Origin: Desulfobacterales bacterium
GTDB lineage: Bacteria > Desulfobacterota > Desulfobacteria > Desulfobacterales > UBA11574
Reading direction: 5' to 3'
Assembly: GCA_035529735.1 (NCBI GenBank)
Contig: DATKWE010000114.1
Span: 2,528 to 66,527 of the forward strand
Length of the DNA: 64,000 nt
The translations under genes were made by a program, and so were the position numbers. Within the stretch, counting starts at the first letter, position 1; each line of letters starts with the position of its first letter. The notes beneath the pieces are model-generated. The model saw nothing but the letters and a program-made list of their open reading frames with translations, was not told the origin of the DNA and did no database searches. Positions 1 to 64,000 of the stretch are shown here, piece after piece.

Positions 1-31
1 TGTTAACATGTCCGGCATACGCCCTGTCCAC

Positions 32-94
32 TGAACCCCGAACCCTGACACCTGGCACCTGAAACCTGAAACCTACCCCCCGACCCCTGACACC
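32..94. repeat. tandem heptanucleotide repeat, about 9 units (TGAACCC CGAACCC TGACACC TGGCACC TGAAACC TGAAACC TACCCCC CGACCCC TGACACC)
   Basis: Read directly from the sequence. Strict 7-nt periodicity, C-rich on the + strand, just 3' of the minus-strand gene ending at 105. Confidence 0.8.
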
Positions 95-104
95 CCTTTG
101 ACCA

Positions 105-731
105 TCACCCATGACCGTATGTTTTTATCATCTGAGCAACCGTCATCTTGATCTTTATCGGCATACCCAGAGCTTGCCTGAGTTCCTTTTCCAGCCCTGC
201 CATTTCCAGATAAAACGGCGTTCGGTCAAACTTAAAATGCTGTTTCCCACGGAATTGTCTCGTGAAAGCGTCGCAACCCGAGGCCTGCAGCAATCCCTCG
301 CCGGGTCTCTGAAGTTCGTGGGGAATGCCGTGCAATCTGCATATCATGGGCCGGTAAGCATAAAGGAGGCAGACGCTGTCAACACACAGCGGGCACATCA
401 ATCGCACCGAAACGCCTTCTGCATCGGCACGATCGGTTTTCCGGCAAACATCCAAGGCCCTGCGCTTTATCTCAGCCCGTTTTTCACCATCAAGGTTATT
501 GAGGCCTTCAAGAATATACAGGTATTCCAAAAGGGTATAATGATAGAAACGGGTGAAGCAGCAATTGTCCTCGCACCCCGTACAGTTGAAACCATAACCA
601 TCCGCCGCCGCCTGGTATTTTCGATCCATGGCTGCATAGATTATTTTTAACCGGTCCAAAAAAGGGGAATAGGTGTTATGGCCGAATCCGGCCAACAGAT
701 CATGGATATGGATAGGGTGGCGTGGGTTCAT
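105..731 (-). CDS. YkgJ-family cysteine-cluster (CxxCxxCC) putative Zn/Fe-binding protein
   Basis: 208-aa ORF with a CTGCEDNCC motif and a second Cys cluster (CPLCVDSVC). Family-level recognition only. Confidence 0.6.
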   Translation of the reverse strand: MNPRHPIHIHDLLAGFGHNTYSPFLDRLKIIYAAMDRKYQAAADGYGFNCTGCEDNCCFTRFYHYTLLEYLYILEGLNNLDGEKRAEIKRRALDVCRKTDRADAEGVSVRLMCPLCVDSVCLLYAYRPMICRLHGIPHELQRPGEGLLQASGCDAFTRQFRGKQHFKFDRTPFYLEMAGLEKELRQALGMPIKIKMTVAQMIKTYGHG

Positions 732-749
732 ATATCGACCTTCATCGGG

Positions 750-1823
750 TTAAAACTGCGGCGAGGGGAAAAAGATTTTTTTGTAAAGGTTCAACGCATC
801 TCGATCTGTCATGCTGGCAATGAAATCACAAACGATCCTTTCGATGGGTAGCCGGTTGTGATAACAATCGGCCATCTGCATATCTTCAAGACTTTTCTGA
901 AGCATCTTTTCATTCTGCAAGAAAAAGGCGTAAAGTTCGGACAAAATCTTTTTGGCTTTTACAAATTCTTTGTGCACTCGCGGTGAACGATAGACCATTT
1001 CATAAAGAAACTCTCTCAATACGGTCATGCTGGAATATACCCGATCGCTCATCTCCAGACACAGTTTGCCATCGCGAACACAGGTCGAAAATACCAGATC
1101 TTTTATCATGGTGTTGGCGCGTTCCGAATGGGTGCGTCCAAGAATTTTTATACACGAATCCGGAATCTGTTGGAAGGTGACCACGCCGCTTCTTACGGCA
1201 TCATCCAGATCATGATTAAGATATGCCATAATATCGGCGATCCGAACAATATTTCCTTCGGTGGTGCAGGCCTCCTCGGCGGGATCATCCGGCATAATCT
1301 TTCCATACCCCTTGGAATGCCTTAAAATTCCGTCGCGCACCTCATAGGTCAGATTCAGTCCCCGACCGTTTTTCTCCAGAACATCCACCACACGCAGGCT
1401 CTGCTCTTTGTGTGAAAAATCGGGGGAAAATATTTCTTTGAGAACCGTTTCGCCGCCATGACCAAACGGCGTATGCCCCAGGTCATGACCCAACGCGATG
1501 GCTTCGGCCAGATCCTCGTTAAGACGCATGGCGCGGGCGATGGTTCTCGCAATTTCAGCCACTTCAAGCGTATGGGTCAGGCGGGTCCGATACTCGTCGC
1601 CCAAAGGGGATAGGAAAACCTGGGTCTTATATTTTAACCGTCTGAAAGCATTGGAATATACAATTCGATCCCTGTCCACCTGAAAAACGGTTCGGATGGG
1701 ACAGAGGTCTTCTTTTGTCATACGGCCCCGGGATTCGGCGCTCACACATCCAAAAGGAGAAATAAAACTTTTTTCACGTTTTTCAAAATCTTCGCGGATA
1801 CTCATAACCGGACACTTATCCAT
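750..1823 (-). CDS. dgt: dGTP triphosphohydrolase-like HD-domain phosphohydrolase
   Basis: 357-aa ORF with the HD signature HTLEVAEIARTIA...GHDLGHTPFGHGGE typical of the dGTPase family. Confidence 0.8.
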   Translation of the reverse strand: MDKCPVMSIREDFEKREKSFISPFGCVSAESRGRMTKEDLCPIRTVFQVDRDRIVYSNAFRRLKYKTQVFLSPLGDEYRTRLTHTLEVAEIARTIARAMRLNEDLAEAIALGHDLGHTPFGHGGETVLKEIFSPDFSHKEQSLRVVDVLEKNGRGLNLTYEVRDGILRHSKGYGKIMPDDPAEEACTTEGNIVRIADIMAYLNHDLDDAVRSGVVTFQQIPDSCIKILGRTHSERANTMIKDLVFSTCVRDGKLCLEMSDRVYSSMTVLREFLYEMVYRSPRVHKEFVKAKKILSELYAFFLQNEKMLQKSLEDMQMADCYHNRLPIERIVCDFIASMTDRDALNLYKKIFFPSPQF

Positions 1824-2106
1824 AGGAAAATTAAATTGTAAAGAAATATTTGACGCTTTACATCCTGAAGATCTTATTTTATGCTTTTCTGATCGATTGT
1901 ATTTTTTTGCATTTTATGCAAATTGTGATGTTTTATTATCCCCCCGCTTTGCAGACGACAACCTTCTGTTTTCCGGTCCCCTGCCCCGTGAAATAGGGAG
2001 ACTGTTCCTTCGGGGCCGCGGGAAAACACAAAAGATTTTCTATTCTCTGCGGTGGGCATAAAACTTTTCTATAACTCCATTACCGTTTGGCACCCATCAA
2101 TCCGGG

Positions 2107-2688
2107 TTGGAAAGGTTCAATAACGCGTTGAAAGAGACCCAAGGGCATCACCTCGTTCTCGGTGAACTGATCGATTTTGTTACCGGTGAAAAAATTCCGG
2201 ACACCCATGATGAAAGATACCGGCAGCAACTGGCTCGCATGCTGGTGGCGCATAAAGGATACCTCAAAAACCAGATCCAGCCCCGTTTCGAACTCCGGGT
2301 AGCGGCTGAAAATAAACAAGCGATTTTGAAGATCGACTTTGTTGTTAACCTTTCCGAAAGGATCTGCATGATCATAAAATACGGCCCCGGCTCTCTGGTT
2401 ACCCGGCATCGACCCGCATTGGCGGCATCGAGACTCGTGGCACCGTATCAGGTTCCGGTTGCGGTGGTTACAAACGGCAAGGATGCAGACATTATTGAGG
2501 GCGCGACAGGCAACATCATTTCATCCGGTCTCGAATCGATACCCGCCAAAGCCGAACTTGTCCAACGGGTTGAAAAAACAGACTTTGATCTAATATCGGC
2601 AAAACAGGCTGAAATGGAATCGAGAATCCTTTATGCCTTTGAAGTCGATGGGAGCTGTCCGTGTGATGATTCCATATGCATTTTGTAA
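2107..2688 (+). CDS. stand-alone HsdR N-terminal-domain-like (restriction-endonuclease-fold) protein
   Basis: 193-aa ORF with a TTG start. Resembles the type I restriction enzyme R-subunit N-terminal domain family. No hsdM/hsdS nearby. Confidence 0.45.
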   Translation: MERFNNALKETQGHHLVLGELIDFVTGEKIPDTHDERYRQQLARMLVAHKGYLKNQIQPRFELRVAAENKQAILKIDFVVNLSERICMIIKYGPGSLVTRHRPALAASRLVAPYQVPVAVVTNGKDADIIEGATGNIISSGLESIPAKAELVQRVEKTDFDLISAKQAEMESRILYAFEVDGSCPCDDSICIL

Positions 2689-2742
2689 GCAAAGCCCGGC
2701 CCAGAGTGGATTTGCTTTTTTGAAAGTTCACTGACTTATTGA

Positions 2743-2857
2743 AATTCCAAATAACAAATCCCAAAAAACAATCGCTTTGAAACGGTTTGGAATTTGGAAT
2801 TTGAGATTTATTTGTAATTTGGTGCTTGGGATTTGTGATTTAAGACACCAAATTCCA
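2743..2857. repeat. heptamer-periodic repeat block (TGGAATT TGGAATT TGAGATT ... TGGTGCT TGGGATT TGTGATT) with inverted copies (AATTCCA, AATCCCA) on its left side
   Basis: Read directly. Includes a 16-nt imperfect inverted repeat, AAATAACAAATCCCAA (2749-2764) with TTGGGATTTGTGATTT (2826-2841). Confidence 0.75.
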
Positions 2858-2948
2858 AGACATCGTCGGAGTGCTCTGACCCTCGATGCTCGGGTTCTTC
2901 GACGGACCCAAGAACCAGGTTTTTCAGGGTAAAATCAATATTTAAATA

Positions 2949-3464
2949 TTGGCTTATCTTATGGACTATGAATATTTCATGAAAAAGGCTTTAAACCAGG
3001 CAAGAAGCGCCTTATCCGCCGGAGAATTCCCGGTAGGATGTGTGGTGGTCCATGAAGACCGGATTCTGACAACCGGTGCCCGAAAGGGTACCGCCGGAAA
3101 TATCCCCAATGAGATCGACCATGCAGAAATGATTGCATTAAAGCGTCTGGCCGATTTGGATATCAATAGGGATAATAAGAGAATCGTCCTTTTCACCACA
3201 CTGGAGCCCTGTCTCATGTGCCTGGGGGCTCTGATTTTAAGCGGTATCAGCGAAATTGTTTATGCTTACGAAGACGTCATGGGCGGCGGCTTGAGCTGCG
3301 ATTTGAAAAATTTGATGCCGCTTTACAAAAACAGTCGAATCTCGTTTGTTCCGAACATCTTACGAAAAGAGAGCCTGGAACTTTTCCAGGCGTTTTTTAA
3401 TAATGCTGAAAATTCTTACTGGCAAGGAAGCCTTTTAGCAGACTACACACGCAGGCAACCATGA
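2949..3464 (+). CDS. CMP/dCMP-type zinc deaminase (nucleoside / tRNA-adenosine deaminase family)
   Basis: 171-aa ORF with the HAEM...EPCLMC zinc-binding signature. The start may be the ATG at 2961. Confidence 0.8.
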   Translation: MAYLMDYEYFMKKALNQARSALSAGEFPVGCVVVHEDRILTTGARKGTAGNIPNEIDHAEMIALKRLADLDINRDNKRIVLFTTLEPCLMCLGALILSGISEIVYAYEDVMGGGLSCDLKNLMPLYKNSRISFVPNILRKESLELFQAFFNNAENSYWQGSLLADYTRRQP

Positions 3465-3503
3465 CGTCCCGGAAATCTTATCGGCCTGAAGCGGAAAATG
3501 ACA

Positions 3504-3528
3504 CGCCGTTTGACGGCGATTTATTTAT
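3504..3528 (+). terminator. possible intrinsic terminator after the deaminase gene
   Basis: CGCCGT-TTG-ACGGCG hairpin followed by ATTTATTTAT. Confidence 0.35.
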
Positions 3529-3822
3529 GCCGTCTGCATGAAAGAACGCATTTAATTTTCATAGGATCCATCACGCCCAGCCGTCCATGAATCCAATTTT
3601 CAACACGCCATTATTCCAACACACCGGTTGAGGAGCGAAACGGAGACGACTTGGTTTTATTTTCTTGCATTTTTTTCTTGCATTTATTAGTGTTCTTATA
3701 TATTTCAGACTTCACTTCATGTTCGCGACGCTTTACATGGGATATCTTTAAAAAATAGAGGGTTCTCCCGCGATTACGTGTGAGTGAAAACGGCAACAAT
3801 TTATGGCTTAGGAGGTGTGGGT

Positions 3823-4368
3823 ATAGCTATTTCGAAACGTACAAATCGGACAAACAGATCAAACCGAATCAACATCAACAGAAATATTAGGGCAAAAGAG
3901 GTCAGGGTCATAGATCCTGACGGCAACCAGATCGGCGTTATACCGACTTACAAAGCAATTGCTGTTGCCAACGATTTCGGCCTTGATCTGGTGGAAATTT
4001 CACCGAATGCTGATCCTCCTGTTTGCAAAATCATGGATTACGGCCGGTACAAATATGAGCTGACCAAGAAAAAACAGGAGGCCAAAAAGAAACAATCCAC
4101 AGTTCAGCTCAAAGAGATAAAGGTGCGTCCAAAGACGGGTGACCACGACCTTAATACAAAAATCAACCATATCAAAAAGTTCATCGATAGAAAGGACAAA
4201 GTCAAGGTAACCGTCATTTTCAGGGGCCGAGAAATTACACTCACCCAGCAGGGCCGAACTCTGCTCGAAAAGATTGTTCAGGAAACAGAAGAGATTGCAA
4301 CGGTTGAACAGCATCCCAAATTTGAAGGCCGCACCATGGTGATGGTCCTGGCACCGAAACCCGCATAA
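3823..4368 (+). CDS. infC: translation initiation factor IF-3 (non-AUG start, ATA 3823 or ATT 3829)
   Basis: Strong IF-3 similarity (RINRNIRAKEVRVIDPDGNQIGVI...). The SD GGAGGTG at 3811-3817 lies inside the GTG-3784 ORF, which places the real start at ATA or ATT just downstream. Confidence 0.9.
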   Translation: MAISKRTNRTNRSNRININRNIRAKEVRVIDPDGNQIGVIPTYKAIAVANDFGLDLVEISPNADPPVCKIMDYGRYKYELTKKKQEAKKKQSTVQLKEIKVRPKTGDHDLNTKINHIKKFIDRKDKVKVTVIFRGREITLTQQGRTLLEKIVQETEEIATVEQHPKFEGRTMVMVLAPKPA

Positions 4369-4444
4369 AAATAATTGTGTCTTGACAACCCGTTATTGCA
4401 AATAATAAAAACCTGTTTATCATAGGGGGCGTCAGTTAACTATC

Positions 4445-4541
4445 GATGAATTCAACCGGTTGCGAATTCATCATCAATGTTTAATATATACTGTTTATGC
4501 AGATGGCGTGGACTGGAATCTGTCTATGGTTCACGCCATCT
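4445..4541 (+). promoter_or_regulatory. structured rpmI-rplT leader (two strong hairpins); candidate L20 autoregulatory site
   Basis: GATGAATTC (4445-4453) pairs with GAATTCATC (4464-4472). AGATGGCGTG (4501-4510) pairs with CACGCCATCT (4532-4541). Both lie just 5' of the rpmI RBS. A TTGACA promoter-like box sits near 4383. Confidence 0.4.
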
Positions 4542-4570
4542 ATGTTTGAATCATCGGAGAGGATAAAAAA

Positions 4571-4768
4571 ATGCCAAAAATAAAAACAAATCGAGCCGCC
4601 GCAAAGCGTTTTAAAAAAACAGGAACCGGAAAATTCGTTTTTTCGAAATCACATGCAAGTCATATTTTAACCAAAAAAACTACAAAGCGTAAACGTGGTT
4701 TAAGGAAAAGCCGAATCGTTGACAAAGACAATATGAAGGCCCTCAAGCTGTTACTCCCCAATGGGTAA
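4571..4768 (+). CDS. rpmI: 50S ribosomal protein L35
   Basis: 65-aa basic [24 protein letters not shown]..., in the conserved infC-rpmI-rplT order. Confidence 0.95.
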
Positions 4769-4799
4769 CTGATCTGGAATAACGTTTAGGAGAAAATTT

Positions 4800-5150
4800 A
4801 TGCGAGTTAAAAGAGGTTTTAAAGCAAGAAAACGCAGAAAAAAGGTTTTAAAATTAGCCAAAGGATTTCGTGGAGGCCGCAGCAAATTATTTCGTACAGC
4901 AGCTGATGCCGTAGATAAGGCGTTGATGTATGCTTATCGGGATCGCAGAGTTCGCAAGCGTGATTTCCGAAGACTCTGGATTGCCAGAATCAATGCGGCT
5001 GCACGGATGAACCATCTATCTTACAGCAAATTCCTTCACGGATTGAAGATTGCCGGTGTTGAGCTGGACCGAAAAGTTCTGGCTGAATTGGCAATATCGG
5101 ATCCATCGGGCTTTACTCAGATTGCCAAACTGGCATCAGAACAGCTATGA
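4800..5150 (+). CDS. rplT: 50S ribosomal protein L20
   Basis: 116-aa [28 protein letters not shown]... Confidence 0.95.
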
Positions 5151-5243
5151 CCCCAATCCGGATCAGCAACATTCAGAAACCAAAAGGTTTTTTGCTGTTG
5201 ATCTTAAATTTGTCCGGAAATGCTTTATAGATAGAGTTCGAAA

Positions 5244-6251
5244 TTGGAAAAAACCATAGAACAGATTAAAGAAGAGGCGCTCAAGGAACTTGAATACGCA
5301 TCTGACGCTGAAAGTATCAAGGCCATTTCTGTCCGGTATCTGGGCCGAAAGGGAGCGGTCACCCGGTATTTAAGAAATGTTTCAAATCTGCCGAAAGAAA
5401 TCCGGCCGAAGGCGGGAAAGAAGGCCAATGAGACCCAAAAAACCCTCGAAACATTATTCAAAAAAACCCTGAAACAACTGGAAGCCGCCGCTGATGAAGC
5501 CGATGGCCGGTTGGATGTTTCGCTCCCCGGAAGAGTTGTTCCCCAAGGATCTCTGCATCCGATTACCCAGATTGCCCAGCAGATTTCCAACATTTTTATC
5601 CGGCTGGGATTTGACGTTGCTGAAGGGCCTGAGGTTGAAACCGATTATTACAACTTCGAAGCGCTGAATATCCCTAAAAATCACCCTGCAAGAGATATGC
5701 AGGATACCTTTTATATATCAAAGAACATCGTTCTTCGAACCCATACCTCTCCGACTCAGCCCCGAATCATGGAGAAACAGAAACCTCCGGTAAGAATAAT
5801 TGCACCCGGCAAGGTCTACCGTTGTGATTCCGATTTAACGCACACGCCCATGTTTCATCAGGTTGAAGGGCTTCTGGTCGATGAAAATATATCCTTCGGC
5901 GACCTTAAAGGTATTTTAACCACATTTGTCCACCAGATGTTCGACCCAGAGACCAGTCTCAGATTCCGGCCCAGCTTTTTCCCATTTACCGAACCGAGTG
6001 CTGAAGTCGATATTCGGTGCGTTATTTGCAAAGGCGATGGATGCAGAGTATGTTCAAAAACCGGCTGGCTGGAAGTCCTCGGTTCCGGCATGGTTCACCC
6101 TGCAGTGTTTGAAAATGTCGGATACGATACAACCCGCTATTCCGGTTTTGCTTTCGGAATGGGTGTGGAACGGATTGCCATGCTGAAATACGGGATTGAT
6201 GATATTCGAAAATACTTTCAAAATGATCTAAGATTTTTAAGGCAGTTTTAA
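5244..6251 (+). CDS. pheS: phenylalanine--tRNA ligase alpha subunit
   Basis: 335-aa ORF with class II aaRS motifs ([34 protein letters not shown]). TTG start. Confidence 0.95.
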
Positions 6252-6252
6252 C

Positions 6253-8673
6253 ATGAAGGTCAGTTTAAACTGGTTAAAAGAATACGTTAGCGTTGACATG
6301 AATCCAAATGATCTGGCGGATGCACTCACCATGGCCGGACTTGAGGTTGAAGCTGTTTCAGACCGTTACGATTATTTGAACCGTGTTGTCATCGGCCGGA
6401 TAACAACCGTTGAACCCCACCCGAATGCTGACCAGCTGAAGCTCTGCAGTGTAGATATCGGTAAGCGCGTCATCACGGTTGTTTGCGGCGCGCCCAATGC
6501 CAAAAAGGATATGCTTGCCCCTTGCGCTTTGCCCGGCACGTGTTTCCCAAAAGGACCCGTCCTTAAAAAGAGTGTCATCCGGGGAGAGACTTCGGAAGGG
6601 ATGCTCTGCAGCGAAGTCGAATTGGGACTCGGCATCAACAGTGACGGCATCATGGAACTTGGCAATAATCTTTCGGTGGGGGATACGCTCAATAAGGCCC
6701 TTGATCTGTCAGACCCTGTGTTCGAAATAGACCTGACACCCAACAGACCCGACTGCCTCAGTATCATTGGAACGGCTCGGGAAATTGCGGCATTTCAGAA
6801 AAAAAAGGTGTCGTATCCTGAAATTTTATTGCCTGAATCCTTTGATGACATTTCAAATCATACCTCTGTAACACTAATGGCCCCGGATCTTTGTCCGAGA
6901 TATGCCGCCAGTCTTATTTTTGATATCACCGTTGGGCCGTCTCCTTTCTGGCTTCAGAATCGGCTTATTTCAGTGGGGCTGAAACCCATCAACAATATCG
7001 TTGACATCACCAACTTCGTTATGATGGAAACCGGCCAGCCGCTTCATGCCTTTGACTTTGGCCGCCTTGCCGAAAACCGTATTGTGGTTCGAACCGCCGG
7101 TGAGGGTGAAACCTTCATCACTCTGGATGGAAAAGAACGCCGCCTGGACCCGGAAATGCTGATGATTTGCGACGGTGAAAAGCCGGTTGCCCTTGCAGGT
7201 GTGATGGGCGGACTGAATTCGGAAGTCGAAGACACCACCACAAGGATTCTCCTTGAAAGCGCGTATTTTGACCCGGTTTGCATTCGAAAAACATCCAAAA
7301 AAACAGGATTGAATACCGATGCATCTCACCGTTTCGAACGCGGGGTCGATCACTGCGGCACCATCACTGCATTAAAGCGAGCGACACAACTCATTGTCGA
7401 AATCGGCGGCGGCAAACTCGTTAAAGGGATCATCGACGAATACCCAGATCCATTTTCTGAAAAAACCATCGAATTCAACGGCAAGGATTTAAATCGCCAC
7501 CTGGGCACCCAGCTCAATGTAAATGATATCGGAAACTACTTGAAATCGATTGAATTTGAAGTCGAAAAAATAGACGCTGACCGACTTCGGGTGATCCCGC
7601 CATCCTGCAGGGTCGATATCTCCAGATTTGAAGATATTGCCGAAGAGATTGCACGGCTATACGGTTATAACAACATCGAAACAACATTTCCGCTGATACC
7701 GGCCGAAGCAACGCATCCCTCAAAAAAGATCGAATCCAGAGATCGAATCAAATTTCTGATGACGGGGCTGGGGTTCAACGAAGCCATAAATTACAGTTTT
7801 GTCAGCGAACGATCCTGTGATCTCCTCGAACTCGCACCGGATGATCCCAAAAGACAGGTGGTGAGGATATTAAATCCGCTGTCCGAAGATCAATCGGTGA
7901 TGCGAACGTCTCTGGTCCCCGGGCTTCTTGAAACAATGAAGTACAATTTGTCGGTGCAAAACAAAAATCTGAAACTGTTTGAAATTGGCAAGGTCTTTAT
8001 CGACACGGGCCAGGAAGATACTCAGCCGCATGAATTTGAAATGATTTCAGGACTCTGGACCGGAACAGCCATCGATTCGGCCTGGTTTTCCAAGGAGGTT
8101 GATTGTGATTTTTATGACCTAAAAGGCGTGGTTGAAGAACTGTTAAGGAAACTGGGGATTGTGAGTACCATCTTCACACGAATGCCGCCAACCTCTTGTT
8201 TTTATACAAAACCCGGCGCTACGGCTCAGATTCTCGTTAAAAACGAGCCCATGGGACTTGTGGGAGAATTACACCCTAAAGTACTTGCCAATTACGACTT
8301 GAAGCAAACAGCGTTTATTTTTGAACTTGACCTCGACCGAATCATTCGATTATTATCTGATGAGAAATCCGCCCATCCCATTCCAAGATATCCGGCAACA
8401 TCGAGGGATATTACCCTTATTATTAATAAGGACGTTGAGGCGTACAAGATCATTCAATACGTTGAAATGCTTAATGAAGAATTGGTGGAAACCATACACC
8501 TCTTTGATGTTTTTGAACGAGACCCGATTCCTGAAGAAAGAAAAAGTGTTTCATTGAGAATAACCTACAGGTCTTTAGATGAAACTTTGGAAGATACCCG
8601 GACAAATCATATTCACACGAGCATTACCCGGCACCTGGTGGAAAAATTTGATGCCACCTTGCCGGCCGAATAA
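6253..8673 (+). CDS. pheT: phenylalanine--tRNA ligase beta subunit
   Basis: 806-aa ORF starting 1 nt after the pheS stop, with the typical MKVSLNWLKEYV N-terminus. Confidence 0.95.
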   Translation: MKVSLNWLKEYVSVDMNPNDLADALTMAGLEVEAVSDRYDYLNRVVIGRITTVEPHPNADQLKLCSVDIGKRVITVVCGAPNAKKDMLAPCALPGTCFPKGPVLKKSVIRGETSEGMLCSEVELGLGINSDGIMELGNNLSVGDTLNKALDLSDPVFEIDLTPNRPDCLSIIGTAREIAAFQKKKVSYPEILLPESFDDISNHTSVTLMAPDLCPRYAASLIFDITVGPSPFWLQNRLISVGLKPINNIVDITNFVMMETGQPLHAFDFGRLAENRIVVRTAGEGETFITLDGKERRLDPEMLMICDGEKPVALAGVMGGLNSEVEDTTTRILLESAYFDPVCIRKTSKKTGLNTDASHRFERGVDHCGTITALKRATQLIVEIGGGKLVKGIIDEYPDPFSEKTIEFNGKDLNRHLGTQLNVNDIGNYLKSIEFEVEKIDADRLRVIPPSCRVDISRFEDIAEEIARLYGYNNIETTFPLIPAEATHPSKKIESRDRIKFLMTGLGFNEAINYSFVSERSCDLLELAPDDPKRQVVRILNPLSEDQSVMRTSLVPGLLETMKYNLSVQNKNLKLFEIGKVFIDTGQEDTQPHEFEMISGLWTGTAIDSAWFSKEVDCDFYDLKGVVEELLRKLGIVSTIFTRMPPTSCFYTKPGATAQILVKNEPMGLVGELHPKVLANYDLKQTAFIFELDLDRIIRLLSDEKSAHPIPRYPATSRDITLIINKDVEAYKIIQYVEMLNEELVETIHLFDVFERDPIPEERKSVSLRITYRSLDETLEDTRTNHIHTSITRHLVEKFDATLPAE

Positions 8674-8947
8674 TCTTTGTTAAGGCATTTAACCCTGACA
8701 AACTCGTAAAAAGTCTTTTGTGAGCGATATCTGATCATTTGGGAATCCAGTGTTTCAAGCGGTGATGCGTTAAAAATTTCAAGCTGTTTGAGGAGCTTGC
8801 GACGAGTTCTTGAAATTTAGCAGCACAGTTTGAAACGCCCCCAAATGGTCACTGAGCGAGCAAAACGGACTTTTTACGAGACCATCAACCATAGACGCAC
8901 ACAAACCGATTCGTTTTCTGACCGTTTGCAAAACCGGCAACTTCAAG

Positions 8948-9295
8948 ATGCAGAACAACACATCTTATCAAAAAGAACTGCCAGACAAACTGTACTTCAA
9001 AGTCGGGGAAGTCAGTGCCATCGTGGGTGTTCCTGCCTATGTTTTAAGGTTTTGGGAGTCTGAGTTCAAAAAGATTAAACCCAAACGGACGTCTTCGGGA
9101 CAAAGATTGTACCGGAAAAGAGATGTTGAGCTGATTTTGAAGATCAAACATCTCCTGTATGAAAAAAAATTTACGATTCAAGGCGCAAAACAACATTTGA
9201 AAACAACACCCGCTGAGAAAAAGGTAACACCACCCGTCAACACCCTCGAGGAAATCCGCCTGGAACTCCAAAAAATCCGAGATCTTTTAACTTAA
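8948..9295 (+). CDS. MerR-family transcriptional regulator
   Basis: 115-aa ORF with the N-terminal HTH YFKVGEVSAIVGVPAYVLRFWESEF. Confidence 0.7.
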   Translation: MQNNTSYQKELPDKLYFKVGEVSAIVGVPAYVLRFWESEFKKIKPKRTSSGQRLYRKRDVELILKIKHLLYEKKFTIQGAKQHLKTTPAEKKVTPPVNTLEEIRLELQKIRDLLT

Positions 9296-9349
9296 TCCCT
9301 ATCAATTTTGATTTGTTAGAAAAACGCAAAAATTTATTATTGAAAAATA

Positions 9350-9378
9350 TTGACAATGCATATTTTTTGTAATAATTT
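9350..9378 (+). promoter_or_regulatory. sigma70-like promoter for tRNA-Gly (TTGACA, 17 nt spacer, TAATTT)
   Basis: -35 at 9350-9355 and -10 at 9373-9378, about 15 nt upstream of the tRNA 5' end. Confidence 0.5.
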
Positions 9379-9393
9379 CTATTCCGTTAGTTA

Positions 9394-9468
9394 GCGGGCA
9401 TAACTCAGTGGTAGAGTACAAGCTTCCCAAGCTTGGAGTCGCGAGTTCAAATCTCGTTGCCCGCTCCA
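9394..9468 (+). tRNA. tRNA-Gly (anticodon CCC), CCA encoded
   Basis: Cloverleaf read by eye. Acceptor stem GCGGGCA/TGCCCGC, anticodon loop TTCCCAA, T-arm GCGAG-TTCAAAT-CTCGT, discriminator U, then CCA. Confidence 0.9.
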
Positions 9469-9499
9469 CTAAAGGTCGCCTTTTTGTTATATAAGGTTA

Positions 9500-9738
9500 G
9501 AGGCCCTTGAAACGTGTTCAATACCACGGGCAATTCTGCAGGATCGCAAAATTGGAAAGCTGTCAAGCTTCCCGAAAGGGCGAGGAGCATGAACGCCCGA
9601 GTCGACGCGAAAATTTTAACCGCCCCAGTACGATCTGCCGGACCTACGGGGCAGGCAGGAATGCATGGAGTATCTTAAGGATTAAAGTTTGAGACTGACA
9701 CAGGGATTGAACGAAAAGGGGCGTTTTTCAAAGGCCTC
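9500..9738 (+). ncRNA. candidate structured RNA of about 240 nt, closed by a long-range stem (unknown family; 6S-like only as a weak hypothesis)
   Basis: GAGGCCCTTGAAACG (9500-9514) pairs with CGTTTTTCAAAGGCCTC (9722-9738). GTTCAAT (9516-9522) pairs with ATTGAAC (9706-9712). Several internal hairpins are present. There is no convincing ORF. Confidence 0.3.
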
Positions 9739-9857
9739 GGTTGCTGAACGCAGATTTTGGCAATGTAGGTGTGGGTTGGATTTAATTTTTTTCTCATGGG
9801 TAATTAAATGAACAGGTAAAGTTTTTCTATCCACCATAAGATCTACCTGTATGAGAA

Positions 9858-9889
9858 GAAACGGGCGACAGCCCGTTTTTGTTTTTTTT
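9858..9889 (+). terminator. strong rho-independent terminator
   Basis: AAACGGGC-GACA-GCCCGTTT followed by TTGTTTTTTTT. Confidence 0.75.
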
Positions 9890-9984
9890 GGGAGCGCAAG
9901 TTAAAAGGGCATTGAACGGTCAAAGGAAAAAGGAAAACGAGACAGAAAATCAAGGGCAAAAGCCAGGAGCATAACCATCGGTCT

Positions 9985-10455
9985 TTGGCCAATGAGAAGA
10001 AAATTGTCGCCCGGGCAACAGATTTGCTCGAACCGTTGTTCTCAGCCGAGGGGATGGAGTTGATTTGCGTTGAGTATCAGCGTGAGGTGGGCGGCAGGAC
10101 ACTCCGTCTTTACATCGACAGGCCCGGCGGGGTAACCCTTGATGATTGCATATATATAAGCCGTCAGTCGAACGATCTGCTGGATGTATATTTAGAAAAT
10201 ACAGGGCCATACCGTTTGGAAGTTTCATCGCCCGGACCGAATCGACCGCTGGCGAAAAAAACTGATTTTGAGAAATTCAAAGGGAATCGCGTGCAGGTCC
10301 GAACCCGTCGGCCCATTGACGGTAAAAATAAATTCAAAGGTATATTGTTGGGCATTTCGGAAGATCTGGTAAATATATCGATCAATGATCAATCCGTAAC
10401 GATTCCCCATGAGGAAATTATAATGGCCCGGCTAATCGACAAAGGGATACCATAA
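9985..10455 (+). CDS. rimP: ribosome maturation factor RimP
   Basis: 156-aa ORF in the conserved position upstream of nusA-infB. RimP-like sequence (LEPLFSAEGMELICVEYQRE...). The start codon is uncertain (TTG). Confidence 0.85.
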   Translation: MANEKKIVARATDLLEPLFSAEGMELICVEYQREVGGRTLRLYIDRPGGVTLDDCIYISRQSNDLLDVYLENTGPYRLEVSSPGPNRPLAKKTDFEKFKGNRVQVRTRRPIDGKNKFKGILLGISEDLVNISINDQSVTIPHEEIIMARLIDKGIP

Positions 10456-10598
10456 ATTATACGTATACGCCGCCGACAATGAACCCGTTAAACGTCTTTT
10501 GCCAGCGATATCGAGCCCCAAAATGTGCATGGCGCGCAAAACAGACGGTTTGTCAAACTGTTATGTGTGGCTGGAATAAATAATATTGGAGAAAATGA

Positions 10599-12014
10599 AT
10601 GTTTATCTCGGATATCAAACGTGTCGTCGAACAGGTGAGTCGAGACAAGGGTATTGATCGTGACATACTAATCAAGGCCCTTGAAGAGGCACTTGGATCT
10701 GCCGCAAGAAAAAAATTCGGAAACAAGGTCGATGTTGAAGTTCAATACAATGAATCGACCGGTGAAATCGAGGTCTTCCAGTTCAAGGATGTTGCTGAGG
10801 TTGTGACAGAACCCGACATTCAAATCAGCCTTGAAGAGGGACGCAAGTTGGATCCGGAATGTGAAATCGGCGACAGTCTCGGAACAAAAATGGACACCGC
10901 CACCTTTGGTCGTATTGCCGCACAGTCTGCCAAGCAGGTCATCATACAAAAAATGAAAGATGCGGAACGGGATGCGGTCTACGGCAGTTTTATCGACCGA
11001 AAGGGTGAAATAATAAACGGAATTGTCCAGCGCTTCGACCGAGGTGATATTATTGTTAATCTGGGCCAAACAGAAGGCGTCCTTCCGAGTCGGGAACAAA
11101 TCCCCAAGGAATCCTATAGACGGGGGGATCGAATTCGAGCGTTAATCATGGATGTACTTCATGACACACGCGGCCCGCAGATCATTCTTTCGAGAACGCA
11201 TCCTGAATTTCTGACTGCGCTTTTTAAAACAGAAGTGCCCGAGATTAATGAAGGGATCGTTACCATTATGGGTGCGGCCCGGGAACCTGGAATCCGGGCA
11301 AAATTTTCGGTGGCTTCAAACGATTCTGATATAGACCCGGTCGGCGCCTGTGTCGGCATGAAAGGCAGTCGTGTTCAGAACGTGGTTCAGGAGCTCAGGG
11401 GTGAAAAAATAGATATTATACCCTGGCATATCGATCCTGCAAAATTTGTGTGCAAGGCACTTTCACCTGCCGAAATATCCAGAGTGATTATCGATGAGGA
11501 AAATAATTCCATGGAGGTCATTGTCCCGGATGAATTCCTTTCAATCGCCATCGGGAAAAAAGGACAAAACGTCCGGCTGGCTTCGAAACTGACGAAATGG
11601 CATCTTGATGTCATCAGTGAAACACGATACAGCAATGCGATGCAAGACGGATATGACTCTCTTGTATCGATGCCGGATATTGGAATTAGTTTGGCGGACG
11701 CACTGTATGAAAAGGGCTTTTTTTCTGCAGAGGAACTCAGCACCGCTTCTGTGGAAGATCTAACCCAAATAAGAGATATTACTGAAGAAGACGCCATCCG
11801 ACTTATTGAAGCCGCGAAAGCCCATTTGTTGAGCATGGATGAGGTCGATGAAACATCCAAGGAGGCTTTAGCGAACGGGGAACACGATGACCATGGAACT
11901 TCAGACGGTTCGGATGTGCCCAAAGCCTCTGAAGAAAAATCGATTAATGACGAAAATACATCCGGACAAGTTTTACCGCCGGATAATGAGGGATCAGATC
12001 CCATCGATCCGTGA
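10599..12014 (+). CDS. nusA: transcription termination/antitermination factor NusA
   Basis: 471-aa ORF with S1 and KH regions (GDIIVNLGQTEGVLP, IDPVGACVGMKGSRVQ) and an acidic C-terminal tail. Confidence 0.95.
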   Translation: MFISDIKRVVEQVSRDKGIDRDILIKALEEALGSAARKKFGNKVDVEVQYNESTGEIEVFQFKDVAEVVTEPDIQISLEEGRKLDPECEIGDSLGTKMDTATFGRIAAQSAKQVIIQKMKDAERDAVYGSFIDRKGEIINGIVQRFDRGDIIVNLGQTEGVLPSREQIPKESYRRGDRIRALIMDVLHDTRGPQIILSRTHPEFLTALFKTEVPEINEGIVTIMGAAREPGIRAKFSVASNDSDIDPVGACVGMKGSRVQNVVQELRGEKIDIIPWHIDPAKFVCKALSPAEISRVIIDEENNSMEVIVPDEFLSIAIGKKGQNVRLASKLTKWHLDVISETRYSNAMQDGYDSLVSMPDIGISLADALYEKGFFSAEELSTASVEDLTQIRDITEEDAIRLIEAAKAHLLSMDEVDETSKEALANGEHDDHGTSDGSDVPKASEEKSINDENTSGQVLPPDNEGSDPIDP

Positions 12015-12125
12015 GAATAATGCTCTTGCTAAAGCACTCAAAAACTGCAAATTAAAGAAATTCGATTAAGGGGGAAAGACTTTGTTCGAGGATTTCCTCT
12101 CAATTCTAACCAACAGGGAGGATGG

Positions 12126-14807
12126 ATGGCAAAGATCAGATTATATGAACTTGCCAGGGATCTTAACATGACCAATAACGTGCTGCTCGAAAAAGTGCGG
12201 GGTATGGACATTCAGGTAAAAAGCCATATGAGTTCTCTGGATGACGATACATTGGCTAAGATCAAAAAAAATATTCTTGGAATATCGGCCAAGGAGATAG
12301 AAGAAACACGTATAAAGCCGACAATTATCCGGAGACGCAAAAAACGCGTCCAGGAAGTGCCTATTCGTGTAGAAGCGGATGCAAAACCGGAATCTCTGCC
12401 CGAAGAAAAAGAAATTGCGGATCAACCCGCTGAAAAAGTTCTTAAAGATACAGAACACGCGGCCGAAAAAGAACCCCAAGAGGAGAAAAAACAAGATGCT
12501 GCTGAAATGGCGACTGAGATGAAAGCGGTCTCAGAACAAAAACTCCTGAAAAAAGTTGATGCCCCTGAAGACAATATTACACCGACCGCCCTTACAAAAG
12601 AGGAAGGGAAACCCGAAAAGGTTGTCAAGCCGTTAAAACGGAAGAAACGACCTAGAAAATTCTCAAAAGAGACGCCGGCAAAAATTATAAAACTCCCAGT
12701 AACGCCGCAGCCTGTAAAAAAAGCACCTGAGATTAAAAAAAGCCAGGTTTCTGAACTTAAAGCGAAAGTGACAAAAACACCTGAACCCTTAAAAGACAAG
12801 CCTGAAACCAGAGTATCCGTCATAGATGTGCCTGGAAAAGACCAAAAAAAGAAGGCAAAACCGGAACAAAAGGATGGAGAAGGCCTTAGGGATAAAAAGT
12901 TTTTCAAAAAGAAAATCTCCTTCCGCAAAAAGGAGGTTGTCGAAGGGGCGGATCTATACACCCGAGCGCATCGAACCCGCAAAGGCCGGAAGATGGCCAA
13001 GGGAAAAATAACGGTATCCAAGCAAAAACCGTTGATAACCATACCCAAAGCCATTAAACGCCGGGTAAAAATTGATGACACCATCGCCCTGTCTGATCTG
13101 GCAAAACGTATGGGGATAAAAGCCAGTGAAATGATCAAAAAACTGATGGATCTGGGGGTTATGGCAACGGTTAATCAAATCATAGACTTTGATACCGCTG
13201 TCCTTGTCGCGGGAGAATTCGATTATGAACTGGAAAAAGCCTCTTTTGAAGAAGACGTGGTGTTAAAGGTAGAAGAGGATGACCCCGACAAACTCATATC
13301 CAAACCACCGGTGGTTACCATAATGGGACATGTGGATCATGGCAAGACATCTCTTCTCGATGTGATCCGAAAAACCAAAGTCACCGAAAATGAAGCCGGA
13401 GGTATTACACAACACATCGGAGCCTATCATGTCGTAACCGACAAAGGACAGATTGTCTTTCTGGATACGCCGGGGCATGAAGCGTTTACTGAAATGCGGT
13501 CCCGCGGCGCCAAGATCACGGATCTGGTGATTCTTGTTGTCGCCGCCGACGACGGCGTCATGCCCCAAACCGTGGAAGCGATTAACCACGCCAAAGTCGC
13601 GGGAGTGCCGATCATTGTGGCCATCAATAAAATTGACAAACCGGACGCCGATCCCGAGCGTGTCCAGCGTGAACTTGCCGATGTGGGACTTGTGCGTGAG
13701 GATTGGGGGGGCGATACCATCTTCGTCCAGGTTTCTGCTAAGGAGAATCGGGGGATTGACAATCTGCTTGAAATGGTGCTCCTCCAGGCTGAAATCTTGG
13801 AACTTAAAGCCAACCCGGATCGGCTGGCCCAGGGCCACGTGATTGAATCCAAGCTGGATGCGGGCAGAGGCCCTGTCGCCACTGTCCTGGTGCAACAAGG
13901 GACCCTTAAGCTCCACGACTCTGTGGTCTGTGGGATACACTACGGTAAAGTCCGTGCCTTGCTGAACGATAGAGGGAAACAGCTAACGTCTGCCGGTCCG
14001 TCAATTCCGGTGGAAATCATCGGTCTTTCCGGTGTTCCCCACGCAGGGGATGAAATGATTGCCCTGGCAGACGAGAAAGACGCAAAGCAGGTTAGTGCGC
14101 ATCGAATTCAGAAGCAGCGATCAAAAGAACTGACCAAAACCAGCAGATTAAGCCTGGAAAAACTTTATGAGCAGCTGCAGAAGAATCAAGTCAAAGCTCT
14201 GAACCTCATTATAAAGGCCGATGTTCACGGTTCCATCGAGGCCCTTACCGATGCATTGACAAAACTTTCCAACGAGGAAGTCCGAATCAATGTGATCCAC
14301 TCAGCGACCGGCGCTTTGAACGAATCGGATATTTCCCTTGCCGCGGTTTCCAATGCCATCATTATCGGTTTCAATATCCGTCCGAGCTCAAAAATCCAGA
14401 CGCTGGCCAGTGAAGAAAATGTAGACATACGGTTTTATAACATCATTTACAATATCATCAAAGACATCAAGGGCGCCATCGTCGGCATGATGTCGTCTAC
14501 CTTTGAAGAAAGGACCCTGGGCAGAGCTGAAGTGCGGGAAGTATTCCACATCCCCAAACTCGGAACCGTCGCAGGCTGCTATGTAACCGACGGCAAAATA
14601 GAGCGGGGACAGCTCGCGCGCATCCTGAGAGATTGGGTGGTTTCTTATGAAGGCAAGATTGCTTCCCTTCGGCATTTCAAAGACGACACTAAAGAAGTAC
14701 AAAGCGGCTATGAATGCGGAATCGGAATAAAAAATTACAATGATATCAAAATTGGCGATATCATCGAATGCTACTACTTGGAAGAGATTAAGCCTGAACT
14801 CGAGTAG
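12126..14807 (+). CDS. infB: translation initiation factor IF-2
   Basis: 893-aa ORF with a K/E/P-rich N-terminal region and the GTPase motifs [20 protein letters not shown] and NKIDK. Confidence 0.95.
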
Positions 14808-14971
14808 CGTCCCTTGGGCCTGCGGCCGTGCTCCGCTGCTAATTTTGGATAGATGGCGTTATTGGGAGCTTGTTTATAAATTTTGTGATTTTTGGTTTCG
14901 GTGGGTCCGGATTGGACGTGATGAAAAACGCAGAAAAAGTGTCAAGCGTTTTTGAAGACAGTGAGCGTATT

Positions 14972-15259
14972 ATGGTAGCAGGCTTAGGGATCATCACATT
15001 TAGACTGCATGACTGCCGCTCTTTAAAAGGTAAGCGTAAGGTCGTAAAATCGATTATCGGTCAGTTGCGTAATCATTTTAATGTTTCGGTGGCAGAGGTT
15101 GGATCAAACGATATCCACCAAAGGGCTGTAATAGGATTTGCCATGGTGGGAAATAATCGAGGGGTCATCAACTCGAAAATAGACAAAATTTTCAATCTGG
15201 TGGAAGCGCTGAATCTGGCGGAGGTCATCGACAGTGAAATGGAAATTATCAATCTATGA
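14972..15259 (+). CDS. DUF503-family protein (YlxP-like)
   Basis: Conserved small gene between infB and rbfA. The ORF is open from 14870; alternative starts at 14921 or 14972. Its stop overlaps the rbfA start (ATGA). Confidence 0.65.
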   Translation: MVAGLGIITFRLHDCRSLKGKRKVVKSIIGQLRNHFNVSVAEVGSNDIHQRAVIGFAMVGNNRGVINSKIDKIFNLVEALNLAEVIDSEMEIINL

Positions 15260-15636
15260 AACCATTTGCACGATCTGACAGAGTTTGCGGTCACATACAA
15301 AAAGCGCTGTCTGATATCTTGCTGAAAAAGATTAAAGATCCTCGTCTTGAATCCGCGACCATTACAAACGTAAAGATGTCACGAGATTTAAGGATTGCTC
15401 GGATCTACTTTGCGACAACCGGCAACAAAAAAAATGCCGAGGAAGCGCTTGAAGGATTTAAGAGCGCCATTGGATATGTAAAACGCACGCTGGCCGGTCA
15501 GCTGGGGTTACGTTATATGCCGGATCTTAGATTTTTTTACGATGAATCCTTTGATTACGGATCACATATCGATAAAATTCTGAAGGATGTTAAAGCGGAT
15601 AATGGATTTAATCATACGTCATTTAAAGAAGAGTAG
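15256..15636 (+). CDS. rbfA: ribosome-binding factor A
   Basis: 126-aa ORF with the RbfA signature (RVCGHIQKALSDILLKKIKDPRL...ITNVKMSRDLRIARIYF). Confidence 0.9.
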   Translation: MKPFARSDRVCGHIQKALSDILLKKIKDPRLESATITNVKMSRDLRIARIYFATTGNKKNAEEALEGFKSAIGYVKRTLAGQLGLRYMPDLRFFYDESFDYGSHIDKILKDVKADNGFNHTSFKEE

Positions 15637-16570
15637 CCATATTTTAGTTGCCACTCACACGAACCCTGACGGCGATGCCATCGGATCTCTCATCGCCATG
15701 GGGCTTTCTCTGAACGCATTGAATAAAAAAACAACCTTATACAGTGAAAGTCCCATACCGGCTGTGTACCGTTTTCTTCCGGAAGTTCATCGTGTCACAC
15801 ATCACATAAACAGCGCTGATTACGATCTGGCCGTTATTCTTGATTGCGGAAACCTGCAACGGATCGGAACGGCTGTTTCGGCGGTCAGTCGGATACCGGT
15901 CATTGCCAACATCGACCACCATATCACAAACACCGGTTTCGGCCATCTTCAACTCATAGACACATCTGCATGTGCCACGGCGGAAATCATATACAAACTG
16001 ATAAAACAGATGGACATCCCCATTGATAGAGCAATCGCCACTTCAATATATACCGGCATTCTTGCGGATACCGGTTCTTTTCGGTTTTCAAATACAAACA
16101 GAGCGGCTTTTGCAATCAGCCAAGAAATGGTGGAATTGGGCGTCGATCCGTACGACATCGCCCAGCATGTATACGGTACATATTCACTGAGTCGAATAAA
16201 GCTTTTGAATTTAGCCCTTGACTCGATTGAAATTTCAAAAAACGGGAAACTGTCAATCATGACACTGACCCAGGACATGTTCGACGAAACCCATACGCAG
16301 CCCGAAGACGTGGACGGCCTTATTAATTATGCAAAACGCATAAAGGATGTTAAAGTCGCAGCACTCATACAGGAGAACCGGAACGGCTTAGAAAAATCAA
16401 AAAATCCCAGCCGGTTTCATGTCAGCCTCCGTTCCGATGGAACCATCGATGTTGCGCTTATCGCATCTTCGTTCGGTGGGGGCGGCCATTCCAGTGCTGC
16501 CGGGTTTAACATTGAGTCGACACTTTCCGATATTAAATCACAAATTTTACGCTTGGCGGATGAAATATGA
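15602..16570 (+). CDS. DHH/DHHA1 phosphoesterase (NrnA-like oligoribonuclease / pAp phosphatase)
   Basis: Motifs ATHTNPDGDAIGS, DHH and GGGGHSSAAG. An alternative start lies at 15587. Confidence 0.8.
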   Translation: MDLIIRHLKKSSHILVATHTNPDGDAIGSLIAMGLSLNALNKKTTLYSESPIPAVYRFLPEVHRVTHHINSADYDLAVILDCGNLQRIGTAVSAVSRIPVIANIDHHITNTGFGHLQLIDTSACATAEIIYKLIKQMDIPIDRAIATSIYTGILADTGSFRFSNTNRAAFAISQEMVELGVDPYDIAQHVYGTYSLSRIKLLNLALDSIEISKNGKLSIMTLTQDMFDETHTQPEDVDGLINYAKRIKDVKVAALIQENRNGLEKSKNPSRFHVSLRSDGTIDVALIASSFGGGGHSSAAGFNIESTLSDIKSQILRLADEI

Positions 16571-16716
16571 TTTAAAACCCGGGCAAACGATTTTGGAAGG
16601 TTTTTAATTAGGACGTTCCGTTTAAAGCGGGATTCAAAAAAAGGAGATTTTTATATCATTAAATTAAAATGCACGCGGGTCTTAGCCCGTATTTCTCACG
16701 GGCTTGGGTTGGAGAT

Positions 16717-17631
16717 ATGCACCGAGAATTAAGCGGGGTTTTAGTTGTTGATAAACCAGCAGATATGACCTCCGCTAAGGTTGTGGCCCGTGTGAAGAAG
16801 TTGCTCGGCGCAAGAAAAGCAGGACACACCGGAACACTCGACCCGTTTGCGACCGGTGTACTTGTATGTTGTATCAACCGTGCCACAAAGCTTTCCGGTT
16901 TTTTCCTGCACGGCAAAAAAAAATACGAGGGTGTTCTTCACCTCGGCATTGAAACAGATACACAGGATTCCACCGGGAATATCACGGCCACGTGTGATGA
17001 TATAAAATTTTCTGAAAAAGCAATACGATCGGCATTTGAGCGGTTTGAGGGAACCATAGAGCAATTTCCGCCGGTTTATTCGGCCTTAAAATTTAAAGGG
17101 ATTCCGCTTTACAAGCTTGCCCGAAGCAACAGGCCTGTACAGAAACCGGCAAGACGTGTTTCTATACTATACATTAAAATATTTGAAATTAAGTTGCCGC
17201 TCATACGTTTCGAGGTCGCCTGCTCGGCAGGAACATACATCAGAACACTCTGTGCAGACATCGGCGCATCCCTTGGGTGCGGGGGCCACCTTAAAGAATT
17301 AAAGCGGATCGAAAGTAGCGGATTTACCCTTTCGGAGGCGGCAACATTACAAGAACTTGAGGATCTGGCCGTATCCGGGAAATTATTCGACCGGATCATA
17401 CGGATGTCAAACGCTCTGGAGGACATGCCGGCATATATTGCCGACAAGGTTTTAGAAAAAAAAATAATGCACGGCAATATCCTAACAAAAAATGATTTCC
17501 GGTATGAACCCAACGATATTCCGGAAAGTTTTATCAAGATCCTCGATACAAACAATGATCTTATTGCCGTACTAAAGTATTCAAAAGACAAGAATAGATA
17601 CAAGTATCGCTGCGTACTCAATGCCAAATGA
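16717..17631 (+). CDS. truB: tRNA pseudouridine(55) synthase TruB
   Basis: GVLVVDKPADMTS...GHTGTLDPFATGVL motif. The ORF is open from 16669. Confidence 0.9.
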   Translation: MHRELSGVLVVDKPADMTSAKVVARVKKLLGARKAGHTGTLDPFATGVLVCCINRATKLSGFFLHGKKKYEGVLHLGIETDTQDSTGNITATCDDIKFSEKAIRSAFERFEGTIEQFPPVYSALKFKGIPLYKLARSNRPVQKPARRVSILYIKIFEIKLPLIRFEVACSAGTYIRTLCADIGASLGCGGHLKELKRIESSGFTLSEAATLQELEDLAVSGKLFDRIIRMSNALEDMPAYIADKVLEKKIMHGNILTKNDFRYEPNDIPESFIKILDTNNDLIAVLKYSKDKNRYKYRCVLNAK

Positions 17632-17683
17632 GCGAAAACAACGCTAAGAAAAACCATAATAATAAAAGAGGAGGCAAAATAAA

Positions 17684-17953
17684 TTGGTTTTGACATCAAA
17701 AGAGAAAAAGGATTTGATTGAGCAATTCAAACTGCACGAAGATGATACCGGTTCGCCCGAAGTACAGGTCGGACTCCTGACCCATCGGATTTCTTACCTT
17801 ACAGAGCACTTAAAGGTTCACAAAAAAGATCATCACTCCAGAAGGGGGCTCTTGATTCTCGTTGGCAGAAGACGCAGACTCTTAAACTACGTAAAAAATA
17901 AAGATGTAAAACGATACCGTACAATCATCGAGACCCTGGGGCTAAGACGATAA
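17684..17953 (+). CDS. rpsO: 30S ribosomal protein S15
   Basis: 89-aa ORF with a TTG start after AGGAGG. Sequence ...[34 protein letters not shown]. Confidence 0.95.
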
Positions 17954-18267
17954 ATCATATTATATGCCGGCATATCTCAACAGCAGTTGATAAACGGTTC
18001 AGGCTGGAAGATGCCTGCATTTTCAATCGAGCACAAGATAGCACCAAAGAACTTTACCTTTATAACGGCACAAGTTCTATTAACCCTGCCATCGGCAATC
18101 GAACGAACGAAAATTTTCATGAAGAATTTTACGATGCCCTGGAAATGAACACATAGAATTCATGGGAAATCCGTGCTAAAATTTTGCAGTCTTTTTCCGC
18201 TGAAAGAAAAGGCTCAAGTTGCTGTACGGTCACAGATTTGAAGCTGTTTGGCTTTAAGGAGACATAT

Positions 18268-20361
18268 ATGGAAACTTTATTTAAAACAGAAATCGGAGGC
18301 AAAACTCTGAGTATTGAGACCGGCAAACTTGCCAAGCAGGCTTCGGGTTCGGTTGTGGTTCAATACGGAGATACCCTTGTGCTTGTGGCAGCTGTATCTT
18401 CTTATGAAGAACGCTCGGTGACTTTTTTACCCCTCACCGTTGAGTATCAGGAAAAGGGTTATGCGGCGGGCCGTATTCCCGGAAATTATTTCAGGCGTGA
18501 AATCGGCAGACCCAGTGAAAAAGAGACCCTGACCGCCCGTCTCATCGACCGACCCATCCGGCCGCTCTTCCCCAAAGGGTATTGCTGTGAAACTCAAATT
18601 ATTGCAACGGTACTGTCCATGGACAAGGAAAACGATCCCGACATTCTGGCAATGATCGGCGCGTCTGCCGCACTTGAAATATCAGACATTCCGTTTGCAG
18701 GACCGATTGCATGTGTACGTGTCGGTCGGATAGACGGTCAATTAATCGTCAACCCCACCGTCAACGAATACGAAAATTCTGACATCAACATCATCGTTGC
18801 CGGGTCAAAAAGCGGTGTCGTTATGGTAGAAGGCGGTGGTGATATTGTAAATGAGTCAGACATGCTGGAAGCCATCTTTTTCGGCCACCAAGCGATGCAG
18901 CCGATTATAGATATGCAGATAAAACTCAAGGAGATCCATGGGGTGCCGAAACGGCCCTATATAGCGCCTGAAAGAGATGCAGAACTTGTCCAAACAGTTG
19001 AGCAAAAAGCATCTTCAAGGATATATGAAGCCCTGACAACATCCGGCAAAATTCAACGCAATGCCGCGCTTCGCGCCGCAAAATCGGATATATTCGAAGA
19101 GTTGGGAGAAGCGTACGCGGATCGGAGGAACCAAGTAAATGACATATTAAACGACCTCCTGAAAAAATTTAGCAGGAACATAGTCCTTGAAGAAAGACGC
19201 CGTATCGATAACAGAAAATTCGATGAAATAAGACCCATTGACTGTGAAGTCGGCATATTAAACAGGCCCCACGGCAGTGCCCTCTTTACGCGGGGAGAAA
19301 CCCAGGTGCTCAGCGTGCTGACCCTTGGATCGGGTCGGGACGAGCAGCGGGTGGAAACCTTAATCGGAGAAGAACTCAGGCCTTTTATGCTCCATTACAA
19401 TTTTCCGCCATTTTCGGTTGGAGAAGTGAGGCGAATTGGGGGACCGAGCCGAAGAGATATCGGCCATGGCGGACTGTCCACTCGAGCCATAGAAAAAGTT
19501 CTGCCGGACAAGGAAGATTTCGATTATACCATCCGCCTTGTCTCGGAGGTTTTGGAATCCAACGGTTCTTCGTCCATGGGTACCGTATGTTCGGGCATCA
19601 TGGCGCTCATGGACGGCGGTGTTCCCATCAAGGCGCCGGTATCCGGCATTGCAATGGGACTCGTAAAGGAAGGAGACGATATCGTTATCCTGTCTGATAT
19701 TCTTGGAGATGAAGATCACTCGGGTGATATGGATTTTAAAGTTGCCGGCACAAGCGAAGGCATAACTGCGCTCCAGATGGATATCAAAATCCCTGAACTC
19801 ACCAGAGATATCATGGAAAAAGCCCTTGAACAGGCCCGTGTCGGACGGCTTTTTATCCTTGAAAAAATGATAGAAGCCATTGATTTACCTCGCAAGGAAA
19901 TTTCTCAGTATGCGCCTAAAATAATTACCATCAAGATTAATCCCGATAAGATTCGCGAAATCATCGGACCGGGTGGTAAAATCATCAGAGCCATTCAATC
20001 TGAAACCAATACAAAAATTGAAATAGATGATTTGGGCCTGGTCAAAATTGCTGCTTTATCCCAAGAAGAAGGGGCCGCCGCTTTAAAGATGATCAATGAA
20101 ATTATCATTGAACCCGAAGTTGGAAAGATTTACGAAGGCACCGTTGTAAAAATCATGGACTTTGGGGCTTTTGTCCAGATACTCCCCAACGTTGACGGTC
20201 TTGTACATATCTCACAACTCGCGGCGCACCGCGTAAACAAGGTGACGGATATTGTTAAGGAAGGAGACCAAATTAAAGTCAAGGTTCTCGAGATCAGCAG
20301 AGATGGGAAAATCCGCCTGAGTTACAAAGACGTTCTGGAAGAAGAAAAACAGGCCGAATAA
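18268..20361 (+). CDS. pnp: polyribonucleotide nucleotidyltransferase (PNPase)
   Basis: ATG at 18268 preceded by AAGGAG; the ORF-track start at 18184 is an upstream extension. RNase PH, KH and S1 domains are recognisable. Confidence 0.95.
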
Positions 20362-20362
20362 A

Positions 20363-21628
20363 ATGCGTCGTGAAGTTCATAAAACCACCCTCAATAACGG
20401 CATCAGAATTGTAACCCAAAAGATGCCGCATTTTCATTCGGTATCCATGGGCGTATGGGTGAATGTCGGTGCCCGTGAAGAATCGCCTGAAGAAAGCGGT
20501 CTTTCCCATTTTATCGAACATATGATTTTTAAAGGGACTGAACGAAGAACGGCCTATCAGATTGCCAAAGAGTTTGATTCCATCGGAGGTCAGACCAACG
20601 CTTTTACCAGTTCTGAAAATACGTGCTACCATGCAAAAGTCATGGACACGCATCTGGAGATCATGGTCGACATCCTTTCAGATATCTTTTTAAACTCTAT
20701 GTTCAATGAAAAAGAGGTCGAAAATGAGCGAGCGGTAATTCTTCAGGAAATCGGAATGATGGAAGACAGCCCGGATGACTACATTCACTTCCTTTCAGGA
20801 AGTAATTTCTGGGGTAAAAATTCTTTGGGCCGCTCGGTTCTCGGTAATCGTGAAAACATAAAAAATTTTGATCCGGATGCCCTTAAAGGGTTTTTCCGCC
20901 GCTTTTATCAGCCTGAACGTATTATCATTTCAGCTGCAGGAAACCTGGAGCACAAACACTTGGTCGATATTGCCGGACCGGTTTTTGAATCGATTCGTCC
21001 AGGCAACGATATCCCCGATCGAATTACATCTGACGGACGCTGCCAGGTCGATGTGCACTACAAAGATCTGGAACAGGTTCATATCTGTTTGGGAACAAAA
21101 GGGATGTCCATAACCGATCCGCGAAGGTATGAATATTCCCTTTTGAACACGATCTTGGGTGGTAACATGAGTTCCAGGCTGTTCCAGGAAATCCGCGAGA
21201 AAAGGGGATTTGCTTACACGGTTTACTCTTTTATATCATCTTATGTCGATACCGGTATGTTCGGGGTCTATGCAGGCGTCAATCCTGACAATGCTTATAA
21301 ATCCGTTGAACTGATCCTGAAAGAAATCTTTAAGATTAAAGAAGTGCGGATCGATCCGGACGAGCTGCGTTATGCAAAGGAATTCACAAAGGGCAACCTC
21401 ATGCTTGCATCTGAAAGTAACGACAATCAGATGGTTCGAATGGCACAGAATGAGACGCACTACGGACGTTATATCCCTCTGGAAGATATTGTAAGTAAAA
21501 TCGAAGCGGTGACCGAAGATGACATCCGCCATCTGACTGAAAGTCTTTTCCCGAACCATCGATTTGCACTGACCCTGTTGGGACCCGTAACCGATAAAAA
21601 TTTATTCGATGATATGCTGGTCCTCTGA
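20363..21628 (+). CDS. M16-family (pitrilysin/insulinase-like) zinc peptidase
   Basis: 421-aa ORF with the inverted zinc motif HFIEH. Confidence 0.85.
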   Translation: MRREVHKTTLNNGIRIVTQKMPHFHSVSMGVWVNVGAREESPEESGLSHFIEHMIFKGTERRTAYQIAKEFDSIGGQTNAFTSSENTCYHAKVMDTHLEIMVDILSDIFLNSMFNEKEVENERAVILQEIGMMEDSPDDYIHFLSGSNFWGKNSLGRSVLGNRENIKNFDPDALKGFFRRFYQPERIIISAAGNLEHKHLVDIAGPVFESIRPGNDIPDRITSDGRCQVDVHYKDLEQVHICLGTKGMSITDPRRYEYSLLNTILGGNMSSRLFQEIREKRGFAYTVYSFISSYVDTGMFGVYAGVNPDNAYKSVELILKEIFKIKEVRIDPDELRYAKEFTKGNLMLASESNDNQMVRMAQNETHYGRYIPLEDIVSKIEAVTEDDIRHLTESLFPNHRFALTLLGPVTDKNLFDDMLVL

Positions 21629-21631
21629 TTT

Positions 21632-22090
21632 ATGAACACGCCCCCCACCATCAAATTCCTTCGTTTAAGACCTGACTCGGATGCAGATATTCCCCTGCCC
21701 TGCTACATGACGCCCAGGGCCGCCGGGATGGACATATGTGCTGCAATAGAAACGGATTTTATTCTGGAAAAGGGGGCGGTCGCTTTGGTACCCACCGGTT
21801 TCGCTGTCGCCATTCCAGAAGGATTTGAAATCCAGATCCGTCCCAGGAGCGGATTGGCGGTAAATCATGGTATCGGCATTATTAATTCCCCCGGGACCAT
21901 AGATGCCGACTATCGCGGAGAAATTAAGATTGCGGTCATTAACCTCGGAGAAAATAAATATACCTTTCGCCGGGGGGATCGGATTGCCCAGATGGTGGTT
22001 AATAGGGTTTATCAGGCAAAATTAAAGGTTGTGGAACACCTCGATGAAACCGGCAGAAATACCGGCGGATTCGGACATACCGGGCGTTAA
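21632..22090 (+). CDS. dut: dUTP diphosphatase
   Basis: 152-aa ORF with the motifs AAGMDICAA, GTIDADYRGE and RGDRIAQM. Confidence 0.9.
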   Translation: MNTPPTIKFLRLRPDSDADIPLPCYMTPRAAGMDICAAIETDFILEKGAVALVPTGFAVAIPEGFEIQIRPRSGLAVNHGIGIINSPGTIDADYRGEIKIAVINLGENKYTFRRGDRIAQMVVNRVYQAKLKVVEHLDETGRNTGGFGHTGR

Positions 22091-22091
22091 T

Positions 22092-22910
22092 ATGAAGAAA
22101 GCTCGATTTTCAGAACCATGTCAAGCCAAGCTCGATTACAACCTTTCAGTATGCATACTGGCCAGCGGAAGCAAGGGAAACGCCATTTTTGTTTCCAACG
22201 GTTCCACCTCAATACTGATCGATGCCGGTCTTTCAGGAATCGAAATCGAACGGCGGTTAAAGTCCAGAGGACTTTCCCCGGAAGATCTCGATGCCATTCT
22301 CGTATCCCATGAGCATGCCGACCATATCCAGGGCGTCGGTGTTCTTTCGCGCCGTTTTAATCTGCCGGTTTATATCAGCTCAAAAACACAACAAGCCGCC
22401 TTTTCACAGCTTGGAAACGTCCGTGACGTCAAAAACTTCGCGTGCGGTTCCACCTTTCGAATCAATAATCTGGCAATACATCCCTTTTCCATATCCCATG
22501 ATGCAGAAGATCCGGTGGGATTTACCGTAAATCAAAACGGGACAACTATCGGAATCGCAACCGATCTCGGAATCGCAACCGCAATGGTCAAAGAACATCT
22601 TAAAGGGTGCGCTTTATTAATCCTTGAAGCCAACCATGATGAAGACATGCTCGTCAACGGCCCCTATCCGTGGCCCGTCAAGCAGCGCATCAAAAGCAGA
22701 ACCGGTCACCTGTCCAACGCGGAATCAAAACACCTCCTCAATGAAATTCAACATGACCGGTTGAAACATGTCATTCTGGCCCACCTCAGCGAAACAAACA
22801 ATACACCCCAGAAAGCCTTAAATGAAGTCGGTCAGGCCCTGACCCGCAGCAAGGCGCGCCTCGATGTCGCATCCCAGGATAAATGCGGAGCGTTATTACT
22901 CCTTAAATAA
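22092..22910 (+). CDS. MBL-fold metallo-hydrolase
   Basis: HEHADH motif. ATG immediately after the dut stop; the ORF is open from 22029. Confidence 0.75.
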   Translation: MKKARFSEPCQAKLDYNLSVCILASGSKGNAIFVSNGSTSILIDAGLSGIEIERRLKSRGLSPEDLDAILVSHEHADHIQGVGVLSRRFNLPVYISSKTQQAAFSQLGNVRDVKNFACGSTFRINNLAIHPFSISHDAEDPVGFTVNQNGTTIGIATDLGIATAMVKEHLKGCALLILEANHDEDMLVNGPYPWPVKQRIKSRTGHLSNAESKHLLNEIQHDRLKHVILAHLSETNNTPQKALNEVGQALTRSKARLDVASQDKCGALLLLK

Positions 22911-23477
22911 TTGAGGGGTCAGGAAGTTTTAATTGTAAACACTTATCCATTTGCATTGACCAAAATTTAATCTTGCAGCTATCAAATTGAAGCTTCGACC
23001 AAATTTGACATCTTCACATTTTGTGATATGGAATGGTTGTCTTTTAAAACGGCAATGGCTTGATATGCTGAGGTGTGCTCCAGATATTACAGGTTCTCGG
23101 AGCTTTTCAGAATCACTATGAACGTGAGGAATATCCTGGCATAACAAGCAACAAAATTGATAATATCGTTGATGGGATAAAAATCATCCTGTTATTTGAA
23201 TCCATAAAAATAGAAGAAGCCAAAATGGTATCGTATAAGACATTCACTAAATAAATTGCGACATACACTAAAAAACCGACAAAGAAAGGTTTGATATGTT
23301 TTTTCAGCTTTATTCTCCTTGCTTATAACGCCAATAATGAGCCGTGCCGGTTAAGAAGTACTGCCACCTAAAATGATAACTATTTCCATAAAAGGTAAAT
23401 CTTTCAAAACGCCTAGTTCCAGGCATCTGCTCAATTATTTTGTTAGCTCAGACTCTTTGTCCACTATCACGAGGATC

Positions 23478-23813
23478 TTATCCATTCCTATTCATATAGC
23501 AGGTTTCATTCTGTTCTTGGTTTGATGGGTAATCCCTGCAGACTTGTGATCTAGCTTCATATACCACACAAGAATATGTGCCATCATCTCTATTCAGGAA
23601 GATACAATCTCCATTTTCTCTGAATTTCAGGAAACGCCCTTCTCCCTCTGTTCCTATCGGATTCGTAAACATGTTAGAATGAAGTCCGGTGAAGTCTTCT
23701 AGTGCTTCAATCTCAGGTTGAGACAACTTTGCAAAGGCAAAGTGCCTGCAACACTTCGCACATTCCCTGCATATTTTGCCTGTCATAGTAATCGTCAGGT
23801 GTTTCTTGTCCAA
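23478..23813 (-). CDS. small YkgJ-like cysteine-cluster protein in an AT-rich patch
   Basis: 111-aa ORF with a TTG start (alternative ATG at codon 10). Motif CRECAKCC plus downstream Cys residues. Confidence 0.5.
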   Translation of the reverse strand: MDKKHLTITMTGKICRECAKCCRHFAFAKLSQPEIEALEDFTGLHSNMFTNPIGTEGEGRFLKFRENGDCIFLNRDDGTYSCVVYEARSQVCRDYPSNQEQNETCYMNRNG

Positions 23814-24069
23814 ATGCAGACCCCTATAGTTGAGCTAACATTATATATTATGTAGAATCGTCTTTTTTATCTAAAAAAACGAACCTGAGACATTTTTGTG
23901 CCCGTCATGAAAATGAGTCAATTTTGTAAAATTATTCTTATTTTAGATGCTTAGAAATGTTTGAATGAGATTTTTATATAACAAAAATGTAATTCTTTCA
24001 ACTTTATGTTTAAATTAAAGGGTTATGCCGATTCGGCATAATTTAAAAATCGAAAAATCTGAGACACCT

Positions 24070-24243
24070 TTAGTCCAACGGACTGATTATCCCAAGCCTG
24101 TTTTTGCTAACAACATGCGTGTAAATCATCGTCGTTTGGAGACTCGAATGACCCAGTAAATCCTGAATCGTCCGGATATCCTGTCCATTTTCGAGCAAAT
24201 GCGTAGCAAAGCTGTGACGCAATGCGTGAACACAACCAGAATG
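24070..24243 (-). pseudogene. C-terminal remnant (about 57 codons) of an integron-type tyrosine recombinase
   Basis: The minus-strand frame reads [57 protein letters not shown]. It is preceded by an in-frame TAA. The catalytic box II (HxLRHSFAT...LLGH...Y) is present but everything upstream is missing. Confidence 0.75.
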
Positions 24244-24294
24244 TTAAAAGGATCATGACTGTTACATGCCAAAGGCGGATAAATGAAGCGTGCG

Positions 24295-25140
24295 CTAGGG
24301 TAAAAGCTTGAGGAGTTTTGCGGCATTCAAACCGGAAACGGCATCGATTTGCGCCCGGGTCAGCCCGGCGTTTTCAAGCTCTTTAAAATACCTTTCAGGC
24401 TTTAATAAAGGGAAATCGCTGCCAAAGAGGATTCTGTCCACACCGGCAATTTCAACTGCATGCCTGTATATTTCGGGATCGTACAAAAAAGGAGACGCGG
24501 CAGTATCAAAATAAACGTTTTTAAGACGCTCTTTGACGTCTTTTTTTAAAAGATTAAAAAAGAAAATGCCCCCGCCCCAATGGGCCAGAATGATTTTATT
24601 TTCCGAAAATCTGGTGACCAATGTATAAATCTGTTTCAGGGTATTGGGAGTCTTTCCGGGATACAGATGCCCCACGGGTTCATTGGTATGGATCAAAAAC
24701 AAAAGGTCTTTGTCGAGACAGATTTCCATAAGGGGCGTCAGCATATCTAACGCAGTATCATCTATGCCGGATTGGTAAAAAGCGATTTCCCCGATCCCTG
24801 AAAGACCGCCTTCCAGACACCGTCGCGCCTCGGAAACAGCCTCCCTGTTAAACGGATCAAAACAACACAACCCCGCAAGGCGTTCAGGATATCGGGTTAC
24901 AACCTCCATGACATAGTCATTTTGCATTTTAAACGTTGCCGAATCTTTCCACGGAAAACCAAAGACCACGGATCTGTCAACACCTTGCGCATCCATTGCG
25001 GCAACGATTTCTTTTGCCCCGACGAGTTTTGATCCCGGCGAATCGTATAAAAGTTTAAAGGCAGGTTCTGAAGGGAAATACTTTTCCCTGTTTTCACGAA
25101 TGGCTTTTGGGAAGATGTGTGTATGAAAATCGATGATCAT
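24295..25140 (-). CDS. amidohydrolase-family (TIM-barrel metal-dependent) hydrolase
   Basis: 281-aa ORF with the N-terminal MIIDFHTHIFP metal-binding signature. Confidence 0.7.
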   Translation of the reverse strand: MIIDFHTHIFPKAIRENREKYFPSEPAFKLLYDSPGSKLVGAKEIVAAMDAQGVDRSVVFGFPWKDSATFKMQNDYVMEVVTRYPERLAGLCCFDPFNREAVSEARRCLEGGLSGIGEIAFYQSGIDDTALDMLTPLMEICLDKDLLFLIHTNEPVGHLYPGKTPNTLKQIYTLVTRFSENKIILAHWGGGIFFFNLLKKDVKERLKNVYFDTAASPFLYDPEIYRHAVEIAGVDRILFGSDFPLLKPERYFKELENAGLTRAQIDAVSGLNAAKLLKLLP

Positions 25141-25335
25141 AATGGCAACAGGGGTCAGGGATCGGGGGTTAGAAAAAAAGTGAATATCGATAATTCACTT
25201 TAATTATAAGTTTAAAGTGCCTAAAGTTAAGGTATTCTTTCAATTTTACATGAATAGATGGAGCGAAGCGACACCTTCACTTTAGGCACGTTAGATCATT
25301 TCAAACTTTAGTCACTTTCTGTGATCTCTACCTGA

Positions 25336-28300
25336 TTACATGAACAGTGCACTTTTGATCTGGGCATACAGTTGATTGTTGTCAAACCCCATCAAAGCCG
25401 GCGCTTCGGACGGACACACCGCCGAGCAGGCGCCGCACCCTTTGCACAGGGCCGGATTCACTTCAGCCACAAACGCTTCACTGTTAAACGTAATGGCGCC
25501 AAACGGACAGACATTGATGCACCCCAAACATCCGGAACATAACTCGGGTCGGATATGCGTGATGATACCGCCCAGTTTGACGTATTTCATCGCCAGAACC
25601 GTAACCGCTCTTGCGGCTGCGGCCTGAGCCTGTGTGATGGATTCATCGATGGTCTTGGGGGCGTGGGCCAGCCCGCACACAAAAACGCCGTCCGTGGCAA
25701 AATCCACCGGCCGAAGCTTCACGTGGGCTTCGGCAAAAAAACCGTCGGCATTCAAAGGCACCTTATAAAGCTGTGCCAAAGGATTCTCTGATTCCGTTAC
25801 AATCGCCGACGCCAGAACCAACAGATCGGGATGGATGTCCATCATCCTTCCCAGAACCCGGTCGGTGAAACTCACCTTGAGGCCTTCGTCCCCATTGGTA
25901 ACATTAACATCCTTATCAGCATCGTACCGGATAAAACCGATGCCTCGAGATCGGGCTTCGCGATAGAGATCCTCGCGCAGACCATACGAACGCAAATCCC
26001 TGTAAAGGATAAAAACGTCCATGCCGGGGTTGATCTCTTTCAGGTTCAAAGCACTTTTGATGGATTGGGTGCAGCATACTTTTGAACAGTAGGGCCGATC
26101 CGGTATGCGGGAACCGACACACTGGATAAATACCGCCGTGTTGACTTGGGCAATCGATGGATCGTTGCCAATAAACCGCTGCTGCAACTCCAAACCGGTA
26201 ACGACCCGGGAATCTTGCCCGTATAAATATTGGTCGGGTTTAAACTCCGAAGCCCCTGAAGCGATAAGGGTTACGCCGTGCTCAAGAACCCTGCTATTGC
26301 CGTTGCCGGTGACGGTTGTCTTAAAATTCCCCACAAACCCGTCAACCTGCGTAATGCGAGAATTCAGAAAAATATCAATGGCCGGATCGGACTCCACCGC
26401 ATCGGTCAAGCCTTTTAAATATTCCTGAATATCCTCGCCGCGCCAGGTTTCATGAAGATTCCGCGCCTGGCCGCCGAGAACATCCGATTTTTCAAGCAAA
26501 AATGTCTGATACCCTTGATCCGACATGTTTTTGGCCGCAGCCATCCCGGCGACGCCGCCCCCGATCACCAGAACCGCCTGGTTGACCGCCATGGTCGATT
26601 CTGCCAGGGGCTGGAGTAGAGCCGCTTTGGCCACGCCCATTCTGACCATATCTTTGGATTTTTTCGTGGCTTCTTCAGGATCGTTTTTATGGACCCAGGA
26701 GCACTGGTTGCGGATGTTGGCCATTTCGAACAGGTACTTGTTGACCCCCGCATTGATTAAAGTCTCCTGAAAAAGGGGCTCATGGGTCTTGGGTGTGCAG
26801 GCGGCAACAACCACTCGATTCAGCCGATGCTCTCTGATGACCTCCGTCATTTTCTCCTGGGTGTCCTGGGAGCAGCTGAACATATTTTCCTCCACATAGG
26901 CGACACCGGGCAGGGTCTTTGCAAATTCCACCACTTCGGGAACATCGACGGTCCCCGCGATATTGGTACCGCACCGACACACAAAAACACCGATTCGGGG
27001 CGCCTCACCCCGCACATCCGTCTCTTCCGGAACTTCTTTTGTCTTTGTGAGGGTCCACCGAGACTCGGCCAAACGGCTGCCTGCCACACCCGCAGCAGCA
27101 CTGGAATCGATCACCGAAGACGGAATATCCTTGGGTGCCTGAAAAGCACCACAAACATATACCCCGGACCTGGAGGTCTCAACCGGATCAAAACTGCTGG
27201 TACGGGCAAAGTTGTAATGATCCAGATCGATGCCCCATTTTTTGGCCTGCTCCGCCGTTTTCATGGACGCCGTCAGACCGATTGACAGGACCACCATGTC
27301 AAATTCTTCTTCCACACGCCGGCCGGCCTCGTCCACATATCGGATAAGCTGCATCCCCGACGCTTCATCATGGACAATATTGGTAACCTTTGACTTGACG
27401 AACCGAACACCATGTTCATCCTTGGCGCGGTTGTAGTATCTTTCAAAGTCTTTCCCATAGGTGCGAATATCAATATAGAAAATGGCGGCGTCCAGACCTT
27501 TTTCGCTGTGCTCTTTGGCCAGCATGGCCTCCTTGATGGCATAGGTGCAGCATATCCCGGAGCAGTATCCTTTTGCACCCAGATGGACGTCCCTGGAGCC
27601 GATGCACTGCAACCAGGCGATCTTCTTCGGCTCTTTATGATCCGAAGGGCGTATTAGATGACCGCCAAAGGGCCCCGAAGCGGATAGTATCCTTTCGAAT
27701 TCCAGGGAAGTCACCACATTGGGCTGCTGGGTATAATTAAAGGTGTCGTGCTCTGCAGGATCATACGGTTCGGAACCGGGCGCAAAAATGACGGATCCGA
27801 CCTTAATGTCGACGATTTCATCTTCTTGAGTATGGTCGATGGCATCAACGCCGCAGAACTCCGCACATATCTTACAGCCGCCGGTTTTAAAATGCACGCA
27901 TTGGGTACGATCGATAACCGGCGTATTGGGGACTGCCTGGGCGTACGACACATAGATCGGCTTGCGGCCTTTAAGACCCATCTCGTATTCGGATGGGATC
28001 GGTCTTACATCATCTTTGGAAATGTGGGCTTGAATTTTTTCAAAGGTAATATGCCCGGTGGGACAAACCGAAACACAGGCACCACAGGATAAGCATGCTT
28101 CCGTCTGGATATGGAACGGCGTGTCCACTTTCATGTCCACACCCCTTCCGGTCAGACTGATGGCGCTGTTTCCCATTCTCTCGCAGATTCGGGTGCACAG
28201 TCCGCAAAGGATACAGGTGTCGTCTTCTTTGCTAAAACGAGGCTCTTTGATGTCGTATTTCTCAGCCAGTTCTTTAAGAATTTTCACGTCCGGACATCGG

Positions 28301-28581
28301 GCATACAGCAATTCAATAATAAGTTTGCGAATCTGGTGAATCGCCTCGGTATCGGTTTTTATCTCCATGCCTTCCCAGATCGGGTAGTTGCATGCGGTAA
28401 CGTATCGAACACGTCCACCGAAATGCATTTCCACTGTGCAAAGACGGCACATGCCGGCCGGTTCGAGAGCTTTGTGATGGCAAAGGGTCGGGATTTCAAT
28501 TCCATTTTCTTCAGCAACCTGAAGGAGATATTGGTCTTTCTTTCCCCGGACTTCTTTACCGTTGAGTTTAAAACTGATCAT
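25336..28581 (-). CDS. fusion protein: NuoG-like N-terminus ([2Fe-2S] plus [4Fe-4S]) + C-terminal part of one HdrA module + a complete second HdrA module
   Basis: 1081 aa, with these segments in order:
- CHHKALEPAGMCRLC (2Fe-2S) and two CxxCxxCxxxCP motifs
- KIAWLQCIGSRD...CSGICC
- RIGVFVCRCGTNIAG
- VLVIGGGVAGMAAA
- AVFIQCVGSR...CSKVCC
- a C-terminal 2x[4Fe-4S] ferredoxin. Confidence 0.8.
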   Translation of the reverse strand: MISFKLNGKEVRGKKDQYLLQVAEENGIEIPTLCHHKALEPAGMCRLCTVEMHFGGRVRYVTACNYPIWEGMEIKTDTEAIHQIRKLIIELLYARCPDVKILKELAEKYDIKEPRFSKEDDTCILCGLCTRICERMGNSAISLTGRGVDMKVDTPFHIQTEACLSCGACVSVCPTGHITFEKIQAHISKDDVRPIPSEYEMGLKGRKPIYVSYAQAVPNTPVIDRTQCVHFKTGGCKICAEFCGVDAIDHTQEDEIVDIKVGSVIFAPGSEPYDPAEHDTFNYTQQPNVVTSLEFERILSASGPFGGHLIRPSDHKEPKKIAWLQCIGSRDVHLGAKGYCSGICCTYAIKEAMLAKEHSEKGLDAAIFYIDIRTYGKDFERYYNRAKDEHGVRFVKSKVTNIVHDEASGMQLIRYVDEAGRRVEEEFDMVVLSIGLTASMKTAEQAKKWGIDLDHYNFARTSSFDPVETSRSGVYVCGAFQAPKDIPSSVIDSSAAAGVAGSRLAESRWTLTKTKEVPEETDVRGEAPRIGVFVCRCGTNIAGTVDVPEVVEFAKTLPGVAYVEENMFSCSQDTQEKMTEVIREHRLNRVVVAACTPKTHEPLFQETLINAGVNKYLFEMANIRNQCSWVHKNDPEEATKKSKDMVRMGVAKAALLQPLAESTMAVNQAVLVIGGGVAGMAAAKNMSDQGYQTFLLEKSDVLGGQARNLHETWRGEDIQEYLKGLTDAVESDPAIDIFLNSRITQVDGFVGNFKTTVTGNGNSRVLEHGVTLIASGASEFKPDQYLYGQDSRVVTGLELQQRFIGNDPSIAQVNTAVFIQCVGSRIPDRPYCSKVCCTQSIKSALNLKEINPGMDVFILYRDLRSYGLREDLYREARSRGIGFIRYDADKDVNVTNGDEGLKVSFTDRVLGRMMDIHPDLLVLASAIVTESENPLAQLYKVPLNADGFFAEAHVKLRPVDFATDGVFVCGLAHAPKTIDESITQAQAAAARAVTVLAMKYVKLGGIITHIRPELCSGCLGCINVCPFGAITFNSEAFVAEVNPALCKGCGACSAVCPSEAPALMGFDNNQLYAQIKSALFM

Positions 28582-28624
28582 TGGGTTAACCTTCTTGTGT
28601 CCTGTTTATGTTTTGCAAATGTGG

Positions 28625-30529
28625 CTATTTAATGACGACGGCATTAAACTTACAAGCTTCATAGCAGATGCTGCATTTGATGCATTTCTCCTGATCCAGC
28701 ACGTGAGGCTCTTTTTTCTCGCCGGTGATCGCCTCTTGAGGGCACTTGAGGGCGCACAATCGGCAACCGGTACAGGCTTCCGGATCAATCTCGTAATAAA
28801 AGAGATTTTTACATACACCGGCCGGACATTTTTTATCTTTGATGTGGGCGTCGTACTCGTTACGGAAATAATTAATGGTCGTCACCACCGGATTGGGGGC
28901 CGAAGTCCCTAACCCGCACAGGGATGCTTTGGCGACCATATCGCCCAGTTCTTCAAGGAGTTCGACGTCGCCCTCTGCTCCGTGTCCTTCACAAATGCGG
29001 GTCAAAATTTGCAGCATTCGTTTGATTCCCTCCCGGCAGGGATTGCATTGACCGCAGGACTCCTCTTTCAGAAAATCCAAAAAGTATCGGGCCACATCCA
29101 CCATACAGGTGTCCTGATCCATAACGATCATACCGCCGGAACCCATGATGGAGCCAATTTTTGTCAGTTCATCAAAATCGACGCCCAAATCCAAGTACTT
29201 TTCAGGAATACATCCGCCGGAAGGACCTCCGGTTTGAACGGCTTTGAATTTTTTCTTTTTTAGAACACCGCCGCCGATATCATAAATAATATTCCGCAAT
29301 GTCGTTCCCATGGCGACTTCCACCAGACCGGTATTTTTTATCTTACCGACAAGGCTGAAAACCTTGGTGCCTTTACTGCTTTCCGTCCCCATGCCGGCGT
29401 ACCAATCGGCCCCCTTAGAGATGATGGCCGGAACATTGGCAAAGGTTTCCACATTATTTAGATTTGAAGGATTTTGTCTGAAACCTTTTTCCACTGTATG
29501 CACATATTTGGCCCTGGGCCGGCCCACTTGGCCTTCCAGAGAGGCCATCAGTGCGGTTGACTCACCACAGACAAAAGCACCGGCGCCGGTTGAAATTTTA
29601 ATATTAAAACTAAAATCGGTACCACCGATATTCTCGCCCAAGAGGCCATATTTTTCAGCCTGTTTTATGGCGGTTACCAGACGTTTTACGGCCAGCGGGT
29701 ATTCATTGCGAACATACATAAAACCATGATTGGAACCGATGGCCACGGCTGCGATTAACATCCCTTCCAAGACACTGTGGGGGTCTCCTTCCAGAATGCT
29801 CCGGTCCATATAGGCTCCGGGATCGCCTTCATCTGCATTACAAATAATATATCTTTCGCCGTGATGTCTGGCACACGTCGCCCATTTAACGCCGGTGGAA
29901 AATCCGCCGCCGCCGCGGCCCCTTAAGCCCGAATCTTTAATTATTTGAATAATCTCTTCAGGCTTATGATCCAAGAGCGCACGAAAAAGGGCAAAATACC
30001 CCCCCCGGGCGATATACTCCTCAATGCTATCCGGATCGATATAGCCGCAGTTACGCAACGCAACTTTCACCTGATTGTTATAAAAAGACGTATCTTCTAA
30101 AAACGGAATCTTCTCTATGGGCTCGATTCCCCCGAGAGGATTCTCAAGATGGTCTTCCAATACACTGCGGGGATCACGAACCTGCCCTAAGATCCATTTG
30201 GTTTTTTTGAAATCGTTTTCAAGATAACTGCGAATAACATCGACAATCTTATCTTGGGTGATTTTTTGATAAATAACCCTGGGTTTGCCGGTTTCAGCAA
30301 TTTCGACCAAAGGTTCAACTTCACAAAAACCGATGCAACCCGTCTGTCTGATTTGGACGCCATTTCCATCGGGAAACTCCTGTATGGCCTTTTCAAACGC
30401 AGCCTTACCACCGGCCGCAATACCGCAGGATGCCATTCCGACGAGAACTTTGGTCGTATCGGGATAATAAAGTCTAGTGCTGTATTCCTGACGAATCTTT
30501 TCTAACTCTTCCGTAGATTGGATTTTCAT
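28625..30529 (-). CDS. NuoF-like FMN/NAD(H)-binding subunit (HydB/Bfu-type), with an N-terminal thioredoxin-like domain and a C-terminal 2x[4Fe-4S]
   Basis: 634 aa with GRGGGGFSTGVKW, ESCGQCNPCREG and C-terminal CTGCRLCALKCP / CIKCSICYEAC. Confidence 0.85.
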   Translation of the reverse strand: MKIQSTEELEKIRQEYSTRLYYPDTTKVLVGMASCGIAAGGKAAFEKAIQEFPDGNGVQIRQTGCIGFCEVEPLVEIAETGKPRVIYQKITQDKIVDVIRSYLENDFKKTKWILGQVRDPRSVLEDHLENPLGGIEPIEKIPFLEDTSFYNNQVKVALRNCGYIDPDSIEEYIARGGYFALFRALLDHKPEEIIQIIKDSGLRGRGGGGFSTGVKWATCARHHGERYIICNADEGDPGAYMDRSILEGDPHSVLEGMLIAAVAIGSNHGFMYVRNEYPLAVKRLVTAIKQAEKYGLLGENIGGTDFSFNIKISTGAGAFVCGESTALMASLEGQVGRPRAKYVHTVEKGFRQNPSNLNNVETFANVPAIISKGADWYAGMGTESSKGTKVFSLVGKIKNTGLVEVAMGTTLRNIIYDIGGGVLKKKKFKAVQTGGPSGGCIPEKYLDLGVDFDELTKIGSIMGSGGMIVMDQDTCMVDVARYFLDFLKEESCGQCNPCREGIKRMLQILTRICEGHGAEGDVELLEELGDMVAKASLCGLGTSAPNPVVTTINYFRNEYDAHIKDKKCPAGVCKNLFYYEIDPEACTGCRLCALKCPQEAITGEKKEPHVLDQEKCIKCSICYEACKFNAVVIK

Positions 30530-30552
30530 ACTCTTATCTCGTATCTTTAGTT

Positions 30553-31056
30553 TTATTCGTAATTTTCCAAGATTTTTTCAACTTTATCCGCACCGATTCG
30601 ACCGTAAATGTCTTCGTTAACCTTCAGGACCGGCCCCAGGCTGCAGCAACCGATGCAACGCACACCTTCGAGGGTAAACCGCATGTCATCCGTGGTATGC
30701 TTGCCGTCGAGGTTTAAAGTATCCTCAATTCTTTCACGTACCCTTTCACCGCCTCTGACGTGACAGGCAGTGCCCAAGCAGATGGAAATAATGTTTCGGC
30801 CTTTGGGTTCAAGACTAAACGTGGCGTAAAATGTGCCGACACCGTAGATCTGGCTGTAAGGAACGTTTATTTTTTCTGAAAGATATTTTAAGGTGGGCTG
30901 GGGAAGGTGGTTGTAACGCTTTTGAATCGCCTGGAGGATCATAATCAAGTTTTCTTTGTCATTGTCAAACTCTTGTTCGATGATCTTGTCGAGTTCCAGG
31001 TAATCGATTTCTACTTCGGCACACGGTTCTGTTGTTGATGGACTTACTTTATTCAT
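30553..31056 (-). CDS. NuoE-like [2Fe-2S] thioredoxin-fold subunit (HydC/Bfu-type)
   Basis: CLGTACHVRGG...CIGCCSLGPV. Probable ATG at 31056 after AGGA; the ORF is open from a TTG at 31065. Confidence 0.8.
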   Translation of the reverse strand: MNKVSPSTTEPCAEVEIDYLELDKIIEQEFDNDKENLIMILQAIQKRYNHLPQPTLKYLSEKINVPYSQIYGVGTFYATFSLEPKGRNIISICLGTACHVRGGERVRERIEDTLNLDGKHTTDDMRFTLEGVRCIGCCSLGPVLKVNEDIYGRIGADKVEKILENYE

Positions 31057-31080
31057 TCGCAACAATCCTTATCACAATGG

Positions 31081-31476
31081 TTATGCTTGATCAGCAGACA
31101 TTGGGCAGTAGATGACCGGACAGTTTTCCACGCAACTGCCGCACCCGGTACAACGGTCCATATTGATACTGCGCGCTCGCTTTCTGACTCTCACCGTGAG
31201 GTTTCCTTCCTCGCCGGAAATATCTTCCACTTCTGAGAGGGTGATTAATTCGATGTTGATGTGCCGGCCGACCTCGACCAGTTTGGGCGAGATAATTCAC
31301 ATGGCACAGTCATTGGTTGGGAAGGTCTTGTCAAGCTGCGCCATCATCCCGCCGATAGCCCCGGACTTTTCAACGAGGTAGACATAAAAACCGGCATTGG
31401 CCAGATCCAGAGCCGACTGCATTCCGGCGATGCCACCGCCAACCACCATTACGGCACCTGTTTTTTTATTCGACAT
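31081..31476 (-). CDS. HdrA N-terminal fragment (FAD Rossmann fold plus the first half of the inserted ferredoxin), with selenocysteine at the in-frame TGA 31297-31299
   Basis: AGGAG-N6-ATG at 31476. Read-through product of 131 aa: [131 protein letters not shown]. HdrA-like sequence continues in frame after the TGA. Confidence 0.7.
31264..31281 (-). promoter_or_regulatory. candidate bacterial SECIS hairpin
   Basis: CUGGUCG-AGGU-CGGCCGG: a 7-bp stem including G-U pairs, with a GGU-containing apical loop. It begins 15 nt 3' of the UGA. Confidence 0.5.
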
Positions 31477-32353
31477 TTTCTGCTCCTGTATTAAAAAAAG
31501 AAGTGATATTCGTGATATCAAGCTGGTTCATATCGATTCCCAACGTCTTTTCATCGATACCCATACACAGACCGAGGAGCTGTGGATAAATAATTGAGGC
31601 AAGGGCTTCATTGCCAGTTTGGGAGATCATCATTTTCTGCACCGTATCAAATTGCAAATGACACCACGGACAGGCGGCGCACAGATAATCGGCGCCGGCT
31701 TTCTTTCCATTGGCCAGTTTCTTTTCGGTTAAATTCATTGAAAGATCATCGTTCACACCCATTACCGGGGCACCGCAACATTCCAGCTTGCTGAGATAGT
31801 CCACGCTTTCGGCCCCCGTGACCTCCACGAGCTTGTCAAATATAGACGGGGCAACCGGATCATCAAACTGAGTAACATCGCTGGGGCGAAGGGCATGACA
31901 TCCATAGTGGGTGGCAATTTTGAGTCCTTTATAGGCGTTGGAGATATTGCGCTCTAGGGTATCCAGCCCCACATCATGATAGAGCACTGAAAGAAAATGC
32001 TTCACCTCGGCGTTGCCTTCATACCGCATGCCTTTTTCTGCAAGCAATTTTTTGATCTCTTCCTGAAGATCTCCGTCTTCCTTCAAGAAGTGTTCCGCTT
32101 CCTTCAGGCTGCCAAAGCAACATTTACACAGGGTCATTATATTGAGCCCGAATTTTTCGGCCCACGCCAGATTTTCCGATGCAGACAGGAGAAATGCCTT
32201 TTGGTCAAAATTGCGAACCGGATATCCACAGCATTTAAAATCCCGGATATCGACAAGCTGAATACCCACCTGCCGCATAACCGCCCGGGCAGCGGTTTCA
32301 AACTGAACGACCCTGGCGGGTATATTACATCCCAAAAATAATGCATATTTCAT
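31466..32353 (-). CDS. HdrB-like CCG-domain subunit
   Basis: 295 aa with two CCG motifs (KCCGYPV, ECCGAPV). Overlaps the next gene's start by 11 nt. Confidence 0.8.
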
Positions 32354-32389
32354 AATGATATCCTCTTACTTTGGTCGTATTTCATTCTT

Positions 32390-34171
32390 TCAAACTGCTT
32401 CTGAGACAGCCGTGTCGTCTTCTGAAGGTTTGCGCGCATTTTCAACGGCAAGATTTTTTAATTGATATAAAATATCCGTCACCTTCACATTCTGGGGGCA
32501 GTGCTCCTGACATTGATAACAGGTCACACAATCCCAAATCATCCGCGGACCGGTTGCCATTTCAGTCAGACCCAATCCGAGACAGTTCATAATCTGATGC
32601 GGCAGAAGGCCCAGAACCTCCTGAGGATTGTCGTAGTTGATCACCACGGGACACACCGTGGTGCAGTTCTGACATCCAAAGCAATAGGAAAATGTAACGG
32701 CACCCGGAAGTCGATTCACAAGGTTGCTTTCACGGTCTTTAAGCGAGATGGGTGTGCTCTTGTCCATGACCTTCTCGAAATTGCCGGCAACAACCCGGCT
32801 TGCGTGTTCAACGGGCCTTCGATAATCATCTTCGGCGATATTCTCCCGATTCAGCGCGCGACTGAAGGAAAACGGACTCAGCGTCAAGAGTTCCGGGACC
32901 CCTTTTTGAACCAAATCCTCCCTCACATTGAACCACAACGCTTTAAGATTGATTCCGGACGGACAGACCACCGTGCATCGATCACAATTGGTGCACAAAT
33001 AAACCCCCTCCTGAATGGCGCGTAATTTCTCATGGCTCAGGTCTTTTCCTTTGGCTAGTGTTTTCAGAAACGTCATCTTCTCTGAAGGGAGTATGTATTC
33101 ATTGCCCAGGACATCAAAAGCCGTGGAGGCAGAGCATCGCAGGCTGCAGGTGCCGCAATGGGTACAGGCATCCAATTCCATGGCCTGTCTTGTGGCGATA
33201 TTTATTGGGTCTGATCGTTCCGTGTCCATGACCGCATTGGCCAGAAGACTTACGGGCGTCGCTATGATATGGAACATCTTGGAAAACGGGAGATAGGCCA
33301 AACCGATAAAGCATGCCAGGAAATGGATATACCAGAGGATATTCGAGGTCCCCGCACGATCAAGGCCCAGGGCCACCGGTGTGATGATTTTGGCAAACGT
33401 ATAGCCTGTAAAAGCCCATTTGGGCGAAGAATGGCATTCTGCACAGTTGGCTTCGTGGCTTTCCATGCCCTGTTCCAAAATCTCCTCTTCAAAAGGCCCT
33501 TCGACATTCGGGGAGACAACGTCAAAATTTTTAACCCAATAGCTTTCAAGGGCCGCTATTTCCTCTGCATCATCCTCTTCCGTGAGACCGGCATAATCGG
33601 TCACCATATCCTGAAATTCAGTATGAGATGTAATTTTAGCCCCTTCCAGCATGATGCCGGAAAACATAATGACCACCAGAATAAGGATTGCATAGTGATC
33701 CATGGCGTTGGTTTTAAGGCGGGGGACTTTAAAAATGAACCGGCGGAGTACAGCTATAGCGATACCTATAATCACCATCAAGCCGAAAAAATCCCTCAAA
33801 AACATAAATGGATTGACGGTTGAATAGTAATCGGAAAACAGTTTTGCAGTGATAAAGTTTTCCAGGGCATGCATCAGGAGCAGGAGCATAAATCCGGCGT
33901 ATATGAGCATGTGCATCAGCCAGCGTGTAAAATCTTCTTTCAAAATCCTTCGTTGCAAAACAACATCGAGGATAAATACTTTCACCAAGATCAAGATTTT
34001 TGAGCTGAAAACAACACGGGCGATTCCTTTGACGGATGCGGACAAACGCTGGGAGGGTGTATAATCCCGGGCTGAAATACCGATTTTCATCGAACACCAC
34101 GTATAAAACTTGTAAATCAGACCCAGGGCGAAAATAATAAGTGAAATATAAAGAAGCGTATTAAAAACCAT
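32390..34171 (-). CDS. membrane-anchored fusion: NarI/HdrE/DsrM-like multi-TM domain + two HdrC-like 2x[4Fe-4S] ferredoxin domains
   Basis: About 5-6 predicted TM helices in the first 320 aa, followed by CTHCGTCSLRC, CTNCDRCTVVCP, CFGCQNCTTVCP and CVTCYQCQEHCP. GGAGG-N7-ATG at 34171; the ORF track starts at a TTG at 34186. Confidence 0.7.
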   Translation of the reverse strand: MVFNTLLYISLIIFALGLIYKFYTWCSMKIGISARDYTPSQRLSASVKGIARVVFSSKILILVKVFILDVVLQRRILKEDFTRWLMHMLIYAGFMLLLLMHALENFITAKLFSDYYSTVNPFMFLRDFFGLMVIIGIAIAVLRRFIFKVPRLKTNAMDHYAILILVVIMFSGIMLEGAKITSHTEFQDMVTDYAGLTEEDDAEEIAALESYWVKNFDVVSPNVEGPFEEEILEQGMESHEANCAECHSSPKWAFTGYTFAKIITPVALGLDRAGTSNILWYIHFLACFIGLAYLPFSKMFHIIATPVSLLANAVMDTERSDPINIATRQAMELDACTHCGTCSLRCSASTAFDVLGNEYILPSEKMTFLKTLAKGKDLSHEKLRAIQEGVYLCTNCDRCTVVCPSGINLKALWFNVREDLVQKGVPELLTLSPFSFSRALNRENIAEDDYRRPVEHASRVVAGNFEKVMDKSTPISLKDRESNLVNRLPGAVTFSYCFGCQNCTTVCPVVINYDNPQEVLGLLPHQIMNCLGLGLTEMATGPRMIWDCVTCYQCQEHCPQNVKVTDILYQLKNLAVENARKPSEDDTAVSEAV

Positions 34172-34288
34172 ATGGAAGACCTCCAAAATTTAGCTAAAAG
34201 AATCGATTGCTCTAACTCTGATTTTTCATGGAGTTGAATTTGCTTCTGTAACGACCGATTAAATTAAAATCGACTTCCAAAGCAATTT

Positions 34289-34317
34289 TTAATATAAGGC
34301 ACTCAAAGCTTTGTCAA
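34289..34317 (-). promoter_or_regulatory. sigma70-like promoter of the hdr/nuoEF-like cluster (TTGACA, 17 nt spacer, TATTAA)
   Basis: Minus strand: -35 at 34317-34312 and -10 at 34294-34289, about 115 nt upstream of the ATG at 34171. Confidence 0.4.
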
Positions 34318-34462
34318 ATAATAATTGATGAATTTGTTACAGATATTGTCGCGCCGTTAAATGGTTGAGCTGTTAAGCCATTGATATCATGTTAATATAT
34401 TGATTTTTAATGGAATTTTGACATTCATCGTCTTGAAGAATATCCCACAATGAATTATCGAC

Positions 34463-34661
34463 AAATATTCCCCGAATCAATTGTTTGACCATTCAACTGT
34501 TTGACGATGGCGGCAATGAACGACCCCGAAGCAGGCTGAAAGGGGGTCCCAAATCGGTCAATAAATATTCCCCGAATCAACTGTTTCCCGTTCAACTGTT
34601 TGACCATGGCGGTAATGAACGACCCCGAAGCAGGCTGAAAGGGGGTCCCAAATCGGTCAAT
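34463..34661. repeat. tandem direct repeat, 2 units (100 bp + 99 bp, about 93 percent identical)
   Basis: Read directly. Each unit holds two copies of TCAAYTGTTTGAC-like 13-mers and a GACCCC(N14)GGGGTC hairpin. Confidence 0.9.
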
Positions 34662-34705
34662 TTGTATTCCATCGACGCAAGATCCGGGCGAAAAACCCAT
34701 CCAAA

Positions 34706-35425
34706 TTAAATCACGGTTTTAATCTCTTGGGCAATTCGAACCGCCGCCGCCTTTGGATCCTTTGCATCTCTGATGGGACGGCCGATCACAAGATAATCGG
34801 ATCCATCTGAAACCGCCCGGGCCGGTGTTGTTATTCGCCGCTGGTCATGTTTCCCCGTCACATCCCATTCGGGTCGTATCCCCGGGGTCACCGCAATAAA
34901 GTCGCGCCCGAAGTGTTCTTTAATAATTTTAACTTCGAGCCCCGAGCAGACGATGCCGTTGCAGCCGGCCGCTTTGGCCATGGCCGCCCGTTTCACCACC
35001 AGCCGACCCATGTCGTCATAAAACATTTCCCTGAACCCGGAGGCTTTAATGTCTTCACTGGTGACACTGGTTAAAACCGTAACCCCAAGGATGCCGACCC
35101 GCCCTTTGGCCCCTTCAACCGCAGCTTCGAGCATCCGGGGAGTCTCGCCGCAATGAACCGTTGTAAACGCAATACCTAAATCTGCGATTCTCTCCATAGC
35201 GCGAAAAACCGTTGCCGGAATATCATGAAGTTTCAGATCCAAAAACACTTCGGCGGTCCCGGAAGCTTTTATAAAATCGATTATTTCAAGACCGGATCGG
35301 ATGAAAAGCTCCAGACCGACTTTGAACATTCCCACCGATTCCGAAAGCAGTTCCACATAGTGTTGGGCGGTCTTCACCGACGGAACGTCCAGGGGAAAAA
35401 CGATGTAATCTTTGGCATGTTTCAT
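34706..35425 (-). CDS. pyrF: orotidine 5'-phosphate decarboxylase
   Basis: 239 aa, with the motifs VFPLDV, FLDLKLHDIP and VIGRPI. Confidence 0.85.
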   Translation of the reverse strand: MKHAKDYIVFPLDVPSVKTAQHYVELLSESVGMFKVGLELFIRSGLEIIDFIKASGTAEVFLDLKLHDIPATVFRAMERIADLGIAFTTVHCGETPRMLEAAVEGAKGRVGILGVTVLTSVTSEDIKASGFREMFYDDMGRLVVKRAAMAKAAGCNGIVCSGLEVKIIKEHFGRDFIAVTPGIRPEWDVTGKHDQRRITTPARAVSDGSDYLVIGRPIRDAKDPKAAAVRIAQEIKTVI

Positions 35426-35435
35426 CTTTGAAATA

Positions 35436-36359
35436 TCAACCTGTTATGATTTTCAAAACATCGGGGATGATGCCAATGACAATCGGCAGCATGCCGGGCT
35501 GCTCCCCGTCAACATCGAGAAGTACCTGCTGGTTTGATAATGCTTCTACTTTTTCACCGGCCAGAGTAATGACTTTGTCAATATCATTTATTTTGCCGTT
35601 ATACAGTTTCGGAAGATTTAAAAAAATTTCAGGAATTGTCAGATCCCCGATGACCGTAACATTCAAGAGCCCGTCACAGACCGATGCACCCGGGGCGACC
35701 CACATTCCACCACCATGATACTGTCCGTTTGCAACCGCTACGTTCCAGACCCGCAATTCCTGTTCAAAACCTTCATCGACACGGATCCGTACCTTTTTCT
35801 TTCCATATAAAAAAATAGAAATGAGCGTTGCCCACATAAATGAAATAAACGGGCCCAACGCTTTGGTCGTCCGGTTGACCCGCCGGGCAACTTCACCGCC
35901 CAGACCGAAACTCGTAATATTATGGAAATATCGACGACGTTCATGACCCTCGTCATCTCGAAAAAACAGTACGCCCAAATCGATGGTTCGGACGGTGCCG
36001 GCAGCAATCAGATCGACGGCCTGTTCGAGGTCTTTGGGTATTGAAACGGTTCTGACGAAATCGCAGCCGGTCCCGTTGGGGATAAAACCCAGTGCCAAAT
36101 CCGACCTCACGGATGCTTCATGCATCATAATACCGTTAACAACCTCGTTCAGCGTACCGTCTCCTCCCACGCAGACGAGAAGCCTGACCTTTTGAGCAAG
36201 GGCATTTTTTACAAGCATTACCGCATCTCCAGGCCCTCGAGTCATATACGCCTCAAAAGGGCCCAGGCGATCTCTGGCAAGCCCTTCGATCATCGGCCAG
36301 TCCGATCCCGTTGAACCGTTTCCGGCATGGGGGTTGACGATAAAAGCGATCCTTGACAA
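35436..36359 (-). CDS. diacylglycerol-kinase-family lipid kinase (YegS/BmrU-like)
   Basis: 307 aa with the GGDGTLNEVVNG motif. TTG start 5 nt after AGGAG. Confidence 0.8.
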   Translation of the reverse strand: MSRIAFIVNPHAGNGSTGSDWPMIEGLARDRLGPFEAYMTRGPGDAVMLVKNALAQKVRLLVCVGGDGTLNEVVNGIMMHEASVRSDLALGFIPNGTGCDFVRTVSIPKDLEQAVDLIAAGTVRTIDLGVLFFRDDEGHERRRYFHNITSFGLGGEVARRVNRTTKALGPFISFMWATLISIFLYGKKKVRIRVDEGFEQELRVWNVAVANGQYHGGGMWVAPGASVCDGLLNVTVIGDLTIPEIFLNLPKLYNGKINDIDKVITLAGEKVEALSNQQVLLDVDGEQPGMLPIVIGIIPDVLKIITG

Positions 36360-36620
36360 ATTAACTCCTGATCTCCGTTAACAACATAAAATATTCCCCG
36401 AATCGGTCAGGACAGGCAAACACGGATAAAAAATACACGGAATTTGCTGCTAAAAAACGACATATCGTATAATTATCCATCCATAAAGCAATTTTTACAA
36501 CAAGCATTCACATTTTTAATAAATCTATTGAAATTACTGACTTTAAAATGTTATGAAATTTATTCTTAAAACTAAGGATAAATCCTTCATGAAAAATTCG
36601 AGACCGCCTTTGGGGAAAAA

Positions 36621-38042
36621 ATGAACCTAACAGAAAAACAGCAGACCCTTTTGCGAATGCTTCCCGCAGTGGATTACATCCTTGAGCTGGCAAAGGCAGA
36701 TTCTTTGTTCGACAATGTCCCAAAATCTGTTCTGGTTCGCTCCATCCGCTCTGTTGTTGAAAATCTTCGGATGATTATCCTAGAGGCCCCACAGGATCTC
36801 ACACAGACAGACCTGTCCGACGCCAACATCCTTAAAAAGATCAAAAACAGTGTCAAAAGAGCCATGACGCCGATGCTTACCCGGGTCATCAACGCCACGG
36901 GCGTTGTGGTACATACCAACCTCGGCCGATCGTTACTTTCGGACGATGCGGTGCAGAACCTTCTGTCCATTGCATCCGGGTATTCCAATTTGGAATTCGA
37001 TCTATCAAAAGGGATGCGAGGTTCCAGATACAGCATTGTTGAAGATATTCTGTGTGAAATAAGCGGCGCTGAAGCGGCCATGGTGGTCAACAACAATGCC
37101 GGAGCCGTCTTTCTATCTTTAGAAACCCTCGCCAAAGATAAAAAAGTGATTGTTTCCAGGGGAGAACTGGTGGAAATCGGGGGGTCATTCAGGATCCCCG
37201 ATGTCATGGCCAAAAGCGGCGGGATATTGAGGGAGGTAGGGACCACAAACCGTACGCACCTTAAAGACTATGAAAATGCCATCGAGCACGATACCGCCCT
37301 TCTCTTAAAAGTCCACAAAAGCAATTACAGTGTCGTCGGCTTTACCGCCGAAGTCTCTCTTGAAGCGCTGGTTGCTCTGGGCGCAAAATATAAGATCCCG
37401 GTTATGGAAGATCTCGGCAGCGGAACCTTTGTAGATTTTTCAAAGTACGGTCTGTTAAAGGAGCCCACGGTTCAGGAATCTGTTAAAGCAGGCGCAGACA
37501 TTATCACGTTCAGTGGAGACAAGCTCCTTGGCGGACCCCAGGCAGGCATCATTTTAGGCAAAAATGACCTCCTTATGAAAATCAAAGAAAATCCCATTAA
37601 CCGGGCGCTTCGTATCGACAAACTGACCCTTGCAGCACTCGAAAGCACCTTGCGGCATTACAGAAACATAGACAGGGAAATGGATTCCATTCCAACACTG
37701 CGCATGTTGACCCTTTCTTTGGCGCATATTGAATCAAAAGCAAAAACACTTGCCAAGATGCTCGAAAATATCAGCGATACCCGATTGTCTGTAGATCTCA
37801 TCGACACATCCTCGAGACCCGGCGGCGGTTCTCTCCCGCTTTTAACACTCCCCAGCAAAGGTGTGGGCGTCAAGGTCCGGGGAATCTCTGCCAATGCGGT
37901 GGAAGAACAGATGCGGAACCATGAACTCCCCATCATTGGAAGGATCGAAGAAGATCTCTTTATCATGGATCTTAGAACCATACTTGATGACGAACTGCCG
38001 ATCATCCAACATGCTGTTGAACACATGCTGAAAAAGGCCTGA
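36621..38042 (+). CDS. selA: L-seryl-tRNA(Sec) selenium transferase
   Basis: 473 aa with the PLP-lysine motif FSGDKLLGGPQAGII and a SelA-like N-terminus. Confidence 0.9.
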   Translation: MNLTEKQQTLLRMLPAVDYILELAKADSLFDNVPKSVLVRSIRSVVENLRMIILEAPQDLTQTDLSDANILKKIKNSVKRAMTPMLTRVINATGVVVHTNLGRSLLSDDAVQNLLSIASGYSNLEFDLSKGMRGSRYSIVEDILCEISGAEAAMVVNNNAGAVFLSLETLAKDKKVIVSRGELVEIGGSFRIPDVMAKSGGILREVGTTNRTHLKDYENAIEHDTALLLKVHKSNYSVVGFTAEVSLEALVALGAKYKIPVMEDLGSGTFVDFSKYGLLKEPTVQESVKAGADIITFSGDKLLGGPQAGIILGKNDLLMKIKENPINRALRIDKLTLAALESTLRHYRNIDREMDSIPTLRMLTLSLAHIESKAKTLAKMLENISDTRLSVDLIDTSSRPGGGSLPLLTLPSKGVGVKVRGISANAVEEQMRNHELPIIGRIEEDLFIMDLRTILDDELPIIQHAVEHMLKKA

Positions 38043-38044
38043 TC

Positions 38045-39382
38045 ATGACACACAAAAAAACAGAATTGTTTCACAACCGATCTTCCAGCAAGGAGTTTCT
38101 TTTTTACAAAACCGATACCAAACCGAAAAAAGATACGGCTGAAGCCCTATCTTCGGCGGCGGCGGACCGAATTTTAAATGCCTTCCCGGACATTCTTGCA
38201 CAAAAGAACTTTATGGATTACGCCATGGCGCAGCTCGAATCTTCGACACAATTCGAAGCCATGGTCATCAAGATCGACACCCTCAAGCACAACGCCGAAA
38301 CAGCCGGTAACTACGGGATCGATCTATGGATCGATGTGGCCCATGTCATCGATGCAATATGCCGGCGTGAAAATGGAATTTGGGGACGGCTCGACCCGGG
38401 ACGTTTCGGATGTTTCTTTTCTGAAAAAAATGAGACGCCCCCCGTGGAACTTGCAAAAAAAATAAACGACGGCCTGGCAGAAATTAGAAATGAGACGGTC
38501 TCCATCGGCATTGCCTCATACCCCACCCTTAGTTTTGAAAAAGATCAAATCCTCGATCACGCCGGCAAAGCGCTCGATCACGCCGCCTTTTTCGGGCCCG
38601 GCAGTACCGTGTCATTTGATGCAGTGAGCTTAAATATCAGCGGAGACACCCGCTATCAGAATGGAGACATAGACGGGGCCATCGAAGAGTTCAAGACAGC
38701 GCTTCTGCTCGATCCGTCGGATGTCAACCTCCATAACAGTCTGGGTGTATGTTACGGTATTTTGAGCGATCATGATAATGCACTCAAAGAATTTCAAGAA
38801 GCCGTCCGGCTCGACCCGAACCAAGTCATGGCCCTATACAACTCGGGGCTGATCAACATGTTGACCGAGGATACCGAAAAGGCACTCCAATACTTTCTCG
38901 AAGCCGGCGAAAAAGAAGACGATATCTTTGAAATTACGTTTCAAACCGGAAACGTTTATCTGAAAATGGGAACACCGGAAAAAGCGAAAAAATTCCTTGA
39001 AAAAGCTGTAACACTCAATTCGGAGTCAAGCCCGGCTTTTCGTTGCCTGGGTGAGTGTTACAGCGCCATGAATATGAATGGCGATGCCATTTCCGCATAT
39101 AAAAAAGCCCTCCGGCTAAACCCCAACGACGCCGAATCACTGTCAACACTCGGCTACCTGTTTGATCTTTTGGGTGAAAATCCTGAGATTACAACTAGTT
39201 TATGTCAGCAGAGTATTGACATTGCACCTGGAAACGGTCTGTTCAGGCACAGATTTGGCAACCTATATCTCAAAAGGAATCAACTTGAAGACGCACTGAA
39301 ACAGTTCCAAAAAGCCCATGATCTGGGCCACGACTCCGGAGACATGATCGAAAAGATTAAACGATTGATGCTGGACAATTGA
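38045..39382 (+). CDS. degenerate GGDEF-like domain + TPR-repeat protein
   Basis: 445 aa. The N-terminal half has a GGDEF-fold pattern, but the active site reads RLDPGRFGCFF instead of RxGGDEF. The C-terminal half has several TPR-like repeats. Confidence 0.6.
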   Translation: MTHKKTELFHNRSSSKEFLFYKTDTKPKKDTAEALSSAAADRILNAFPDILAQKNFMDYAMAQLESSTQFEAMVIKIDTLKHNAETAGNYGIDLWIDVAHVIDAICRRENGIWGRLDPGRFGCFFSEKNETPPVELAKKINDGLAEIRNETVSIGIASYPTLSFEKDQILDHAGKALDHAAFFGPGSTVSFDAVSLNISGDTRYQNGDIDGAIEEFKTALLLDPSDVNLHNSLGVCYGILSDHDNALKEFQEAVRLDPNQVMALYNSGLINMLTEDTEKALQYFLEAGEKEDDIFEITFQTGNVYLKMGTPEKAKKFLEKAVTLNSESSPAFRCLGECYSAMNMNGDAISAYKKALRLNPNDAESLSTLGYLFDLLGENPEITTSLCQQSIDIAPGNGLFRHRFGNLYLKRNQLEDALKQFQKAHDLGHDSGDMIEKIKRLMLDN

Positions 39383-39451
39383 TCCCGGGGGCAGGGGTTG
39401 CATATCATCCACCATGTATTATGATTTTCAAAAGACGGGGTCGGTTAAACC

Positions 39452-40036
39452 ATGAAAAAGATTATTCTTGACATACTTCAAGACAGCATCCGCGTCAAAG
39501 ACCGGTTTATTAAAAATAACATCGATCTCATTGAAAGAGGAGCGGATATCCTCGCATCGGGCATTGTCTCCGGCCACAAAATCCTGATTTTCGGTAATGG
39601 CGGGAGTGCTGCGGATGCCCAGCATATTGCCGCCGAATTCGTTAACCGGTTTCAGATTGAACGGCCCCCCCTTGCGGCGCTGGCGCTTACCACCGACACC
39701 TCCATCATAACCAGCATTGGAAATGATTATCACTTTGACGAAATCTTCTCCAAACAGATTGCGGCCCTGGGAAGAAAGGACGATATTGCCGTGGGAATCA
39801 GTACCAGCGGGAATTCTAAAAATGTTGTCAAAGCCATACGGGCGGCAAAAAATATCGGAATGTTCACCATCGGATTGACCGGTCGCGGCGGCGAGATGGC
39901 GGCGTGCTCGGATCTTGTGTTTGCCGTGGAATCGGACACAACGGCAAGAATTCAGGAAACCCATATCACATTGGGTCATATATTGTGCGACCTTGTGGAT
40001 CGGATTTTGTTTCCGGAAAAATTCAGCGACCCTTAA
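39452..40036 (+). CDS. gmhA: SIS-domain phosphoheptose isomerase (GmhA/DiaA family)
   Basis: 194 aa with GNGGSAADAQHIAAEFVNRF...ISTSGNSKNV. Confidence 0.8.
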   Translation: MKKIILDILQDSIRVKDRFIKNNIDLIERGADILASGIVSGHKILIFGNGGSAADAQHIAAEFVNRFQIERPPLAALALTTDTSIITSIGNDYHFDEIFSKQIAALGRKDDIAVGISTSGNSKNVVKAIRAAKNIGMFTIGLTGRGGEMAACSDLVFAVESDTTARIQETHITLGHILCDLVDRILFPEKFSDP

Positions 40037-40126
40037 CAACAAAAATCCGAATTAAGGAAATCATATAACCGTTTAGTTTTTTGAAAAAAGCTGAATTGTT
40101 ACAAATTCATTAGGTTAGAGAACATT

Positions 40127-41074
40127 ATGCCGAAAAAGTTTGAGCCGATAGATTTGAGCCGGGTGAAAACATACCCGCTTTCACAACGAAAAAGCAAAGT
40201 ATCCACAATGGATTTCGGAAAAACATGGCAAAAAGGCGCCCGTTTCAAGGAATTTCTTGACCGTCTTCCCGACATACTCGCCGGAAGCCATCTCAAGACC
40301 GTCATTTCTGCCATTGTTAACGCTTTTCAGAAAGAAAAAACCATCGTCTTTGCCATGGGAGCCCATGTCATTAAAGTGGGTCTAAACCCCATTGTTATCG
40401 ACCTGATGGAACGCGGTATTATCACGGCCGTCGCAATGAACGGCGCCGGTATCATTCATGATCTCGAACTTGCCATGGCAGGGCAGACATCCGAAGATGT
40501 TTCGGCGTCTCTCGGAGACGGCACCTTTGGAATGGCCCACGAGACGGGCGCTTTCTTATGCGACGCCGTCTCTCTGGCCGGAAAAACATCCGGAGGACTC
40601 GGCGAAACCATCGGTTCCGCCATCATTGAAAAGAGGCTCCCCCATTCAGAACACAGCATTCTCGCTTCGGGTGCACGCCTGGGCATACCGGTTACGGTCC
40701 ATGTCGCATTTGGCACGGATATCCTTCATATGCACCCCGGCTTTGATCCCAATGCAGCAGGGGAAGCGACCCACAGAGATTTTCGCACGTTTGCGTCCGT
40801 CATCGGCACACTCGAAGGAGGGGTTTACCTGAATGTGGGATCTGCGGTCATACTCCCGGAAGTTTTCTTAAAAGCGGTGACGCTGGCACGGAACCTGGGG
40901 CATCATCTCGATCAATTCACAGCGGTGAACATGGATTTCATCAAACACTACCGGCCCATGACCAATGTGGTTAACCGGCCCACAGCCAGAGGCGGACAGG
41001 GCTTTAACCTTACAGGCCACCATGAAATCATGCTGCCGCTGATCGCCGCCGGAGTTATTGAAGCGATCGGGTAG
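40127..41074 (+). CDS. conserved protein, possibly deoxyhypusine-synthase-like fold
   Basis: 315 aa. The segment GAHVIKVGLNPIVIDLMERGIITAVAMNGAGIIHDLELA resembles the DHS family pattern. Weak, by-eye assignment. Confidence 0.35.
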   Translation: MPKKFEPIDLSRVKTYPLSQRKSKVSTMDFGKTWQKGARFKEFLDRLPDILAGSHLKTVISAIVNAFQKEKTIVFAMGAHVIKVGLNPIVIDLMERGIITAVAMNGAGIIHDLELAMAGQTSEDVSASLGDGTFGMAHETGAFLCDAVSLAGKTSGGLGETIGSAIIEKRLPHSEHSILASGARLGIPVTVHVAFGTDILHMHPGFDPNAAGEATHRDFRTFASVIGTLEGGVYLNVGSAVILPEVFLKAVTLARNLGHHLDQFTAVNMDFIKHYRPMTNVVNRPTARGGQGFNLTGHHEIMLPLIAAGVIEAIG

Positions 41075-41078
41075 ATTC

Positions 41079-41098
41079 CCACGGGCTAACGCCCGTGG
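41079..41098 (+). terminator. hairpin CCACGGGC-TAAC-GCCCGTGG (terminator-like, weak U tract)
   Basis: Read directly, just after the stop at 41074. Confidence 0.35.
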
Positions 41099-41156
41099 TC
41101 CTCTGCCAATTATTGATAGGGTTTAAATTTATTGGAAAGATAAGGAGTCGTTTATA

Positions 41157-41387
41157 ATGCCGATTTACGAATATCATTGTGATACATGTGAAAAAGATTT
41201 TGAACGTCTGGTTTTTGGAAACGAAAAGCCCGTTTGCCCGACATGTCACAACAAAAAAGTCAAAAAAATCATGTCCGCATGCACCTTCTATAGTAAAGGC
41301 AGCCATGGTCAAACGGTTAATGCGGCTGCGTCGGCATCATCTTGTGGTGGATGTTCAGCGACCAGTTGTTCGAGCTGTAGTCACTGA
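41157..41387 (+). CDS. FmdB-family zinc-ribbon protein
   Basis: 76 aa, MPIYEYHCDTCEKDFE...CPTCH, with a Cys/Ser-rich tail. Confidence 0.8.
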   Translation: MPIYEYHCDTCEKDFERLVFGNEKPVCPTCHNKKVKKIMSACTFYSKGSHGQTVNAAASASSCGGCSATSCSSCSH

Positions 41388-42334
41388 TGGAAAAAACACT
41401 CAAAATAGGAACCCGGGGCAGCAAACTCGCACTCTGGCAGGCAAACTGGGTTAAATCTGAGCTGAATACCCGGCACCCTTCCCTTTCAGTTGAACTTGTC
41501 GTCATAAAAACCAAAGGGGACAAGATTCTCGATGTACCGCTTGCCAAGGTCGGCGGAAAAGGACTTTTTGTAAAAGAAATCGAAGAAGCGCTTTTAAACG
41601 GCCGCATAGACCTTGCGGTACACAGCATGAAGGATATGCCGTCGGAAATACCGAAAGGGCTGTGCATCGGCGCAATTCCCAAGCGCGAAAATCCGCAAGA
41701 TGTTCTAATTTCAAAAAAAGGACTGCCCCTTTTCCAACTTGAACCCGGCGCCATGATCGGAACCAGCAGTCTTCGTCGTGCCGCTCAGCTTCTCCATGCC
41801 AGACCGGATCTGTGTATATTCCCCCTCAGGGGGAACCTGGACACGCGCCTAAAAAAGCTCGAAACTGAAAATTTTGATGCCATCGTTCTGGCCGCCGCCG
41901 GTGTAAAGCGCTTGGGTCTTGAAAACAGAATAACCGAATTCCTCGACGAAAATATTATGCTTCCGGCCGTTGGCCAGGGTGCCCTTTGTATCGAGATCCG
42001 ACAAAATGATCCCGAGGTGGCGCCGATGGTCGCCAAACTTGAGCACCGTCGAACAAGAGCAATCATCCTGGGTGAACGTGCCTTTTTAAACCGCCTTGAA
42101 GGCGGCTGCCAAGTCCCGATTGCAGCCCACGGAAAAATCGACAACACCCGATTTACCCTTTGCGGTCTTGTGGCCACTGTCGATGGAAAAACCCTCATCA
42201 AAGAGACCTTTTCAGGGCCTGAAGGTTCGGCCGAAACCATCGGCGTAGAACTTGCCGATCACCTGGTTTCCCTGGGGGCGAAAACCATAATGGAAAACCT
42301 TAAATCTGATCTGGATCTAAACCATGAACGGTAA
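41387..42334 (+). CDS. hemC: hydroxymethylbilane synthase (porphobilinogen deaminase)
   Basis: 315 aa with IGTRGSKLALWQANWV and SLRR motifs. Start overlaps the fmdB-like stop (TGATG). Confidence 0.9.
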   Translation: MEKTLKIGTRGSKLALWQANWVKSELNTRHPSLSVELVVIKTKGDKILDVPLAKVGGKGLFVKEIEEALLNGRIDLAVHSMKDMPSEIPKGLCIGAIPKRENPQDVLISKKGLPLFQLEPGAMIGTSSLRRAAQLLHARPDLCIFPLRGNLDTRLKKLETENFDAIVLAAAGVKRLGLENRITEFLDENIMLPAVGQGALCIEIRQNDPEVAPMVAKLEHRRTRAIILGERAFLNRLEGGCQVPIAAHGKIDNTRFTLCGLVATVDGKTLIKETFSGPEGSAETIGVELADHLVSLGAKTIMENLKSDLDLNHER

Positions 42335-43838
42335 AGTCTATCTGGTCGGTGCCGGACCCGGTGATCCGGAGTTGATCACCGTAAAGGGATTGGAATGCAT
42401 CAAGAACGCCGATGTCATTATTTACGATTATCTTGCATCTCCAAGTCTGTTAAAACATGCCCAAGCGCACGCTGAAATCATCTATGTCGGGAAAAAAGGA
42501 GGAGATCACACCCTTTCCCAGGATAGAATCAATGCGCTGATCGCGGAAAAAGCCCAAAAAGGTTTTACGGTCACCCGACTGAAGGGCGGCGATCCATTTA
42601 TATTCGGCCGTGGCGGCGAAGAAGCAGAGGTGCTGATCGACGCCCGAATTCCTTTTGAAATTATCCCCGGTGTCACTTCAGCCATCGCCGCTCCGGCCTA
42701 TGCCGGCATCCCGCTGACACACCGAAAATTTACCTCCACAGTCGCTTTTGTCACCGGACATGAAGACCCTGCGAAAGCGGAATCGAGTATCGACTGGGCA
42801 GCACTTGCCAAGGGGATTGGAACCATTGTCTTTCTCATGGGCGTCAAAAATCTTCCGCATATAACAGACCGCCTCATGCACCACGGTATGCCCCCGGATA
42901 CCCCGGTTGCGCTCGTCCGCTGGGGAACGACCCCCAAACAAACCACTGTTTCAGGAACACTCGATACCATTGTCGAACGCATAAAAGCCGCCGGTCTCAA
43001 ACCGCCGGCCATTATTGTTGTGGGTCATGTTGTAAAATTAAGAGAAAAAATGCAATGGTTTGAAACCCGGCCTTTGATGGGACAATGCATCGTGGTCACC
43101 CGAGCCAGAGAACAGGCCAGTGACCTGGTCAAATGTCTTTCCGATCTGGGCGCCGAGTGTCTCGAATGCCCCACCATAAAAGTTGCCCCGCCGGAGGATG
43201 TAAAACCATTGGACAGGGCCATCGAAAACCTTTCATCTTATAACTGGCTGATCTTTACCAGCGTCAACGGCGTTAACTTCTTTTTTGAGCGGCTTTTTCA
43301 AAAAAACAAAGATGTCCGTGCCTTAAAAGATATCCATACGGCAGTTATCGGTCCGGCAACAGAAAAAAGACTGTTTGATTTTGGGCTCAAAAGCGATATT
43401 GTCCCCGAAAGCTACCGGGCCGAGTCTGTGGTCAAGGCATTCGCCGGAAAAGATGTAACCGGGAAAAAGATACTGCTGCCACGCGCAAAAGAGGCAAGGC
43501 CGGTGCTGCCGTTGGAATTGAAAAAGATGGGCGCCGTTGTTGACGAAGTAGCGGCATACCGTACCCTTGCGGTCAAGGACAACGCCGATGTTCTATCGAC
43601 ACGTCTCAAAGAACGATCCATAGATATGATCACATTTACAAGCTCTTCCACCGCAAAAAACTTCCACGCCCTTTTCCCGACCGAAGATCTAAAGGATCTG
43701 ATGCAGGGCGTCACCATCGCCAGCATCGGTCCCGTTACCGCCGATACCGCACGAGACCTGGGATTTGACGTCCACATCGTTGCAAAATCCTACACCATAC
43801 CGGGACTGTGCGAAGCAATTCTATCCCATTTCAGCTGA
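42324..43838 (+). CDS. cobA: bifunctional uroporphyrinogen-III C-methyltransferase / uroporphyrinogen-III synthase
   Basis: 504 aa. The N-terminal half is a SUMT domain (VYLVGAGPGDPELITVKG). The C-terminal half is HemD-like. Confidence 0.85.
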   Translation: MNGKVYLVGAGPGDPELITVKGLECIKNADVIIYDYLASPSLLKHAQAHAEIIYVGKKGGDHTLSQDRINALIAEKAQKGFTVTRLKGGDPFIFGRGGEEAEVLIDARIPFEIIPGVTSAIAAPAYAGIPLTHRKFTSTVAFVTGHEDPAKAESSIDWAALAKGIGTIVFLMGVKNLPHITDRLMHHGMPPDTPVALVRWGTTPKQTTVSGTLDTIVERIKAAGLKPPAIIVVGHVVKLREKMQWFETRPLMGQCIVVTRAREQASDLVKCLSDLGAECLECPTIKVAPPEDVKPLDRAIENLSSYNWLIFTSVNGVNFFFERLFQKNKDVRALKDIHTAVIGPATEKRLFDFGLKSDIVPESYRAESVVKAFAGKDVTGKKILLPRAKEARPVLPLELKKMGAVVDEVAAYRTLAVKDNADVLSTRLKERSIDMITFTSSSTAKNFHALFPTEDLKDLMQGVTIASIGPVTADTARDLGFDVHIVAKSYTIPGLCEAILSHFS

Positions 43839-44010
43839 GGAAGATCTTACGAAACAGGTCCCTCGAGGGAGAAAAATATGCTTTCCCCATGTGAAATTTT
43901 AAAATGAATCGGCCCGGACGATAATACAAAGACATGTTGACCCGCTCCCATGTTTTAGTGTATCCTTAGTTTTTTTTCCCAAGCACTCAACACAATTAAA
44001 GGGAACCGTC

Positions 44011-45180
44011 ATGGACGACCATCTCGATAAACTCCATGGATTTGTCGATACGATTTCATCCATGAAAGAGATCATTATCACCAACATCGTATTGATCGGA
44101 CAGGTCCCCGCCCCCACATTCAAGGAAAAAAAACGCACCAGTGCCTTCATGGAAAGACTGGCCGAATTCCAAGTTGATGAATGCACCACCGATGGCTACC
44201 GTAACCCCATCGGCATCATCAAAGGGACCTCCGAAAAGAAGCCTCCCATCTTTGTCGTCGCACACCTGGACACCATTTTTAGCAAAGATATCGATCATTA
44301 TTATACCATCAAAGAGAATTCAATAACCGGTACGGGTATCATGGACAATTCTGTGGGCGTGGGCGTCCTGCTCTCTTTGCCGGAAATTTTTCGAAAATTA
44401 AATCTGCGCTTTGAATCGGACATTGTCCTGGCCGGTGTTATACAGTCTTTGGGCAAAGGCAACTTGAGAGGCATCCGGCACCTTTTAAAAACATGGGCCA
44501 CGCCCATCAGAGGGGCGGTCTGTATCGAGGCCGGTAAACTCGGAAGGCTCAGCTACTACACGGATGGAATGATTCGATGTGAAGTCGATTGCAACATCTC
44601 CTCAAACAACGGCTGGGAATTCAAATTCAAGCCCAATGCAATTCTGATTTTAAACGAAGTGATCAACCAGATACTTAAACTCCGGTTGCCCCAAAAACCA
44701 CGATCACGGGTTATTGTCGGAAAAATTTCAGGTGGTTCCAAGCACGGCGTGATTGCATATAACGCAACCCTCGGTTTTGAGATTCAAAGCAACTCCGACA
44801 AAATGGTTAAATCGATTTTCAACAACATTAAGGATATTGTTGAGGGCATCGGTCATGAACATGAAGTCGATTTGAAATTAAAAACATTGAGCAATATCCA
44901 TGCAGCACGGTTAAATTTCGGTCATCCTCTGGTAAAAAGTACGGTTGCCGTGATGAAAAAACTCGATTTAGTACCGATCAGTGAGCCCAGCGAGTCTGAG
45001 CTTTCAATCTTTCTTTCACGTAAAATTCCAGCGGTTACACTTGGAATTACCCGGGGTGAAAACTATCACCAGCAAAATGCCACCGTGGAAATCGAGCCCA
45101 TCTTTAAAGGGATAGCCCAGATTATCGGTGTATTGATGGCCATAGACAGCGGAGGATGTGATGAAGCGCAGTTGGCTTGA
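44011..45180 (+). CDS. M20/M28-type metallopeptidase-family protein
   Basis: 389 aa with family-level similarity (VVAHLDT..., GxxD). Substrate unknown. Confidence 0.55.
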   Translation: MDDHLDKLHGFVDTISSMKEIIITNIVLIGQVPAPTFKEKKRTSAFMERLAEFQVDECTTDGYRNPIGIIKGTSEKKPPIFVVAHLDTIFSKDIDHYYTIKENSITGTGIMDNSVGVGVLLSLPEIFRKLNLRFESDIVLAGVIQSLGKGNLRGIRHLLKTWATPIRGAVCIEAGKLGRLSYYTDGMIRCEVDCNISSNNGWEFKFKPNAILILNEVINQILKLRLPQKPRSRVIVGKISGGSKHGVIAYNATLGFEIQSNSDKMVKSIFNNIKDIVEGIGHEHEVDLKLKTLSNIHAARLNFGHPLVKSTVAVMKKLDLVPISEPSESELSIFLSRKIPAVTLGITRGENYHQQNATVEIEPIFKGIAQIIGVLMAIDSGGCDEAQLA

Positions 45181-46141
45181 AAACAATACCTTCCATTATT
45201 CAGAATTCAACAACCTCAATCGGCTGGTGGAGGAAAAACAACGGAAAAATCTGAAAATTTCTCTGTGCCTGCCCACGCTTAATGAAGAAAAAACCATCGC
45301 AAAAGAAATTCTGATAATGAAATCAGAGCTGATGACGCGCTATCCGCTTCTCGATGAGATCGTTGTTGTCGACTCCGGATCCACAGATAAAACCAGAGAT
45401 ATCGCAAGTGAATATGGGGCGAATGTTTACGAAGCAACAGAAATTCTTCCGAAACTGGAAAATTTCAAAGGCAAAGGGGAAAACCTCTGGAAAGCCCTTT
45501 ATATTACCCAAGGCGATATCATTGTCTACCTGGATGCAGACATAAAAAATATTCATCACAGGTTTGCCTATGGGCTCTTAGGGCCGCTGCTTCTTTTCGA
45601 TCATATCAAATACGTTAAAGCCTTTTATGACCGACCGATTGCCACCGGAAAAAGTAAAATCAGACCCACCGGCGGCGGCCGGGTCACCGAGCTTGTTATC
45701 AGACCGCTGTTCTCTATTTTCTTCCCGGAACTTACACAGATTTTACAGCCGTTATCCGGTGAATATGCTGGATTTCGGGAACTATTTGAAATAATTCCAT
45801 TCCCCATCGGGTATGGCGTCGAAACCAGCATCATTCTCGATATCTATGAAAAATGGGGACTCGATGTCATAGCTCAGGTGGACCTTGACAAGCGGATTCA
45901 CAGAAACCAGGACACAAGGGCGTTGGGAAAAATGTCGTTTGCGATTTTACAGACGTTCATCAGACGTAAAAGAAAATTGGGATTGGTCGATTTTACAGAG
46001 GATCTTTTCGATGAAATGATTCAGTACAACCTTGTAAAAAACGAATACATGCCGGATATTTATAAAATTGAAGGTCACGAAAGGCCCCCCATTATCGAAA
46101 TTCCGGAGTATCGTGAAAAGTTCAAGAAACAGATGATTTGA
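45161..46141 (+). CDS. family-2 glycosyltransferase (glucosyl-3-phosphoglycerate-synthase-like)
   Basis: GGAGG-N5-ATG at 45161. Motifs LPTLNEEKTI, VVDSGSTDKT and DADI. Confidence 0.6.
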   Translation: MKRSWLENNTFHYSEFNNLNRLVEEKQRKNLKISLCLPTLNEEKTIAKEILIMKSELMTRYPLLDEIVVVDSGSTDKTRDIASEYGANVYEATEILPKLENFKGKGENLWKALYITQGDIIVYLDADIKNIHHRFAYGLLGPLLLFDHIKYVKAFYDRPIATGKSKIRPTGGGRVTELVIRPLFSIFFPELTQILQPLSGEYAGFRELFEIIPFPIGYGVETSIILDIYEKWGLDVIAQVDLDKRIHRNQDTRALGKMSFAILQTFIRRKRKLGLVDFTEDLFDEMIQYNLVKNEYMPDIYKIEGHERPPIIEIPEYREKFKKQMI

Positions 46142-46153
46142 TCACGCCATCAA

Positions 46154-46192
46154 GAAAACACGAAATCTTCGATGTTTCGTGTTTTCTTTTTT
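46154..46192 (+). terminator. strong rho-independent terminator
   Basis: GAAAACACGAAA-loop-TTTCGTGTTTTC followed by TTTTTT. Confidence 0.8.
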
Positions 46193-46273
46193 CCGGATCC
46201 TTGTGATATCTTTTATTCCAGTTGAACGTTTGGGTTTCCCGGGGCAAATCCAAATTAAGAGGATACAAAAACA

Positions 46274-47266
46274 TTGCCAGACTCAAAACTGATCGACCGA
46301 TTCAATCGAAATCTGAACTACCTTCGCATATCCATTACCGACCGCTGCAACCTTAAATGTCTATACTGTGTGCCTCGGGATCTGATTCCAAAGCTCCCGC
46401 ACCATGAGGTATTAAGCTATGAAGAGATACTCCGTATTGTCAGGGTAAGCATTGGCCTTGGGATCTCCAAGGTCAGAGTCACCGGTGGAGAACCGCTGGT
46501 TAGAAAAGGTGTTTATCATTTTTTAAAGCAACTGGCCGGAATAGAAGGACTTCTGGATATATCTCTGACCACCAATGGTGTTCTGCTCAAGGATAACATA
46601 CATAGGATCAAATCCGCCGGTATAAAAAGAATAAATATCAGTCTAGACACTTTAAACAGAGAAAAGTATAAGCAAATTACAGGCTACGATTTTTTCGATC
46701 AAGTATGGGAAGGCATAGAACTGGCTCAACGAATGGGATTTTATCCCATTAAAATTAATGTGGTGCCCGTAAAAGGCGTCAACGATGATGAATTGGTAGA
46801 CATTGCCAGACTGTCCATGACCCATCCATTTCACATACGCTTTATCGAATACATGCCCATGGGTTCAAGCCATATGGACATCGACCGCCATTTACTTGCC
46901 CCTGAAATTAAAAAGAACATCGAGCAATTGGGTGAACTTGTCCCGGTTGATAGAAGCACCAATGACGGTCCTGCAGAACGATTCAAGTTTAAATCGGGCC
47001 GAGGAGAAATCGGCTTTATTCACCCCATAAGCCGTCATTTTTGTCAGACGTGCAATCGGTTAAGATTAACCGCAAGTGGCCAATTACGACCCTGCCTGAT
47101 GCAGGACAAACAAGAAGATTTAAAATCGATCATACGAAAAGGCTGCTCTGACAGGGAGCTGGCTGAGGTTTTTCTCGAAGCGGTTCGTCACAAGCCTTTG
47201 GAACACAAGCTTCTGACGGATCACAATGCCGGGAGTGCAGTTCAGATGTGCGCCATAGGGGGCTAA
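46274..47266 (+). CDS. moaA: GTP 3',8-cyclase (molybdenum cofactor biosynthesis protein A)
   Basis: 330 aa. Radical-SAM motif CNLKCLYC and C-terminal CxxCNRLRLT cluster. TTG start. Confidence 0.9.
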   Translation: MPDSKLIDRFNRNLNYLRISITDRCNLKCLYCVPRDLIPKLPHHEVLSYEEILRIVRVSIGLGISKVRVTGGEPLVRKGVYHFLKQLAGIEGLLDISLTTNGVLLKDNIHRIKSAGIKRINISLDTLNREKYKQITGYDFFDQVWEGIELAQRMGFYPIKINVVPVKGVNDDELVDIARLSMTHPFHIRFIEYMPMGSSHMDIDRHLLAPEIKKNIEQLGELVPVDRSTNDGPAERFKFKSGRGEIGFIHPISRHFCQTCNRLRLTASGQLRPCLMQDKQEDLKSIIRKGCSDRELAEVFLEAVRHKPLEHKLLTDHNAGSAVQMCAIGG

Positions 47267-47436
47267 GGGGGCTCAAAAAAAAGGCCTGGGCCGTATCAGT
47301 GGGAGGCTACATTTTCTCGCACAAATCATCGGTTTACGACCCAGGCTGTATAGACGACTTCACCCGAAGGTTTCTTGCCGCGTTTCCGCGTTTCGAGGTT
47401 TGCTAACAGAATAAAAACAATTAATCAAGATTTTTT

Positions 47437-48426
47437 TTAATCTTTTACGTTTATTGACGATCCCATAAGTTTTCGCGTTTTTCTCTTTGAAAAAAAATGG
47501 TGAATACCCACCAGAATCCCTTCAGGCAAAAAGACAAGTACCAGACAAAGAAAAATACCATATGCGATGACGTGATATTGTTTGGCGACATGAAGTGCTT
47601 CGGAAATAAAAGTGAGGATTCCTGCTCCGAAAAGAGAACCCCATAGACTCCCCATCCCGCCGACAATAACCATAGTCACCACCTGGATGGAATAATAAAA
47701 GTCGTAAGAACTGGGACTGATAAACGTAATGTAATGGGCATACAGACTGCCTGAAATAGATGCGAACATGGCGCTCAAGACAAAAACCTTTACTTTATAA
47801 TCGGCCGTATTAACACCCAAAGAGTTTGCTGCCACTTCACTGTCTTTAATAGCCCGTAATGCCCTGCCTACTCTGGAGTTGAGAAGATTTCTGGCCAATA
47901 GCATAAAAAGAAAAACAAAGCTCCAAATCAGGTAAAAATTTTTCAGGTCATTATCAAAGGCCAGACCACCGATAGCAAGCGGTGGTATCCCCATTAAACC
48001 GTCATGTCCCCCGGTGAACTGCTCCAACTCACCCATGAGAATATTGATAATGATACCGAATCCTAATGTCGCCATTACCAGATAGTGCCCCCGGAGCTTT
48101 AGGGATGGGTATCCGATCAGATATGCGATAGCTCCCGTTGCCAGCATTCCCGAGAGCATAGCAGGCCATAAAGGAAATCCGTAGTTTACGGTAAGTGTCC
48201 CTGAAAAGTAGGATCCGAGACCGTAAAATGCAGCATGACCCAATGAAATCTGTCCGGCAAATCCTATGAGCAGATTCAGCCCTACAACCACGATGGTGTT
48301 CAGACCGATCACGTTCAGAACAATAAAATAGTATTTGCTCTCAACAAACACCGGAATAACCATAATGATAACGGCTAGTATTCCGAAACAGAGGTTATCT
48401 TTTTGTTTTAAAAAAGAGTCCATCAA
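47437..48426 (-). CDS. livM: branched-chain-amino-acid-type ABC transporter permease (LivM family)
   Basis: 329-aa multi-TM ORF, last gene of the liv-like set. Confidence 0.8.
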   Translation of the reverse strand: MMDSFLKQKDNLCFGILAVIIMVIPVFVESKYYFIVLNVIGLNTIVVVGLNLLIGFAGQISLGHAAFYGLGSYFSGTLTVNYGFPLWPAMLSGMLATGAIAYLIGYPSLKLRGHYLVMATLGFGIIINILMGELEQFTGGHDGLMGIPPLAIGGLAFDNDLKNFYLIWSFVFLFMLLARNLLNSRVGRALRAIKDSEVAANSLGVNTADYKVKVFVLSAMFASISGSLYAHYITFISPSSYDFYYSIQVVTMVIVGGMGSLWGSLFGAGILTFISEALHVAKQYHVIAYGIFLCLVLVFLPEGILVGIHHFFSKRKTRKLMGSSINVKD

Positions 48427-48572
48427 TTTTCTTTTATGGTAACAGTTTGGTTATTTGAAACACGTCGACTTCAAACGAGCTTCAGCGATGATTAATTCAG
48501 ATGAATTTCGATGAAAATGACCCATCGCCATATATTTTCTTCAAGGCGATAATCCTTAACTGCTGAAATAAG

Positions 48573-49469
48573 CTAAACCCTTTCCGATTCTCCATACCCC
48601 ATAATTCCGGTAGGTTTTAAAAAAAGAACCAAAAGCAGAATGAAAAATGCGATGGCATCCTTATACTGAGAGGAGATCAGGCCTGCACCAAGCGATTCTA
48701 AAATACCCAGGAGTATTCCGCCTAAAATAGCACCCGCAAAGTGTCCATATCCCCCGAGAATAGCTGCTGCAAATCCCTTCAATCCCAACATGATGCCCGT
48801 ATCATAGGACGTCGAGGAAATAGGCGCTATGATCATTCCGGCCACCGCCCCCAACGCACCGCTGAAGGCAAACGAGAATAGGATCATACGATTAACGGAG
48901 ATTCCCGCCAAGGCCGCCGCCCTTCGATTTACCGCTGTTGCACGCATGGCCTTGCCCATTAATGTTTTTTTAAAAAAATAATGGAGCATCAGCATGACCA
49001 TCACGGTAATCGCAAATACCCAGATGTGCTGGGGCACTATGGCTGCTCCCCCCGGGAGATGAATCGGGTTTTCGCCGGAAAAGGCAGGGACACCGACATT
49101 GTCGGTCCCCCAGACCTGCTGAGCTGCACCCCGGAGAATTTCCGATAACCCGATGGTCAAAAAAATAAGCACGATGATCTCCTTTGACCGGGCATGCCGT
49201 ATCGGTCCTATCTCTATAAGGGCGCCGATAAGCGCAACCCCGGCCATGGATATGAAAAAGGAGATGATCAACTGGACTTTGAAAAGAACCACCAAAGAGT
49301 ACATAAACATTCCGCCAAGGGATATGAATTCACACTGGGCAAAATTGACAATTCCGGTGGCATTATGGATGATATTAAAGCCCATGGCCACAATGGCGTA
49401 TATAGAACCAACCGTTAAACCGGTGATAATATATTGGGCGATTTGTTGGGAAAAATCCATCATCATCAT
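48573..49469 (-). CDS. livH: branched-chain-amino-acid-type ABC transporter permease (LivH family)
   Basis: 298-aa multi-TM ORF with the typical QQIAQYIITGLTVGSIYA N-terminus. Confidence 0.8.
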   Translation of the reverse strand: MMMMDFSQQIAQYIITGLTVGSIYAIVAMGFNIIHNATGIVNFAQCEFISLGGMFMYSLVVLFKVQLIISFFISMAGVALIGALIEIGPIRHARSKEIIVLIFLTIGLSEILRGAAQQVWGTDNVGVPAFSGENPIHLPGGAAIVPQHIWVFAITVMVMLMLHYFFKKTLMGKAMRATAVNRRAAALAGISVNRMILFSFAFSGALGAVAGMIIAPISSTSYDTGIMLGLKGFAAAILGGYGHFAGAILGGILLGILESLGAGLISSQYKDAIAFFILLLVLFLKPTGIMGYGESERV

Positions 49470-49538
49470 CTTTTACTCTTCCCTCCCTTGATCTGTCGAG
49501 TTAGGAGAGGGAAGAGTTGAAGTGGTCGTGTTAACTTT

Positions 49539-50714
49539 CTAATCAAGCAGTTTCCAGCCCCCTTTGGTGGCCTTGATCATGACAATATCATCCATCGACA
49601 GACCGTTATGATCCTGCGGACTGATATTGTAGATGCCGCTGATGCCCACATAACCGGTGGTATTCTCGATGGCATCACGGATTTTGGCCCTGTCGGGTCC
49701 TACCTTTTTAATAGCATCCACAATGATGAGTGCCGCGTCCGCACCATAAGCGACCATCGTGCCGGGTTCTCGATTGAATTTTGTCTTATACGCCTTCACA
49801 TAGTCTATAATCATCTTTTTCTGGATGTCGTTGTCGGGAAGTTGATCACCCACGACAATCTTGGTAGAAGGCATCATCACGCCTTCACCGGCCTCCCCGG
49901 CAACCTTCCAAAAGATAGGATCTCCGGCACCATGGCATTCAAACAGCGGTGCTTGAATACCCAACTGTTTGACATTTTTAGCGATGATTCCCATAGCAGG
50001 ACCTACTGTCCAGGCAATGATTCCATCAACGCCCTTGGCGTTGATATGGGTCAACTGTACCGTCATATCCACATCTTTGGGCTGAAAGGCCTCTTGGGCA
50101 ACAATTTCTATGCCATACTTCGGTGCCTGAACCTTTACGTTTCTAAGACCGTCTTTTCCGAACCCTTCGTTGGAATAGATAAATCCTATCTTTTTGATGC
50201 CATGTTTGTTCATATACTGGCAGATTTTGCCCATTGCGTCTGCCGCCTTATACGGTGATTTAAACGTCCATTTCGGCAAAGAATTTGGATCTTTTTTATC
50301 GAGAGGCGCCATCAAAATAACATCCCCTCCTGAATGCATGAAGGCGGGAATCTTTTCCTTTTCAATAAATCCCCTCATGGCCATGGCCGTTCCGGTCAGT
50401 GTCGGTCCGATAATCGCCACCACGTCTTGGGATTCCAGAATCTTTTTCAAGGCCACCACAGCCTTGGTGGGATTGCTTTCCGTGTCTTCCATCACCATTT
50501 CCAGCATACGGCCATTAATGCCGCCTTGTTGATTGACTTCATCGATGGCAAGCAGTACGGCATCCTTCTGTGCTGTTCCAATATGGGCAGCACGGCCGGT
50601 CAAAGCAAAAATACCCGCGATTTTAATGGGTTCGGCACTATAGCAAATTGGTGATCCTAACATAAAACCGACTGTCAGAACCGCAATAACGATCATCAAG
50701 CATCTTCTTTTCAT
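49539..50714 (-). CDS. periplasmic substrate-binding protein (LivJ/K-type, ligand unknown)
   Basis: 391 aa with a signal-peptide-like N-terminus and a type I PBP pattern (IKIAGIFALTGRAA). Confidence 0.8.
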   Translation of the reverse strand: MKRRCLMIVIAVLTVGFMLGSPICYSAEPIKIAGIFALTGRAAHIGTAQKDAVLLAIDEVNQQGGINGRMLEMVMEDTESNPTKAVVALKKILESQDVVAIIGPTLTGTAMAMRGFIEKEKIPAFMHSGGDVILMAPLDKKDPNSLPKWTFKSPYKAADAMGKICQYMNKHGIKKIGFIYSNEGFGKDGLRNVKVQAPKYGIEIVAQEAFQPKDVDMTVQLTHINAKGVDGIIAWTVGPAMGIIAKNVKQLGIQAPLFECHGAGDPIFWKVAGEAGEGVMMPSTKIVVGDQLPDNDIQKKMIIDYVKAYKTKFNREPGTMVAYGADAALIIVDAIKKVGPDRAKIRDAIENTTGYVGISGIYNISPQDHNGLSMDDIVMIKATKGGWKLLD

Positions 50715-50787
50715 TTTTTTCCTCCTCGTGAATTTGGGGATACACTTCTCCGGTCATGATATACAGGCTTTTTTTCACCTCCCTTCT

Positions 50788-51528
50788 TTATCTTTTCGAT
50801 GACTTGGCATACGATCCCTTTCCCAGATAGGCCTTCTTTAATTCTACATCCTCAAGAAGATCCGCTGCGTTTCCCTGAAGCCGTATCTTTCCGGCTTCCA
50901 ATACATAAGCTCGATCAGAGATCTTGAGCGCCGCTCTCGCATTTTGCTCGACCAAAAGGATGGTGGTCCCCTCTTGCCTAAGTCTTTCAATAACAGAGAT
51001 AATTTCTTGCATCACAAGCGGTGCAAGGCCTAAGGACGGTTCATCCAGGAGCAAAAGGTGCGGCCTCCCCATCAACCCTCTGCCGATGGCCAACATCTGC
51101 TGCTCTCCTCCGCTAAGTGTTTCCGCTCGCTGTTTCAGCCGTTTTCCAAGAACAGGAAAAAGCTGTAATATATACTCAAAATCGTCTGATATTTCTTTCT
51201 TGTTTTGCTTCCCTCTCCGCCGATAGGCCCCTATCTCAAGATTCTCCTGAACGGTTAAAGGTCCGAAAAGATGCCTGCCTTCCGGAACTTGGATGATGCC
51301 CAGATTAACGATCCTTTCAGGAGAAAAGGATATGATATTTTCGCCTTTAAAAATTATCTTTCCATTGGATGGCCTGATAATGCCGGAGATAAGGTTTAAA
51401 AGTGTCGTTTTACCGGCACCATTTCCACCAATCAGGGCCAAAATTTCTCCCTCTTCTTGTATAAGCGTAATGTTATCGAGTGCCCGAACGCCGCCATAGT
51501 CGGCACTTATACCCTCCATTTTAAGCAC
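50788..51528 (-). CDS. livF: ABC transporter ATP-binding protein (LivF family)
   Basis: Walker A GGNGAGKTT, signature LSGGEQQ. Confidence 0.85.
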   Translation of the reverse strand: MLKMEGISADYGGVRALDNITLIQEEGEILALIGGNGAGKTTLLNLISGIIRPSNGKIIFKGENIISFSPERIVNLGIIQVPEGRHLFGPLTVQENLEIGAYRRRGKQNKKEISDDFEYILQLFPVLGKRLKQRAETLSGGEQQMLAIGRGLMGRPHLLLLDEPSLGLAPLVMQEIISVIERLRQEGTTILLVEQNARAALKISDRAYVLEAGKIRLQGNAADLLEDVELKKAYLGKGSYAKSSKR

Positions 51529-51534
51529 AGCCGC

Positions 51535-52317
51535 TTATAATTCCTTTCCCAGATAGGCGTCGATGACTTTAGGATTGTTCTGTATTTCTTTAGAACTCCC
51601 TTCAGCGATTTTTTTCCCATAATTTAAAACTGTAATCGTATCGGAAATACCCATAATTAGATTCATATCGTGTTCCACTAAAATAACGGTTATTCCCTTG
51701 TCCCTGATTTTGAGAATTGTGTGAGCCATTTCTTCGGTTTCCTGCGAATTAAGACCGGCCACCGGTTCATCCAAAAGAAGAAGTTTGGGTTCCATAGCCA
51801 GTGCACGGGCAATCTCCACCCGTTTTTGATCGCCATAGGGAAGACCGGCGACAAACACATCGGCCTTGGAATAAAGGTCTATAAACTTTAAAACCACATC
51901 GGTTTTTTGACGAATAATCTTCTCTTCTTTCCACACCATGGGGGTATGCATAAGACACCTTAAAAATCCGGAATGGCTCTGGGTATGAAATCCCACCATG
52001 ACATTTTCTCGGACGGTCATATTCTGGAAGACCTGTATGTTCTGGAAGGTTCTACCGATTCCCAAATGGGCCACCTGATATGGTTTTTTTCGATACAGTT
52101 TTTGGCCCTCAAATAAGATTTCACCGGATGTTGGCGGATATATGCCTGTAATCAGATTAATCGCTGTGGTTTTTCCAGCACCGTTTGGACCAATGATAGA
52201 AAAGATCAAGCCTTCCTCGACCTTGAAGGATAACCGGGTGACCGCCTGCAGTCCCCCAAAATTTTTAGAAATGCTATTTATTTCAAGGATGTAATTGGGA
52301 CGACTCACAACAAACAA
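51535..52317 (-). CDS. livG: ABC transporter ATP-binding protein (LivG family)
   Basis: Walker A GPNGAGKTT, Walker B LLLLDEP. Confidence 0.85.
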   Translation of the reverse strand: MFVVSRPNYILEINSISKNFGGLQAVTRLSFKVEEGLIFSIIGPNGAGKTTAINLITGIYPPTSGEILFEGQKLYRKKPYQVAHLGIGRTFQNIQVFQNMTVRENVMVGFHTQSHSGFLRCLMHTPMVWKEEKIIRQKTDVVLKFIDLYSKADVFVAGLPYGDQKRVEIARALAMEPKLLLLDEPVAGLNSQETEEMAHTILKIRDKGITVILVEHDMNLIMGISDTITVLNYGKKIAEGSSKEIQNNPKVIDAYLGKEL

Positions 52318-52388
52318 TGCTCCCCAATCCGTGCGCGGATCATTTAAAAGTTTTACGTTCTAATCCGGGTTATTCAAAAAAAGTCGCG

Positions 52389-53690
52389 TTAAACAGCGGC
52401 TGTATCGTTATTTCTTTGATCAAAGACCCGCCGGCTTTTTCGCTCTGTCCGCGGCAGGGATCCATAATCGACGATCTCCACCTGGCATCTTACCAGAATT
52501 TTGCGCCGGATCTCTGTTGCCACTTGTTCGGCCAATAGATCATCATCTGCGTTTTTCGATCCTGCTTCCCGTTCCACCTTAATAAGCATCATATCCCGTC
52601 CGCTTTCACGCTGTTTGAGATATATCTGGAATTCACTGCCGATTCCGTCAAGGCGGCTCAAAACATGATCGATCTGGCTCGGATAGATATTGACAGCCTT
52701 GTAGATGAACATATCATCCGTGCGGCCGAGGATCCGGTCATGCATGGGAAACGGTGAACCGCAGGGACACGCCCCATCCATAATGCGGGTAACGTCATAG
52801 GTGCGGTAGCGAATCAACGGGCTGCCCTCTTTGCACAATGTCGTTACGACAAGCTCGCCCTGTTGGCCGGCGGAAACCGGCTTTAATGAAACCGGATCGA
52901 GAATTTCAAAAATAAAATGGTCGGCCCAGTAATGGATGCCATTGTGAAGATGGCAATCGAGCCCCGTTCCCGGGCCGTAAAGTTCCGTCAATCCATAAAT
53001 ATCAAAAACATGGTCCACCCCCATCAGTTCTTTTATGCGCGCTCTCATGGCATCACTGTGGCGTTCCGCCCCCAGGATAATCTTTTTGACCTTTATTTCA
53101 GACAAGAGGCCGCGTTTATGAATCTCTTCTGCCATGAGCAATGCCATGGATGCAGTGGAACAGAAAACGGTCGTCTCCATATCCACCAACATTTCACAGT
53201 GCATATCCGCATTGGCCGGACCCAGGGGCACCGCCATGGCACCGAATCTTTCACAGCCGGCCTGAAACCCGACGCCGGCGGTCCACAAGCCGTATCCCAC
53301 GGCGATTTGAACCCGGTCTTTGCGGGTTAAACCCGCTGTTTCATAACACCGGGCAAAAATATTGGCCCACACATCAACATCTTTTTGTGTGTAGCAGAGC
53401 ACCTTTCGCTTCCCCGTCGTCCCTGAAGAGGCATGAATCCGAACGATGTCTTCAAATGGAACGGAACGCAAAGGAAAAGGGTACTCTTTCTGAAAATCAT
53501 CTTTATCGGTAAGGGGCAGGTGTTGGATATCATCGAGAGAGCGGATATCTTCGGGTTTAATGCCTGCGTTGTCCAGTTTTTTACGGTAAAAGGGTGAATT
53601 GTTATACACGTGGCCCACGGTCCATTTAAGGCCTTCGAGCTGGATCTTTTTTAATTTGTCTTCAGTTAAATCTTTAGGGATAAAACTCAT
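52389..53690 (-). CDS. paaK: phenylacetate--CoA ligase family (aryl-acetate:CoA ligase)
   Basis: 433 aa, PaaK-like, with the SSGTTGKRKV AMP-binding motif. Confidence 0.85.
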   Translation of the reverse strand: MSFIPKDLTEDKLKKIQLEGLKWTVGHVYNNSPFYRKKLDNAGIKPEDIRSLDDIQHLPLTDKDDFQKEYPFPLRSVPFEDIVRIHASSGTTGKRKVLCYTQKDVDVWANIFARCYETAGLTRKDRVQIAVGYGLWTAGVGFQAGCERFGAMAVPLGPANADMHCEMLVDMETTVFCSTASMALLMAEEIHKRGLLSEIKVKKIILGAERHSDAMRARIKELMGVDHVFDIYGLTELYGPGTGLDCHLHNGIHYWADHFIFEILDPVSLKPVSAGQQGELVVTTLCKEGSPLIRYRTYDVTRIMDGACPCGSPFPMHDRILGRTDDMFIYKAVNIYPSQIDHVLSRLDGIGSEFQIYLKQRESGRDMMLIKVEREAGSKNADDDLLAEQVATEIRRKILVRCQVEIVDYGSLPRTERKSRRVFDQRNNDTAAV

Positions 53691-53837
53691 GATAAACTCC
53701 TAACGTTACATCGATACAACATGTTGGCGCTTTGAAAAAATACTGCATTCAGATACGCCGGTCTCCAACGGCTCCAACAGAGACCCGCTTAAAAACCGGG
53801 CCATCGGAATGTTTGTCGGACGCGTTTTTTCACAGAA

Positions 53838-54413
53838 CTAAATTTCATTAAACCCTGTTTCAAGCGCCGTTATGGCATCGCCCAGCATCTTTTTTTTACC
53901 TGCCAGAATTTTTTCAAGAACCGCTTTTAGATCCTCTAAGGAGCAGAAAAGACGGTTTTCGACCGCTTTTGAAACAACGCCAAGGGTAAAACCGAGCAGG
54001 ATCAAGTTAACGGACTTCGGTTGTTGAATACGCTGTGCCAGTCCATCCGCATCCACAGCAAACACCGACGGTTCAGAACCCTGAACAACATCTTCACGAC
54101 GGTTCACAGCAGCCCAAGCATCGGGCTTCAGATAAAAACCGTGCTGGCTTAAACCGCCCGCTTTTAATGCCAGCAGACCGTCCGCATTGGCGGGTCGTAT
54201 CAAGGGGCTGGAAAAGTTCCCCACTTTAAGGTGTGATAAAACCGTTCCGCCCCGCTGGGCCATGCCGTGGGTTTCCGAGGTAAAGACTGAAAATCCCTTG
54301 ATAATTGCCGCCTCTGCCAGAAGACGCGTGACAAAAAGGACGCCCTGGCCGCCCACGCCGCTGATAACAATCTGCTGTTTCATGGATCTGCTCATACTTC
54401 CGATTTTTCTCAA
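53838..54413 (-). CDS. iorB: indolepyruvate:ferredoxin oxidoreductase subunit beta
   Basis: 191 aa with the gamma-type 2-oxoacid oxidoreductase domain (ISGVGGQGVLF). Directly follows iorA. Confidence 0.85.
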   Translation of the reverse strand: MRKIGSMSRSMKQQIVISGVGGQGVLFVTRLLAEAAIIKGFSVFTSETHGMAQRGGTVLSHLKVGNFSSPLIRPANADGLLALKAGGLSQHGFYLKPDAWAAVNRREDVVQGSEPSVFAVDADGLAQRIQQPKSVNLILLGFTLGVVSKAVENRLFCSLEDLKAVLEKILAGKKKMLGDAITALETGFNEI

Positions 54414-54486
54414 TTGGGTCTATCTGGAAACCAACCTGTTTTAACAGGATAAAAGGTCGATCCGATATGCCGATGATTCCGAAAGC

Positions 54487-56325
54487 CTATTTCGTGCTTT
54501 CGGAAGGGTCGTTCCTCTTTTCTTTAATAGAATTTTTTGGACAAACACCCATGCATACGCCGCACCCATTGCACAAGATGGGGTCGATATTTACCTGCGC
54601 CCCTTCTTCATTCAAAACCAGCGCCGGACATTCAAAATGATCGACGCAGTAGGCGCAGCCGTCGCATTCATCTGAAACTTCGACCTGGATCGGCTGATGC
54701 GCCGGTTTTTCTTTTCTGAGCCGGTCAATCAGACAGGGATGCCTCGAAATAACCACCGCCGGTCCGTGCTTCCTGCTGTATTTTAACGCATCTTTAAGCA
54801 GGGATATAAATTCGTTCAGGTTGTAAGGGTCTTCGACGCGGCAAAATTTAACGCCGCATCCCTCGACCAGTGCCTCAATCTCAACAGAATTCAGCGACTC
54901 CCCGCCGGCCCCTATGCCCACGGCAGGTGTCGGCTGGTTTCCGGTCATTGCTGTGGTTCGGTTGTCAAGAATTACGAGTACGAAAGACACCTTCTGAACC
55001 ACCGCATCGATCAGCGCCGGGACGCCGGCATGAAAAAACGTCGAATCCCCGATGGTCGCCACAATGTCCGGTGGTTTTTTTTCATTCTTGAACGCATGGT
55101 AAAAGCCCGCCGCCTGGCTGACAGCAGCCCCCATGCAAAGGACGGTGTCCACCGCGCCAAGGTTTAGCCCAAGGGTGTAACATCCGATATCGCTGGGATA
55201 TATCCCCTTTGGCGCCGCCTTTTTAATGGCAAAAAACGCCGCCCGGTGGGGGCAGCCTGCACAGAGTGTCGGGCGGACGCCGGGGTCCGACGCACCATCG
55301 ATGTCCGCTGTGTCCATACCGGCAAACTCGCTGATGATCTTTTGGACGGTTTCAGGGAGAAGTTCTCCGACCCTGGGGACCGAACGGGTCAGCTTCCCTT
55401 TGATGCGATGACGATCCGCCAGCTGCATCTCAATGATTCCGGTGGTCTCTTCGACGACCAGAATCTCATCGTAGGTGTCGATCATGTGAGATATGAAATC
55501 TCCATGCAACGGGAACGGCTGCAGTACCTGGTACATGGGGATGCGGTCCCACAGATTTAGATCTTTCATGATTTCTTTGGCATGGCCTGCTGCCACACCG
55601 GATACGATCAGCGCTTTTGAAGCATTGGCCCCGGTATTGAGCCGGATCGGTGCTGTTTTCGGGTAGCCGGCAATGGCGTCGAGCTTTTTCTCCAGCGCTT
55701 GATGCAGATGAAACCGAAATTTAGGTGTCGCCGCCCACCGCGCAGGGTCTTTCTGGAAATGGATTTCCCTTGGATGCCACTCAATTTTTCCCGGTTGAAT
55801 ATCCTGTCTGGCATGACAGACTCTTGTGGTGGGACGCAGCATTACGGGAATCTCAAAAGCCTCGGATAGTTCGAAGGCTGTGGCAACCATTTCTTTTGCC
55901 TGCAGGGGAGAATCCGGATCGAGCACCGGGATCTTTGCCATCATGGCCATGAGCCTGCTGTCCTGCTCGGTCTGTGAAGAATGGGGTCCCGGATCATCCG
56001 CGCTGATCACCACGAATCCACCGATTACGCCAAGGTATGCCGCGCTCATCAGAGAATCGGATGCCACATTCAGTCCAACCTGTTTCATGCTGACGGCTGT
56101 GCGCAATCCGGTCATACTTCCTGTATAGGCAATTTCAAAGGCGATCTTCTCGTTAACCGCCCACTGAACGTGTCTCGGCATCGATTCTGCTTTTTGCAAA
56201 GCAGCAAATGAAGCGAGAATCTCGGAAGCCGGAGTCCCTGGATATGAGGTTGCCATTGTGCAGCCGTTTTCCATCAGACCCAGCGCAATTGCCTCGTTCC
56301 CCAGCATTAATTTTCGTTTGATCAC
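54487..56325 (-). CDS. iorA: indolepyruvate:ferredoxin oxidoreductase subunit alpha
   Basis: 612 aa with a GTG start. TPP-binding region (GDSTFFHAG) and C-terminal 2x[4Fe-4S] (CDGCAYCV..., CNGCGVCMGVCP). Confidence 0.9.
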   Translation of the reverse strand: MIKRKLMLGNEAIALGLMENGCTMATSYPGTPASEILASFAALQKAESMPRHVQWAVNEKIAFEIAYTGSMTGLRTAVSMKQVGLNVASDSLMSAAYLGVIGGFVVISADDPGPHSSQTEQDSRLMAMMAKIPVLDPDSPLQAKEMVATAFELSEAFEIPVMLRPTTRVCHARQDIQPGKIEWHPREIHFQKDPARWAATPKFRFHLHQALEKKLDAIAGYPKTAPIRLNTGANASKALIVSGVAAGHAKEIMKDLNLWDRIPMYQVLQPFPLHGDFISHMIDTYDEILVVEETTGIIEMQLADRHRIKGKLTRSVPRVGELLPETVQKIISEFAGMDTADIDGASDPGVRPTLCAGCPHRAAFFAIKKAAPKGIYPSDIGCYTLGLNLGAVDTVLCMGAAVSQAAGFYHAFKNEKKPPDIVATIGDSTFFHAGVPALIDAVVQKVSFVLVILDNRTTAMTGNQPTPAVGIGAGGESLNSVEIEALVEGCGVKFCRVEDPYNLNEFISLLKDALKYSRKHGPAVVISRHPCLIDRLRKEKPAHQPIQVEVSDECDGCAYCVDHFECPALVLNEEGAQVNIDPILCNGCGVCMGVCPKNSIKEKRNDPSESTK

Positions 56326-56386
56326 TTACTTCCTCTATAAATAACGGGCGGCCATATTCCCGTCCCCGGGTATGATTACAAGGAAC

Positions 56387-56421
56387 AAAAAAGCCAGTAC
56401 TTTTTGAAGAAGTGCTGGCTT
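56387..56421 (-). terminator. rho-independent terminator in the iorA leader (attenuator terminator)
   Basis: Minus strand: AAGCCAGCACUU-CUUCAAA-AAGUACUGGCUU (12-bp stem, 1 mismatch) ending in a run of 6 U. Lies 60 nt upstream of the iorA GTG. Confidence 0.8.
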
Positions 56422-56518
56422 ATAGTAAAAGAGCCATGAACCTCTTCAACGCCGACTGACGAAGCCGCTCACAGCTCTGGAATCAATTAATCTTGTGTTC
56501 AAAGGTGGTGAGCAAGCT

Positions 56519-56560
56519 TCATAATCTGTGCCACCACCAGCACCACAGTTCAAATTTCAT
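56519..56560 (-). CDS. putative Trp-rich leader peptide MKFELWCWWWHRL (22 aa if initiated at ATG 56587)
   Basis: ATG AAA TTT GAA CTG TGG TGC TGG TGG TGG CAC AGA TTA TGA, located between a promoter and a terminator. The SD is weak. Confidence 0.5.
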   Translation of the reverse strand: MKFELWCWWWHRL

Positions 56561-56613
56561 GATCGTTTCTCTGACTATGGATTTCATGTTTAAACGGTTT
56601 AAAAGAATATCTC

Positions 56614-56642
56614 CAATTATCTAAGTAAAATACATTTGTCAA
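56614..56642 (-). promoter_or_regulatory. sigma70-like promoter of the iorA leader (TTGACA, 17 nt spacer, TAATTG; overlapping GATAAT)
   Basis: Minus strand: cTTGACAaatgtattttacttagaTAATTGgag. Confidence 0.55.
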
Positions 56643-56778
56643 GCGCTTTCCCTATTTTCTCCTCCGGCCGGTTCTCTGCAATCCGGACCACACCGGCGGA
56701 TGGTGGGAAAGGCGCCATGGGCAACACCGCCCTTTTTCCCATCCGGCTGAGCAAGCAGCAGGTTACGTAGGATGACGT

Positions 56779-57234
56779 TTAATATCCCACGTAGTGAAAC
56801 GGCTCGATCTCGGAAAGCTCTTGGGGGGTGAGGGTTTTAAAGCCCGATGCTTTTATCACATCTTCAGCCCGCTCTGCGTCTTTGACATCCAGAACAAAGA
56901 CTGCATTTTTCCGGCTTTCTATGACAAACCCATAGCCATTTTCAATGTTGACATTTTCAGTGCAAAGGATCTGTAACAGTTCATCAAGTCCACCCGGACG
57001 ATCATCGATCAGCACCGTAATAATTTCTTTGAGTTCCACCGCAATGCCTTCTTTGCGGAGGGCCTTTTGGCCCTGTTTGGGGTTGTCTACAATGAGATTG
57101 ATAAACCCCGAATCGCCAAAAGATGATATGGTGGCCGACCGAATGTTGATCTTTTTCCGGGCAAGAATTGACGTAATTTGAGCCAGGATGCAGGGTTTGT
57201 TTTCTACCGGTATTGTAAGTTGATAGGCTTTCAT
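56779..57234 (-). CDS. ACT-domain protein (tandem ACT)
   Basis: 151 aa from MKAYQLTIPVENKPCILAQITSILA. The longer ORF-track start at 57474 would overlap the upstream gene. ACT proteins commonly accompany PaaK-like ligases. Confidence 0.7.
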   Translation of the reverse strand: MKAYQLTIPVENKPCILAQITSILARKKINIRSATISSFGDSGFINLIVDNPKQGQKALRKEGIAVELKEIITVLIDDRPGGLDELLQILCTENVNIENGYGFVIESRKNAVFVLDVKDAERAEDVIKASGFKTLTPQELSEIEPFHYVGY

Positions 57235-57451
57235 GGTTTTTTTTAAATTTCCCCATCCATCGAAAATCACGGGTTGTTTAATGTCTAAAATAAAGGATTT
57301 TATCCTGAAAATATAGAAAAACAACCGAAGCCTGTCAATATAATTCGAACACGGAACCCGGTTTGCGGACCGGCCGCAAACCGGCAGATGAAACACACCC
57401 ACATGAATATAAAAGTCAATCAGTTTGCGGCACAAGATTTTGAAACGGCTT

Positions 57452-58291
57452 CTAAGCAGCCACGAGATCCCCAAAGGCTCGCTTGAGTTTTGAGGTTATC
57501 GGACCCGGGTTGCCGTCACCCACGGCCCAGTCATTGACCCGGACAACCGGTACGATTTCAGACGTCGTACCCAGAACCATCAGCTCACTCGCTCCTGTCA
57601 ACGTTCTTTCTATAATCGGAGATTCCCTGAAAGGTATGCCCAAAATAACGCACAGATCCAGCACAACGCGCCGGGTGATTCCGGCAAGGATGTGATGGTT
57701 GGCAGGGTGTGTTACGAGCTGACCCTCAAACACGGCGCAGAAACTGGTATGTGATCCTTCGGTGATGACGCCGTCCCGAACAAAAACAGCTTCGGCCGCC
57801 CCCCGATCCTTTGCCTGCTGGCTGGCCAGCACATTCGGCAACAGTCCCACCGACTTGATATCGCATCGTCCCCACCGGAGGTCAGGGACAAGAATGATGG
57901 CAATCCCTTTCTCCCATTCCCCATGGGAAGGCCGGAGCACAGACGCAGATACATACACCGTCGGAGAAATCTCTATATCTGGGAATGCGTGCTTGCGCGG
58001 TGCTACGCCCCGAGTAATCTGGATATAGAGTGTCGCATCTTCATTTTCAAGATTGTTGCGCTGTAACACCTGATCCGCTACGGATTTGAGATCGGCGGGG
58101 GAAGCGGGCGCCATGTGGAGTTCACTCAAGCTGCGCATTAGACGCTCAAGATGATCATCGACTTTGAACAGCCTGCCGCCATACGAGCGGATTACTTCGT
58201 ATACACCATCGGCAAACAGAAATCCGCGATCGTCCGGTGATATCTTTATATCTTCTTTAGAAACGAACTGGCCGTTGAAATATGCTATCAT
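57452..58291 (-). CDS. class IV aminotransferase (branched-chain / D-amino-acid aminotransferase family)
   Basis: 279 aa with a fold-type IV pattern (DRGFLFADGVYEV...). Confidence 0.8.
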   Translation of the reverse strand: MIAYFNGQFVSKEDIKISPDDRGFLFADGVYEVIRSYGGRLFKVDDHLERLMRSLSELHMAPASPADLKSVADQVLQRNNLENEDATLYIQITRGVAPRKHAFPDIEISPTVYVSASVLRPSHGEWEKGIAIILVPDLRWGRCDIKSVGLLPNVLASQQAKDRGAAEAVFVRDGVITEGSHTSFCAVFEGQLVTHPANHHILAGITRRVVLDLCVILGIPFRESPIIERTLTGASELMVLGTTSEIVPVVRVNDWAVGDGNPGPITSKLKRAFGDLVAA

Positions 58292-58366
58292 TTTATTTCC
58301 TCGATAAATTTCTTATGAATGGGTCTGCCCCGCATGACCCGCCAACTAAAATGCACTGTCGCCGTC

Positions 58367-58846
58367 CTATTTGAACCTGTCATCCGACCTTTTTCCAGAG
58401 ACCTGCCGCTTTGATTTCTCCAGCCAGCCGGTCCTCACGGTGCCGGAAGGATGGTCAAATTCCGGAACATACGGCTTGATGTCAAGAAGCGGAGTTCCAT
58501 CGAGTACGTCAATTCCTTCAATGTGCAATTTTGTATCATCAACCCGTACCAACCGGACCACTGACAGTCCGATGGGATTCGGCCGATTTGGCGCACGCGT
58601 AGCGAACACCCCTCGTGGCACTGAATCCATAAATGGTGTCACCACCAAGCTGTACCTGTTCGAATGGTGAAACACATACAGCAAAATAATGTGAGAAAAT
58701 CCACGGAGGTCCTGTACGCCGGCAGCATACTCCGGAAGAAGCTCAACGGTGCCGCATATCCCCTGTGCGCCTGCCGGTTGGATGGGCATACCCTGTGTGT
58801 CCATAAAAGGTGTATGGATCGTGCCAATGGGATTGAATTCGATCAT
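58367..58846 (-). CDS. trmO: tRNA (t6A37-N6)-methyltransferase TrmO (TsaA/YaeB family)
   Basis: 159 aa, PIGTIHTPF...RPNPIGLSVVRL...GTPLLDIKPY. Confidence 0.85.
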   Translation of the reverse strand: MIEFNPIGTIHTPFMDTQGMPIQPAGAQGICGTVELLPEYAAGVQDLRGFSHIILLYVFHHSNRYSLVVTPFMDSVPRGVFATRAPNRPNPIGLSVVRLVRVDDTKLHIEGIDVLDGTPLLDIKPYVPEFDHPSGTVRTGWLEKSKRQVSGKRSDDRFK

Positions 58847-58918
58847 GGTCTTTCCTTCACGGGAACTTTATACCCTATAATTGAGCGAAAGTTTAGGGTT
58901 CAAAAAAGAATGATTCTT

Positions 58919-59626
58919 TCACGGCCGTTGATCGGGTTTGATCAGACGTGCTTTTTCAAAATCGTCAATCCATTTTTGGACGCGCGCTGTGCCGTACGCC
59001 TTCGCCCATGTGGCCACGATGTCATCCACGGGGATGTCTGCGTAAACCCCGTTATACTCCAGATATTCCATAAACTGTTTTTTATCCTGATTGTATTCAT
59101 GGAAAATGGCATCTTCACGGCCATTGAAGTCCAGGGGGGCCACATGATTTTTTTCGCACAATTCGAGGTTGAATGTCGGGGTTGCCTTGACCCATTTGCC
59201 GGCCAGATAAAATTCTGTAAATCCGTGATAGACAAACAGGTCAGAGCCGATGTATTCAAGAAGTTTGGGGGTGGCCAGATGATTGCGGACCGTGGCGAAT
59301 CCGACTCTGGACGGAATATTGCACGCCCTTCCAAGGGCGCAGAGGAGTCCGGCCTTGCTGATGCAAAATCCCCGGCCGCTTTTAATGATATTGCTGGCAC
59401 GATAATGCTCCGGAAGATAGAACGGGTAATAGGGATCGTACCAGATATCGTCCCGCACCGCGTAGTAGAGTTTTACAGCTTTATCCACAGGGTCGTTCCC
59501 TGCATCTTTTACGGCTTCATCGGCATATTCCACAACCGTCGCATGATCACTGTCGAGGATTGCCGTGGCCGAAAGATATTTTTCATCCATAGGATCCAAT
59601 TTGCCACTCCATTTAAACAATTCCAT
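58919..59626 (-). CDS. transglutaminase-like cysteine-protease-fold protein
   Basis: 235 aa with the GRGFCISKAGLLCALGRA motif typical of the transglutaminase core. Confidence 0.7.
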   Translation of the reverse strand: MELFKWSGKLDPMDEKYLSATAILDSDHATVVEYADEAVKDAGNDPVDKAVKLYYAVRDDIWYDPYYPFYLPEHYRASNIIKSGRGFCISKAGLLCALGRACNIPSRVGFATVRNHLATPKLLEYIGSDLFVYHGFTEFYLAGKWVKATPTFNLELCEKNHVAPLDFNGREDAIFHEYNQDKKQFMEYLEYNGVYADIPVDDIVATWAKAYGTARVQKWIDDFEKARLIKPDQRP

Positions 59627-59661
59627 ATAACGTCCGTCTGTAACGGACTCAAAAAAAACGC

Positions 59662-60561
59662 CTATACGGTCGATTTAACCCGATCCGGGGTAAATCTTTT
59701 GTTGGTCAGATAAACCCCCGAACAGACCAGTACGGTGCCGATGAACAGACTCAGGGTAATCGGTTCATCTAAAATAAAAAAAGCCAGTACCACCGCACAG
59801 ATCGGAACAAAATTAATAAAGAGGCTTGCCCGCATGGCCCCGATTTTTTTGATCCCTTCATAATACCAGACAAATCCGATGACGGTTCCGAAAAACCCGA
59901 GATAAAAAATACTCAACCAGGCCATGTTGGGATAGCTGTTGTAATCTTTGAACATCCCTTCGAAAAACGCGGGAAAAAACAACAAAACAGTGCCGATCAC
60001 CGAGGAATAGGTTACCGAAACCAGGGGGCTCAGACCGTTCATGACGGCTTTGCCGATCAAAGAATACGCCACCCAGCTTAACACACAGCAAAAAATAAAA
60101 ATTTCTCCCCACCCGATGCCGCCGTTTACAATCTCGTTCAGGCTCCCCTTTGAGATGACGATCACTGCACCGACCAGCGATATTATAATGCCGACACCTT
60201 TGACCGGGTTCAGTTTTTCTTTAAAAAAATATGCGGCAAAAAGTGTAATGAATATGGGGTTGCCTGCAATAATAATGGCCGCCCGCCCGGCATTGATGAG
60301 TTTGAGTCCTTTAAAAAAGAAGACATTGTATAAAAATACACCGGTCATGCCCAGAAGGAAAACGGGAATCATTTGCCGCTTCCCCGGCATGGGGACCTTA
60401 CCCTCGATCCTGTATGTAAACAGTACCAGGAAAATCGAGGCGATAAAGAACCTGAAAAAGGCCGCTGAAAACGGGCCCACATCTCCGGCAACCACGCGTC
60501 CGGCGATGAACGTACCCCCCCATAACAGTGCGGTTAATATGAGTTTTATATAAATCAGCAT
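59662..60561 (-). CDS. DMT-superfamily (EamA-type) transporter
   Basis: 299 aa with about 10 TM helices and two EamA-like halves. Confidence 0.8.
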   Translation of the reverse strand: MLIYIKLILTALLWGGTFIAGRVVAGDVGPFSAAFFRFFIASIFLVLFTYRIEGKVPMPGKRQMIPVFLLGMTGVFLYNVFFFKGLKLINAGRAAIIIAGNPIFITLFAAYFFKEKLNPVKGVGIIISLVGAVIVISKGSLNEIVNGGIGWGEIFIFCCVLSWVAYSLIGKAVMNGLSPLVSVTYSSVIGTVLLFFPAFFEGMFKDYNSYPNMAWLSIFYLGFFGTVIGFVWYYEGIKKIGAMRASLFINFVPICAVVLAFFILDEPITLSLFIGTVLVCSGVYLTNKRFTPDRVKSTV

Positions 60562-60585
60562 TTGAAAATATTCACTTTACATGAA

Positions 60586-62370
60586 TTACTCGGAATCCGG
60601 ATTGAGAAAATCCAGACTCAGCACCGCATCGATTTGCGCTCCCACAGGGTTCATCGATAGGGGCTGCAACCCTTCCACCTGTTGTTTTATTTCAGAAAAC
60701 GTTTTGCTCACAATTCTTCCGGATCCGGCAAACAAACGAACACATCCCTGAAAGACAAAGAAACTTAAAAACAGTGCGATGGCGATGGTCAGAAATGCGT
60801 GCAGAAAAAAATCGGAAGACAGATAATGCCCGGCAAAGTAATCCCGTGCGGTGGTCCAGCCCACATGAGCGAGTATGGCGATGACCGGCAGGTTGAAAAC
60901 CATCTGGAATATAAACCCGCTAAGGGTCTTGGAAGTCTTTTCCAGGGTATTGTCCAGGCAACGGTTCCAGAGGGCGGTCAGATCCCCGTCCAATGTGTTA
61001 TTGTCCGAAAGCGCATTTTTCATATGACGCACCGATGGGTTGAACCGGGCCTTGACCAGGGATTCGGCAACATCCGGCCACTCCTGCAAAATGGTCATCC
61101 TGTAACCGCGCATGGCGGCATCTACGCCATCGCTTTTGCCGGTCTCGGCCACCGCCGCCCGGGATTCCTTAAAATGCAGCAAAGAAGACACCATGCCCGT
61201 CAGCTGACGAATCGGGTTTCCGAATCTCAACATGGCCACCATACCGGTGCCAAAAATCATAATGCGCGCCCATAGGGCGATGAGCCATCCCACCGGCCCC
61301 AGCCAACGTTGTGCAAGTTTTTGATACAACAGGACATTTATGCCGAAAAACTGACCGGCGTTGTTGTCTTTGATTGCAAAAAGCGCATCCGCCAATGCCT
61401 TTTTTTCGGCGGACTGAATGCGCGTTTTTGCGTCTTCCAGCCCCTCGACATTTTTTTCGACTTCAGTTTCCGTCTCTTGAAAAACATAATCTCGCAAACT
61501 TCGGGCATTTTCGATCCGCCGGTCCACCACGTATCCAGGGCGATTGAAGGTACCGAAAATCATCTGCTGCAGGTCCTTAAATTGATCAAAGTCGTGCTTC
61601 GGACGCACCGCGGGGTCCCACTCGGGATTGCGCAAATGGCGGCGGGCGGAAATGCACAAGAGGGTTTGAACCGGTCTTTCCCAGGCGGCATTGATGAACG
61701 TTTTGAACTCCGGTACGATTTTTTCTTTGAGTTCGCCTTCATCCTGACGATCGCACTTGTTGATCACCACCACCAGAGAATCCCCGCCAAACAGGCGGAC
61801 ATAAGAAGCCAGAAAATCTATGTGATCTCTTCTTTTGGGATTTTCAGAATCGAAAACACAGATGAGTATGTCTGAAAGCGCGATGGCTTTTTGCACCACC
61901 GGGATGTGCGTTTCCTGTTCACTGCTGTCCGTATCCGGAGTGTCGATCAGTAATACATGGTCCAGCGTTTTTGCGGCTTGACTCGATCGAAACACGACAT
62001 TCTCCAGGCCGAGCTGCTCGCTCAACGGGTCGGCGTCTTCCTTTGCCTGGCTCAAAACAACGACGTTCCGGGTGGTGGGCCGATGATGCCCCACTTTGGA
62101 CAGACCGTCGACTTCAGCCAGTGCATTCAGCAGCGTCGACTTGCCGGATCCGCACGGACCGATGAGGGTCACCATGAGCTTGCGCTCGAACCGTTCTTCG
62201 AGATCACCCATCATGCGGAGGACTTCGCTGCACTGCTTTTTCAGCCCTGCCGCCGGCTGCCATAGGGGCGCCCGGTCAATGGCTTGGTGAAGCATGTGAA
62301 CGTCATTTTTGAAACCCTCGATCCTGCCGAGGGCCTTGATTGATTCTGTTTTTTGGTTTGAAATCATCAT
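60586..62370 (-). CDS. membrane-associated P-loop GTPase (dynamin-like / YfjP-type)
   Basis: G1 GPCGSGKST, G3 DTPD, G4 NKCD, with hydrophobic hairpins in the C-terminal half. The ATG at 62370 overlaps the upstream stop (ATGA); the ORF is open from 62526. Confidence 0.6.
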   Translation of the reverse strand: MMISNQKTESIKALGRIEGFKNDVHMLHQAIDRAPLWQPAAGLKKQCSEVLRMMGDLEERFERKLMVTLIGPCGSGKSTLLNALAEVDGLSKVGHHRPTTRNVVVLSQAKEDADPLSEQLGLENVVFRSSQAAKTLDHVLLIDTPDTDSSEQETHIPVVQKAIALSDILICVFDSENPKRRDHIDFLASYVRLFGGDSLVVVINKCDRQDEGELKEKIVPEFKTFINAAWERPVQTLLCISARRHLRNPEWDPAVRPKHDFDQFKDLQQMIFGTFNRPGYVVDRRIENARSLRDYVFQETETEVEKNVEGLEDAKTRIQSAEKKALADALFAIKDNNAGQFFGINVLLYQKLAQRWLGPVGWLIALWARIMIFGTGMVAMLRFGNPIRQLTGMVSSLLHFKESRAAVAETGKSDGVDAAMRGYRMTILQEWPDVAESLVKARFNPSVRHMKNALSDNNTLDGDLTALWNRCLDNTLEKTSKTLSGFIFQMVFNLPVIAILAHVGWTTARDYFAGHYLSSDFFLHAFLTIAIALFLSFFVFQGCVRLFAGSGRIVSKTFSEIKQQVEGLQPLSMNPVGAQIDAVLSLDFLNPDSE

Positions 62371-64000
62371 GATACCATCGCTTTTTCGCACGTCTCGATG
62401 CGGGTTTCGATCCCATGGATCAGCGGGTTTGAGGCGTCCAGCGTATCTGTTGCAGCCCGTATGATTCCGCCGGTGACCTCCTGTTCGAAAAGATCCTGTA
62501 CCGCTTTGAGCTTGTCGTTCAACCACGTTTTCACAATGGGGCCGAGCATCTCTTCAAGCTGCTTCTGATCGGCTTTTTTAAGCCCCGTGGTGGCGGGTAT
62601 CGCAACCAGTGCATACAGATCATGCAGCCCGAACAGGCCGGTCAGCTTGACCTTGATTCCCACGGCCCCCACGGGATCTCCGGTTGAAATGATATACGTA
62701 ACAGCCGCGGTGGCCGGAACAACATTCAAAAATGCGGCGAACATCTGCCGAATCTTGGTCCACATGCCCATTTTGCTTCGGTAACCGCCGGCCAGATCTT
62801 TCAACGTCATTTCGATGCCATGGGACAGCTCCACAATCACATCCCGGCGTGAAAGAATGGACTCGAGCACCGATTTCCAATCCATGCTCCGCAATTTTTC
62901 CTGCGCCTGAAACACAACCGGATGGGCGGAAACAAAGAAGGTCAGGGTCCCTTTTTCTTCGCCGGGCTCTGTATAAGGTCTTTCGGTGTTTTTCAGCACC
63001 TCGCCGGCTCTGATCTGTTCAAGGGTTTCAAGCATTCGCCGGGTGACCGGATCCTTCAGGGGCGCGTCGACGGATATGTCTGAATGGACCGCCGTGGAAT
63101 GGATGCTGTTTACGGCTTTGAGAAGATCTTCTTCCACCCGGTCGACAAAATCAGCGGGCGGTGCTGTTTTTTCAGTGTCGGAAAAAATCTGTTTTACCTT
63201 TTTTGCCGTGTCCACCAGTATTTTAAACGGGCGTTCGATAAGGCTGCCCGTTTTGCGCATGGCCTTGACATAGGGGGGGTCCGTTTCCATCCATATCTCG
63301 ACAAACCGCTTCATCACCCGATCCATGGGAAAATGCCGCAGCGCTTCTTGAACACAATGACTCTGGGCGGTCTGCAGCGTATCGAGATAAAAGCGCAGTT
63401 CATGGTTGGAAATTTTTGCATGTTCAAGGATTTCGGCGGCCTGGATCAACACATCTTTCAAAATAGAGGACAGCAATTCGAGTCTAATGGTGCCGGAATC
63501 GACGGCTGTAAGGGCCTCCATAAACGACGGATCTTTTTCATCGATGGACCGCAACGTCATGAATTTTTGGCCGGCCGCCACGGCATTATCCTCATCCGTA
63601 CGATAAATACCCAGCACATGACGATCGGCGTCGGCGCCGTATAAGTTGCCGGCAACGGTCATAGCGTGCCCTCGAACCTCTTCGTCCGAAAAGCTGGGAT
63701 AAACACGATAAATCAAAAAGCATTTCCGAATGCCGATGCCGGTGAGCATCTGGGCGATGAAATCGGTGTTCTCGCGATTGTTGTAGTTGGAATTGGTAAA
63801 AACATATATCAGAATATCGGATGCTTCCAGGGCTTGCCGGGTAACATCCCGATTGATGTATACGCCTTTGGCACCGGTATCAAAGTCCGGTGTGTCCATG
63901 AGAACCAGATTCCTGGGAACCGCATCGTTCAATACATAGAGCGGAGGACCCGACAGGGTGAGGTCCTGCTGGTTTTCAAGTCGGACGGGCCGATGCCCGA
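62367..64000 (-). CDS. second GTPase-like / dynamin-like protein, 5' end outside the window
   Basis: The frame is open to position 64000, reading ...LVLMDTPDFD (G3-like), so the P-loop must lie beyond the edge. A hydrophobic segment sits near the C-terminus. Confidence 0.5.
   Translation of the reverse strand, partial: GHRPVRLENQQDLTLSGPPLYVLNDAVPRNLVLMDTPDFDTGAKGVYINRDVTRQALEASDILIYVFTNSNYNNRENTDFIAQMLTGIGIRKCFLIYRVYPSFSDEEVRGHAMTVAGNLYGADADRHVLGIYRTDEDNAVAAGQKFMTLRSIDEKDPSFMEALTAVDSGTIRLELLSSILKDVLIQAAEILEHAKISNHELRFYLDTLQTAQSHCVQEALRHFPMDRVMKRFVEIWMETDPPYVKAMRKTGSLIERPFKILVDTAKKVKQIFSDTEKTAPPADFVDRVEEDLLKAVNSIHSTAVHSDISVDAPLKDPVTRRMLETLEQIRAGEVLKNTERPYTEPGEEKGTLTFFVSAHPVVFQAQEKLRSMDWKSVLESILSRRDVIVELSHGIEMTLKDLAGGYRSKMGMWTKIRQMFAAFLNVVPATAAVTYIISTGDPVGAVGIKVKLTGLFGLHDLYALVAIPATTGLKKADQKQLEEMLGPIVKTWLNDKLKAVQDLFEQEVTGGIIRAATDTLDASNPLIHGIETRIETCEKAMVS

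Follow-up and report, generated by a model that had tools for sequence, protein, structure and literature searches.

The gene hdrA encodes the flavoprotein by which anaerobes split electron pairs, and in a Desulfobacterales bacterium it is found in two pieces, separated by a cassette of nuoE, nuoF and a nuoG-like N-terminus that is fused to the second piece. An initial annotation of this DNA had read the locus as an hdrA gene interrupted by such a cassette, and that reading is borne out by unsplit homologues that mostly follow hdrE/C-hdrB, by the lack of a module-1 Rossmann half in the large protein, by the retention of the small open reading frame (ORF) and by a fall in DNA identity at the cassette boundaries. 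From the sequence evidence, we consider it an evenly balanced prospect that the six genes of the cluster encode one membrane-anchored, NADH-linked, HdrA-type bifurcating complex, in which a fused HdrA dimer would be made in two pieces, a Bfu-type module would be encoded inside the hdrA gene and electrons would follow the path proposed below; we infer which way the electrons flow and with which physiological partners.

Locus organisation

The window, meaning the whole 64,000-nucleotide stretch analysed (GCA_035529735.1 DATKWE010000114.1:2528-66527), carries the six genes on the minus strand from 34171 down to 25336, and both ORFs and Pfam content agree with the gene order first proposed. The features of the locus are as follows:

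32390..34171, minus: HdrE/HdrC-like membrane subunit (Pfam Nitrate_red_gam, Fer4_8, Fer4_9)
31466..32353, minus: HdrB-like subunit with two CCG domains (Pfam CCG, E 4.6e-24)
31081..31476, minus: 131-aa selenoprotein, N-terminal piece of HdrA module 1 (5ODC_A alignment, E 5.8e-41)
31297..31299, minus: in-frame TGA, codon 60 of the 131-aa ORF (TGA in 60/60 Sec-type loci)
31264..31281, minus: SECIS-like hairpin CUGGUCG-AGGU-CGGCCGG (synonymous-site constraint)
30553..31056, minus: NuoE/HydC/BfuC-like thioredoxin-like [2Fe-2S] subunit (PF01257, E 3.7e-46)
28625..30529, minus: NuoF-like BfuB-type flavoprotein (Pfam Complex1_51K, NADH_4Fe-4S, Fer4 x2)
25336..28581, minus: 1081-aa protein (Pfam and PDB phmmer)
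28042..28581, minus: its residues 1-180, NuoG/BfuA/BamI-like N-terminus (Pfam Fer2_4, Fer4_7)
27022..28005, minus: its residues 193-520, rest of HdrA module 1 (5ODC_A alignment)
25336..27021, minus: its residues 521-1081, HdrA module 2 (5ODC_A alignment)
36621..38042, plus: selA (selenocysteine synthase), no part of the complex (PF03841 SelA, E 5e-159)

Successive genes of the cluster lie 9 to 43 nt apart, with a spacing of only 9 nt from hdrB to the 131-aa ORF. The ATG at 34171, as originally called, is retained as the likeliest start of hdrE/C, and nuoE most likely starts at the ATG at 31056 (the public gene call is 167 aa). The 131-aa ORF was overlooked by automatic annotation.

A flavoprotein in two pieces

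The split point was mapped by phmmer against the PDB. Alignment of both pieces against HdrA, a check that the initial annotation had suggested, places residues 8-121 of the 131-aa piece on residues 145-258 of 5ODC_A (E 5.8e-41) and residues 195-448 of the 1081-aa protein on residues 260-506, an exact continuation; the small piece does end within the inserted ferredoxin region and the large protein does resume there, as had been claimed. Further along, residues 526-757 of the 1081-aa protein align to 5ODC_A 2-234 and residues 929-1077 to 498-648. For module 1 the large protein brings no Rossmann motif, the point on which the split reading had been made to hang: its sole GxGxxG lies at residue 674, in module 2.

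The contents of the two pieces are complementary. The 131-aa piece holds an FAD-binding GxGxxG beta-alpha-beta unit and a C57-x2-U60 pair, U60 being the counterpart of Cys197 in 5ODC_A; it then contributes the first CxxCxxCxxxCP motif of the inserted ferredoxin domain and ends in a variable 10-aa tail. The 1081-aa protein holds the second Cys motif of that domain (C228, C236, C239, C243) and the remainder of module 1, with C326, C340, C344 and C345 as cluster ligands, Lys350 and the FAD domain's remaining part; this region aligns column for column with unsplit homologues. Of the eight cysteines in the inserted 2x[4Fe-4S] domain, each protein thus supplies four; given these complementary domains and cysteines, the two would have to assemble, and each of that domain's two clusters would draw ligands from both subunits, across their interface.

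Module 2 opens with the HdrA N-terminal 4-Cys domain, continues with a second FAD domain and closes with a 2x[4Fe-4S] ferredoxin domain at its C-terminus. A second module had been correctly recognised, but it is not the complete HdrA it was taken for, as neither the inserted ferredoxin domain nor the FPTNDCxxC/U motif is present in it. The lysine of module 1, equivalent to HdrA Lys409 and to Lys280 of BamE from class II benzoyl-CoA reductase, is invariant in 52/52 sequences, and the flavin-N5 lysine position in module 2 varies across the family (K/D/E/T/L and others). Only module 1 retains the hallmark lysine of a bifurcating flavin, and the two modules together probably constitute a BamE-like fused HdrA dimer.

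Selenocysteine at codon 60

Codon 60 is TGA in each of the 60 Sec-type loci, of which 34 are split, 19 are unsplit and seven carry a GltD-like insert, and two further loci (L047 and L053) have a Cys codon, TGC or TGT, in its place. The SECIS-like hairpin begins 15 nt past the UGA. Across the 60 Sec loci, synonymous-codon entropy at codons +5 to +11 past the TGA is 0-0.21 bits, compared with 0.65-2.4 bits at variable codons on either side whose amino acids are conserved, and in the two Cys-type loci other codons occupy the hairpin region and the stem is broken. Taken by itself, the single-sequence fold of the hairpin is not significant (z -0.39), and it has no Rfam match. Inside the window, selA lies ~2.4 kb upstream of the cluster, its presence lending support to selenoprotein synthesis by the organism. 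Decoding of codon 60 as selenocysteine is supported by the hairpin constraint, its relaxation in Cys loci and the nearby selA.

Distribution and history of the split

Among 80 related genome loci, 50 have the split form and 19 encode the same tandem HdrA as a single unsplit gene of ~1010 aa, with Sec at the same codon; in these unsplit homologues the sequence of the 131-aa piece continues in frame directly into that with which the 1081-aa protein resumes. Directly upstream of the unsplit gene lies hdrB in 14 of the 19 loci, 11 of which also have the membrane hdrE/C. A further seven loci, of HdrL type (L032, L033, L038, L043, L044, L048 and L050), carry a GltD/NfnB-like NAD(P)H module of ~500 aa in frame within the same ferredoxin domain, ~35 residues downstream of the point at which the window's cassette is inserted, and in the tree are sister to the HdrA parts from the window (83% bootstrap).

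The initial annotation had proposed a synteny survey and had named a missing or pseudogenised 131-aa ORF in like loci as grounds for abandoning the split. Of the 41 split loci readable upstream of nuoF, 38 have the ORF, so that the arrangement is conserved in at least 38 genomes of related sulfate reducers, a recurrence across independent loci that goes beyond chance. Numerous synonymous changes where the amino acid is invariant indicate purifying selection, and the split falls at the identical residue in the 28 full-length pairs aligned. The splitting event is old and widespread, and is no recent insertion in this genome. On the tree of HdrA parts the split forms are not monophyletic, and the direction of change may therefore be gain, loss or transplant by recombination. 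Relative to the closest relative (L020), DNA identity of 89-99% drops to 35-79% exactly at the inferred cassette boundaries, which indicates exchange of the cassette as a unit.

In three loci (two Desulfatibacillum, one Desulfatiglandales) the 131-aa ORF was not found within 10 kb, and in two of these nuoE is also missing within that distance. Such loci could be taken to mean that the ORF is a non-functional remnant or serves another partner, in which case module 1, devoid of FAD, would serve the 1081-aa protein and NuoEF as an iron-sulfur scaffold, and the AlphaFold2 model of the lone 1081-aa protein, of reasonable confidence except at residues 187-262, is compatible with this. We regard it as very improbable: 38 loci keep the ORF, its motifs invariant and its synonymous changes abundant, the SECIS-like hairpin has been preserved, the identity of the 131-aa piece to L020 (97%) tracks that of module 1 (94%), and the loci without a local ORF preserve every module-1 cluster cysteine and the lysine, which suggests that a copy lies elsewhere and that module 1 is not dead.

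The wider gene neighbourhood is less constant. In most related loci the four-gene unit (131-aa ORF to 1081-aa gene) occurs without hdrE/C-hdrB, beside Flx-like genes and dsrC or beside hdrC-hdrB, with dsrC adjoining it in about ten; a window-wide tblastn for DsrC, Flx-like proteins and regulators found nothing. Of the membrane-anchored complex first envisaged, the adjoining hdrE/C stands, but the anchor is not a universal or fixed partner of the four-gene unit. It follows that the cluster might be two unrelated adjacent enzymes, a membrane disulfide reductase of HdrE/C and HdrB and a soluble NuoEF-HdrA enzyme. This we judge most unlikely, as the window's HdrA parts fall in a clade whose unsplit members mostly follow hdrB (14/19) and hdrE/C (11/19), hdrB lies just 9 nt from the 131-aa ORF and the two are co-conserved at 89-99% DNA identity with L020. 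The high-potential arm of HdrA, moreover, requires an HdrC-type partner in Hdr complexes.

The NADH cassette and the membrane subunits

The NuoF-like protein begins with a Trx-like domain and ends with a 2x[4Fe-4S] ferredoxin domain, the FMN/NADH site and the NuoF [4Fe-4S] region lying in between, and has near full-length matches to StnB (8OH5_B, 5e-215), NiFe-HydB (7T2R_B), NfnB (9N5U_B) and HydB (7Q4V_B, 8A6T_B). Pfam content and these solved BfuB/HydB/StnB/NfnB chains (E 1e-177 to 5e-215) bear out its earlier assignment to the HydB/Bfu type; the full set of extra Bfu clusters in NuoF suggests ferredoxin binding there too, and a role for the module beyond the simple NADH oxidation of the path proposed below. 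The N-terminus of the 1081-aa protein, rightly described as NuoG-like from its 2Fe-2S/4Fe-4S content (Fer2_4 and Fer4_7), holds a [2Fe-2S] and 2x[4Fe-4S]; it has Cys motifs at 123 and 163 and shows no motif for a His-ligated cluster. Its residues 14-179 give a BfuA-like match to 9MQX_A (E 8e-38 by phmmer, 39% identity by Foldseek), labelled an electron-bifurcating tungsten aldehyde oxidoreductase in the Foldseek table.

In the HdrE/C membrane subunit a NarI/HdrE-like region is followed by two 2x[4Fe-4S] domains, the last of them HdrC-like and C-terminal; residues 491-581 match HdrC of solved Hdr complexes (E 2.5e-11). Hydropathy and conservation across 14 homologues (His/Cys numbering being counted from a TTG at 34186) give about six transmembrane helices, four invariant His that could ligate two hemes b, and a conserved CxxCH motif in a long loop between helices 5 and 6 that we infer to be periplasmic. 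HdrB aligns over its full length to the HdrB of 8RVU and 5ODC (5ODC_B; E 1e-66 to 1.6e-67), CC and CxxC motifs included, and its CCG domains are the predicted site of noncubane [4Fe-4S] clusters and disulfide reduction.

Proposed electron path

In a single bifurcating complex, NADH would be oxidised at the NuoF FMN, and the clusters of NuoE, NuoF and the NuoG-like domain, the last covalently continuous with the inserted ferredoxin domain, would carry electrons through that domain to the module-1 FAD. This FAD, the sole one with the conserved flavin lysine, would be the bifurcation site. The high-potential electron would pass through the Sec/Cys-associated [4Fe-4S] to the HdrC-like domain and on to HdrB and the heme-b membrane domain, candidate acceptors being menaquinone, a periplasmic carrier or a protein disulfide/trisulfide such as DsrC; the low-potential electron would pass through module 2 and the C-terminal ferredoxin domain to ferredoxin. 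The net, reversible reaction would be 2 NADH + 2 Fd(ox) + acceptor = 2 NAD+ + 2 Fd(red) + reduced acceptor.

By analogy, NADH input is favoured by the sister clade, which also places an NAD(P)H module (GltD/NfnB-like) in the same ferredoxin domain, and the complex as a whole by the combination of a Bfu-type module and a fused HdrA dimer in class II benzoyl-CoA reductase. In HdrA and BamE, however, the inserted ferredoxin domain is the low-potential output and not an input (bioRxiv 10.64898/2026.04.10.717634), and the proposed direction may therefore be wrong. The cluster encodes no MvhD/BamF-like adaptor.

Comparison with characterised systems

The initial annotation could match the cluster to none of Qmo, Flx-Hdr, Nfn and Hdr-Mvh; a relative with both Bfu and HdrA bifurcation modules nevertheless exists in class II benzoyl-CoA reductase, whose BamDEFGHI electron module appears, by analogy, to be the closest characterised system. 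In Geobacter metallireducens this consists of BamGH with BamI ([2Fe-2S], 2x[4Fe-4S]), the fused HdrA dimer BamE and an HdrBC/HdrD-like BamD (bioRxiv 10.64898/2026.04.10.717634; Schut et al. 2022, PMC9304861). BamE has its bifurcating FAD in the N-terminal TrxR module, with flavin-N5 Lys280, a second, non-bifurcating FAD and a Cys59-Cys62 pair in the low-potential path (bioRxiv 10.64898/2026.04.10.717634). The two systems share a Bfu/HydBC-type NADH/ferredoxin module, a fused HdrA dimer and an HdrB-type partner; by published residue positions, C57/U60 is collinear with Cys59-Cys62, and in unsplit relatives the lysine occupies position 278-280 (280 in BamE) and the equivalent module-2 residue position 770-775 (768 in BamE). 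Unlike BamE, the window's flavoprotein is in 131-aa and 1081-aa pieces and has Sec in place of the second Cys of the pair, and HdrB comes with a membrane cytochrome-b subunit, whereas class II benzoyl-CoA reductase is soluble and uses ETF.

This likeness allows a different wiring of the same assembly, in which the Bfu module would confurcate NADH and reduced ferredoxin to yield mid-potential electrons (about -400 mV) and the module-1 FAD would re-bifurcate these, one at high potential to HdrB and the membrane and one to a very-low-potential acceptor docked at the C-terminal ferredoxin domain. The Bam precedent, the collinearity with BamE, the complete BfuB architecture of NuoF, closest to solved bifurcating enzymes, and a BfuA-like domain with the cluster set of BfuB clade 45, which includes Bam-Bfu (Schut et al. 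2022, PMC9304861), all speak for it. It nonetheless seems unlikely to us, as the operon has neither the BamBC tungsten enzyme nor another low-potential reductase, the BamF/MvhD adaptor is absent from the cluster, and BamI is a separate subunit whose clusters feed the C-terminal ferredoxin domain of BamE, whereas the window's flavoprotein has its BamI-like domain built in, at the inserted ferredoxin domain.

For QmoABC, bifurcation or confurcation with the quinone pool, NADH dehydrogenase or ferredoxin being the partner in the latter, has been proposed (Ramos et al. 2012, PMC3333476). Qmo likewise has two HdrA-like flavin modules and a fused HdrE-like cytochrome-b membrane and HdrC-like iron-sulfur subunit; unlike the window's cluster, it has two separate flavoproteins, lacks HdrB and an NADH module, and is linked to aprBA. 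A confurcating or reverse mode like that of Qmo/DsrMK, in which menaquinol or periplasmic-cytochrome electrons together with low-potential electrons would reduce an HdrB substrate or NAD+, lifting quinol electrons to cytoplasmic acceptors, would suit this subunit logic of QmoABC plus HdrB, as well as the four invariant His, the CxxCH loop and the dsrC beside about ten related four-gene units. We think this quite improbable, since aprBA, dsrC and Flx-like genes are not next to the cluster and the window-wide search was empty; it is the thermodynamic reverse of the NADH-oxidising bifurcation favoured here, from which sequence alone therefore cannot separate it.

The favoured bifurcating complex also resembles FlxABCD-HdrABC of Desulfovibrio vulgaris, in which an NADH module reportedly feeds the HdrA flavin, with proposed bifurcation to ferredoxin and, via HdrBC, DsrC. 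An NADH-oxidising module feeding an HdrA flavin would be common to both, but Flx-Hdr takes in NADH by FlxA (FNR-like) with FlxBCD and not by Bfu-type NuoEF(G), its HdrA is single-module and unsplit, and the complex lacks a membrane subunit; the window search found neither the Flx-like genes nor the dsrC that border the four-gene unit in many related loci. Type 1 Bfu enzymes (NfnABC, Stn; PDB 9BOV, 9N5U, 8OH5; PMC9304861) share the BfuBC core and a BfuA iron-sulfur N-terminus fused to a third-substrate domain; the window's fused domain differs in being most of a bifurcating HdrA dimer, incomplete without the 131-aa peptide. Apart from Bam-Bfu, no Hdr-Bfu class of the window's kind is named in the available sections of Schut et al. 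2022 (PMC9304861). HdrL, finally, is a large Sec-containing HdrA-like protein with its own NAD(P)H-binding module (2009, PMC2702500). The window differs from it in that its NAD(P)H module is a distinct cassette of three Bfu parts interrupting the gene, not an in-frame domain, and the seven loci with a GltD/NfnB insert fit, by description, the published HdrL1-3.

A flavin module divided between two genes

Six closely spaced genes, with 9 to 43 nt between neighbours, run along the minus strand from 34171 to 25336 in the order proposed by the initial annotation, and Pfam and solved-structure searches upheld each of its assignments. In the list below, which includes a selenocysteine synthase gene lying upstream, 5ODC_A and 5ODC_B denote the HdrA and HdrB chains of a solved Hdr complex.

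Genes of the cluster and the upstream selA gene (window positions)
34171-32390, minus: hdrE/C, NarI/HdrE-like membrane protein with two 2x[4Fe-4S] domains, residues 491-585 HdrC-like (Pfam and solved-structure search)
32353-31466, minus: hdrB, two CCG domains (full-length match to 5ODC_B, E 1e-66; Pfam)
31476-31081, minus: small ORF, 131 codons, TGA as codon 60 (ORF reading)
31056-30553, minus: nuoE, NuoE-like [2Fe-2S] protein (Pfam)
30529-28625, minus: nuoF, 634-aa NuoF-like protein (near end-to-end alignment with the BfuB-type StnB, HydB and NfnB, E to 5e-215)
28581-25336, minus: large gene, 1081-aa protein (Pfam and solved-structure search)
36621-38042, plus: selA, selenocysteine synthase (PF03841, E 5e-159), ~2.4 kb upstream of the cluster

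Alignment to solved HdrA places residues 8-121 of the small piece at 5ODC_A 145-258, and the HdrA sequence resumes at residue 195 of the large protein (5ODC_A 260) and continues to 5ODC_A 506, so that the break falls within the inserted ferredoxin region, as had been proposed. The TrxR-like FAD domain of this first module is complete only when the two proteins are taken together: its GxGxxG beta-alpha-beta unit (GGGIAG) is carried by the small piece, and the sole dinucleotide-binding GxGxxG of the large protein (GGGVAG, residue 674) belongs to module 2, leaving the large protein with no Rossmann N-half of its own for module 1. The TrxR-domain [4Fe-4S] ligands Cys386, 399, 403 and 404 of 5ODC correspond to C326, C340, C344 and C345 of the large protein, and selenocysteine U60 of the small piece aligns with Cys197, which in the published structure lies at the [4Fe-4S] cluster next to the flavin; all five positions are invariant across 52 sequences. 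The inserted 2x[4Fe-4S] ferredoxin domain is itself halved, with motif 1 (C109, C112, C115, C119) on the small piece and motif 2 (C228, C236, C239, C243) on the large protein. A cluster of a 2x[4Fe-4S] ferredoxin fold is held by three cysteines of one motif and a single cysteine of its partner motif; on that pattern, each polypeptide would contribute ligands to each of the two clusters in the inserted domain.

The lysine at flavin N5 (5ODC Lys409), a hallmark of bifurcating FAD, is K350 in module 1 and invariant in 52/52 sequences, whereas the equivalent position of module 2 is variable in the same alignment; the split module is thus the predicted bifurcating site. Module 2 comprises the HdrA N-terminal, FAD and C-terminal ferredoxin domains and lacks both the inserted ferredoxin domain and the FPTNDCxxC motif, and so is not the complete second HdrA module that the initial annotation had described. 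An AlphaFold2 model of the large protein alone was of moderate quality (pLDDT 71), and Foldseek searches with it matched only HdrA and chain 9MQX_A. Its only long low-confidence stretch, residues 187-262, spans the linker and the orphan half of the ferredoxin domain; this may reflect an incomplete domain, and is weak evidence for one because other iron-sulfur regions of the model score low too.

The interrupting genes encode a module of the Bfu (NADH/ferredoxin bifurcating) family. NuoF has the BfuB layout of a NuoF core with an N-terminal Trx-like domain and a C-terminal 2x[4Fe-4S] domain (Pfam; solved BfuB-type chains), and the nuoE product is the [2Fe-2S] NuoE-like subunit expected of BfuC (Pfam). 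The large protein does begin with the NuoG-like region claimed for it: residues 1-180 are of BfuA/NuoG type, carry a Fer2_4 domain and two CxxCxxCxxxC motifs, and match 9MQX_A at E 8e-38 with 39% identity. The inserted ferredoxin domain, to whose orphan half this region is directly fused, would thus be the point at which the Bfu module is wired in.

On the other side of the cluster, HdrB aligns over its full length to solved HdrB, with CC and CxxC motifs read as conserved; a two-CCG HdrB with the ten cysteines of the noncubane clusters, partnered by an HdrC-like 2x[4Fe-4S] domain, is the HdrBC/HdrDE-type arrangement. The membrane domain of hdrE/C has six predicted helices and four invariant histidines. 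A CxxCH motif (CAECH; 33431-33445, minus; membrane-subunit residues 248-252 when numbering starts at the TTG, 34186) is conserved in 13/14 homologues and sits in a long loop between helix 5 and helix 6, the last, which the predicted topology would place in the periplasm. On this cytochrome-b subunit of HdrE/NarI type, the motif may bind a heme c covalently.

Three architectures among related loci

Database relatives of the large protein number more than 100, at ~1080 aa and with identities down to 64%. A scan of species-representative genomes yielded 80 loci, nearly all from Desulfobacterales, Desulfatiglandales or Syntrophales, onto which the six window proteins were mapped; four were too truncated to class and the remainder fell into three types.

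Architectures of the related loci
Type I, unsplit (19 loci): one ORF of 1006-1015 aa in which small-piece and resumption sequences are continuous in frame, with TGA at the codon used in the window
Type II, split as in the window (50 loci): small ORF, nuoE, nuoF and large gene (the four-gene unit), small ORF found in 38
Type III, in-frame insert (7 loci): one ORF of ~1480 aa, its inserted ferredoxin domain carrying ~500 extra aa between the two Cys motifs

Type I genes have hdrB directly upstream in 14/19 cases, 11 of these with hdrE/C too. The type III insert is GltD/NfnB-like (Pfam Fer4_20 and Pyr_redox_2), with selenocysteine at the same codon (L032, L033, L038, L043, L044, L048, L050; e.g. 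L033:9980-14416). Across the unsplit junction the alignment reads ...C-x2-CG-x-C-x3-CP-KKVP-x-Y...; every small piece terminates in ...CTGCGxC[VI]E-x-CPV plus 5-17 variable residues, and every large protein shows ...CxxCGxCxxxCPTGHI, a linker of 8-20 residues and then IPSEYDMGLKGRKPI. The synteny survey found the split to recur (50/80 loci), and the reading of the locus as an hdrA gene interrupted by a nuoE-nuoF-nuoG-N cassette is sustained, with corrections, by the unsplit homologues, the junction alignment and the cassette boundaries. So widespread an architecture rules out a single recent insertion in the window genome. A split intein or trans-splicing is ruled out by the variable 5-17-residue tail of the small piece and by a large protein that opens with a bona fide NuoG-like domain.

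The expectation that otherwise similar loci should keep the 131-aa ORF holds for the 38 split loci in which it was found, with TGA in 34, Cys in two (L047, L053) and the remaining two cut by a contig end. It fails, within 10 kb, for three of the other 12, namely L015 and the Desulfatibacillum loci L002 and L040; among the rest, seven are cut by contig ends and two have masked sequence there. At L002 (6529-13234) and L040, where the large gene comes after nuoF, nuoE as well as the 131-aa ORF is missing within that distance. All three loci retain every module-1 cysteine and the lysine, and a copy of the small ORF elsewhere in these genomes is likely but unproven. Among the carriers of the NuoG-HdrA fusion that were found, Desulfatibacillum is alone in being a named and cultured species. 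Our literature search found no description of the split, nor of the fused NuoG-HdrA protein; the likeliest sources of prior mention (Appel et al. 2021; Pereira et al. 2011) lay outside that search.

Selenocysteine in the small piece

The in-frame UGA of the small ORF occupies a position at which L047 and L053 encode cysteine in the same codon. Because a single-sequence fold past the TGA gave a minimum free energy no better than shuffles (z -0.39), the SECIS test was made by synonymous-site conservation over 60 TGA loci. Seven codons beginning 15 nt past the TGA (AAA CTG GTC GAG GTC GGC CGG) vary synonymously by only 0-0.21 bits, against 0.65-2.4 bits for flanking variable codons of equally conserved amino acids, and this invariant stretch folds as a 7-bp stem with an AGGU loop. 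In the Cys-type loci the peptide is near-identical (KLVECGRH versus KLVEVGRH), with different codons that destroy the stem; at the level of sequence the two loci are a natural control for the putative SECIS element. An Rfam scan of the region returned only chance lncRNA matches and no SECIS family. Within the window selA is present, no selB, selC or selD was seen, and tRNA-Sec was not found, the sole tRNA being a tRNA-Gly (9394-9468). An in-frame UGA, a SECIS-like hairpin and selenocysteine machinery (selA) are the marks of a bacterial selenoprotein, and together with the cysteine counterparts they bear out the original selenocysteine reading of the 131-aa piece. The constraint on the hairpin and the conservation of the small ORF in 38 loci also rule out a pseudogene or an assembly artefact.

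It is worth noting that the public gene call of the window's own contig (ENA ERZ27256834, k141_432283; L081:4133-4285) ends the small ORF at the TGA, giving 50 aa (window 31476-31297 region) and leaving the C-terminal 71 residues, including the Cys motif, unannotated, which is probably why the split escaped notice. Genome-based models of sulfate reducers built on such calls would miss the link.

Exchange of the cassette

The closest genome locus, L020, differs from the window in a manner that delimits the cassette.

DNA identity between the window and L020
hdrB and small ORF: 89-99%
31148 to about 27918: 35-79%, with one 88% window within nuoF
remainder of the large gene: mostly 88-98%

Identity first drops just ahead of the end of the small ORF and recovers ~30 residues past the HdrA resumption, so the low-identity block takes in nuoE, nuoF, the NuoG-like domain, the linker and the start of the resumed ferredoxin domain (large-protein residues 1 to ~220). 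On these alignments the nuoE-nuoF-NuoG-like cassette behaves as one unit. The NuoF proteins form two lineages discordant with the HdrA parts, which are 92% identical between window and L020, whereas NuoF is only ~64% identical. When the HdrA parts were placed in a neighbour-joining tree (1001 columns, 100 bootstraps, root on an unsplit paralogue), the window and L020 grouped with the GltD-insert forms at 83% support, this group adjoined the unsplit forms, and most split forms lay elsewhere, so that simple monophyly of the split forms is unsupported. Two histories fit: recombination via the hdrA sequence on either side carried the cassette from one paralogous gene to another, or cassettes were lost and others took their place. 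As the canonical HdrA proteins and the outgroup are all unsplit, the split arose at least once. Viewed across the unsplit, GltD-inserted and Bfu-split versions, which share one domain, the inserted ferredoxin domain looks to be evolution's plug-in site for NAD(P)H modules in HdrA.

A few kilobases from the first gene, some loci hold a second, more divergent tandem-HdrA paralogue (L056:14733-17732, unsplit; L066:8754-11753; L049:6667-9663), and paralogues of this kind could be recombination partners. A second mosaic block lies in hdrE/C, where the membrane and loop part (32648-33824) is only 64-75% identical to L020, in contrast to its 5' end and hdrB (87-97%).

Proposed function and comparison with known systems

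HdrA-type flavin bifurcation lies at the core of energy metabolism in anaerobes. In the cluster, the module-1 FAD would be held by the Rossmann unit of the small piece and the body of the large protein, the Bfu module would reach the inserted ferredoxin domain through the fused NuoG-like domain, and the HdrC-like domain, HdrB and membrane domain would form the expected high-potential arm. Assembled in this way, the complex would be a reversible enzyme coupling NADH to ferredoxin plus menaquinone, or to ferredoxin plus a disulfide such as DsrC, with the direction of electron flow as the main uncertainty. A dinucleotide-binding fold, a redox-active Cys/Sec pair and half a ferredoxin domain would reside on a 14-kDa selenopeptide, and this separation of the parts of a bifurcating site onto two polypeptides could be exploited experimentally.

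The closest characterised system is the BamDEFGHI part of class II benzoyl-CoA reductase (BCRII), in which Bfu-type BamGHI feeds BamE, a fused HdrA dimer that bifurcates to BamD and to a tungsten enzyme (bioRxiv 10.64898/2026.04.10.717634; PMC9304861). The window chain, although split, resembles BamE in its two TrxR-like modules, with the bifurcating FAD first, and in a Cys-x2-Cys pair near residue 60; in BamE only the first TrxR module bifurcates (bioRxiv 10.64898/2026.04.10.717634). C57/U60, K278-280 and module-2 position 770-775 of the unsplit relatives (1006-1015 aa) compare with the published Cys59-Cys62, Lys280 and Gln768 of BamE. The window small piece differs in carrying selenocysteine in place of the second Cys of the pair. 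The cluster differs from BCRII in having a membrane anchor, a BamI-like domain fused into its flavoprotein and a split flavoprotein gene, and in lacking the BamBC tungsten AOR-type reductase and the BamF (MvhD-like) adaptor; no BamBC or BamF domains were seen in the six cluster genes or the ORFs of 21.6-38 kb, the rest of the window being sampled only.

Low-potential electrons leave both HdrA and BamE through the inserted ferredoxin domain (bioRxiv 10.64898/2026.04.10.717634), and the window NuoF keeps the full Bfu cluster set. For these two reasons a BCRII-like wiring, with confurcation followed by bifurcation, and a Qmo-like confurcation (cf. PMC3333476) are both real rivals to the reversible bifurcating scheme. 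Likeness to QmoABC is limited to the two flavin modules and the HdrE/HdrC membrane fusion (PMC3333476); Qmo has neither HdrB nor an NADH module and is linked to aprBA, whereas the cluster has HdrB and no apr genes adjoin it. HdrL, an in-frame analogue with a GltD-like module, has been described as a 'heterodisulfide reductase/glutamate synthase fusion' (PMC2702500), and the type III proteins fit this account; the window proteins differ in lacking the Fer4_20 or GltD-type Pyr_redox_2 insert (Pfam) found in sister loci. Genome papers on Desulfotignum place nuoEFG beside hdrA and mvhD.

The one-megadalton benzoyl-CoA reductase is the only characterised enzyme joining Bfu-type and HdrA-type modules, and the four-gene unit would offer a simpler, much more widespread setting for their coupling. 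Its interest is a specialist one, with function read from sequence: a flavin site and an iron-sulfur domain apparently built from two polypeptides, and an NAD(P)H cassette apparently exchangeable at a fixed HdrA site.

Genomic surroundings

The four-gene unit does not lie beside hdrE/C-hdrB in most related genomes, the window arrangement being common to L020 and L027 only. In the commonest context it is preceded by genes for a histidine kinase, a sigma-54-type response regulator and a double-receiver protein, and followed by three Flx-like genes (two iron-sulfur proteins and one FNR-like FAD/NAD protein) and dsrC (PF04358, E 5e-34), as at L004:1688-19130 and in L003, L014, L021, L022, L025, L026, L028, L041 and L069; no dsrC, Flx-like or sigma-54 regulator genes were found in the window. 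Five loci have hdrC-hdrB downstream, and three have a molybdopterin oxidoreductase nearby. Given these varied contexts the unit appears to be a portable NADH/HdrA module, which takes different high-potential arms as partners.

Tentatively, and as a proposal that we regard as rather doubtful when taken whole, the four-gene unit may be a widespread, unrecognised 'Hdr-Bfu' double-bifurcation class in Desulfobacterota, its bifurcating flavin site and 2x[4Fe-4S] domain drawn from two polypeptides and its NAD(P)H-input cassette recombinationally exchangeable. Such a class would dock onto membrane HdrE/C-HdrB, soluble HdrCB, or Flx-like proteins with DsrC, and could be a main link through which complete-oxidising sulfate reducers connect their pools of NADH and ferredoxin with that of quinone and with sulfite reduction.

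The double-receiver protein (L004:5053-6708) contains two internal repeats, each with a Cys-rich stretch, ...C-x-VG-x-MVCDIFKKLGATCKAGTKSGECPQ..., that matches no Pfam family and could be a metal- or redox-sensing element. Within the window, hemC and a cobA/hemD fusion (tetrapyrrole and siroheme synthesis; 41387-43838, plus) lie ~7 kb from the cluster with no evident link to it. Upstream of the cluster, the ~530-bp gap between pyrF (34706-35425) and the start of hdrE/C holds two tandem copies of a 99-bp unit (34463-34661; 94% match), which could be a regulatory repeat; a mechanically called 81-aa ORF at 34455-34700 is probably an artefact of it.

Follow-up and report, generated by a model that had tools for sequence, protein, structure and literature searches.

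The minus-strand reading frame from 31476 to 31081 in the DNA analysed here, a 64-kb stretch from a Desulfobacterales bacterium (hereafter the window), is with a probability of about 0.9 a single gene for a selenoprotein of 131 residues, which forms the N-terminal piece of a split HdrA-type flavoprotein. Its in-frame UGA is very probably decoded as selenocysteine, aided by a conserved RNA hairpin. A preliminary description of the locus had proposed a selenocysteine-containing HdrA fragment that ORF callers split, and this proposal is now borne out by the homology of the product and by the conservation of both the TGA and the hairpin.

Results and Discussion

Reading frame and product

The gene and its signals are the following:

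31081..31476, minus strand: selenoprotein gene of 131 codons with predicted selenocysteine at codon 60, plus the stop codon TAA at 31083-31081 (from translation)
31483..31487, minus strand: Shine-Dalgarno sequence AGGAG, with a 6-nt spacer to the ATG at 31476 (from the sequence)
31297..31299, minus strand: UGA, predicted selenocysteine at residue 60, equivalent to HdrA Cys197 and to Sec197 of Methanococcus maripaludis
31264..31281, minus strand: predicted SECIS hairpin with a 7-bp stem (31281-31275 with 31270-31264) and the apical loop AGGU (31274-31271)

A single in-frame TGA (31299-31297) interrupts the frame, and the ATG overlaps the 3' end of the upstream hdrB-like gene by 11 nt. The mechanical ORF list breaks the gene into a 74-aa piece ending at the TGA and an in-frame 49-aa piece, and adds an out-of-frame GTG ORF (31091..31300). 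The coordinates first reported for the TGA, the GTG ORF and the TAA all match the sequence, as does the start at 31476 with AGGAG-N6-ATG, the AGGAG lying at 31487-31483.

With Cys put at the TGA, residues 8–122 of the 131-aa readthrough product matched positions 141–256 of the 777-position NCBIfam HdrA2 profile (E = 8e-47), and residues 8–121 matched residues 145–258 of the solved HdrA in 5ODC (E = 6e-41). As these matches lie on either side of the TGA, the homology is continuous through it, and the earlier view that the sequence past the TGA is what follows the FPTxDCxMC motif in HdrA proved right in the 5ODC alignment. The product corresponds to the N-terminal FAD-binding part of the thioredoxin-reductase-like (TrxR) domain of HdrA and extends into the inserted ferredoxin domain, of which it includes the first motif, an invariant CxxCxxCxxxCP with Cys109, Cys112, Cys115 and Cys119. 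To HdrA unit 1 it contributes the GGGxAG dinucleotide fold for FAD and, within FPTNDC57-x-x-U60, the C57-x-x-U60 pair. The complete HdrA domain set (N-terminal cluster domain, TrxR domain, inserted and C-terminal ferredoxin domains) was not found in one polypeptide, since the 131-aa product spans HdrA 145-258 only and HdrA 259-568 is on a 1081-aa protein of the same operon. Judged by its domain content, the product of 31081..31476 is a split member of the HdrA family and not a stand-alone HdrA.

The TGA column in homologues

The alignment to 5ODC places the TGA opposite Cys197, the second Cys of FPTNDCxxC, and Cys57, the CxxU partner of residue 60, opposite Cys194. A database search returned thousands of relatives, from which the best 120 were used to judge lengths and 26 to align the column. 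Most of the best 120 are 122–166 aa long, many homologues of 122–145 aa share one end point, and all 26 aligned homologues end 5–30 residues past the CP motif. At the TGA column these 26 carry Cys in all but the five closest, which show one 'R' and four 'W' (P0002, P0003, P0005 and P0019). In P0002 (locus L082), the one 'W' protein that was checked at the DNA level, the codon is TGA, and the gene caller had therefore applied another genetic code. The 'R' protein (P0001, locus L081) has AGA at the selenocysteine codon and an intact hairpin.

We also compared 80 genome loci, mostly from Desulfobacterota MAGs and isolates, and most of the HdrA-like genes found there have TGA at this column, while the rest have TGC or TGT (25 sequences). 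TGA at the exact codon was found in 70 distinct homologous sequences from other genomes, belonging to many genera. The column is thus Cys in the Cys-type forms, including the distant short homologues and Cys197 of 5ODC, in agreement with the original suggestion that the UGA replaces the second Cys of CxxC. The nearest genome, a MAG of an uncultured deltaproteobacterium (L001), shows 90–92% nucleotide identity from selA to the short gene.

A conserved hairpin downstream of the UGA

The hairpin CUGGUCG-AGGU-CGGCCGG begins 15 nt past the UGA and includes two G-U pairs in its stem. It is present in the MFE fold (31281-31264), as expected from the preliminary description, which had noted a 7-bp hairpin with a GGU-containing loop at this distance. 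The single-sequence fold of a 63-nt segment was of unremarkable stability (z = -0.77), and because of this insignificant z-score we relied on comparative data, which proved decisive.

Across the 70 distinct TGA homologues, the 18-nt stretch CTGGTCGAGGTCGGCCGG, which begins 15 nt past the TGA, is nearly invariant, synonymous sites included, and 63 of the TGA sequences have exactly CTGGTCGAGGTCGGCCGG at +18..+35. All seven pairs are kept in 65 of the 70 TGA sequences versus one of the 25 Cys-codon sequences, and the loop AGGU is unchanged in 64 of the 70, namely those in which the consensus stem pairs are preserved. Compared pairwise, the nucleotide sequences of the 70 are on average 95% identical in the 18-nt hairpin and 56% identical in the next 36 nt. 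The same difference appears at third codon positions, where the entropy in the TGA sequences is 0.26 bit for the six hairpin codons and 1.57 for the 18 other downstream codons (Mann-Whitney p = 1.8e-4), whereas the 25 Cys-codon sequences give 1.46 for the hairpin codons and 1.42 for the others (p = 0.62). Three Cys-codon genes (L018, L033 and L062) encode the identical peptide KLVEVGRH with different codons; the hairpin is mostly or wholly lost in L033 and L062 and weakened in L018 (-9.6 kcal/mol). As the synonymous freeze is confined to the hairpin of TGA genes, it is the RNA that is constrained, and this constraint is linked to the UGA. We searched the stem for covariation over the 70 TGA sequences and found no double compensatory changes, because the stem is nearly invariant; single changes that preserve pairing (C-G to U-G, G-C to G-U) occur in three TGA sequences (L026, L032 and L039). 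The structure is therefore supported by conservation and not by covariation. In the paralogue group with the peptide KMLDVGRH (L023, L035 and L052) the hairpin is different and less clear.

In the published bacterial SECIS model, the stem-loop lies inside the ORF directly downstream of the in-frame UGA, with a loop of 3–9 nt, an upper stem of 4–16 bp, 16–37 nt from UGA to loop and an MFE of at most -7.5 kcal/mol, and loop position 1 or 2 is a G, in most cases with G or U as the next base (PMC13188914). The hairpin described here agrees with this model throughout, with a 4-nt loop (A-G-G-U), a 7-bp stem, 15 + 7 = 22 nt to the loop and -10.2 kcal/mol when folded alone. Like SECIS elements of the E. 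coli fdhF type and the bSECISearch consensus, it is an in-ORF hairpin just past the UGA with G-G in a small apical loop, and both its 7-bp upper stem and its 22-nt UGA-to-loop distance are within the limits of the published model, but it has no sequence in common with the fdhF SECIS. No bulged U was identified in the hairpin, and Rfam searches at gathering and permissive thresholds returned no SECIS family, only noise matches. Taken by its conservation pattern and geometry, the hairpin behaves as a SECIS and is predicted to recruit SelB. In the literature examined we found no description of the near-absolute conservation of this 18-nt SECIS core.

One gene of the selenocysteine machinery lies about 5 kb away, where it had been placed before:

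36621..38042, plus strand: selA, L-seryl-tRNA(Sec) selenium transferase (TIGR00474, 613 bits against a cut-off of 268; PF03841)

Within the 64-kb window, neither selB nor selD was found among the ORFs scanned, nor a tRNA-Sec (selC). A scan of the whole window for ORF pairs joined by a TGA gave 40 mechanical candidates, with a credible protein context only for 31081..31476.

The operon and the split of HdrA

The gene is surrounded by these neighbours on the same strand, with pyrF and an amidohydrolase-family gene bordering the operon:

32390..34186, minus strand: HdrC/QmoC-like protein with two [4Fe-4S] dicluster domains and a weak N-terminal NarI-like (nitrate reductase gamma) segment
31466..32353, minus strand: HdrB-like subunit with two CCG domains (PF02754; TIGR03288, 261 bits)
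30553..31065, minus strand: NuoE/HydC-like [2Fe-2S] subunit of 170 aa (PF01257, E = 4e-46)
28625..30529, minus strand: NuoF/HydB-like FMN subunit of 634 aa, of the Bfu (electron-bifurcating) type, with extra N- and C-terminal Fe-S domains
25336..28581, minus strand: fusion protein of 1081 aa with a NuoG-like domain, the rest of HdrA unit 1 and a second HdrA unit

The assignment of the HdrC/QmoC-like protein is based on the Pfam families Fer4_8, Fer4_9 and Nitrate_red_gam, where no Nitrate_red_gam stretch passes alone, and its NCBIfam matches to qmoC and HdrC are all under the curated cut-offs; from these domains, the protein is likely a link to the quinone pool. For the NuoE/HydC-like gene the sequence points to a start at ATG 31056, with AAGGA 9 nt upstream. 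The 634-aa protein scores about 700 bits against HydB, NfnB and NiFe-HydB chains over most or all of its length versus about 340 bits against complex I NuoF, there over residues 166–565 only, and its best structural relatives are the B subunits of bifurcating HydABC, NfnABC and related enzymes. The sequence features of a BfuBC core of the bifurcating Bfu family, a HydB-type FMN subunit with extra Fe-S domains accompanied by a HydC-type [2Fe-2S] subunit, are thus present.

The fusion protein starts with a domain resembling NuoG and the N-terminus of HydA, with one [2Fe-2S] and two [4Fe-4S] motifs (residues 1–180). Residues 194–507 then correspond to 5ODC HdrA 259–568 and complete unit 1 with the remainder of the TrxR domain, a Lys aligned with HdrA Lys409 and, at about residues 227–245, a C-x8-C-x2-C-x3-C motif. 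The best alignment of the fusion, the one to 5ODC, begins at HdrA 259; some alignments put the fusion's own CLSCGACVSVCP motif on the first ferredoxin motif of HdrA, with an 18-residue gap. Residues 526–1081 make up the second HdrA unit, in which the N-terminal cluster domain is present and the Cys194/Cys197 pair is absent, with LHETWRGEDIQEY at the Cys-pair segment when residues 526–757 are aligned with HdrA 2–235.

HydC/HydB-like (nuoE/nuoF) genes lie at the split point here and in five other loci examined. The split operon with nuoE, nuoF and the NuoG-like fusion was seen in three loci with selenocysteine (L002–L004) and in one with Cys (L076, a Dehalococcoidia MAG). L001, with selenocysteine, has the split and the nuoE/nuoF-like genes on a contig that stops before the fusion gene, and what L081 shows of the operon is the split, the nuoE-like gene and the beginning of one further ORF. 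Unsplit double HdrAs of about 1010 aa (1004–1014 aa) are encoded in Desulfoluna spongiiphila (L046), a Desulfosudis oleivorans MAG (L014) and L008, all of which retain the TGA and the hairpin. In these unsplit homologues residues 1–120 are matched by the short protein, and everything from about residue 100 onward is matched by the fusion. The upstream HdrC-like and HdrB-like genes are kept in L006 and L008; no nuoE/nuoF-like gene was found in either locus, the L006 contig ending within hdrA. As the split recurs over several loci and its halves are collinear with the unsplit homologues, it represents a real and conserved architecture.

Read from these alignments, the supposed fragment results from a conserved split in a BamE-like double HdrA, and a HydBC-type NADH module occupies the split point. 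On the simplest reading of the sequences, the inserted ferredoxin domain of such a double HdrA would have received a HydBC-type cassette. The literature examined, which left out one key review, holds no description of so precise a split into a putative 131-aa selenocysteine piece and a NuoG-like fusion. We regard the split architecture as more interesting than the selenocysteine codon.

Alternative readings

The halt of ORF callers at the TGA would also be seen with a nonsense mutation in a decaying pseudogene, which would yield at most a 59-residue stub, and the AGA in the close metagenomic relative L081 indicates that the position can mutate. Against such decay, which we consider very improbable, the TGA stands at the same codon in 70 distinct sequences from many genera, the frames past it are uninterrupted and conserved with the invariant Fe-S Cys residues retained in the 71 codons after the TGA, and the hairpin is conserved in TGA genes only. 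If TGA were a sense codon for Trp or Gly (code 4 or 25), an assumption made by some gene callers for metagenomes, the W at the column in P0002, P0003, P0005 and P0019 would be explained, but the column of the homologues holds Cys and neither Trp nor Gly. Moreover, of the window's 38 long ORFs, 12 end in TGA, among them nusA, truB and selA, and family profiles match several of these through to the end. TGA is therefore an ordinary stop in the window, which excludes a reassigned code and leaves this idea with almost no probability.

The 18-nt conservation could instead reflect a protein or codon-usage constraint on LVEVGR, any readthrough then being independent of the hairpin. Such an explanation is very improbable; in its favour, the KLVEVGRH peptide itself is conserved and compensatory double substitutions are absent. 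L018, L033 and L062 encode the identical peptide with other codons, however, and third-position entropy is low in TGA genes inside the hairpin only and equally high in both regions of the Cys genes. The existence of unsplit homologues of 1004–1014 aa might, finally, suggest one long hdrA that has been divided only by an artefact of assembly or a false frameshift. This can hardly be the case, since the split and the nuoE/nuoF-like genes recur in independent assemblies (L001–L004, L076 and L081, the last of them no further than the beginning of the ORF after the nuoE-like gene), with the fusion gene seen in L002–L004 and L076. In addition, the inserted genes are intact and full-length, and short proteins predominate among the best 120 homologues, the 26 aligned ones ending shortly past the CP motif. 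A selenoprotein gene in a genuinely split HdrA remains the reading that we prefer.

Comparison with known systems

Selenocysteine-containing HdrA is on record for Methanococcus (PMC13518236) and, among the Deltaproteobacteria, for Desulfobacterium autotrophicum, Syntrophobacter and others (PMC2702500, PMC1794560), in line with the statement in the preliminary description that such homologues are known in methanococci and Desulfobacterium. HdrA is among the commonest bacterial selenoprotein families, with multiple copies in Syntrophobacter, Syntrophus and Desulfobacterium (PMC1794560, PMC2702500, PMC5109826). Split and fused hdrA arrangements, including 'hdrA_N-unknown-hdrA_C', were noted in 2006 (PMC2702500, PMC1794560, PMC5109826), and nuoEFG adjoining hdrA is known in Desulfobacteraceae (PMC4046663). 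The gene therefore joins a known family as a new member. The deltaproteobacterial Sec-HdrA/HdrL proteins of D. autotrophicum HRM2, Syntrophobacter fumaroxidans and Desulfococcus multivorans belong to the same selenoprotein family, and their genes are likewise typically split at the UGA by ORF callers. They are described mostly beside mvhD, hydrogenase or fdh genes, whereas here hydC/hydB-like genes part the two halves.

The TrxR-like segment and the FPTNDCxxC/U motif are shared with M. maripaludis HdrA (Sec197) and with the Cys-form HdrABC structures 5ODC, 8RVU and 7BKB. In contrast to the archaeal protein, which is one chain of about 650 aa with an archaeal 3'-UTR SECIS, the product described here is bacterial, has an in-ORF hairpin and is equivalent to residues 145–258 only. 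Cys197 is a ligand given by one HdrA protomer to the N-terminal [4Fe-4S] cluster of its partner, and tandem or fused HdrAs show a complementary pattern of Cys197 versus N-terminal domain (PMC9012536), which is also seen here. In M. maripaludis HdrA, cryo-EM density joins Sec197 and a Cys between cluster A3 and FAD, and a selenylsulfide relay was proposed from this density (PMC13518236). A Cys59-Cys62 disulfide was observed in one conformational state of Geobacter BamE (bioRxiv 10.64898/2026.04.10.717634).

BamE, a subunit of class II benzoyl-CoA reductase (BamBCDEFGHI) in Geobacter metallireducens, is also a fused double HdrA with the Cys pair in the first unit only (Cys59-Cys62, corresponding to C57/U60 here). 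The two-unit pattern described for double HdrAs (PMC9012536; BCRII preprint, bioRxiv 10.64898/2026.04.10.717634), a first unit with the Cys pair and without the N-terminal domain and a second unit with the N-terminal domain and without the Cys pair, is what we found in the two proteins. The partners of BamE are a HydBC-like BamGH(I) module and an HdrBC-like BamD (bioRxiv 10.64898/2026.04.10.717634), and comparable modules are present here. The operon differs from the BamE system in that the NuoG-like domain is fused into the HdrA chain, selenocysteine is predicted in place of Cys, and the HdrC-like subunit has a weakly matched N-terminal NarI-like segment. No matches to the tungsten AOR proteins BamB/BamC or to the MvhD-like BamF were found among the window ORFs scanned. 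We considered that the operon might encode a class II benzoyl-CoA reductase and rejected this because BamB, BamC and BamF are absent from these ORFs.

Proposed decoding and function

From the established bacterial mechanism we would expect that, when the ribosome arrives at the UGA at codon 60, the hairpin 15 nt downstream recruits SelB·GTP·Sec-tRNA(Sec), so that selenocysteine is inserted and termination avoided. The 131-aa and 1081-aa polypeptides would then assemble, both contributing to the FAD site of unit 1 and to its ferredoxin domain with two clusters, neither polypeptide presumably being functional alone. The C57/U60 pair would sit between the flavin and the N-terminal [4Fe-4S] cluster of unit 2 and could act as a cluster ligand, as a redox-active selenenylsulfide relay or as both, as proposed for M. 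maripaludis Sec197 and BamE Cys59-Cys62. In the order HdrC-like protein (with the weak NarI-like N-terminus), HdrB-like protein, selenocysteine piece, HydC-like protein, HydB-like protein and fusion, the operon might couple NAD(H)/ferredoxin to a high-potential acceptor, and a link of NAD(H)/ferredoxin to the quinone pool would be a guess from the domains.

The coupling of two electron-bifurcation modules has so far been reported only for class II benzoyl-CoA reductase. We tentatively propose, as an idea with the odds somewhat against it, that the 131-residue selenoprotein is an obligate half of a two-polypeptide flavin site and ferredoxin domain, and that this arrangement came about because a HydBC-type (Bfu) NADH/ferredoxin module with a NuoG-like domain lies within the inserted ferredoxin domain of a BamE-like double HdrA. 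The operon would then encode a second kind of enzyme coupling two bifurcation modules, working without a tungsten enzyme or an MvhD adaptor, possibly membrane-linked and with a Cys-x-x-Sec relay next to the bifurcating flavin.

Conclusion

The textbook picture is unchanged by this gene, as Sec-HdrA, a bacterial selenoprotein family well documented from 2006 onward, is well known in sulfate-reducing bacteria. For annotation, the reading given here restores a gene that would otherwise be recorded as a pseudogene or a pair of meaningless stubs, and whose closest metagenomic relatives are stored in databases with a 'W' at the selenocysteine position; CTGGTCGAGGTCGGCCGG 15 nt after the TGA provides a simple marker, highly specific to the Sec-HdrA genes of Desulfobacterota. 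With regard to bioenergetics, selenocysteine is predicted at the Cys197 position, the split operon shows a HydBC-type module wired into the HdrA chain, and the split gives a natural, separable 14-kDa handle on the Sec/Cys197 residue.

Results and Discussion

Comparison of the window with its closest genome, the uncultured deltaproteobacterial MAG L001, suggests that recombination swapped the HydBC-type cassette exactly at the point where the HdrA unit is split. From window position 39564 down to 31109, a stretch spanning selA through the Sec gene, both sequences share 90–92% DNA identity, and this similarity ends at 31109 (minus strand; L001 position 8368), shortly ahead of the stop codon of the Sec gene. 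The nuoE-like gene gives no DNA-level alignment between window and L001 and shows 44% amino acid identity, and the nuoF-like gene can be aligned only partially at the DNA level (76% identity there), with an amino acid identity of 49% overall. It is this break in similarity at the end of the Sec gene, together with the divergence of the nuoE/nuoF-like genes, that points to a cassette exchange by recombination; alternatively, the break could reflect a chimeric MAG contig.

The fusion protein (25336–28581, minus strand), which carries the NuoG-like domain and the rest of HdrA, possesses three ferredoxin-type Cys motifs (residues 113–167 and 227–245) ahead of its TrxR part, and a fourth is carried by the short protein encoded by the Sec gene. 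In some alignments the first ferredoxin motif of HdrA is placed on the second motif of the fusion protein, with an 18-residue gap.

Upstream of the operon the following feature was found:

34458–34670, intergenic, ~270–480 nt upstream of the first gene of the operon: tandem duplication of ~99 nt, two copies

The copies are 93% identical to each other and both contain the inverted repeat GACCCC...GGGGTC. As both align to one and the same L001 stretch, the duplication looks recent. The duplicated segment had no match in Rfam, and no further copies were found elsewhere in the window or in the compared loci.

In many Desulfobacterota loci (L002, L013, L020, L022, L023, L027, L028, L035, L052, L063 and L078), two HdrA-like genes that both have TGA at the Sec position occur within 16 kb, their products falling into size classes of ~1010, ~1480 and ~510 aa. 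The ~510-aa paralogue (KMLDVGRH) differs in the sequence downstream of the TGA, and the hairpin there is poorly defined. A metagenomic homologue with 90% identity (P0001, locus L081) has AGA (Arg) at 472–474 where the Sec codon TGA is expected and retains the exact SECIS hairpin. The AGA stems either from an error in sequencing or assembly, the contig having low coverage, or from a mutation, inactivating or variant, that arose very recently.

A Desulfosudis oleivorans MAG (L014, 11544–14446) encodes an unsplit Sec-containing double HdrA; the genes that come after it code for Fer4_22, NAD_binding_1 and DHODB_Fe-S_bind domains and may make up an NAD(P)H input module of another, Flx-like kind. 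In that case, one HdrA core would be combined with alternative NAD(H) modules across lineages.

Follow-up and report, generated by a model that had tools for sequence, protein, structure and literature searches.

What regulates the operon that begins with iorA in the 64,000-nucleotide stretch of Desulfobacterales DNA analysed here (the window)? The gap between the ACT gene and iorA is 453 nt long (56326-56778) and contains no ORF of 60 aa or more, as a preliminary description of the locus had reported. The operon named in that description, iorAB-paaK-ABC, is recognized by both Pfam and NCBIfam. It lies on the minus strand (47437-56325), as do all features described below, and consists of iorA (54487-56325), iorB (53838-54413), a gene for a PaaK-like ligase (52389-53690), two ABC ATPase genes (51535-52317 and 50788-51528), a gene for a Peripla_BP_6 binding protein (49539-50714) and two permease genes (48573-49469 and 47437-48426). 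In relatives, the gene order 3' of the leader matches that of the window. We propose that the iorAB-paaK and ABC importer genes are very probably regulated from this gap by a ribosome-mediated transcription attenuator responsive to charged tRNA-Trp.

The comparison on which this proposal is based was anchored on IorA in 80 related species genomes, in which IorA is 64-94% identical. Simple inspection reveals a Trp-rich mini-ORF in 27 of these genomes, and a covariance model, R1, finds the leader upstream of iorA in 31, which upholds the conservation expected of it upstream of iorA orthologues. R1 finds exactly one copy in the window, at 56388-56575 with a score of 189 bits; the other TGGTGGTGG sites, at 35707 and 61767, are internal to long ORFs and score nothing with the model. 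A metagenome pattern scan yielded at least about 57 further non-redundant copies on contigs. Altogether 88 leader loci from genomes and metagenomes were compared, with 85 distinct sequences used for pairing and 82 distinct leaders for energies. Judged by these sequences, the leader is conserved across Desulfobacterales. The Trp sensor is not universal, since one of the 31 genomic leaders, that of Desulfonema magnum (L016), has a long hairpin in place of the Trp mini-ORF.

A candidate promoter is located at about 56642-56614, placing the presumed start of transcription upstream of the mini-ORF. The -35 hexamer TTGACA (56637-56642), a 17-nt spacer and a putative -10 hexamer TAATTG (56614-56619) can be read directly from the sequence where they had been placed before. 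The -35 hexamer is part of a conserved cTTGACAAA whose distance to the mini-ORF stays the same in nearly all of the 88 leaders, among them the trpB2 and paaK leaders. The -10 hexamer resembles TATAAT only poorly, and a consensus promoter scan of the window did not call the promoter, but a TA is kept about 17 nt past the -35 hexamer in nearly all relatives (TAATTG, TAATGG, TATTTG, TATGGG and TATCAG). We retain the promoter, like the terminators described below, because it is conserved and not because it matches a consensus.

The mini-ORF, ATG AAA TTT GAA CTG TGG TGC TGG TGG TGG CAC AGA TTA TGA (56519-56560), encodes the 13-aa peptide MKFELWCWWWHRL followed by the stop codon UGA. Trp occupies positions 6, 8, 9 and 10, and the four Trp codons, already recognized in the preliminary description, are read directly at 56545-56543 and 56539-56531. 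An in-frame mini-ORF is kept in 86 of the 88 homologous leaders and is usually 11-13 aa long (10-15 aa in 83). It starts with ATG in 82 leaders, the start codon column is fixed in 87, and 3-5 Trp codons are found at positions 6-10 in 84. Throughout, UGG keeps to the frame of the start codon and the position of the stop is fixed; in 74 of the 88 leaders the stop codon overlaps the first B:C base pair of the helices described below. The variable codons 2-5 contain zero in-frame stops across the homologous leaders, and indels in the Trp run are of 3 or 6 nt, only multiples of 3. Only the Trp residues and the length of the ORF are conserved, the remaining residues being freely variable. The window leader has a weak Shine-Dalgarno sequence (AGAGA), and a strict core is present in only 35 of the 88 leaders. 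An alternative 22-aa form starting from the ATG at 56587 is rejected because this ATG is not conserved (it is ATT in L001, L002 and L004); the conserved start is at 56560. The leader therefore contains a short translatable ORF with a run of regulatory codons, as is characteristic of ribosome-mediated attenuators.

Six segments of the leader RNA, A to F, give rise to five successive alternative helices, A:B, B:C, C:D, D:E and E:F. Segment A (GGUGGUGGCACAG, 56526-56538) lies in the Trp-codon region and is the 5' arm of A:B. Segment B (GAAGCUUGCUCACCACCUUUG, 56500-56520) begins within the stop codon and can pair either with A, via 56516-56504, or with C. It includes CUCACCACC, whose coordinates (56512-56504) are confirmed and whose suggested pairing with the Trp codons is recovered in the A:B fold, 87% paired across 85 sequences. 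Segment C (CAGAGCUGUGAGCGGCUUC, 56461-56479) had been omitted from the earlier list of elements; it forms the first antiterminator with B or the first terminator stem with D. Segment D (UUGAAGAGGUUCAUGGCUCU followed by UUU, 56427-56449) makes a terminator-like hairpin and U-run with C, and the second antiterminator with E. Segment E (AAGCCAGCACUUCUUCAA, 56404-56421) supplies the second terminator with its 5' arm and loop and pairs with D or F, and segment F (AAGUACUGGCUU plus the U6 tract, 56387-56402) provides the 3' arm of this second intrinsic terminator. The D:E helix, in which UUGAAGAG (56449-56442) and UGGCU pair with AGCCA and UUCUUCAA (56411-56404), had been postulated by eye and is found by RNAfold. 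A weak direct pairing of 56512-56497 with 56450-56440, also considered at that time, is unnecessary because segment C bridges both regions, pairing with the region past the stop codon or with 56449-56430. The antiterminator is mutually exclusive with the terminator, and the upstream helix that contains the regulatory codons is mutually exclusive with the antiterminator.

The local energies in the window are -15.5 kcal/mol for A:B, -22 to -23 kcal/mol for B:C, -23.3 kcal/mol for C:D, -18 to -21 kcal/mol for D:E and -12.1 kcal/mol for E:F; the corresponding medians for the 82 distinct leaders are -16, -21.6, -25.7, -17.8 and -16.5 kcal/mol. Each of the five local hairpins is 2.4-5 sd better than its own mononucleotide shuffles. 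Twelve of the 82 leaders, L055 and L059 among them, have a weak D:E (above -10 kcal/mol). At least three U follow C:D in 77 of the 82 distinct leaders, and C:D with its U-run is a terminator in its own right, so that two terminators stand in tandem, with E:F (56421-56391, U6 at 56392-56387) as the second. In three leaders (L066, L073 and L030), C:D is the sole terminator and is followed by 7-9 U. E:F had previously been given as a 12-bp terminator with U6; the hairpin and the U6 are present, but the helix comprises 11 pairs and one C.A mismatch and is the weakest of the five in the window. A simple terminator scan of the window called neither C:D nor E:F, owing to the mismatch and the shortness of the U-run. 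Intrinsic terminators thus separate the leader ORF from the first structural gene.

Covariation supports both sets of helices. Across the 85 distinct sequences, the termination set is 90.5% paired (33-58% in register-shifted controls), with both sides changed in 24 of 39 pairs, and the read-through set is 83.8% paired (34-49% in register-shifted controls). For helices 3 and 4 the paired fraction is 94% and 81%, and 10 of their 11 pairs are changed on both sides. An alignment of 28 genomes agrees with these pairing results for both helix sets. The strands shared between alternative helices covary with both partners: at B95-C142-D187 the combination is U/A/U 61 times, C/G/C 10 times and U/G/U 9 times, and at D185-E218-F255 it is C/G/C 45 times, C/G/U 14 times and U/A/U 8 times. 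Both helix sets thus contain compensatory and three-way changes. At the level of sequence and comparison, the ORF, the helices with their conservation and covariation, and the terminators are established.

For stalling of the ribosome, the kinetics of folding and the direction in which the operon responds, we predict the following. Transcription from the promoter would produce a leader RNA that encodes the 13-aa peptide and contains segments A-F. When Trp-tRNA is plentiful, the ribosome would reach the UGA, which overlaps the first base pair of B, and would cover B; if the mini-ORF were untranslated, A:B would form instead. C, left free, would pair with D to give a hairpin and U-run, E:F would form the second hairpin followed by U6, and transcription would end upstream of iorA. 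When Trp-tRNA is scarce, a ribosome stalled on the UGG run would cover A, and B would stay free and take C once C has been transcribed. D would then be freed to pair with E, no terminator would form and RNA polymerase would continue into iorA. Stalling is predicted to favour read-through because of the helix topology once segment C is included, and a shortage of tryptophan most likely switches the operon on via the attenuator.

This direction is consistent with masked folding, in which the window leader was extended stepwise. A ribosome placed on the last Trp codon lets B:C and then D:E form and leaves no terminator, and one placed on the stop codon leads to C:D. Unmasked and at full length, the window leader prefers the read-through fold at equilibrium. 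The masked folding suggested in the preliminary description therefore gives read-through on a Trp stall in the window, but the homologues are mixed: in many of them, masking the Trp codons does not displace the terminator fold as the minimum-energy structure. As the answers differ among homologues, full-length masked equilibrium folding was not used as proof of direction. Masked equilibrium folding is supportive of stalling-dependent read-through for the window and mixed for the homologues, so that the model requires kinetic trapping during transcription.

The indolepyruvate:ferredoxin oxidoreductase (IOR) is usually annotated as a catabolic enzyme of aromatic amino acid fermentation, which raises the question of whether the operon might be induced by abundant tryptophan, in a tnaC-like manner, and degrade it via indolepyruvate. 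The gene set is compatible with such a role, and the unmasked window leader takes up the read-through form at equilibrium. Like tnaC, the leader encodes a peptide, here predicted to be Trp-responsive, upstream of a Trp-related non-biosynthetic operon. TnaC senses free tryptophan within the ribosome, with Rho-dependent termination and induction on tryptophan excess, and has one critical Trp, whereas the leaders described here have 3-5 Trp codons and intrinsic terminators. The 13-aa peptide lacks the TnaC arrest motif W-x3-D-x7-P, and the helix logic is opposite, with read-through when the ribosome is on the Trp codons and termination when it is on the stop codon. Moreover, the leader also precedes trpB2, which encodes a Trp-forming enzyme, and catabolism from tryptophan needs no AMP-forming aryl-acid CoA ligase, as is established biochemically. 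Induction by abundant tryptophan is thus very unlikely.

The UGG repeats could also act untranslated, as a helix arm or a TRAP-type protein site, with the ORF being incidental. The Trp run doubles as an arm of A:B, so that pairing alone would conserve part of it, and the Shine-Dalgarno sequence of the window is weak. Against this, the fixed start column (87/88), the in-frame UGG codons, the fixed stop position, the absence of in-frame stops from the variable codons 2-5 and the restriction of indels to multiples of 3 all point to translation. In addition, the trp leaders bound by TRAP in Bacillus carry 9-11 (G/U)AG triplets spaced by 2-3 nt, whereas the leader does not contain even three such triplets in a run. 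Rfam scans likewise yield zero riboswitch or T-box matches, the latter class being defined by a specifier codon in stem I and a T-box sequence that pairs with the acceptor end of the tRNA: cmscan of 56200-56900 at E up to 10 gave no match to T-box (RF00230) or Trp_leader (RF00513), a Thr_leader match was on the wrong strand and at chance level (16.5 bits against a cut-off of 55), and a mascRNA match was also at chance level. T-box, Trp_leader and riboswitch readings are therefore rejected, and untranslated UGG repeats are highly improbable. We give an equally slim chance to a functional small Trp-rich peptide or a trans-acting sRNA, with cis control of iorA being secondary. Sinorhizobium peTrpL and rnTrpL provide a precedent (PMC6614838, PMC7298713), and termination would leave a leader of roughly 190-220 nt as a stable, structured RNA. 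Conservation is, however, limited to the Trp residues and the ORF length, and the helices that overlap the terminators covary, as cis attenuation predicts. A trans function would supplement the cis mechanism rather than supplant it.

In the trpL leader of E. coli and other enterobacteria, consecutive Trp codons lie late in a short ORF, the stop codon stands beside the second segment, and the helices 1:2, 2:3 and 3:4 are mutually exclusive. The leader described here resembles trpL (Rfam Trp_leader, RF00513) in its late Trp codons, the stop beside segment 2, the exclusive helices and the intrinsic terminator, and in read-through at Trp-tRNA shortage, which here is predicted. It differs in having 3-5 Trp codons instead of two, and in controlling iorAB-paaK-ABC, trpB2 or paaK-liv in Desulfobacterales instead of trpEDCBA. 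The comparative evidence thus supports the trpL-type attenuation proposed for this locus, but with six segments and two tandem terminators rather than four segments. The his leader of Salmonella and E. coli, reportedly described by Johnston and colleagues in 1980, is a six-segment attenuator with helices A:B to E:F. The two leaders share five successive alternative helices, of which the odd set (A:B, C:D and E:F) terminates and the even set (B:C and D:E) allows read-through, and in both the last helix is the terminator. This shared topology is one of architecture and implies no homology; the codons here are for Trp instead of His, and C:D is followed by the U-run noted above, giving tandem terminators. 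The mechanism is classical leader-peptide attenuation, and the view of how such regulation works is therefore unchanged.

Outside the gamma-proteobacteria, Trp-run leader peptides with terminator/antiterminator pairs have been identified by comparative genomics in Corynebacterium and Streptomyces (PMC1262725), and a Trp-codon attenuator is present at Sinorhizobium trpE(G) (PMC6614838). These are similar in arrangement, but they are different RNA families that control canonical trp genes or trpS, and none is reported upstream of ior or paaK. We found no tryptophan section in Rodionov et al. 2004 (PMC545781) and, in agreement with the preliminary description, no description of a leader before ior genes in the literature searched. 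The leaders of trpB2 and paaK also have no Rfam match at the gathering score. The RNA family (85 distinct sequences) and its regulon therefore appear to be undescribed, with no Rfam model and no paper found. To our knowledge, attenuators are hardly charted in Desulfobacterales. What is new is that the leader would control genes outside the canonical trp operon, and it offers a compact double-terminator six-segment model for the study of attenuation outside enterobacteria.

The first gene 3' of the leader is iorA in at least 59 leaders, trpB2 in at least 13, of which three run trpB2-iorA-iorB-paaK, and paaK(-liv) in at least 11. With NF009057 (cut-off 366) the trpB2 product reaches 700 bits, and it is presumably the indole-salvaging tryptophan synthase beta-like enzyme. 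None of the approximately 85 real metagenome matches listed has trpE after the leader, the scan pattern itself being derived from ior leaders, and this gives a hint that the canonical trp operon is without this leader. The leaders upstream of trpB2 and paaK-liv suggest tryptophan salvage from indole and indoleacetate. The link between the operon and tryptophan drawn in the preliminary description is supported, but in view of the regulatory logic, and because trpB2 carries the same leader, it is more likely to be anabolic (salvage) than catabolic.

The operon would accordingly be induced by tryptophan starvation. This induction and the leader shared with trpB2 lead us to propose that the operon probably imports indoleacetate or related aryl acids, that the PaaK-like ligase activates them, and that IorAB reductively carboxylates the CoA ester to indolepyruvate, which is transaminated to tryptophan. 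In Methanococcus maripaludis, IOR is known to serve an anabolic aryl-acid route (Porat et al., cited in PMC4162585). The IOR and PaaK gene set also fits aromatic catabolism, and is routinely annotated as such; the Trp-starvation switch shared with trpB2 argues for salvage. We see about an even chance that Desulfobacterales have a Trp-starvation regulon of trpB2, iorAB, the PaaK-like ligase and a Liv-type ABC importer, in which IorAB works in the reductive, anabolic direction and tryptophan is made from scavenged indole and indoleacetate instead of, or beside, the chorismate pathway. If so, the leader would in itself annotate the function of an enzyme whose direction in the cell is usually no more than a guess. 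The shared Trp switch makes the direction of the pathway directly testable, with a bearing on amino acid auxotrophy and cross-feeding among sediment sulfate reducers. On the 5' side of the leader lie genes for an ACT-pair protein and a class IV (D-amino-acid type) transaminase, as identified by Pfam and NCBIfam.

Direct reading of the minus strand of 56250-56850 found TTGACA at 56642-56637, a 17-nt spacer and TAATTG at 56619-56614, all as placed in the preliminary description of this leader, and likewise the mini-ORF at 56560-56519 (minus strand; ATG AAA TTT GAA CTG TGG TGC TGG TGG TGG CAC AGA TTA TGA), whose product is MKFELWCWWWHRL. The proposed CUCACCACC segment is present at 56512-56504 (minus strand), the complementary pairs UUGAAGAG/UGGCU and AGCCA/UUCUUCAA are confirmed, and no ORF of 60 aa or more was found in the 453-nt gap. 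The second terminator hairpin, AAGCCAGCACUU-CUUCAAA-AAGUACUGGCUU (minus strand), has the expected U6 tract, which starts with the final two U and ends at 56387, and its stem, given earlier as 12 bp, consists of 11 pairs and one C·A mismatch. The GTG start of iorA at 56325 (minus strand) is preceded by AGAGGAAG. Neither the promoter nor the terminator of the leader was called by a consensus scan.

W-rich mini-ORFs and structured leaders recur upstream of iorA orthologues. With one genome per species we compared 80 IorA-anchored loci (IorA identity 64-94%), all Desulfobacterales-type (Desulfobacteraceae, Desulfococcaceae, Desulfosarcinaceae, Desulfatirhabdiaceae and others). Of these, 27 have a Trp-rich mini-ORF 140-460 nt ahead of iorA, with peptides such as LWCWWWHRL, LWWWWRKL, PWCWWWQKI, SLWCWWWQKF, CWWWWWQRP and ENWWWSAD. 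The leaders align well across ~190 nt, and R1, the covariance model built from this alignment, matches 31 of the 80 loci, one of which (L016, Desulfonema magnum) has no Trp mini-ORF; in the window it has exactly one match, at 56388-56575 (189 bits). Metagenome contigs scanned with a degenerate DNA pattern yielded at least 119 stretches, of which at least about 85 are real leaders, and a joint covariance-model search of genomes and metagenome aligned 88 copies with 85 distinct sequences. Rfam, searched permissively with the window leader, gave chance-level matches only, with no Trp_leader, T-box or riboswitch, and homologous leaders before trpB2 and paaK had no Rfam match at gathering score.

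The downstream genes of the window, described earlier as iorAB-paaK-ABC importer, were confirmed by Pfam and NCBIfam as IOR alpha and beta subunits, a PaaK-like AMP-forming ligase, two ABC ATPases, a Peripla_BP_6 binding protein and two permeases. Among the leaders listed, iorA is the first gene after 59, usually followed by iorB, paaK, livG, livF, the binding-protein gene, livH and livM. A 458-aa TrpB-like PLP enzyme (trpB2; 700 bits against NF009057, cut-off 366) comes first after 13, three of these contigs continuing trpB2-iorA-iorB-paaK, and a paaK-like ligase with the same ABC transporter genes, without iorAB, after 11. Homologous loci with the leader before trpB2 include L091, L107, L165, L182, L087, L130, L174, L131 and L154, and those with it before paaK-liv include L108, L186, L123, L142 and L147. 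No trpE followed a leader among the matches listed, which is weak evidence given that the scan pattern was derived from ior leaders.

In the 88 copies the start codon falls in the same alignment column in 87 (ATG in 82), the ORF is in frame with the UGG triplets in 86, and its length is 10-15 aa in 83, with a mode of 13 aa. Three to five Trp residues are present in 84, without exception at around positions 6-10 with about three more codons after them, and in 74 the stop codon reaches into the first base pair of the next helix. The other residues vary freely, and Trp runs differ in length by 3 or 6 nt. This pattern argues that the mini-ORF is under coding constraint. The 22-aa version from an upstream ATG is not conserved, and the Shine-Dalgarno sequence is only moderate (strict core in 35 of 88; AGAGA in the window). 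The motif cTTGACAAA, with TA ~17 nt further on, is kept upstream of almost every leader, whichever of the three operon types follows, the -10 variants being TAATTG, TAATGG, TATTTG, TATGGG and TATCAG; the -35 hexamer is convincing and the -10 hexamer atypical. Across ~80 loci cTTGACAAA (56637-56645 in the window) is unusually invariant despite much-diverged downstream sequence, and its role may go beyond that of a -35 hexamer, for example as an operator or UP-like element.

Local-window folding of the leader gave five strong hairpins with common strands, formed by six segments, A to F (all minus strand). A:B pairs the Trp codons 56538-56526 with 56516-56504 (-15.5 kcal/mol), B:C pairs 56520-56500 with 56479-56461 (-22 to -23 kcal/mol), C:D pairs 56478-56461 with 56447-56430 and is followed by UUU (-23.3 kcal/mol), D:E pairs 56449-56432 with 56420-56404 (-18 to -21 kcal/mol), and E:F spans 56421-56391 with a U tract to 56387 (-12.1 kcal/mol). 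The pairing scheme of the preliminary description contained complements that are present here, and lacked one segment, C (56479-56461). Median local energies in 82 distinct leaders are -16, -21.6, -25.7, -17.8 and -16.5 kcal/mol for A:B to E:F, respectively. The his leader has the same helix-chain topology.

Covariation supports both helix sets. The termination set (A:B, C:D and E:F) is 88.6% paired in 28 genome leaders, compared to 32-53% in shifted registers, and the read-through set (B:C and D:E) 84.9%, compared to 39-50%. For the 85 distinct leaders the values are 90.5% (33-58% shifted), both bases having changed in 24 of 39 pairs, and 83.8% (34-49% shifted); since this alignment was fitted to the termination structure, its read-through count carries less bias than its termination count. 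Strands used twice covary with both partners, as in the triples B95/C142/D187 (U/A/U 61, C/G/C 10, U/G/U 9) and D185/E218/F255 (C/G/C 45, C/G/U 14, U/A/U 8). Three or more U come after C:D in 77 of 82 distinct leaders, and C:D is the sole terminator, with 7-9 U, in L066, L073 and L030. This implies that the core is a classical four-segment attenuator (A, B, C and D), to which most lineages, including that of the window, add a second terminator E:F gated by D:E.

We infer that pausing at the Trp codons leads to read-through and a ribosome at the stop codon to termination. With UGG in the A site, the paused ribosome would cover A and reach at most the first bases of B; B would then be free to take the emerging C, D would take E, and neither terminator would form. 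A ribosome at UGA would cover ~13 nt downstream, the whole 5' arm of B:C, allowing C:D and E:F to form, and the outcome would be the same without translation, as A:B would form first. Masked minimum-energy folding at growing transcript lengths, with the mask as the ribosome position, reproduces this direction in the window: a mask on the last Trp codon gives B:C from 112 nt and D:E from 172 nt, with neither C:D nor E:F, and a mask on the stop codon gives C:D from 142 nt. For several homologues, masking the Trp codons leaves the terminator set as the equilibrium optimum, so that the model needs kinetic trapping of the first-formed helix, as do other attenuators. In one masked fold of the window leader, E:F was displaced by a long-range pairing of GUGCUGG (56543-56537, minus strand, Trp-codon region) with CCAGCAC (56418-56412, 5' arm of the second terminator), which is probably incidental.

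Induction by Trp excess, as in tnaC, conflicts with the helix topology, the run of multiple Trp codons and the co-regulation of trpB2, and the TnaC peptide motif is absent from the window leader peptide. The UGG run as an untranslated RNA element or TRAP-type site conflicts with the conserved reading frame, start and stop; for a TRAP-type site, the leader also lacks spaced (G/U)AG triplets. A functional peptide or trans-acting sRNA is possible in addition, with a precedent reported for Sinorhizobium (PMC6614838, PMC7298713), but would leave the covarying terminator and antiterminator pairs unexplained. The mechanism is classical attenuation. Trp attenuators outside enterobacteria are known for canonical trp genes (PMC1262725). 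A full-text literature search found no leader peptide or attenuator described before ior, paaK or TrpB-like (trpB2-type) genes of this kind, and a delta-proteobacterial regulon paper (PMC545781) has no tryptophan section. What appears new is the RNA family, the lineage it occurs in, a double-terminator layout in a Trp attenuator and the set of genes controlled; the choice of regulated genes and its implication for IOR are more surprising than the mode of regulation.

Judged from the genes after the leaders, the regulon would comprise a Trp-forming indole-salvage enzyme, an aryl-acid CoA ligase, IOR and an importer, switched on at Trp shortage. Taken by itself, the gene set would suit aromatic catabolism as well; salvage is favored because the regulatory logic tips the balance, and Trp salvage is the simplest reading. 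Indoleacetate would be imported, converted to indoleacetyl-CoA, reductively carboxylated to indolepyruvate and transaminated to Trp, and in a parallel branch TrpB2 would turn indole into Trp. The closest solved relatives of the binding protein (E 1e-31 to 1e-25) are annotated "putative leu/ile/val-binding protein", "putative ABC transporter substrate-binding protein" and "extracellular ligand-binding receptor", and several of these entries bind aromatic acids, a lead only; E. coli LivJ is far more distant (E 5e-11). An anabolic aryl-acid route via IOR is documented in Methanococcus maripaludis (Porat et al., as cited in PMC4162585).

Upstream of the leader, Pfam and NCBIfam identify an ACT-pair protein and a D-amino-acid-type class IV transaminase (56779-58291, minus strand). 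In the closest relatives (IorA >92% identical) the ACT-pair gene is the immediate upstream neighbor of the leader, in the same orientation; it is preceded by the transaminase gene in the window and in the homologous loci L001 and L159, and is the only one of the two detected in L002, L004, L089 and L170. Neither was detected upstream of the leader in more distant leader-bearing loci. As listed, the ACT ORF has a TTG start and a 23-nt overlap with the transaminase gene; its true start is probably later, because the ACT domains begin at residue 81.

Two further TGGTGGTGG sites, 35707-35715 and 61767-61775 (minus strand), fall within the long ORFs 35436-36359 and 60586-62526, where the run at 35707 is read as Gly codons; they have no covariance-model match and are unrelated to the leader. 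In L016 (strain 4be13, NZ_CP061800.1, 2763-2975) the conserved promoter, C:D and E:F precede iorA, and the Trp mini-ORF and A:B region are replaced by a near-perfect ~30-bp hairpin (whole-leader fold -88.7 kcal/mol, z = -8.7). This copy of the leader, which has no Trp codons, may reflect an insertion or act as a different sensor, and would be predicted to terminate constitutively. The loci L012 (~2760-3000), L018, L036 and L055 carry 100-350 nt extra between the second terminator and the iorA start, partly common to L012 and L018; this extra sequence might stem from a small mobile element or serve as a second regulatory region.
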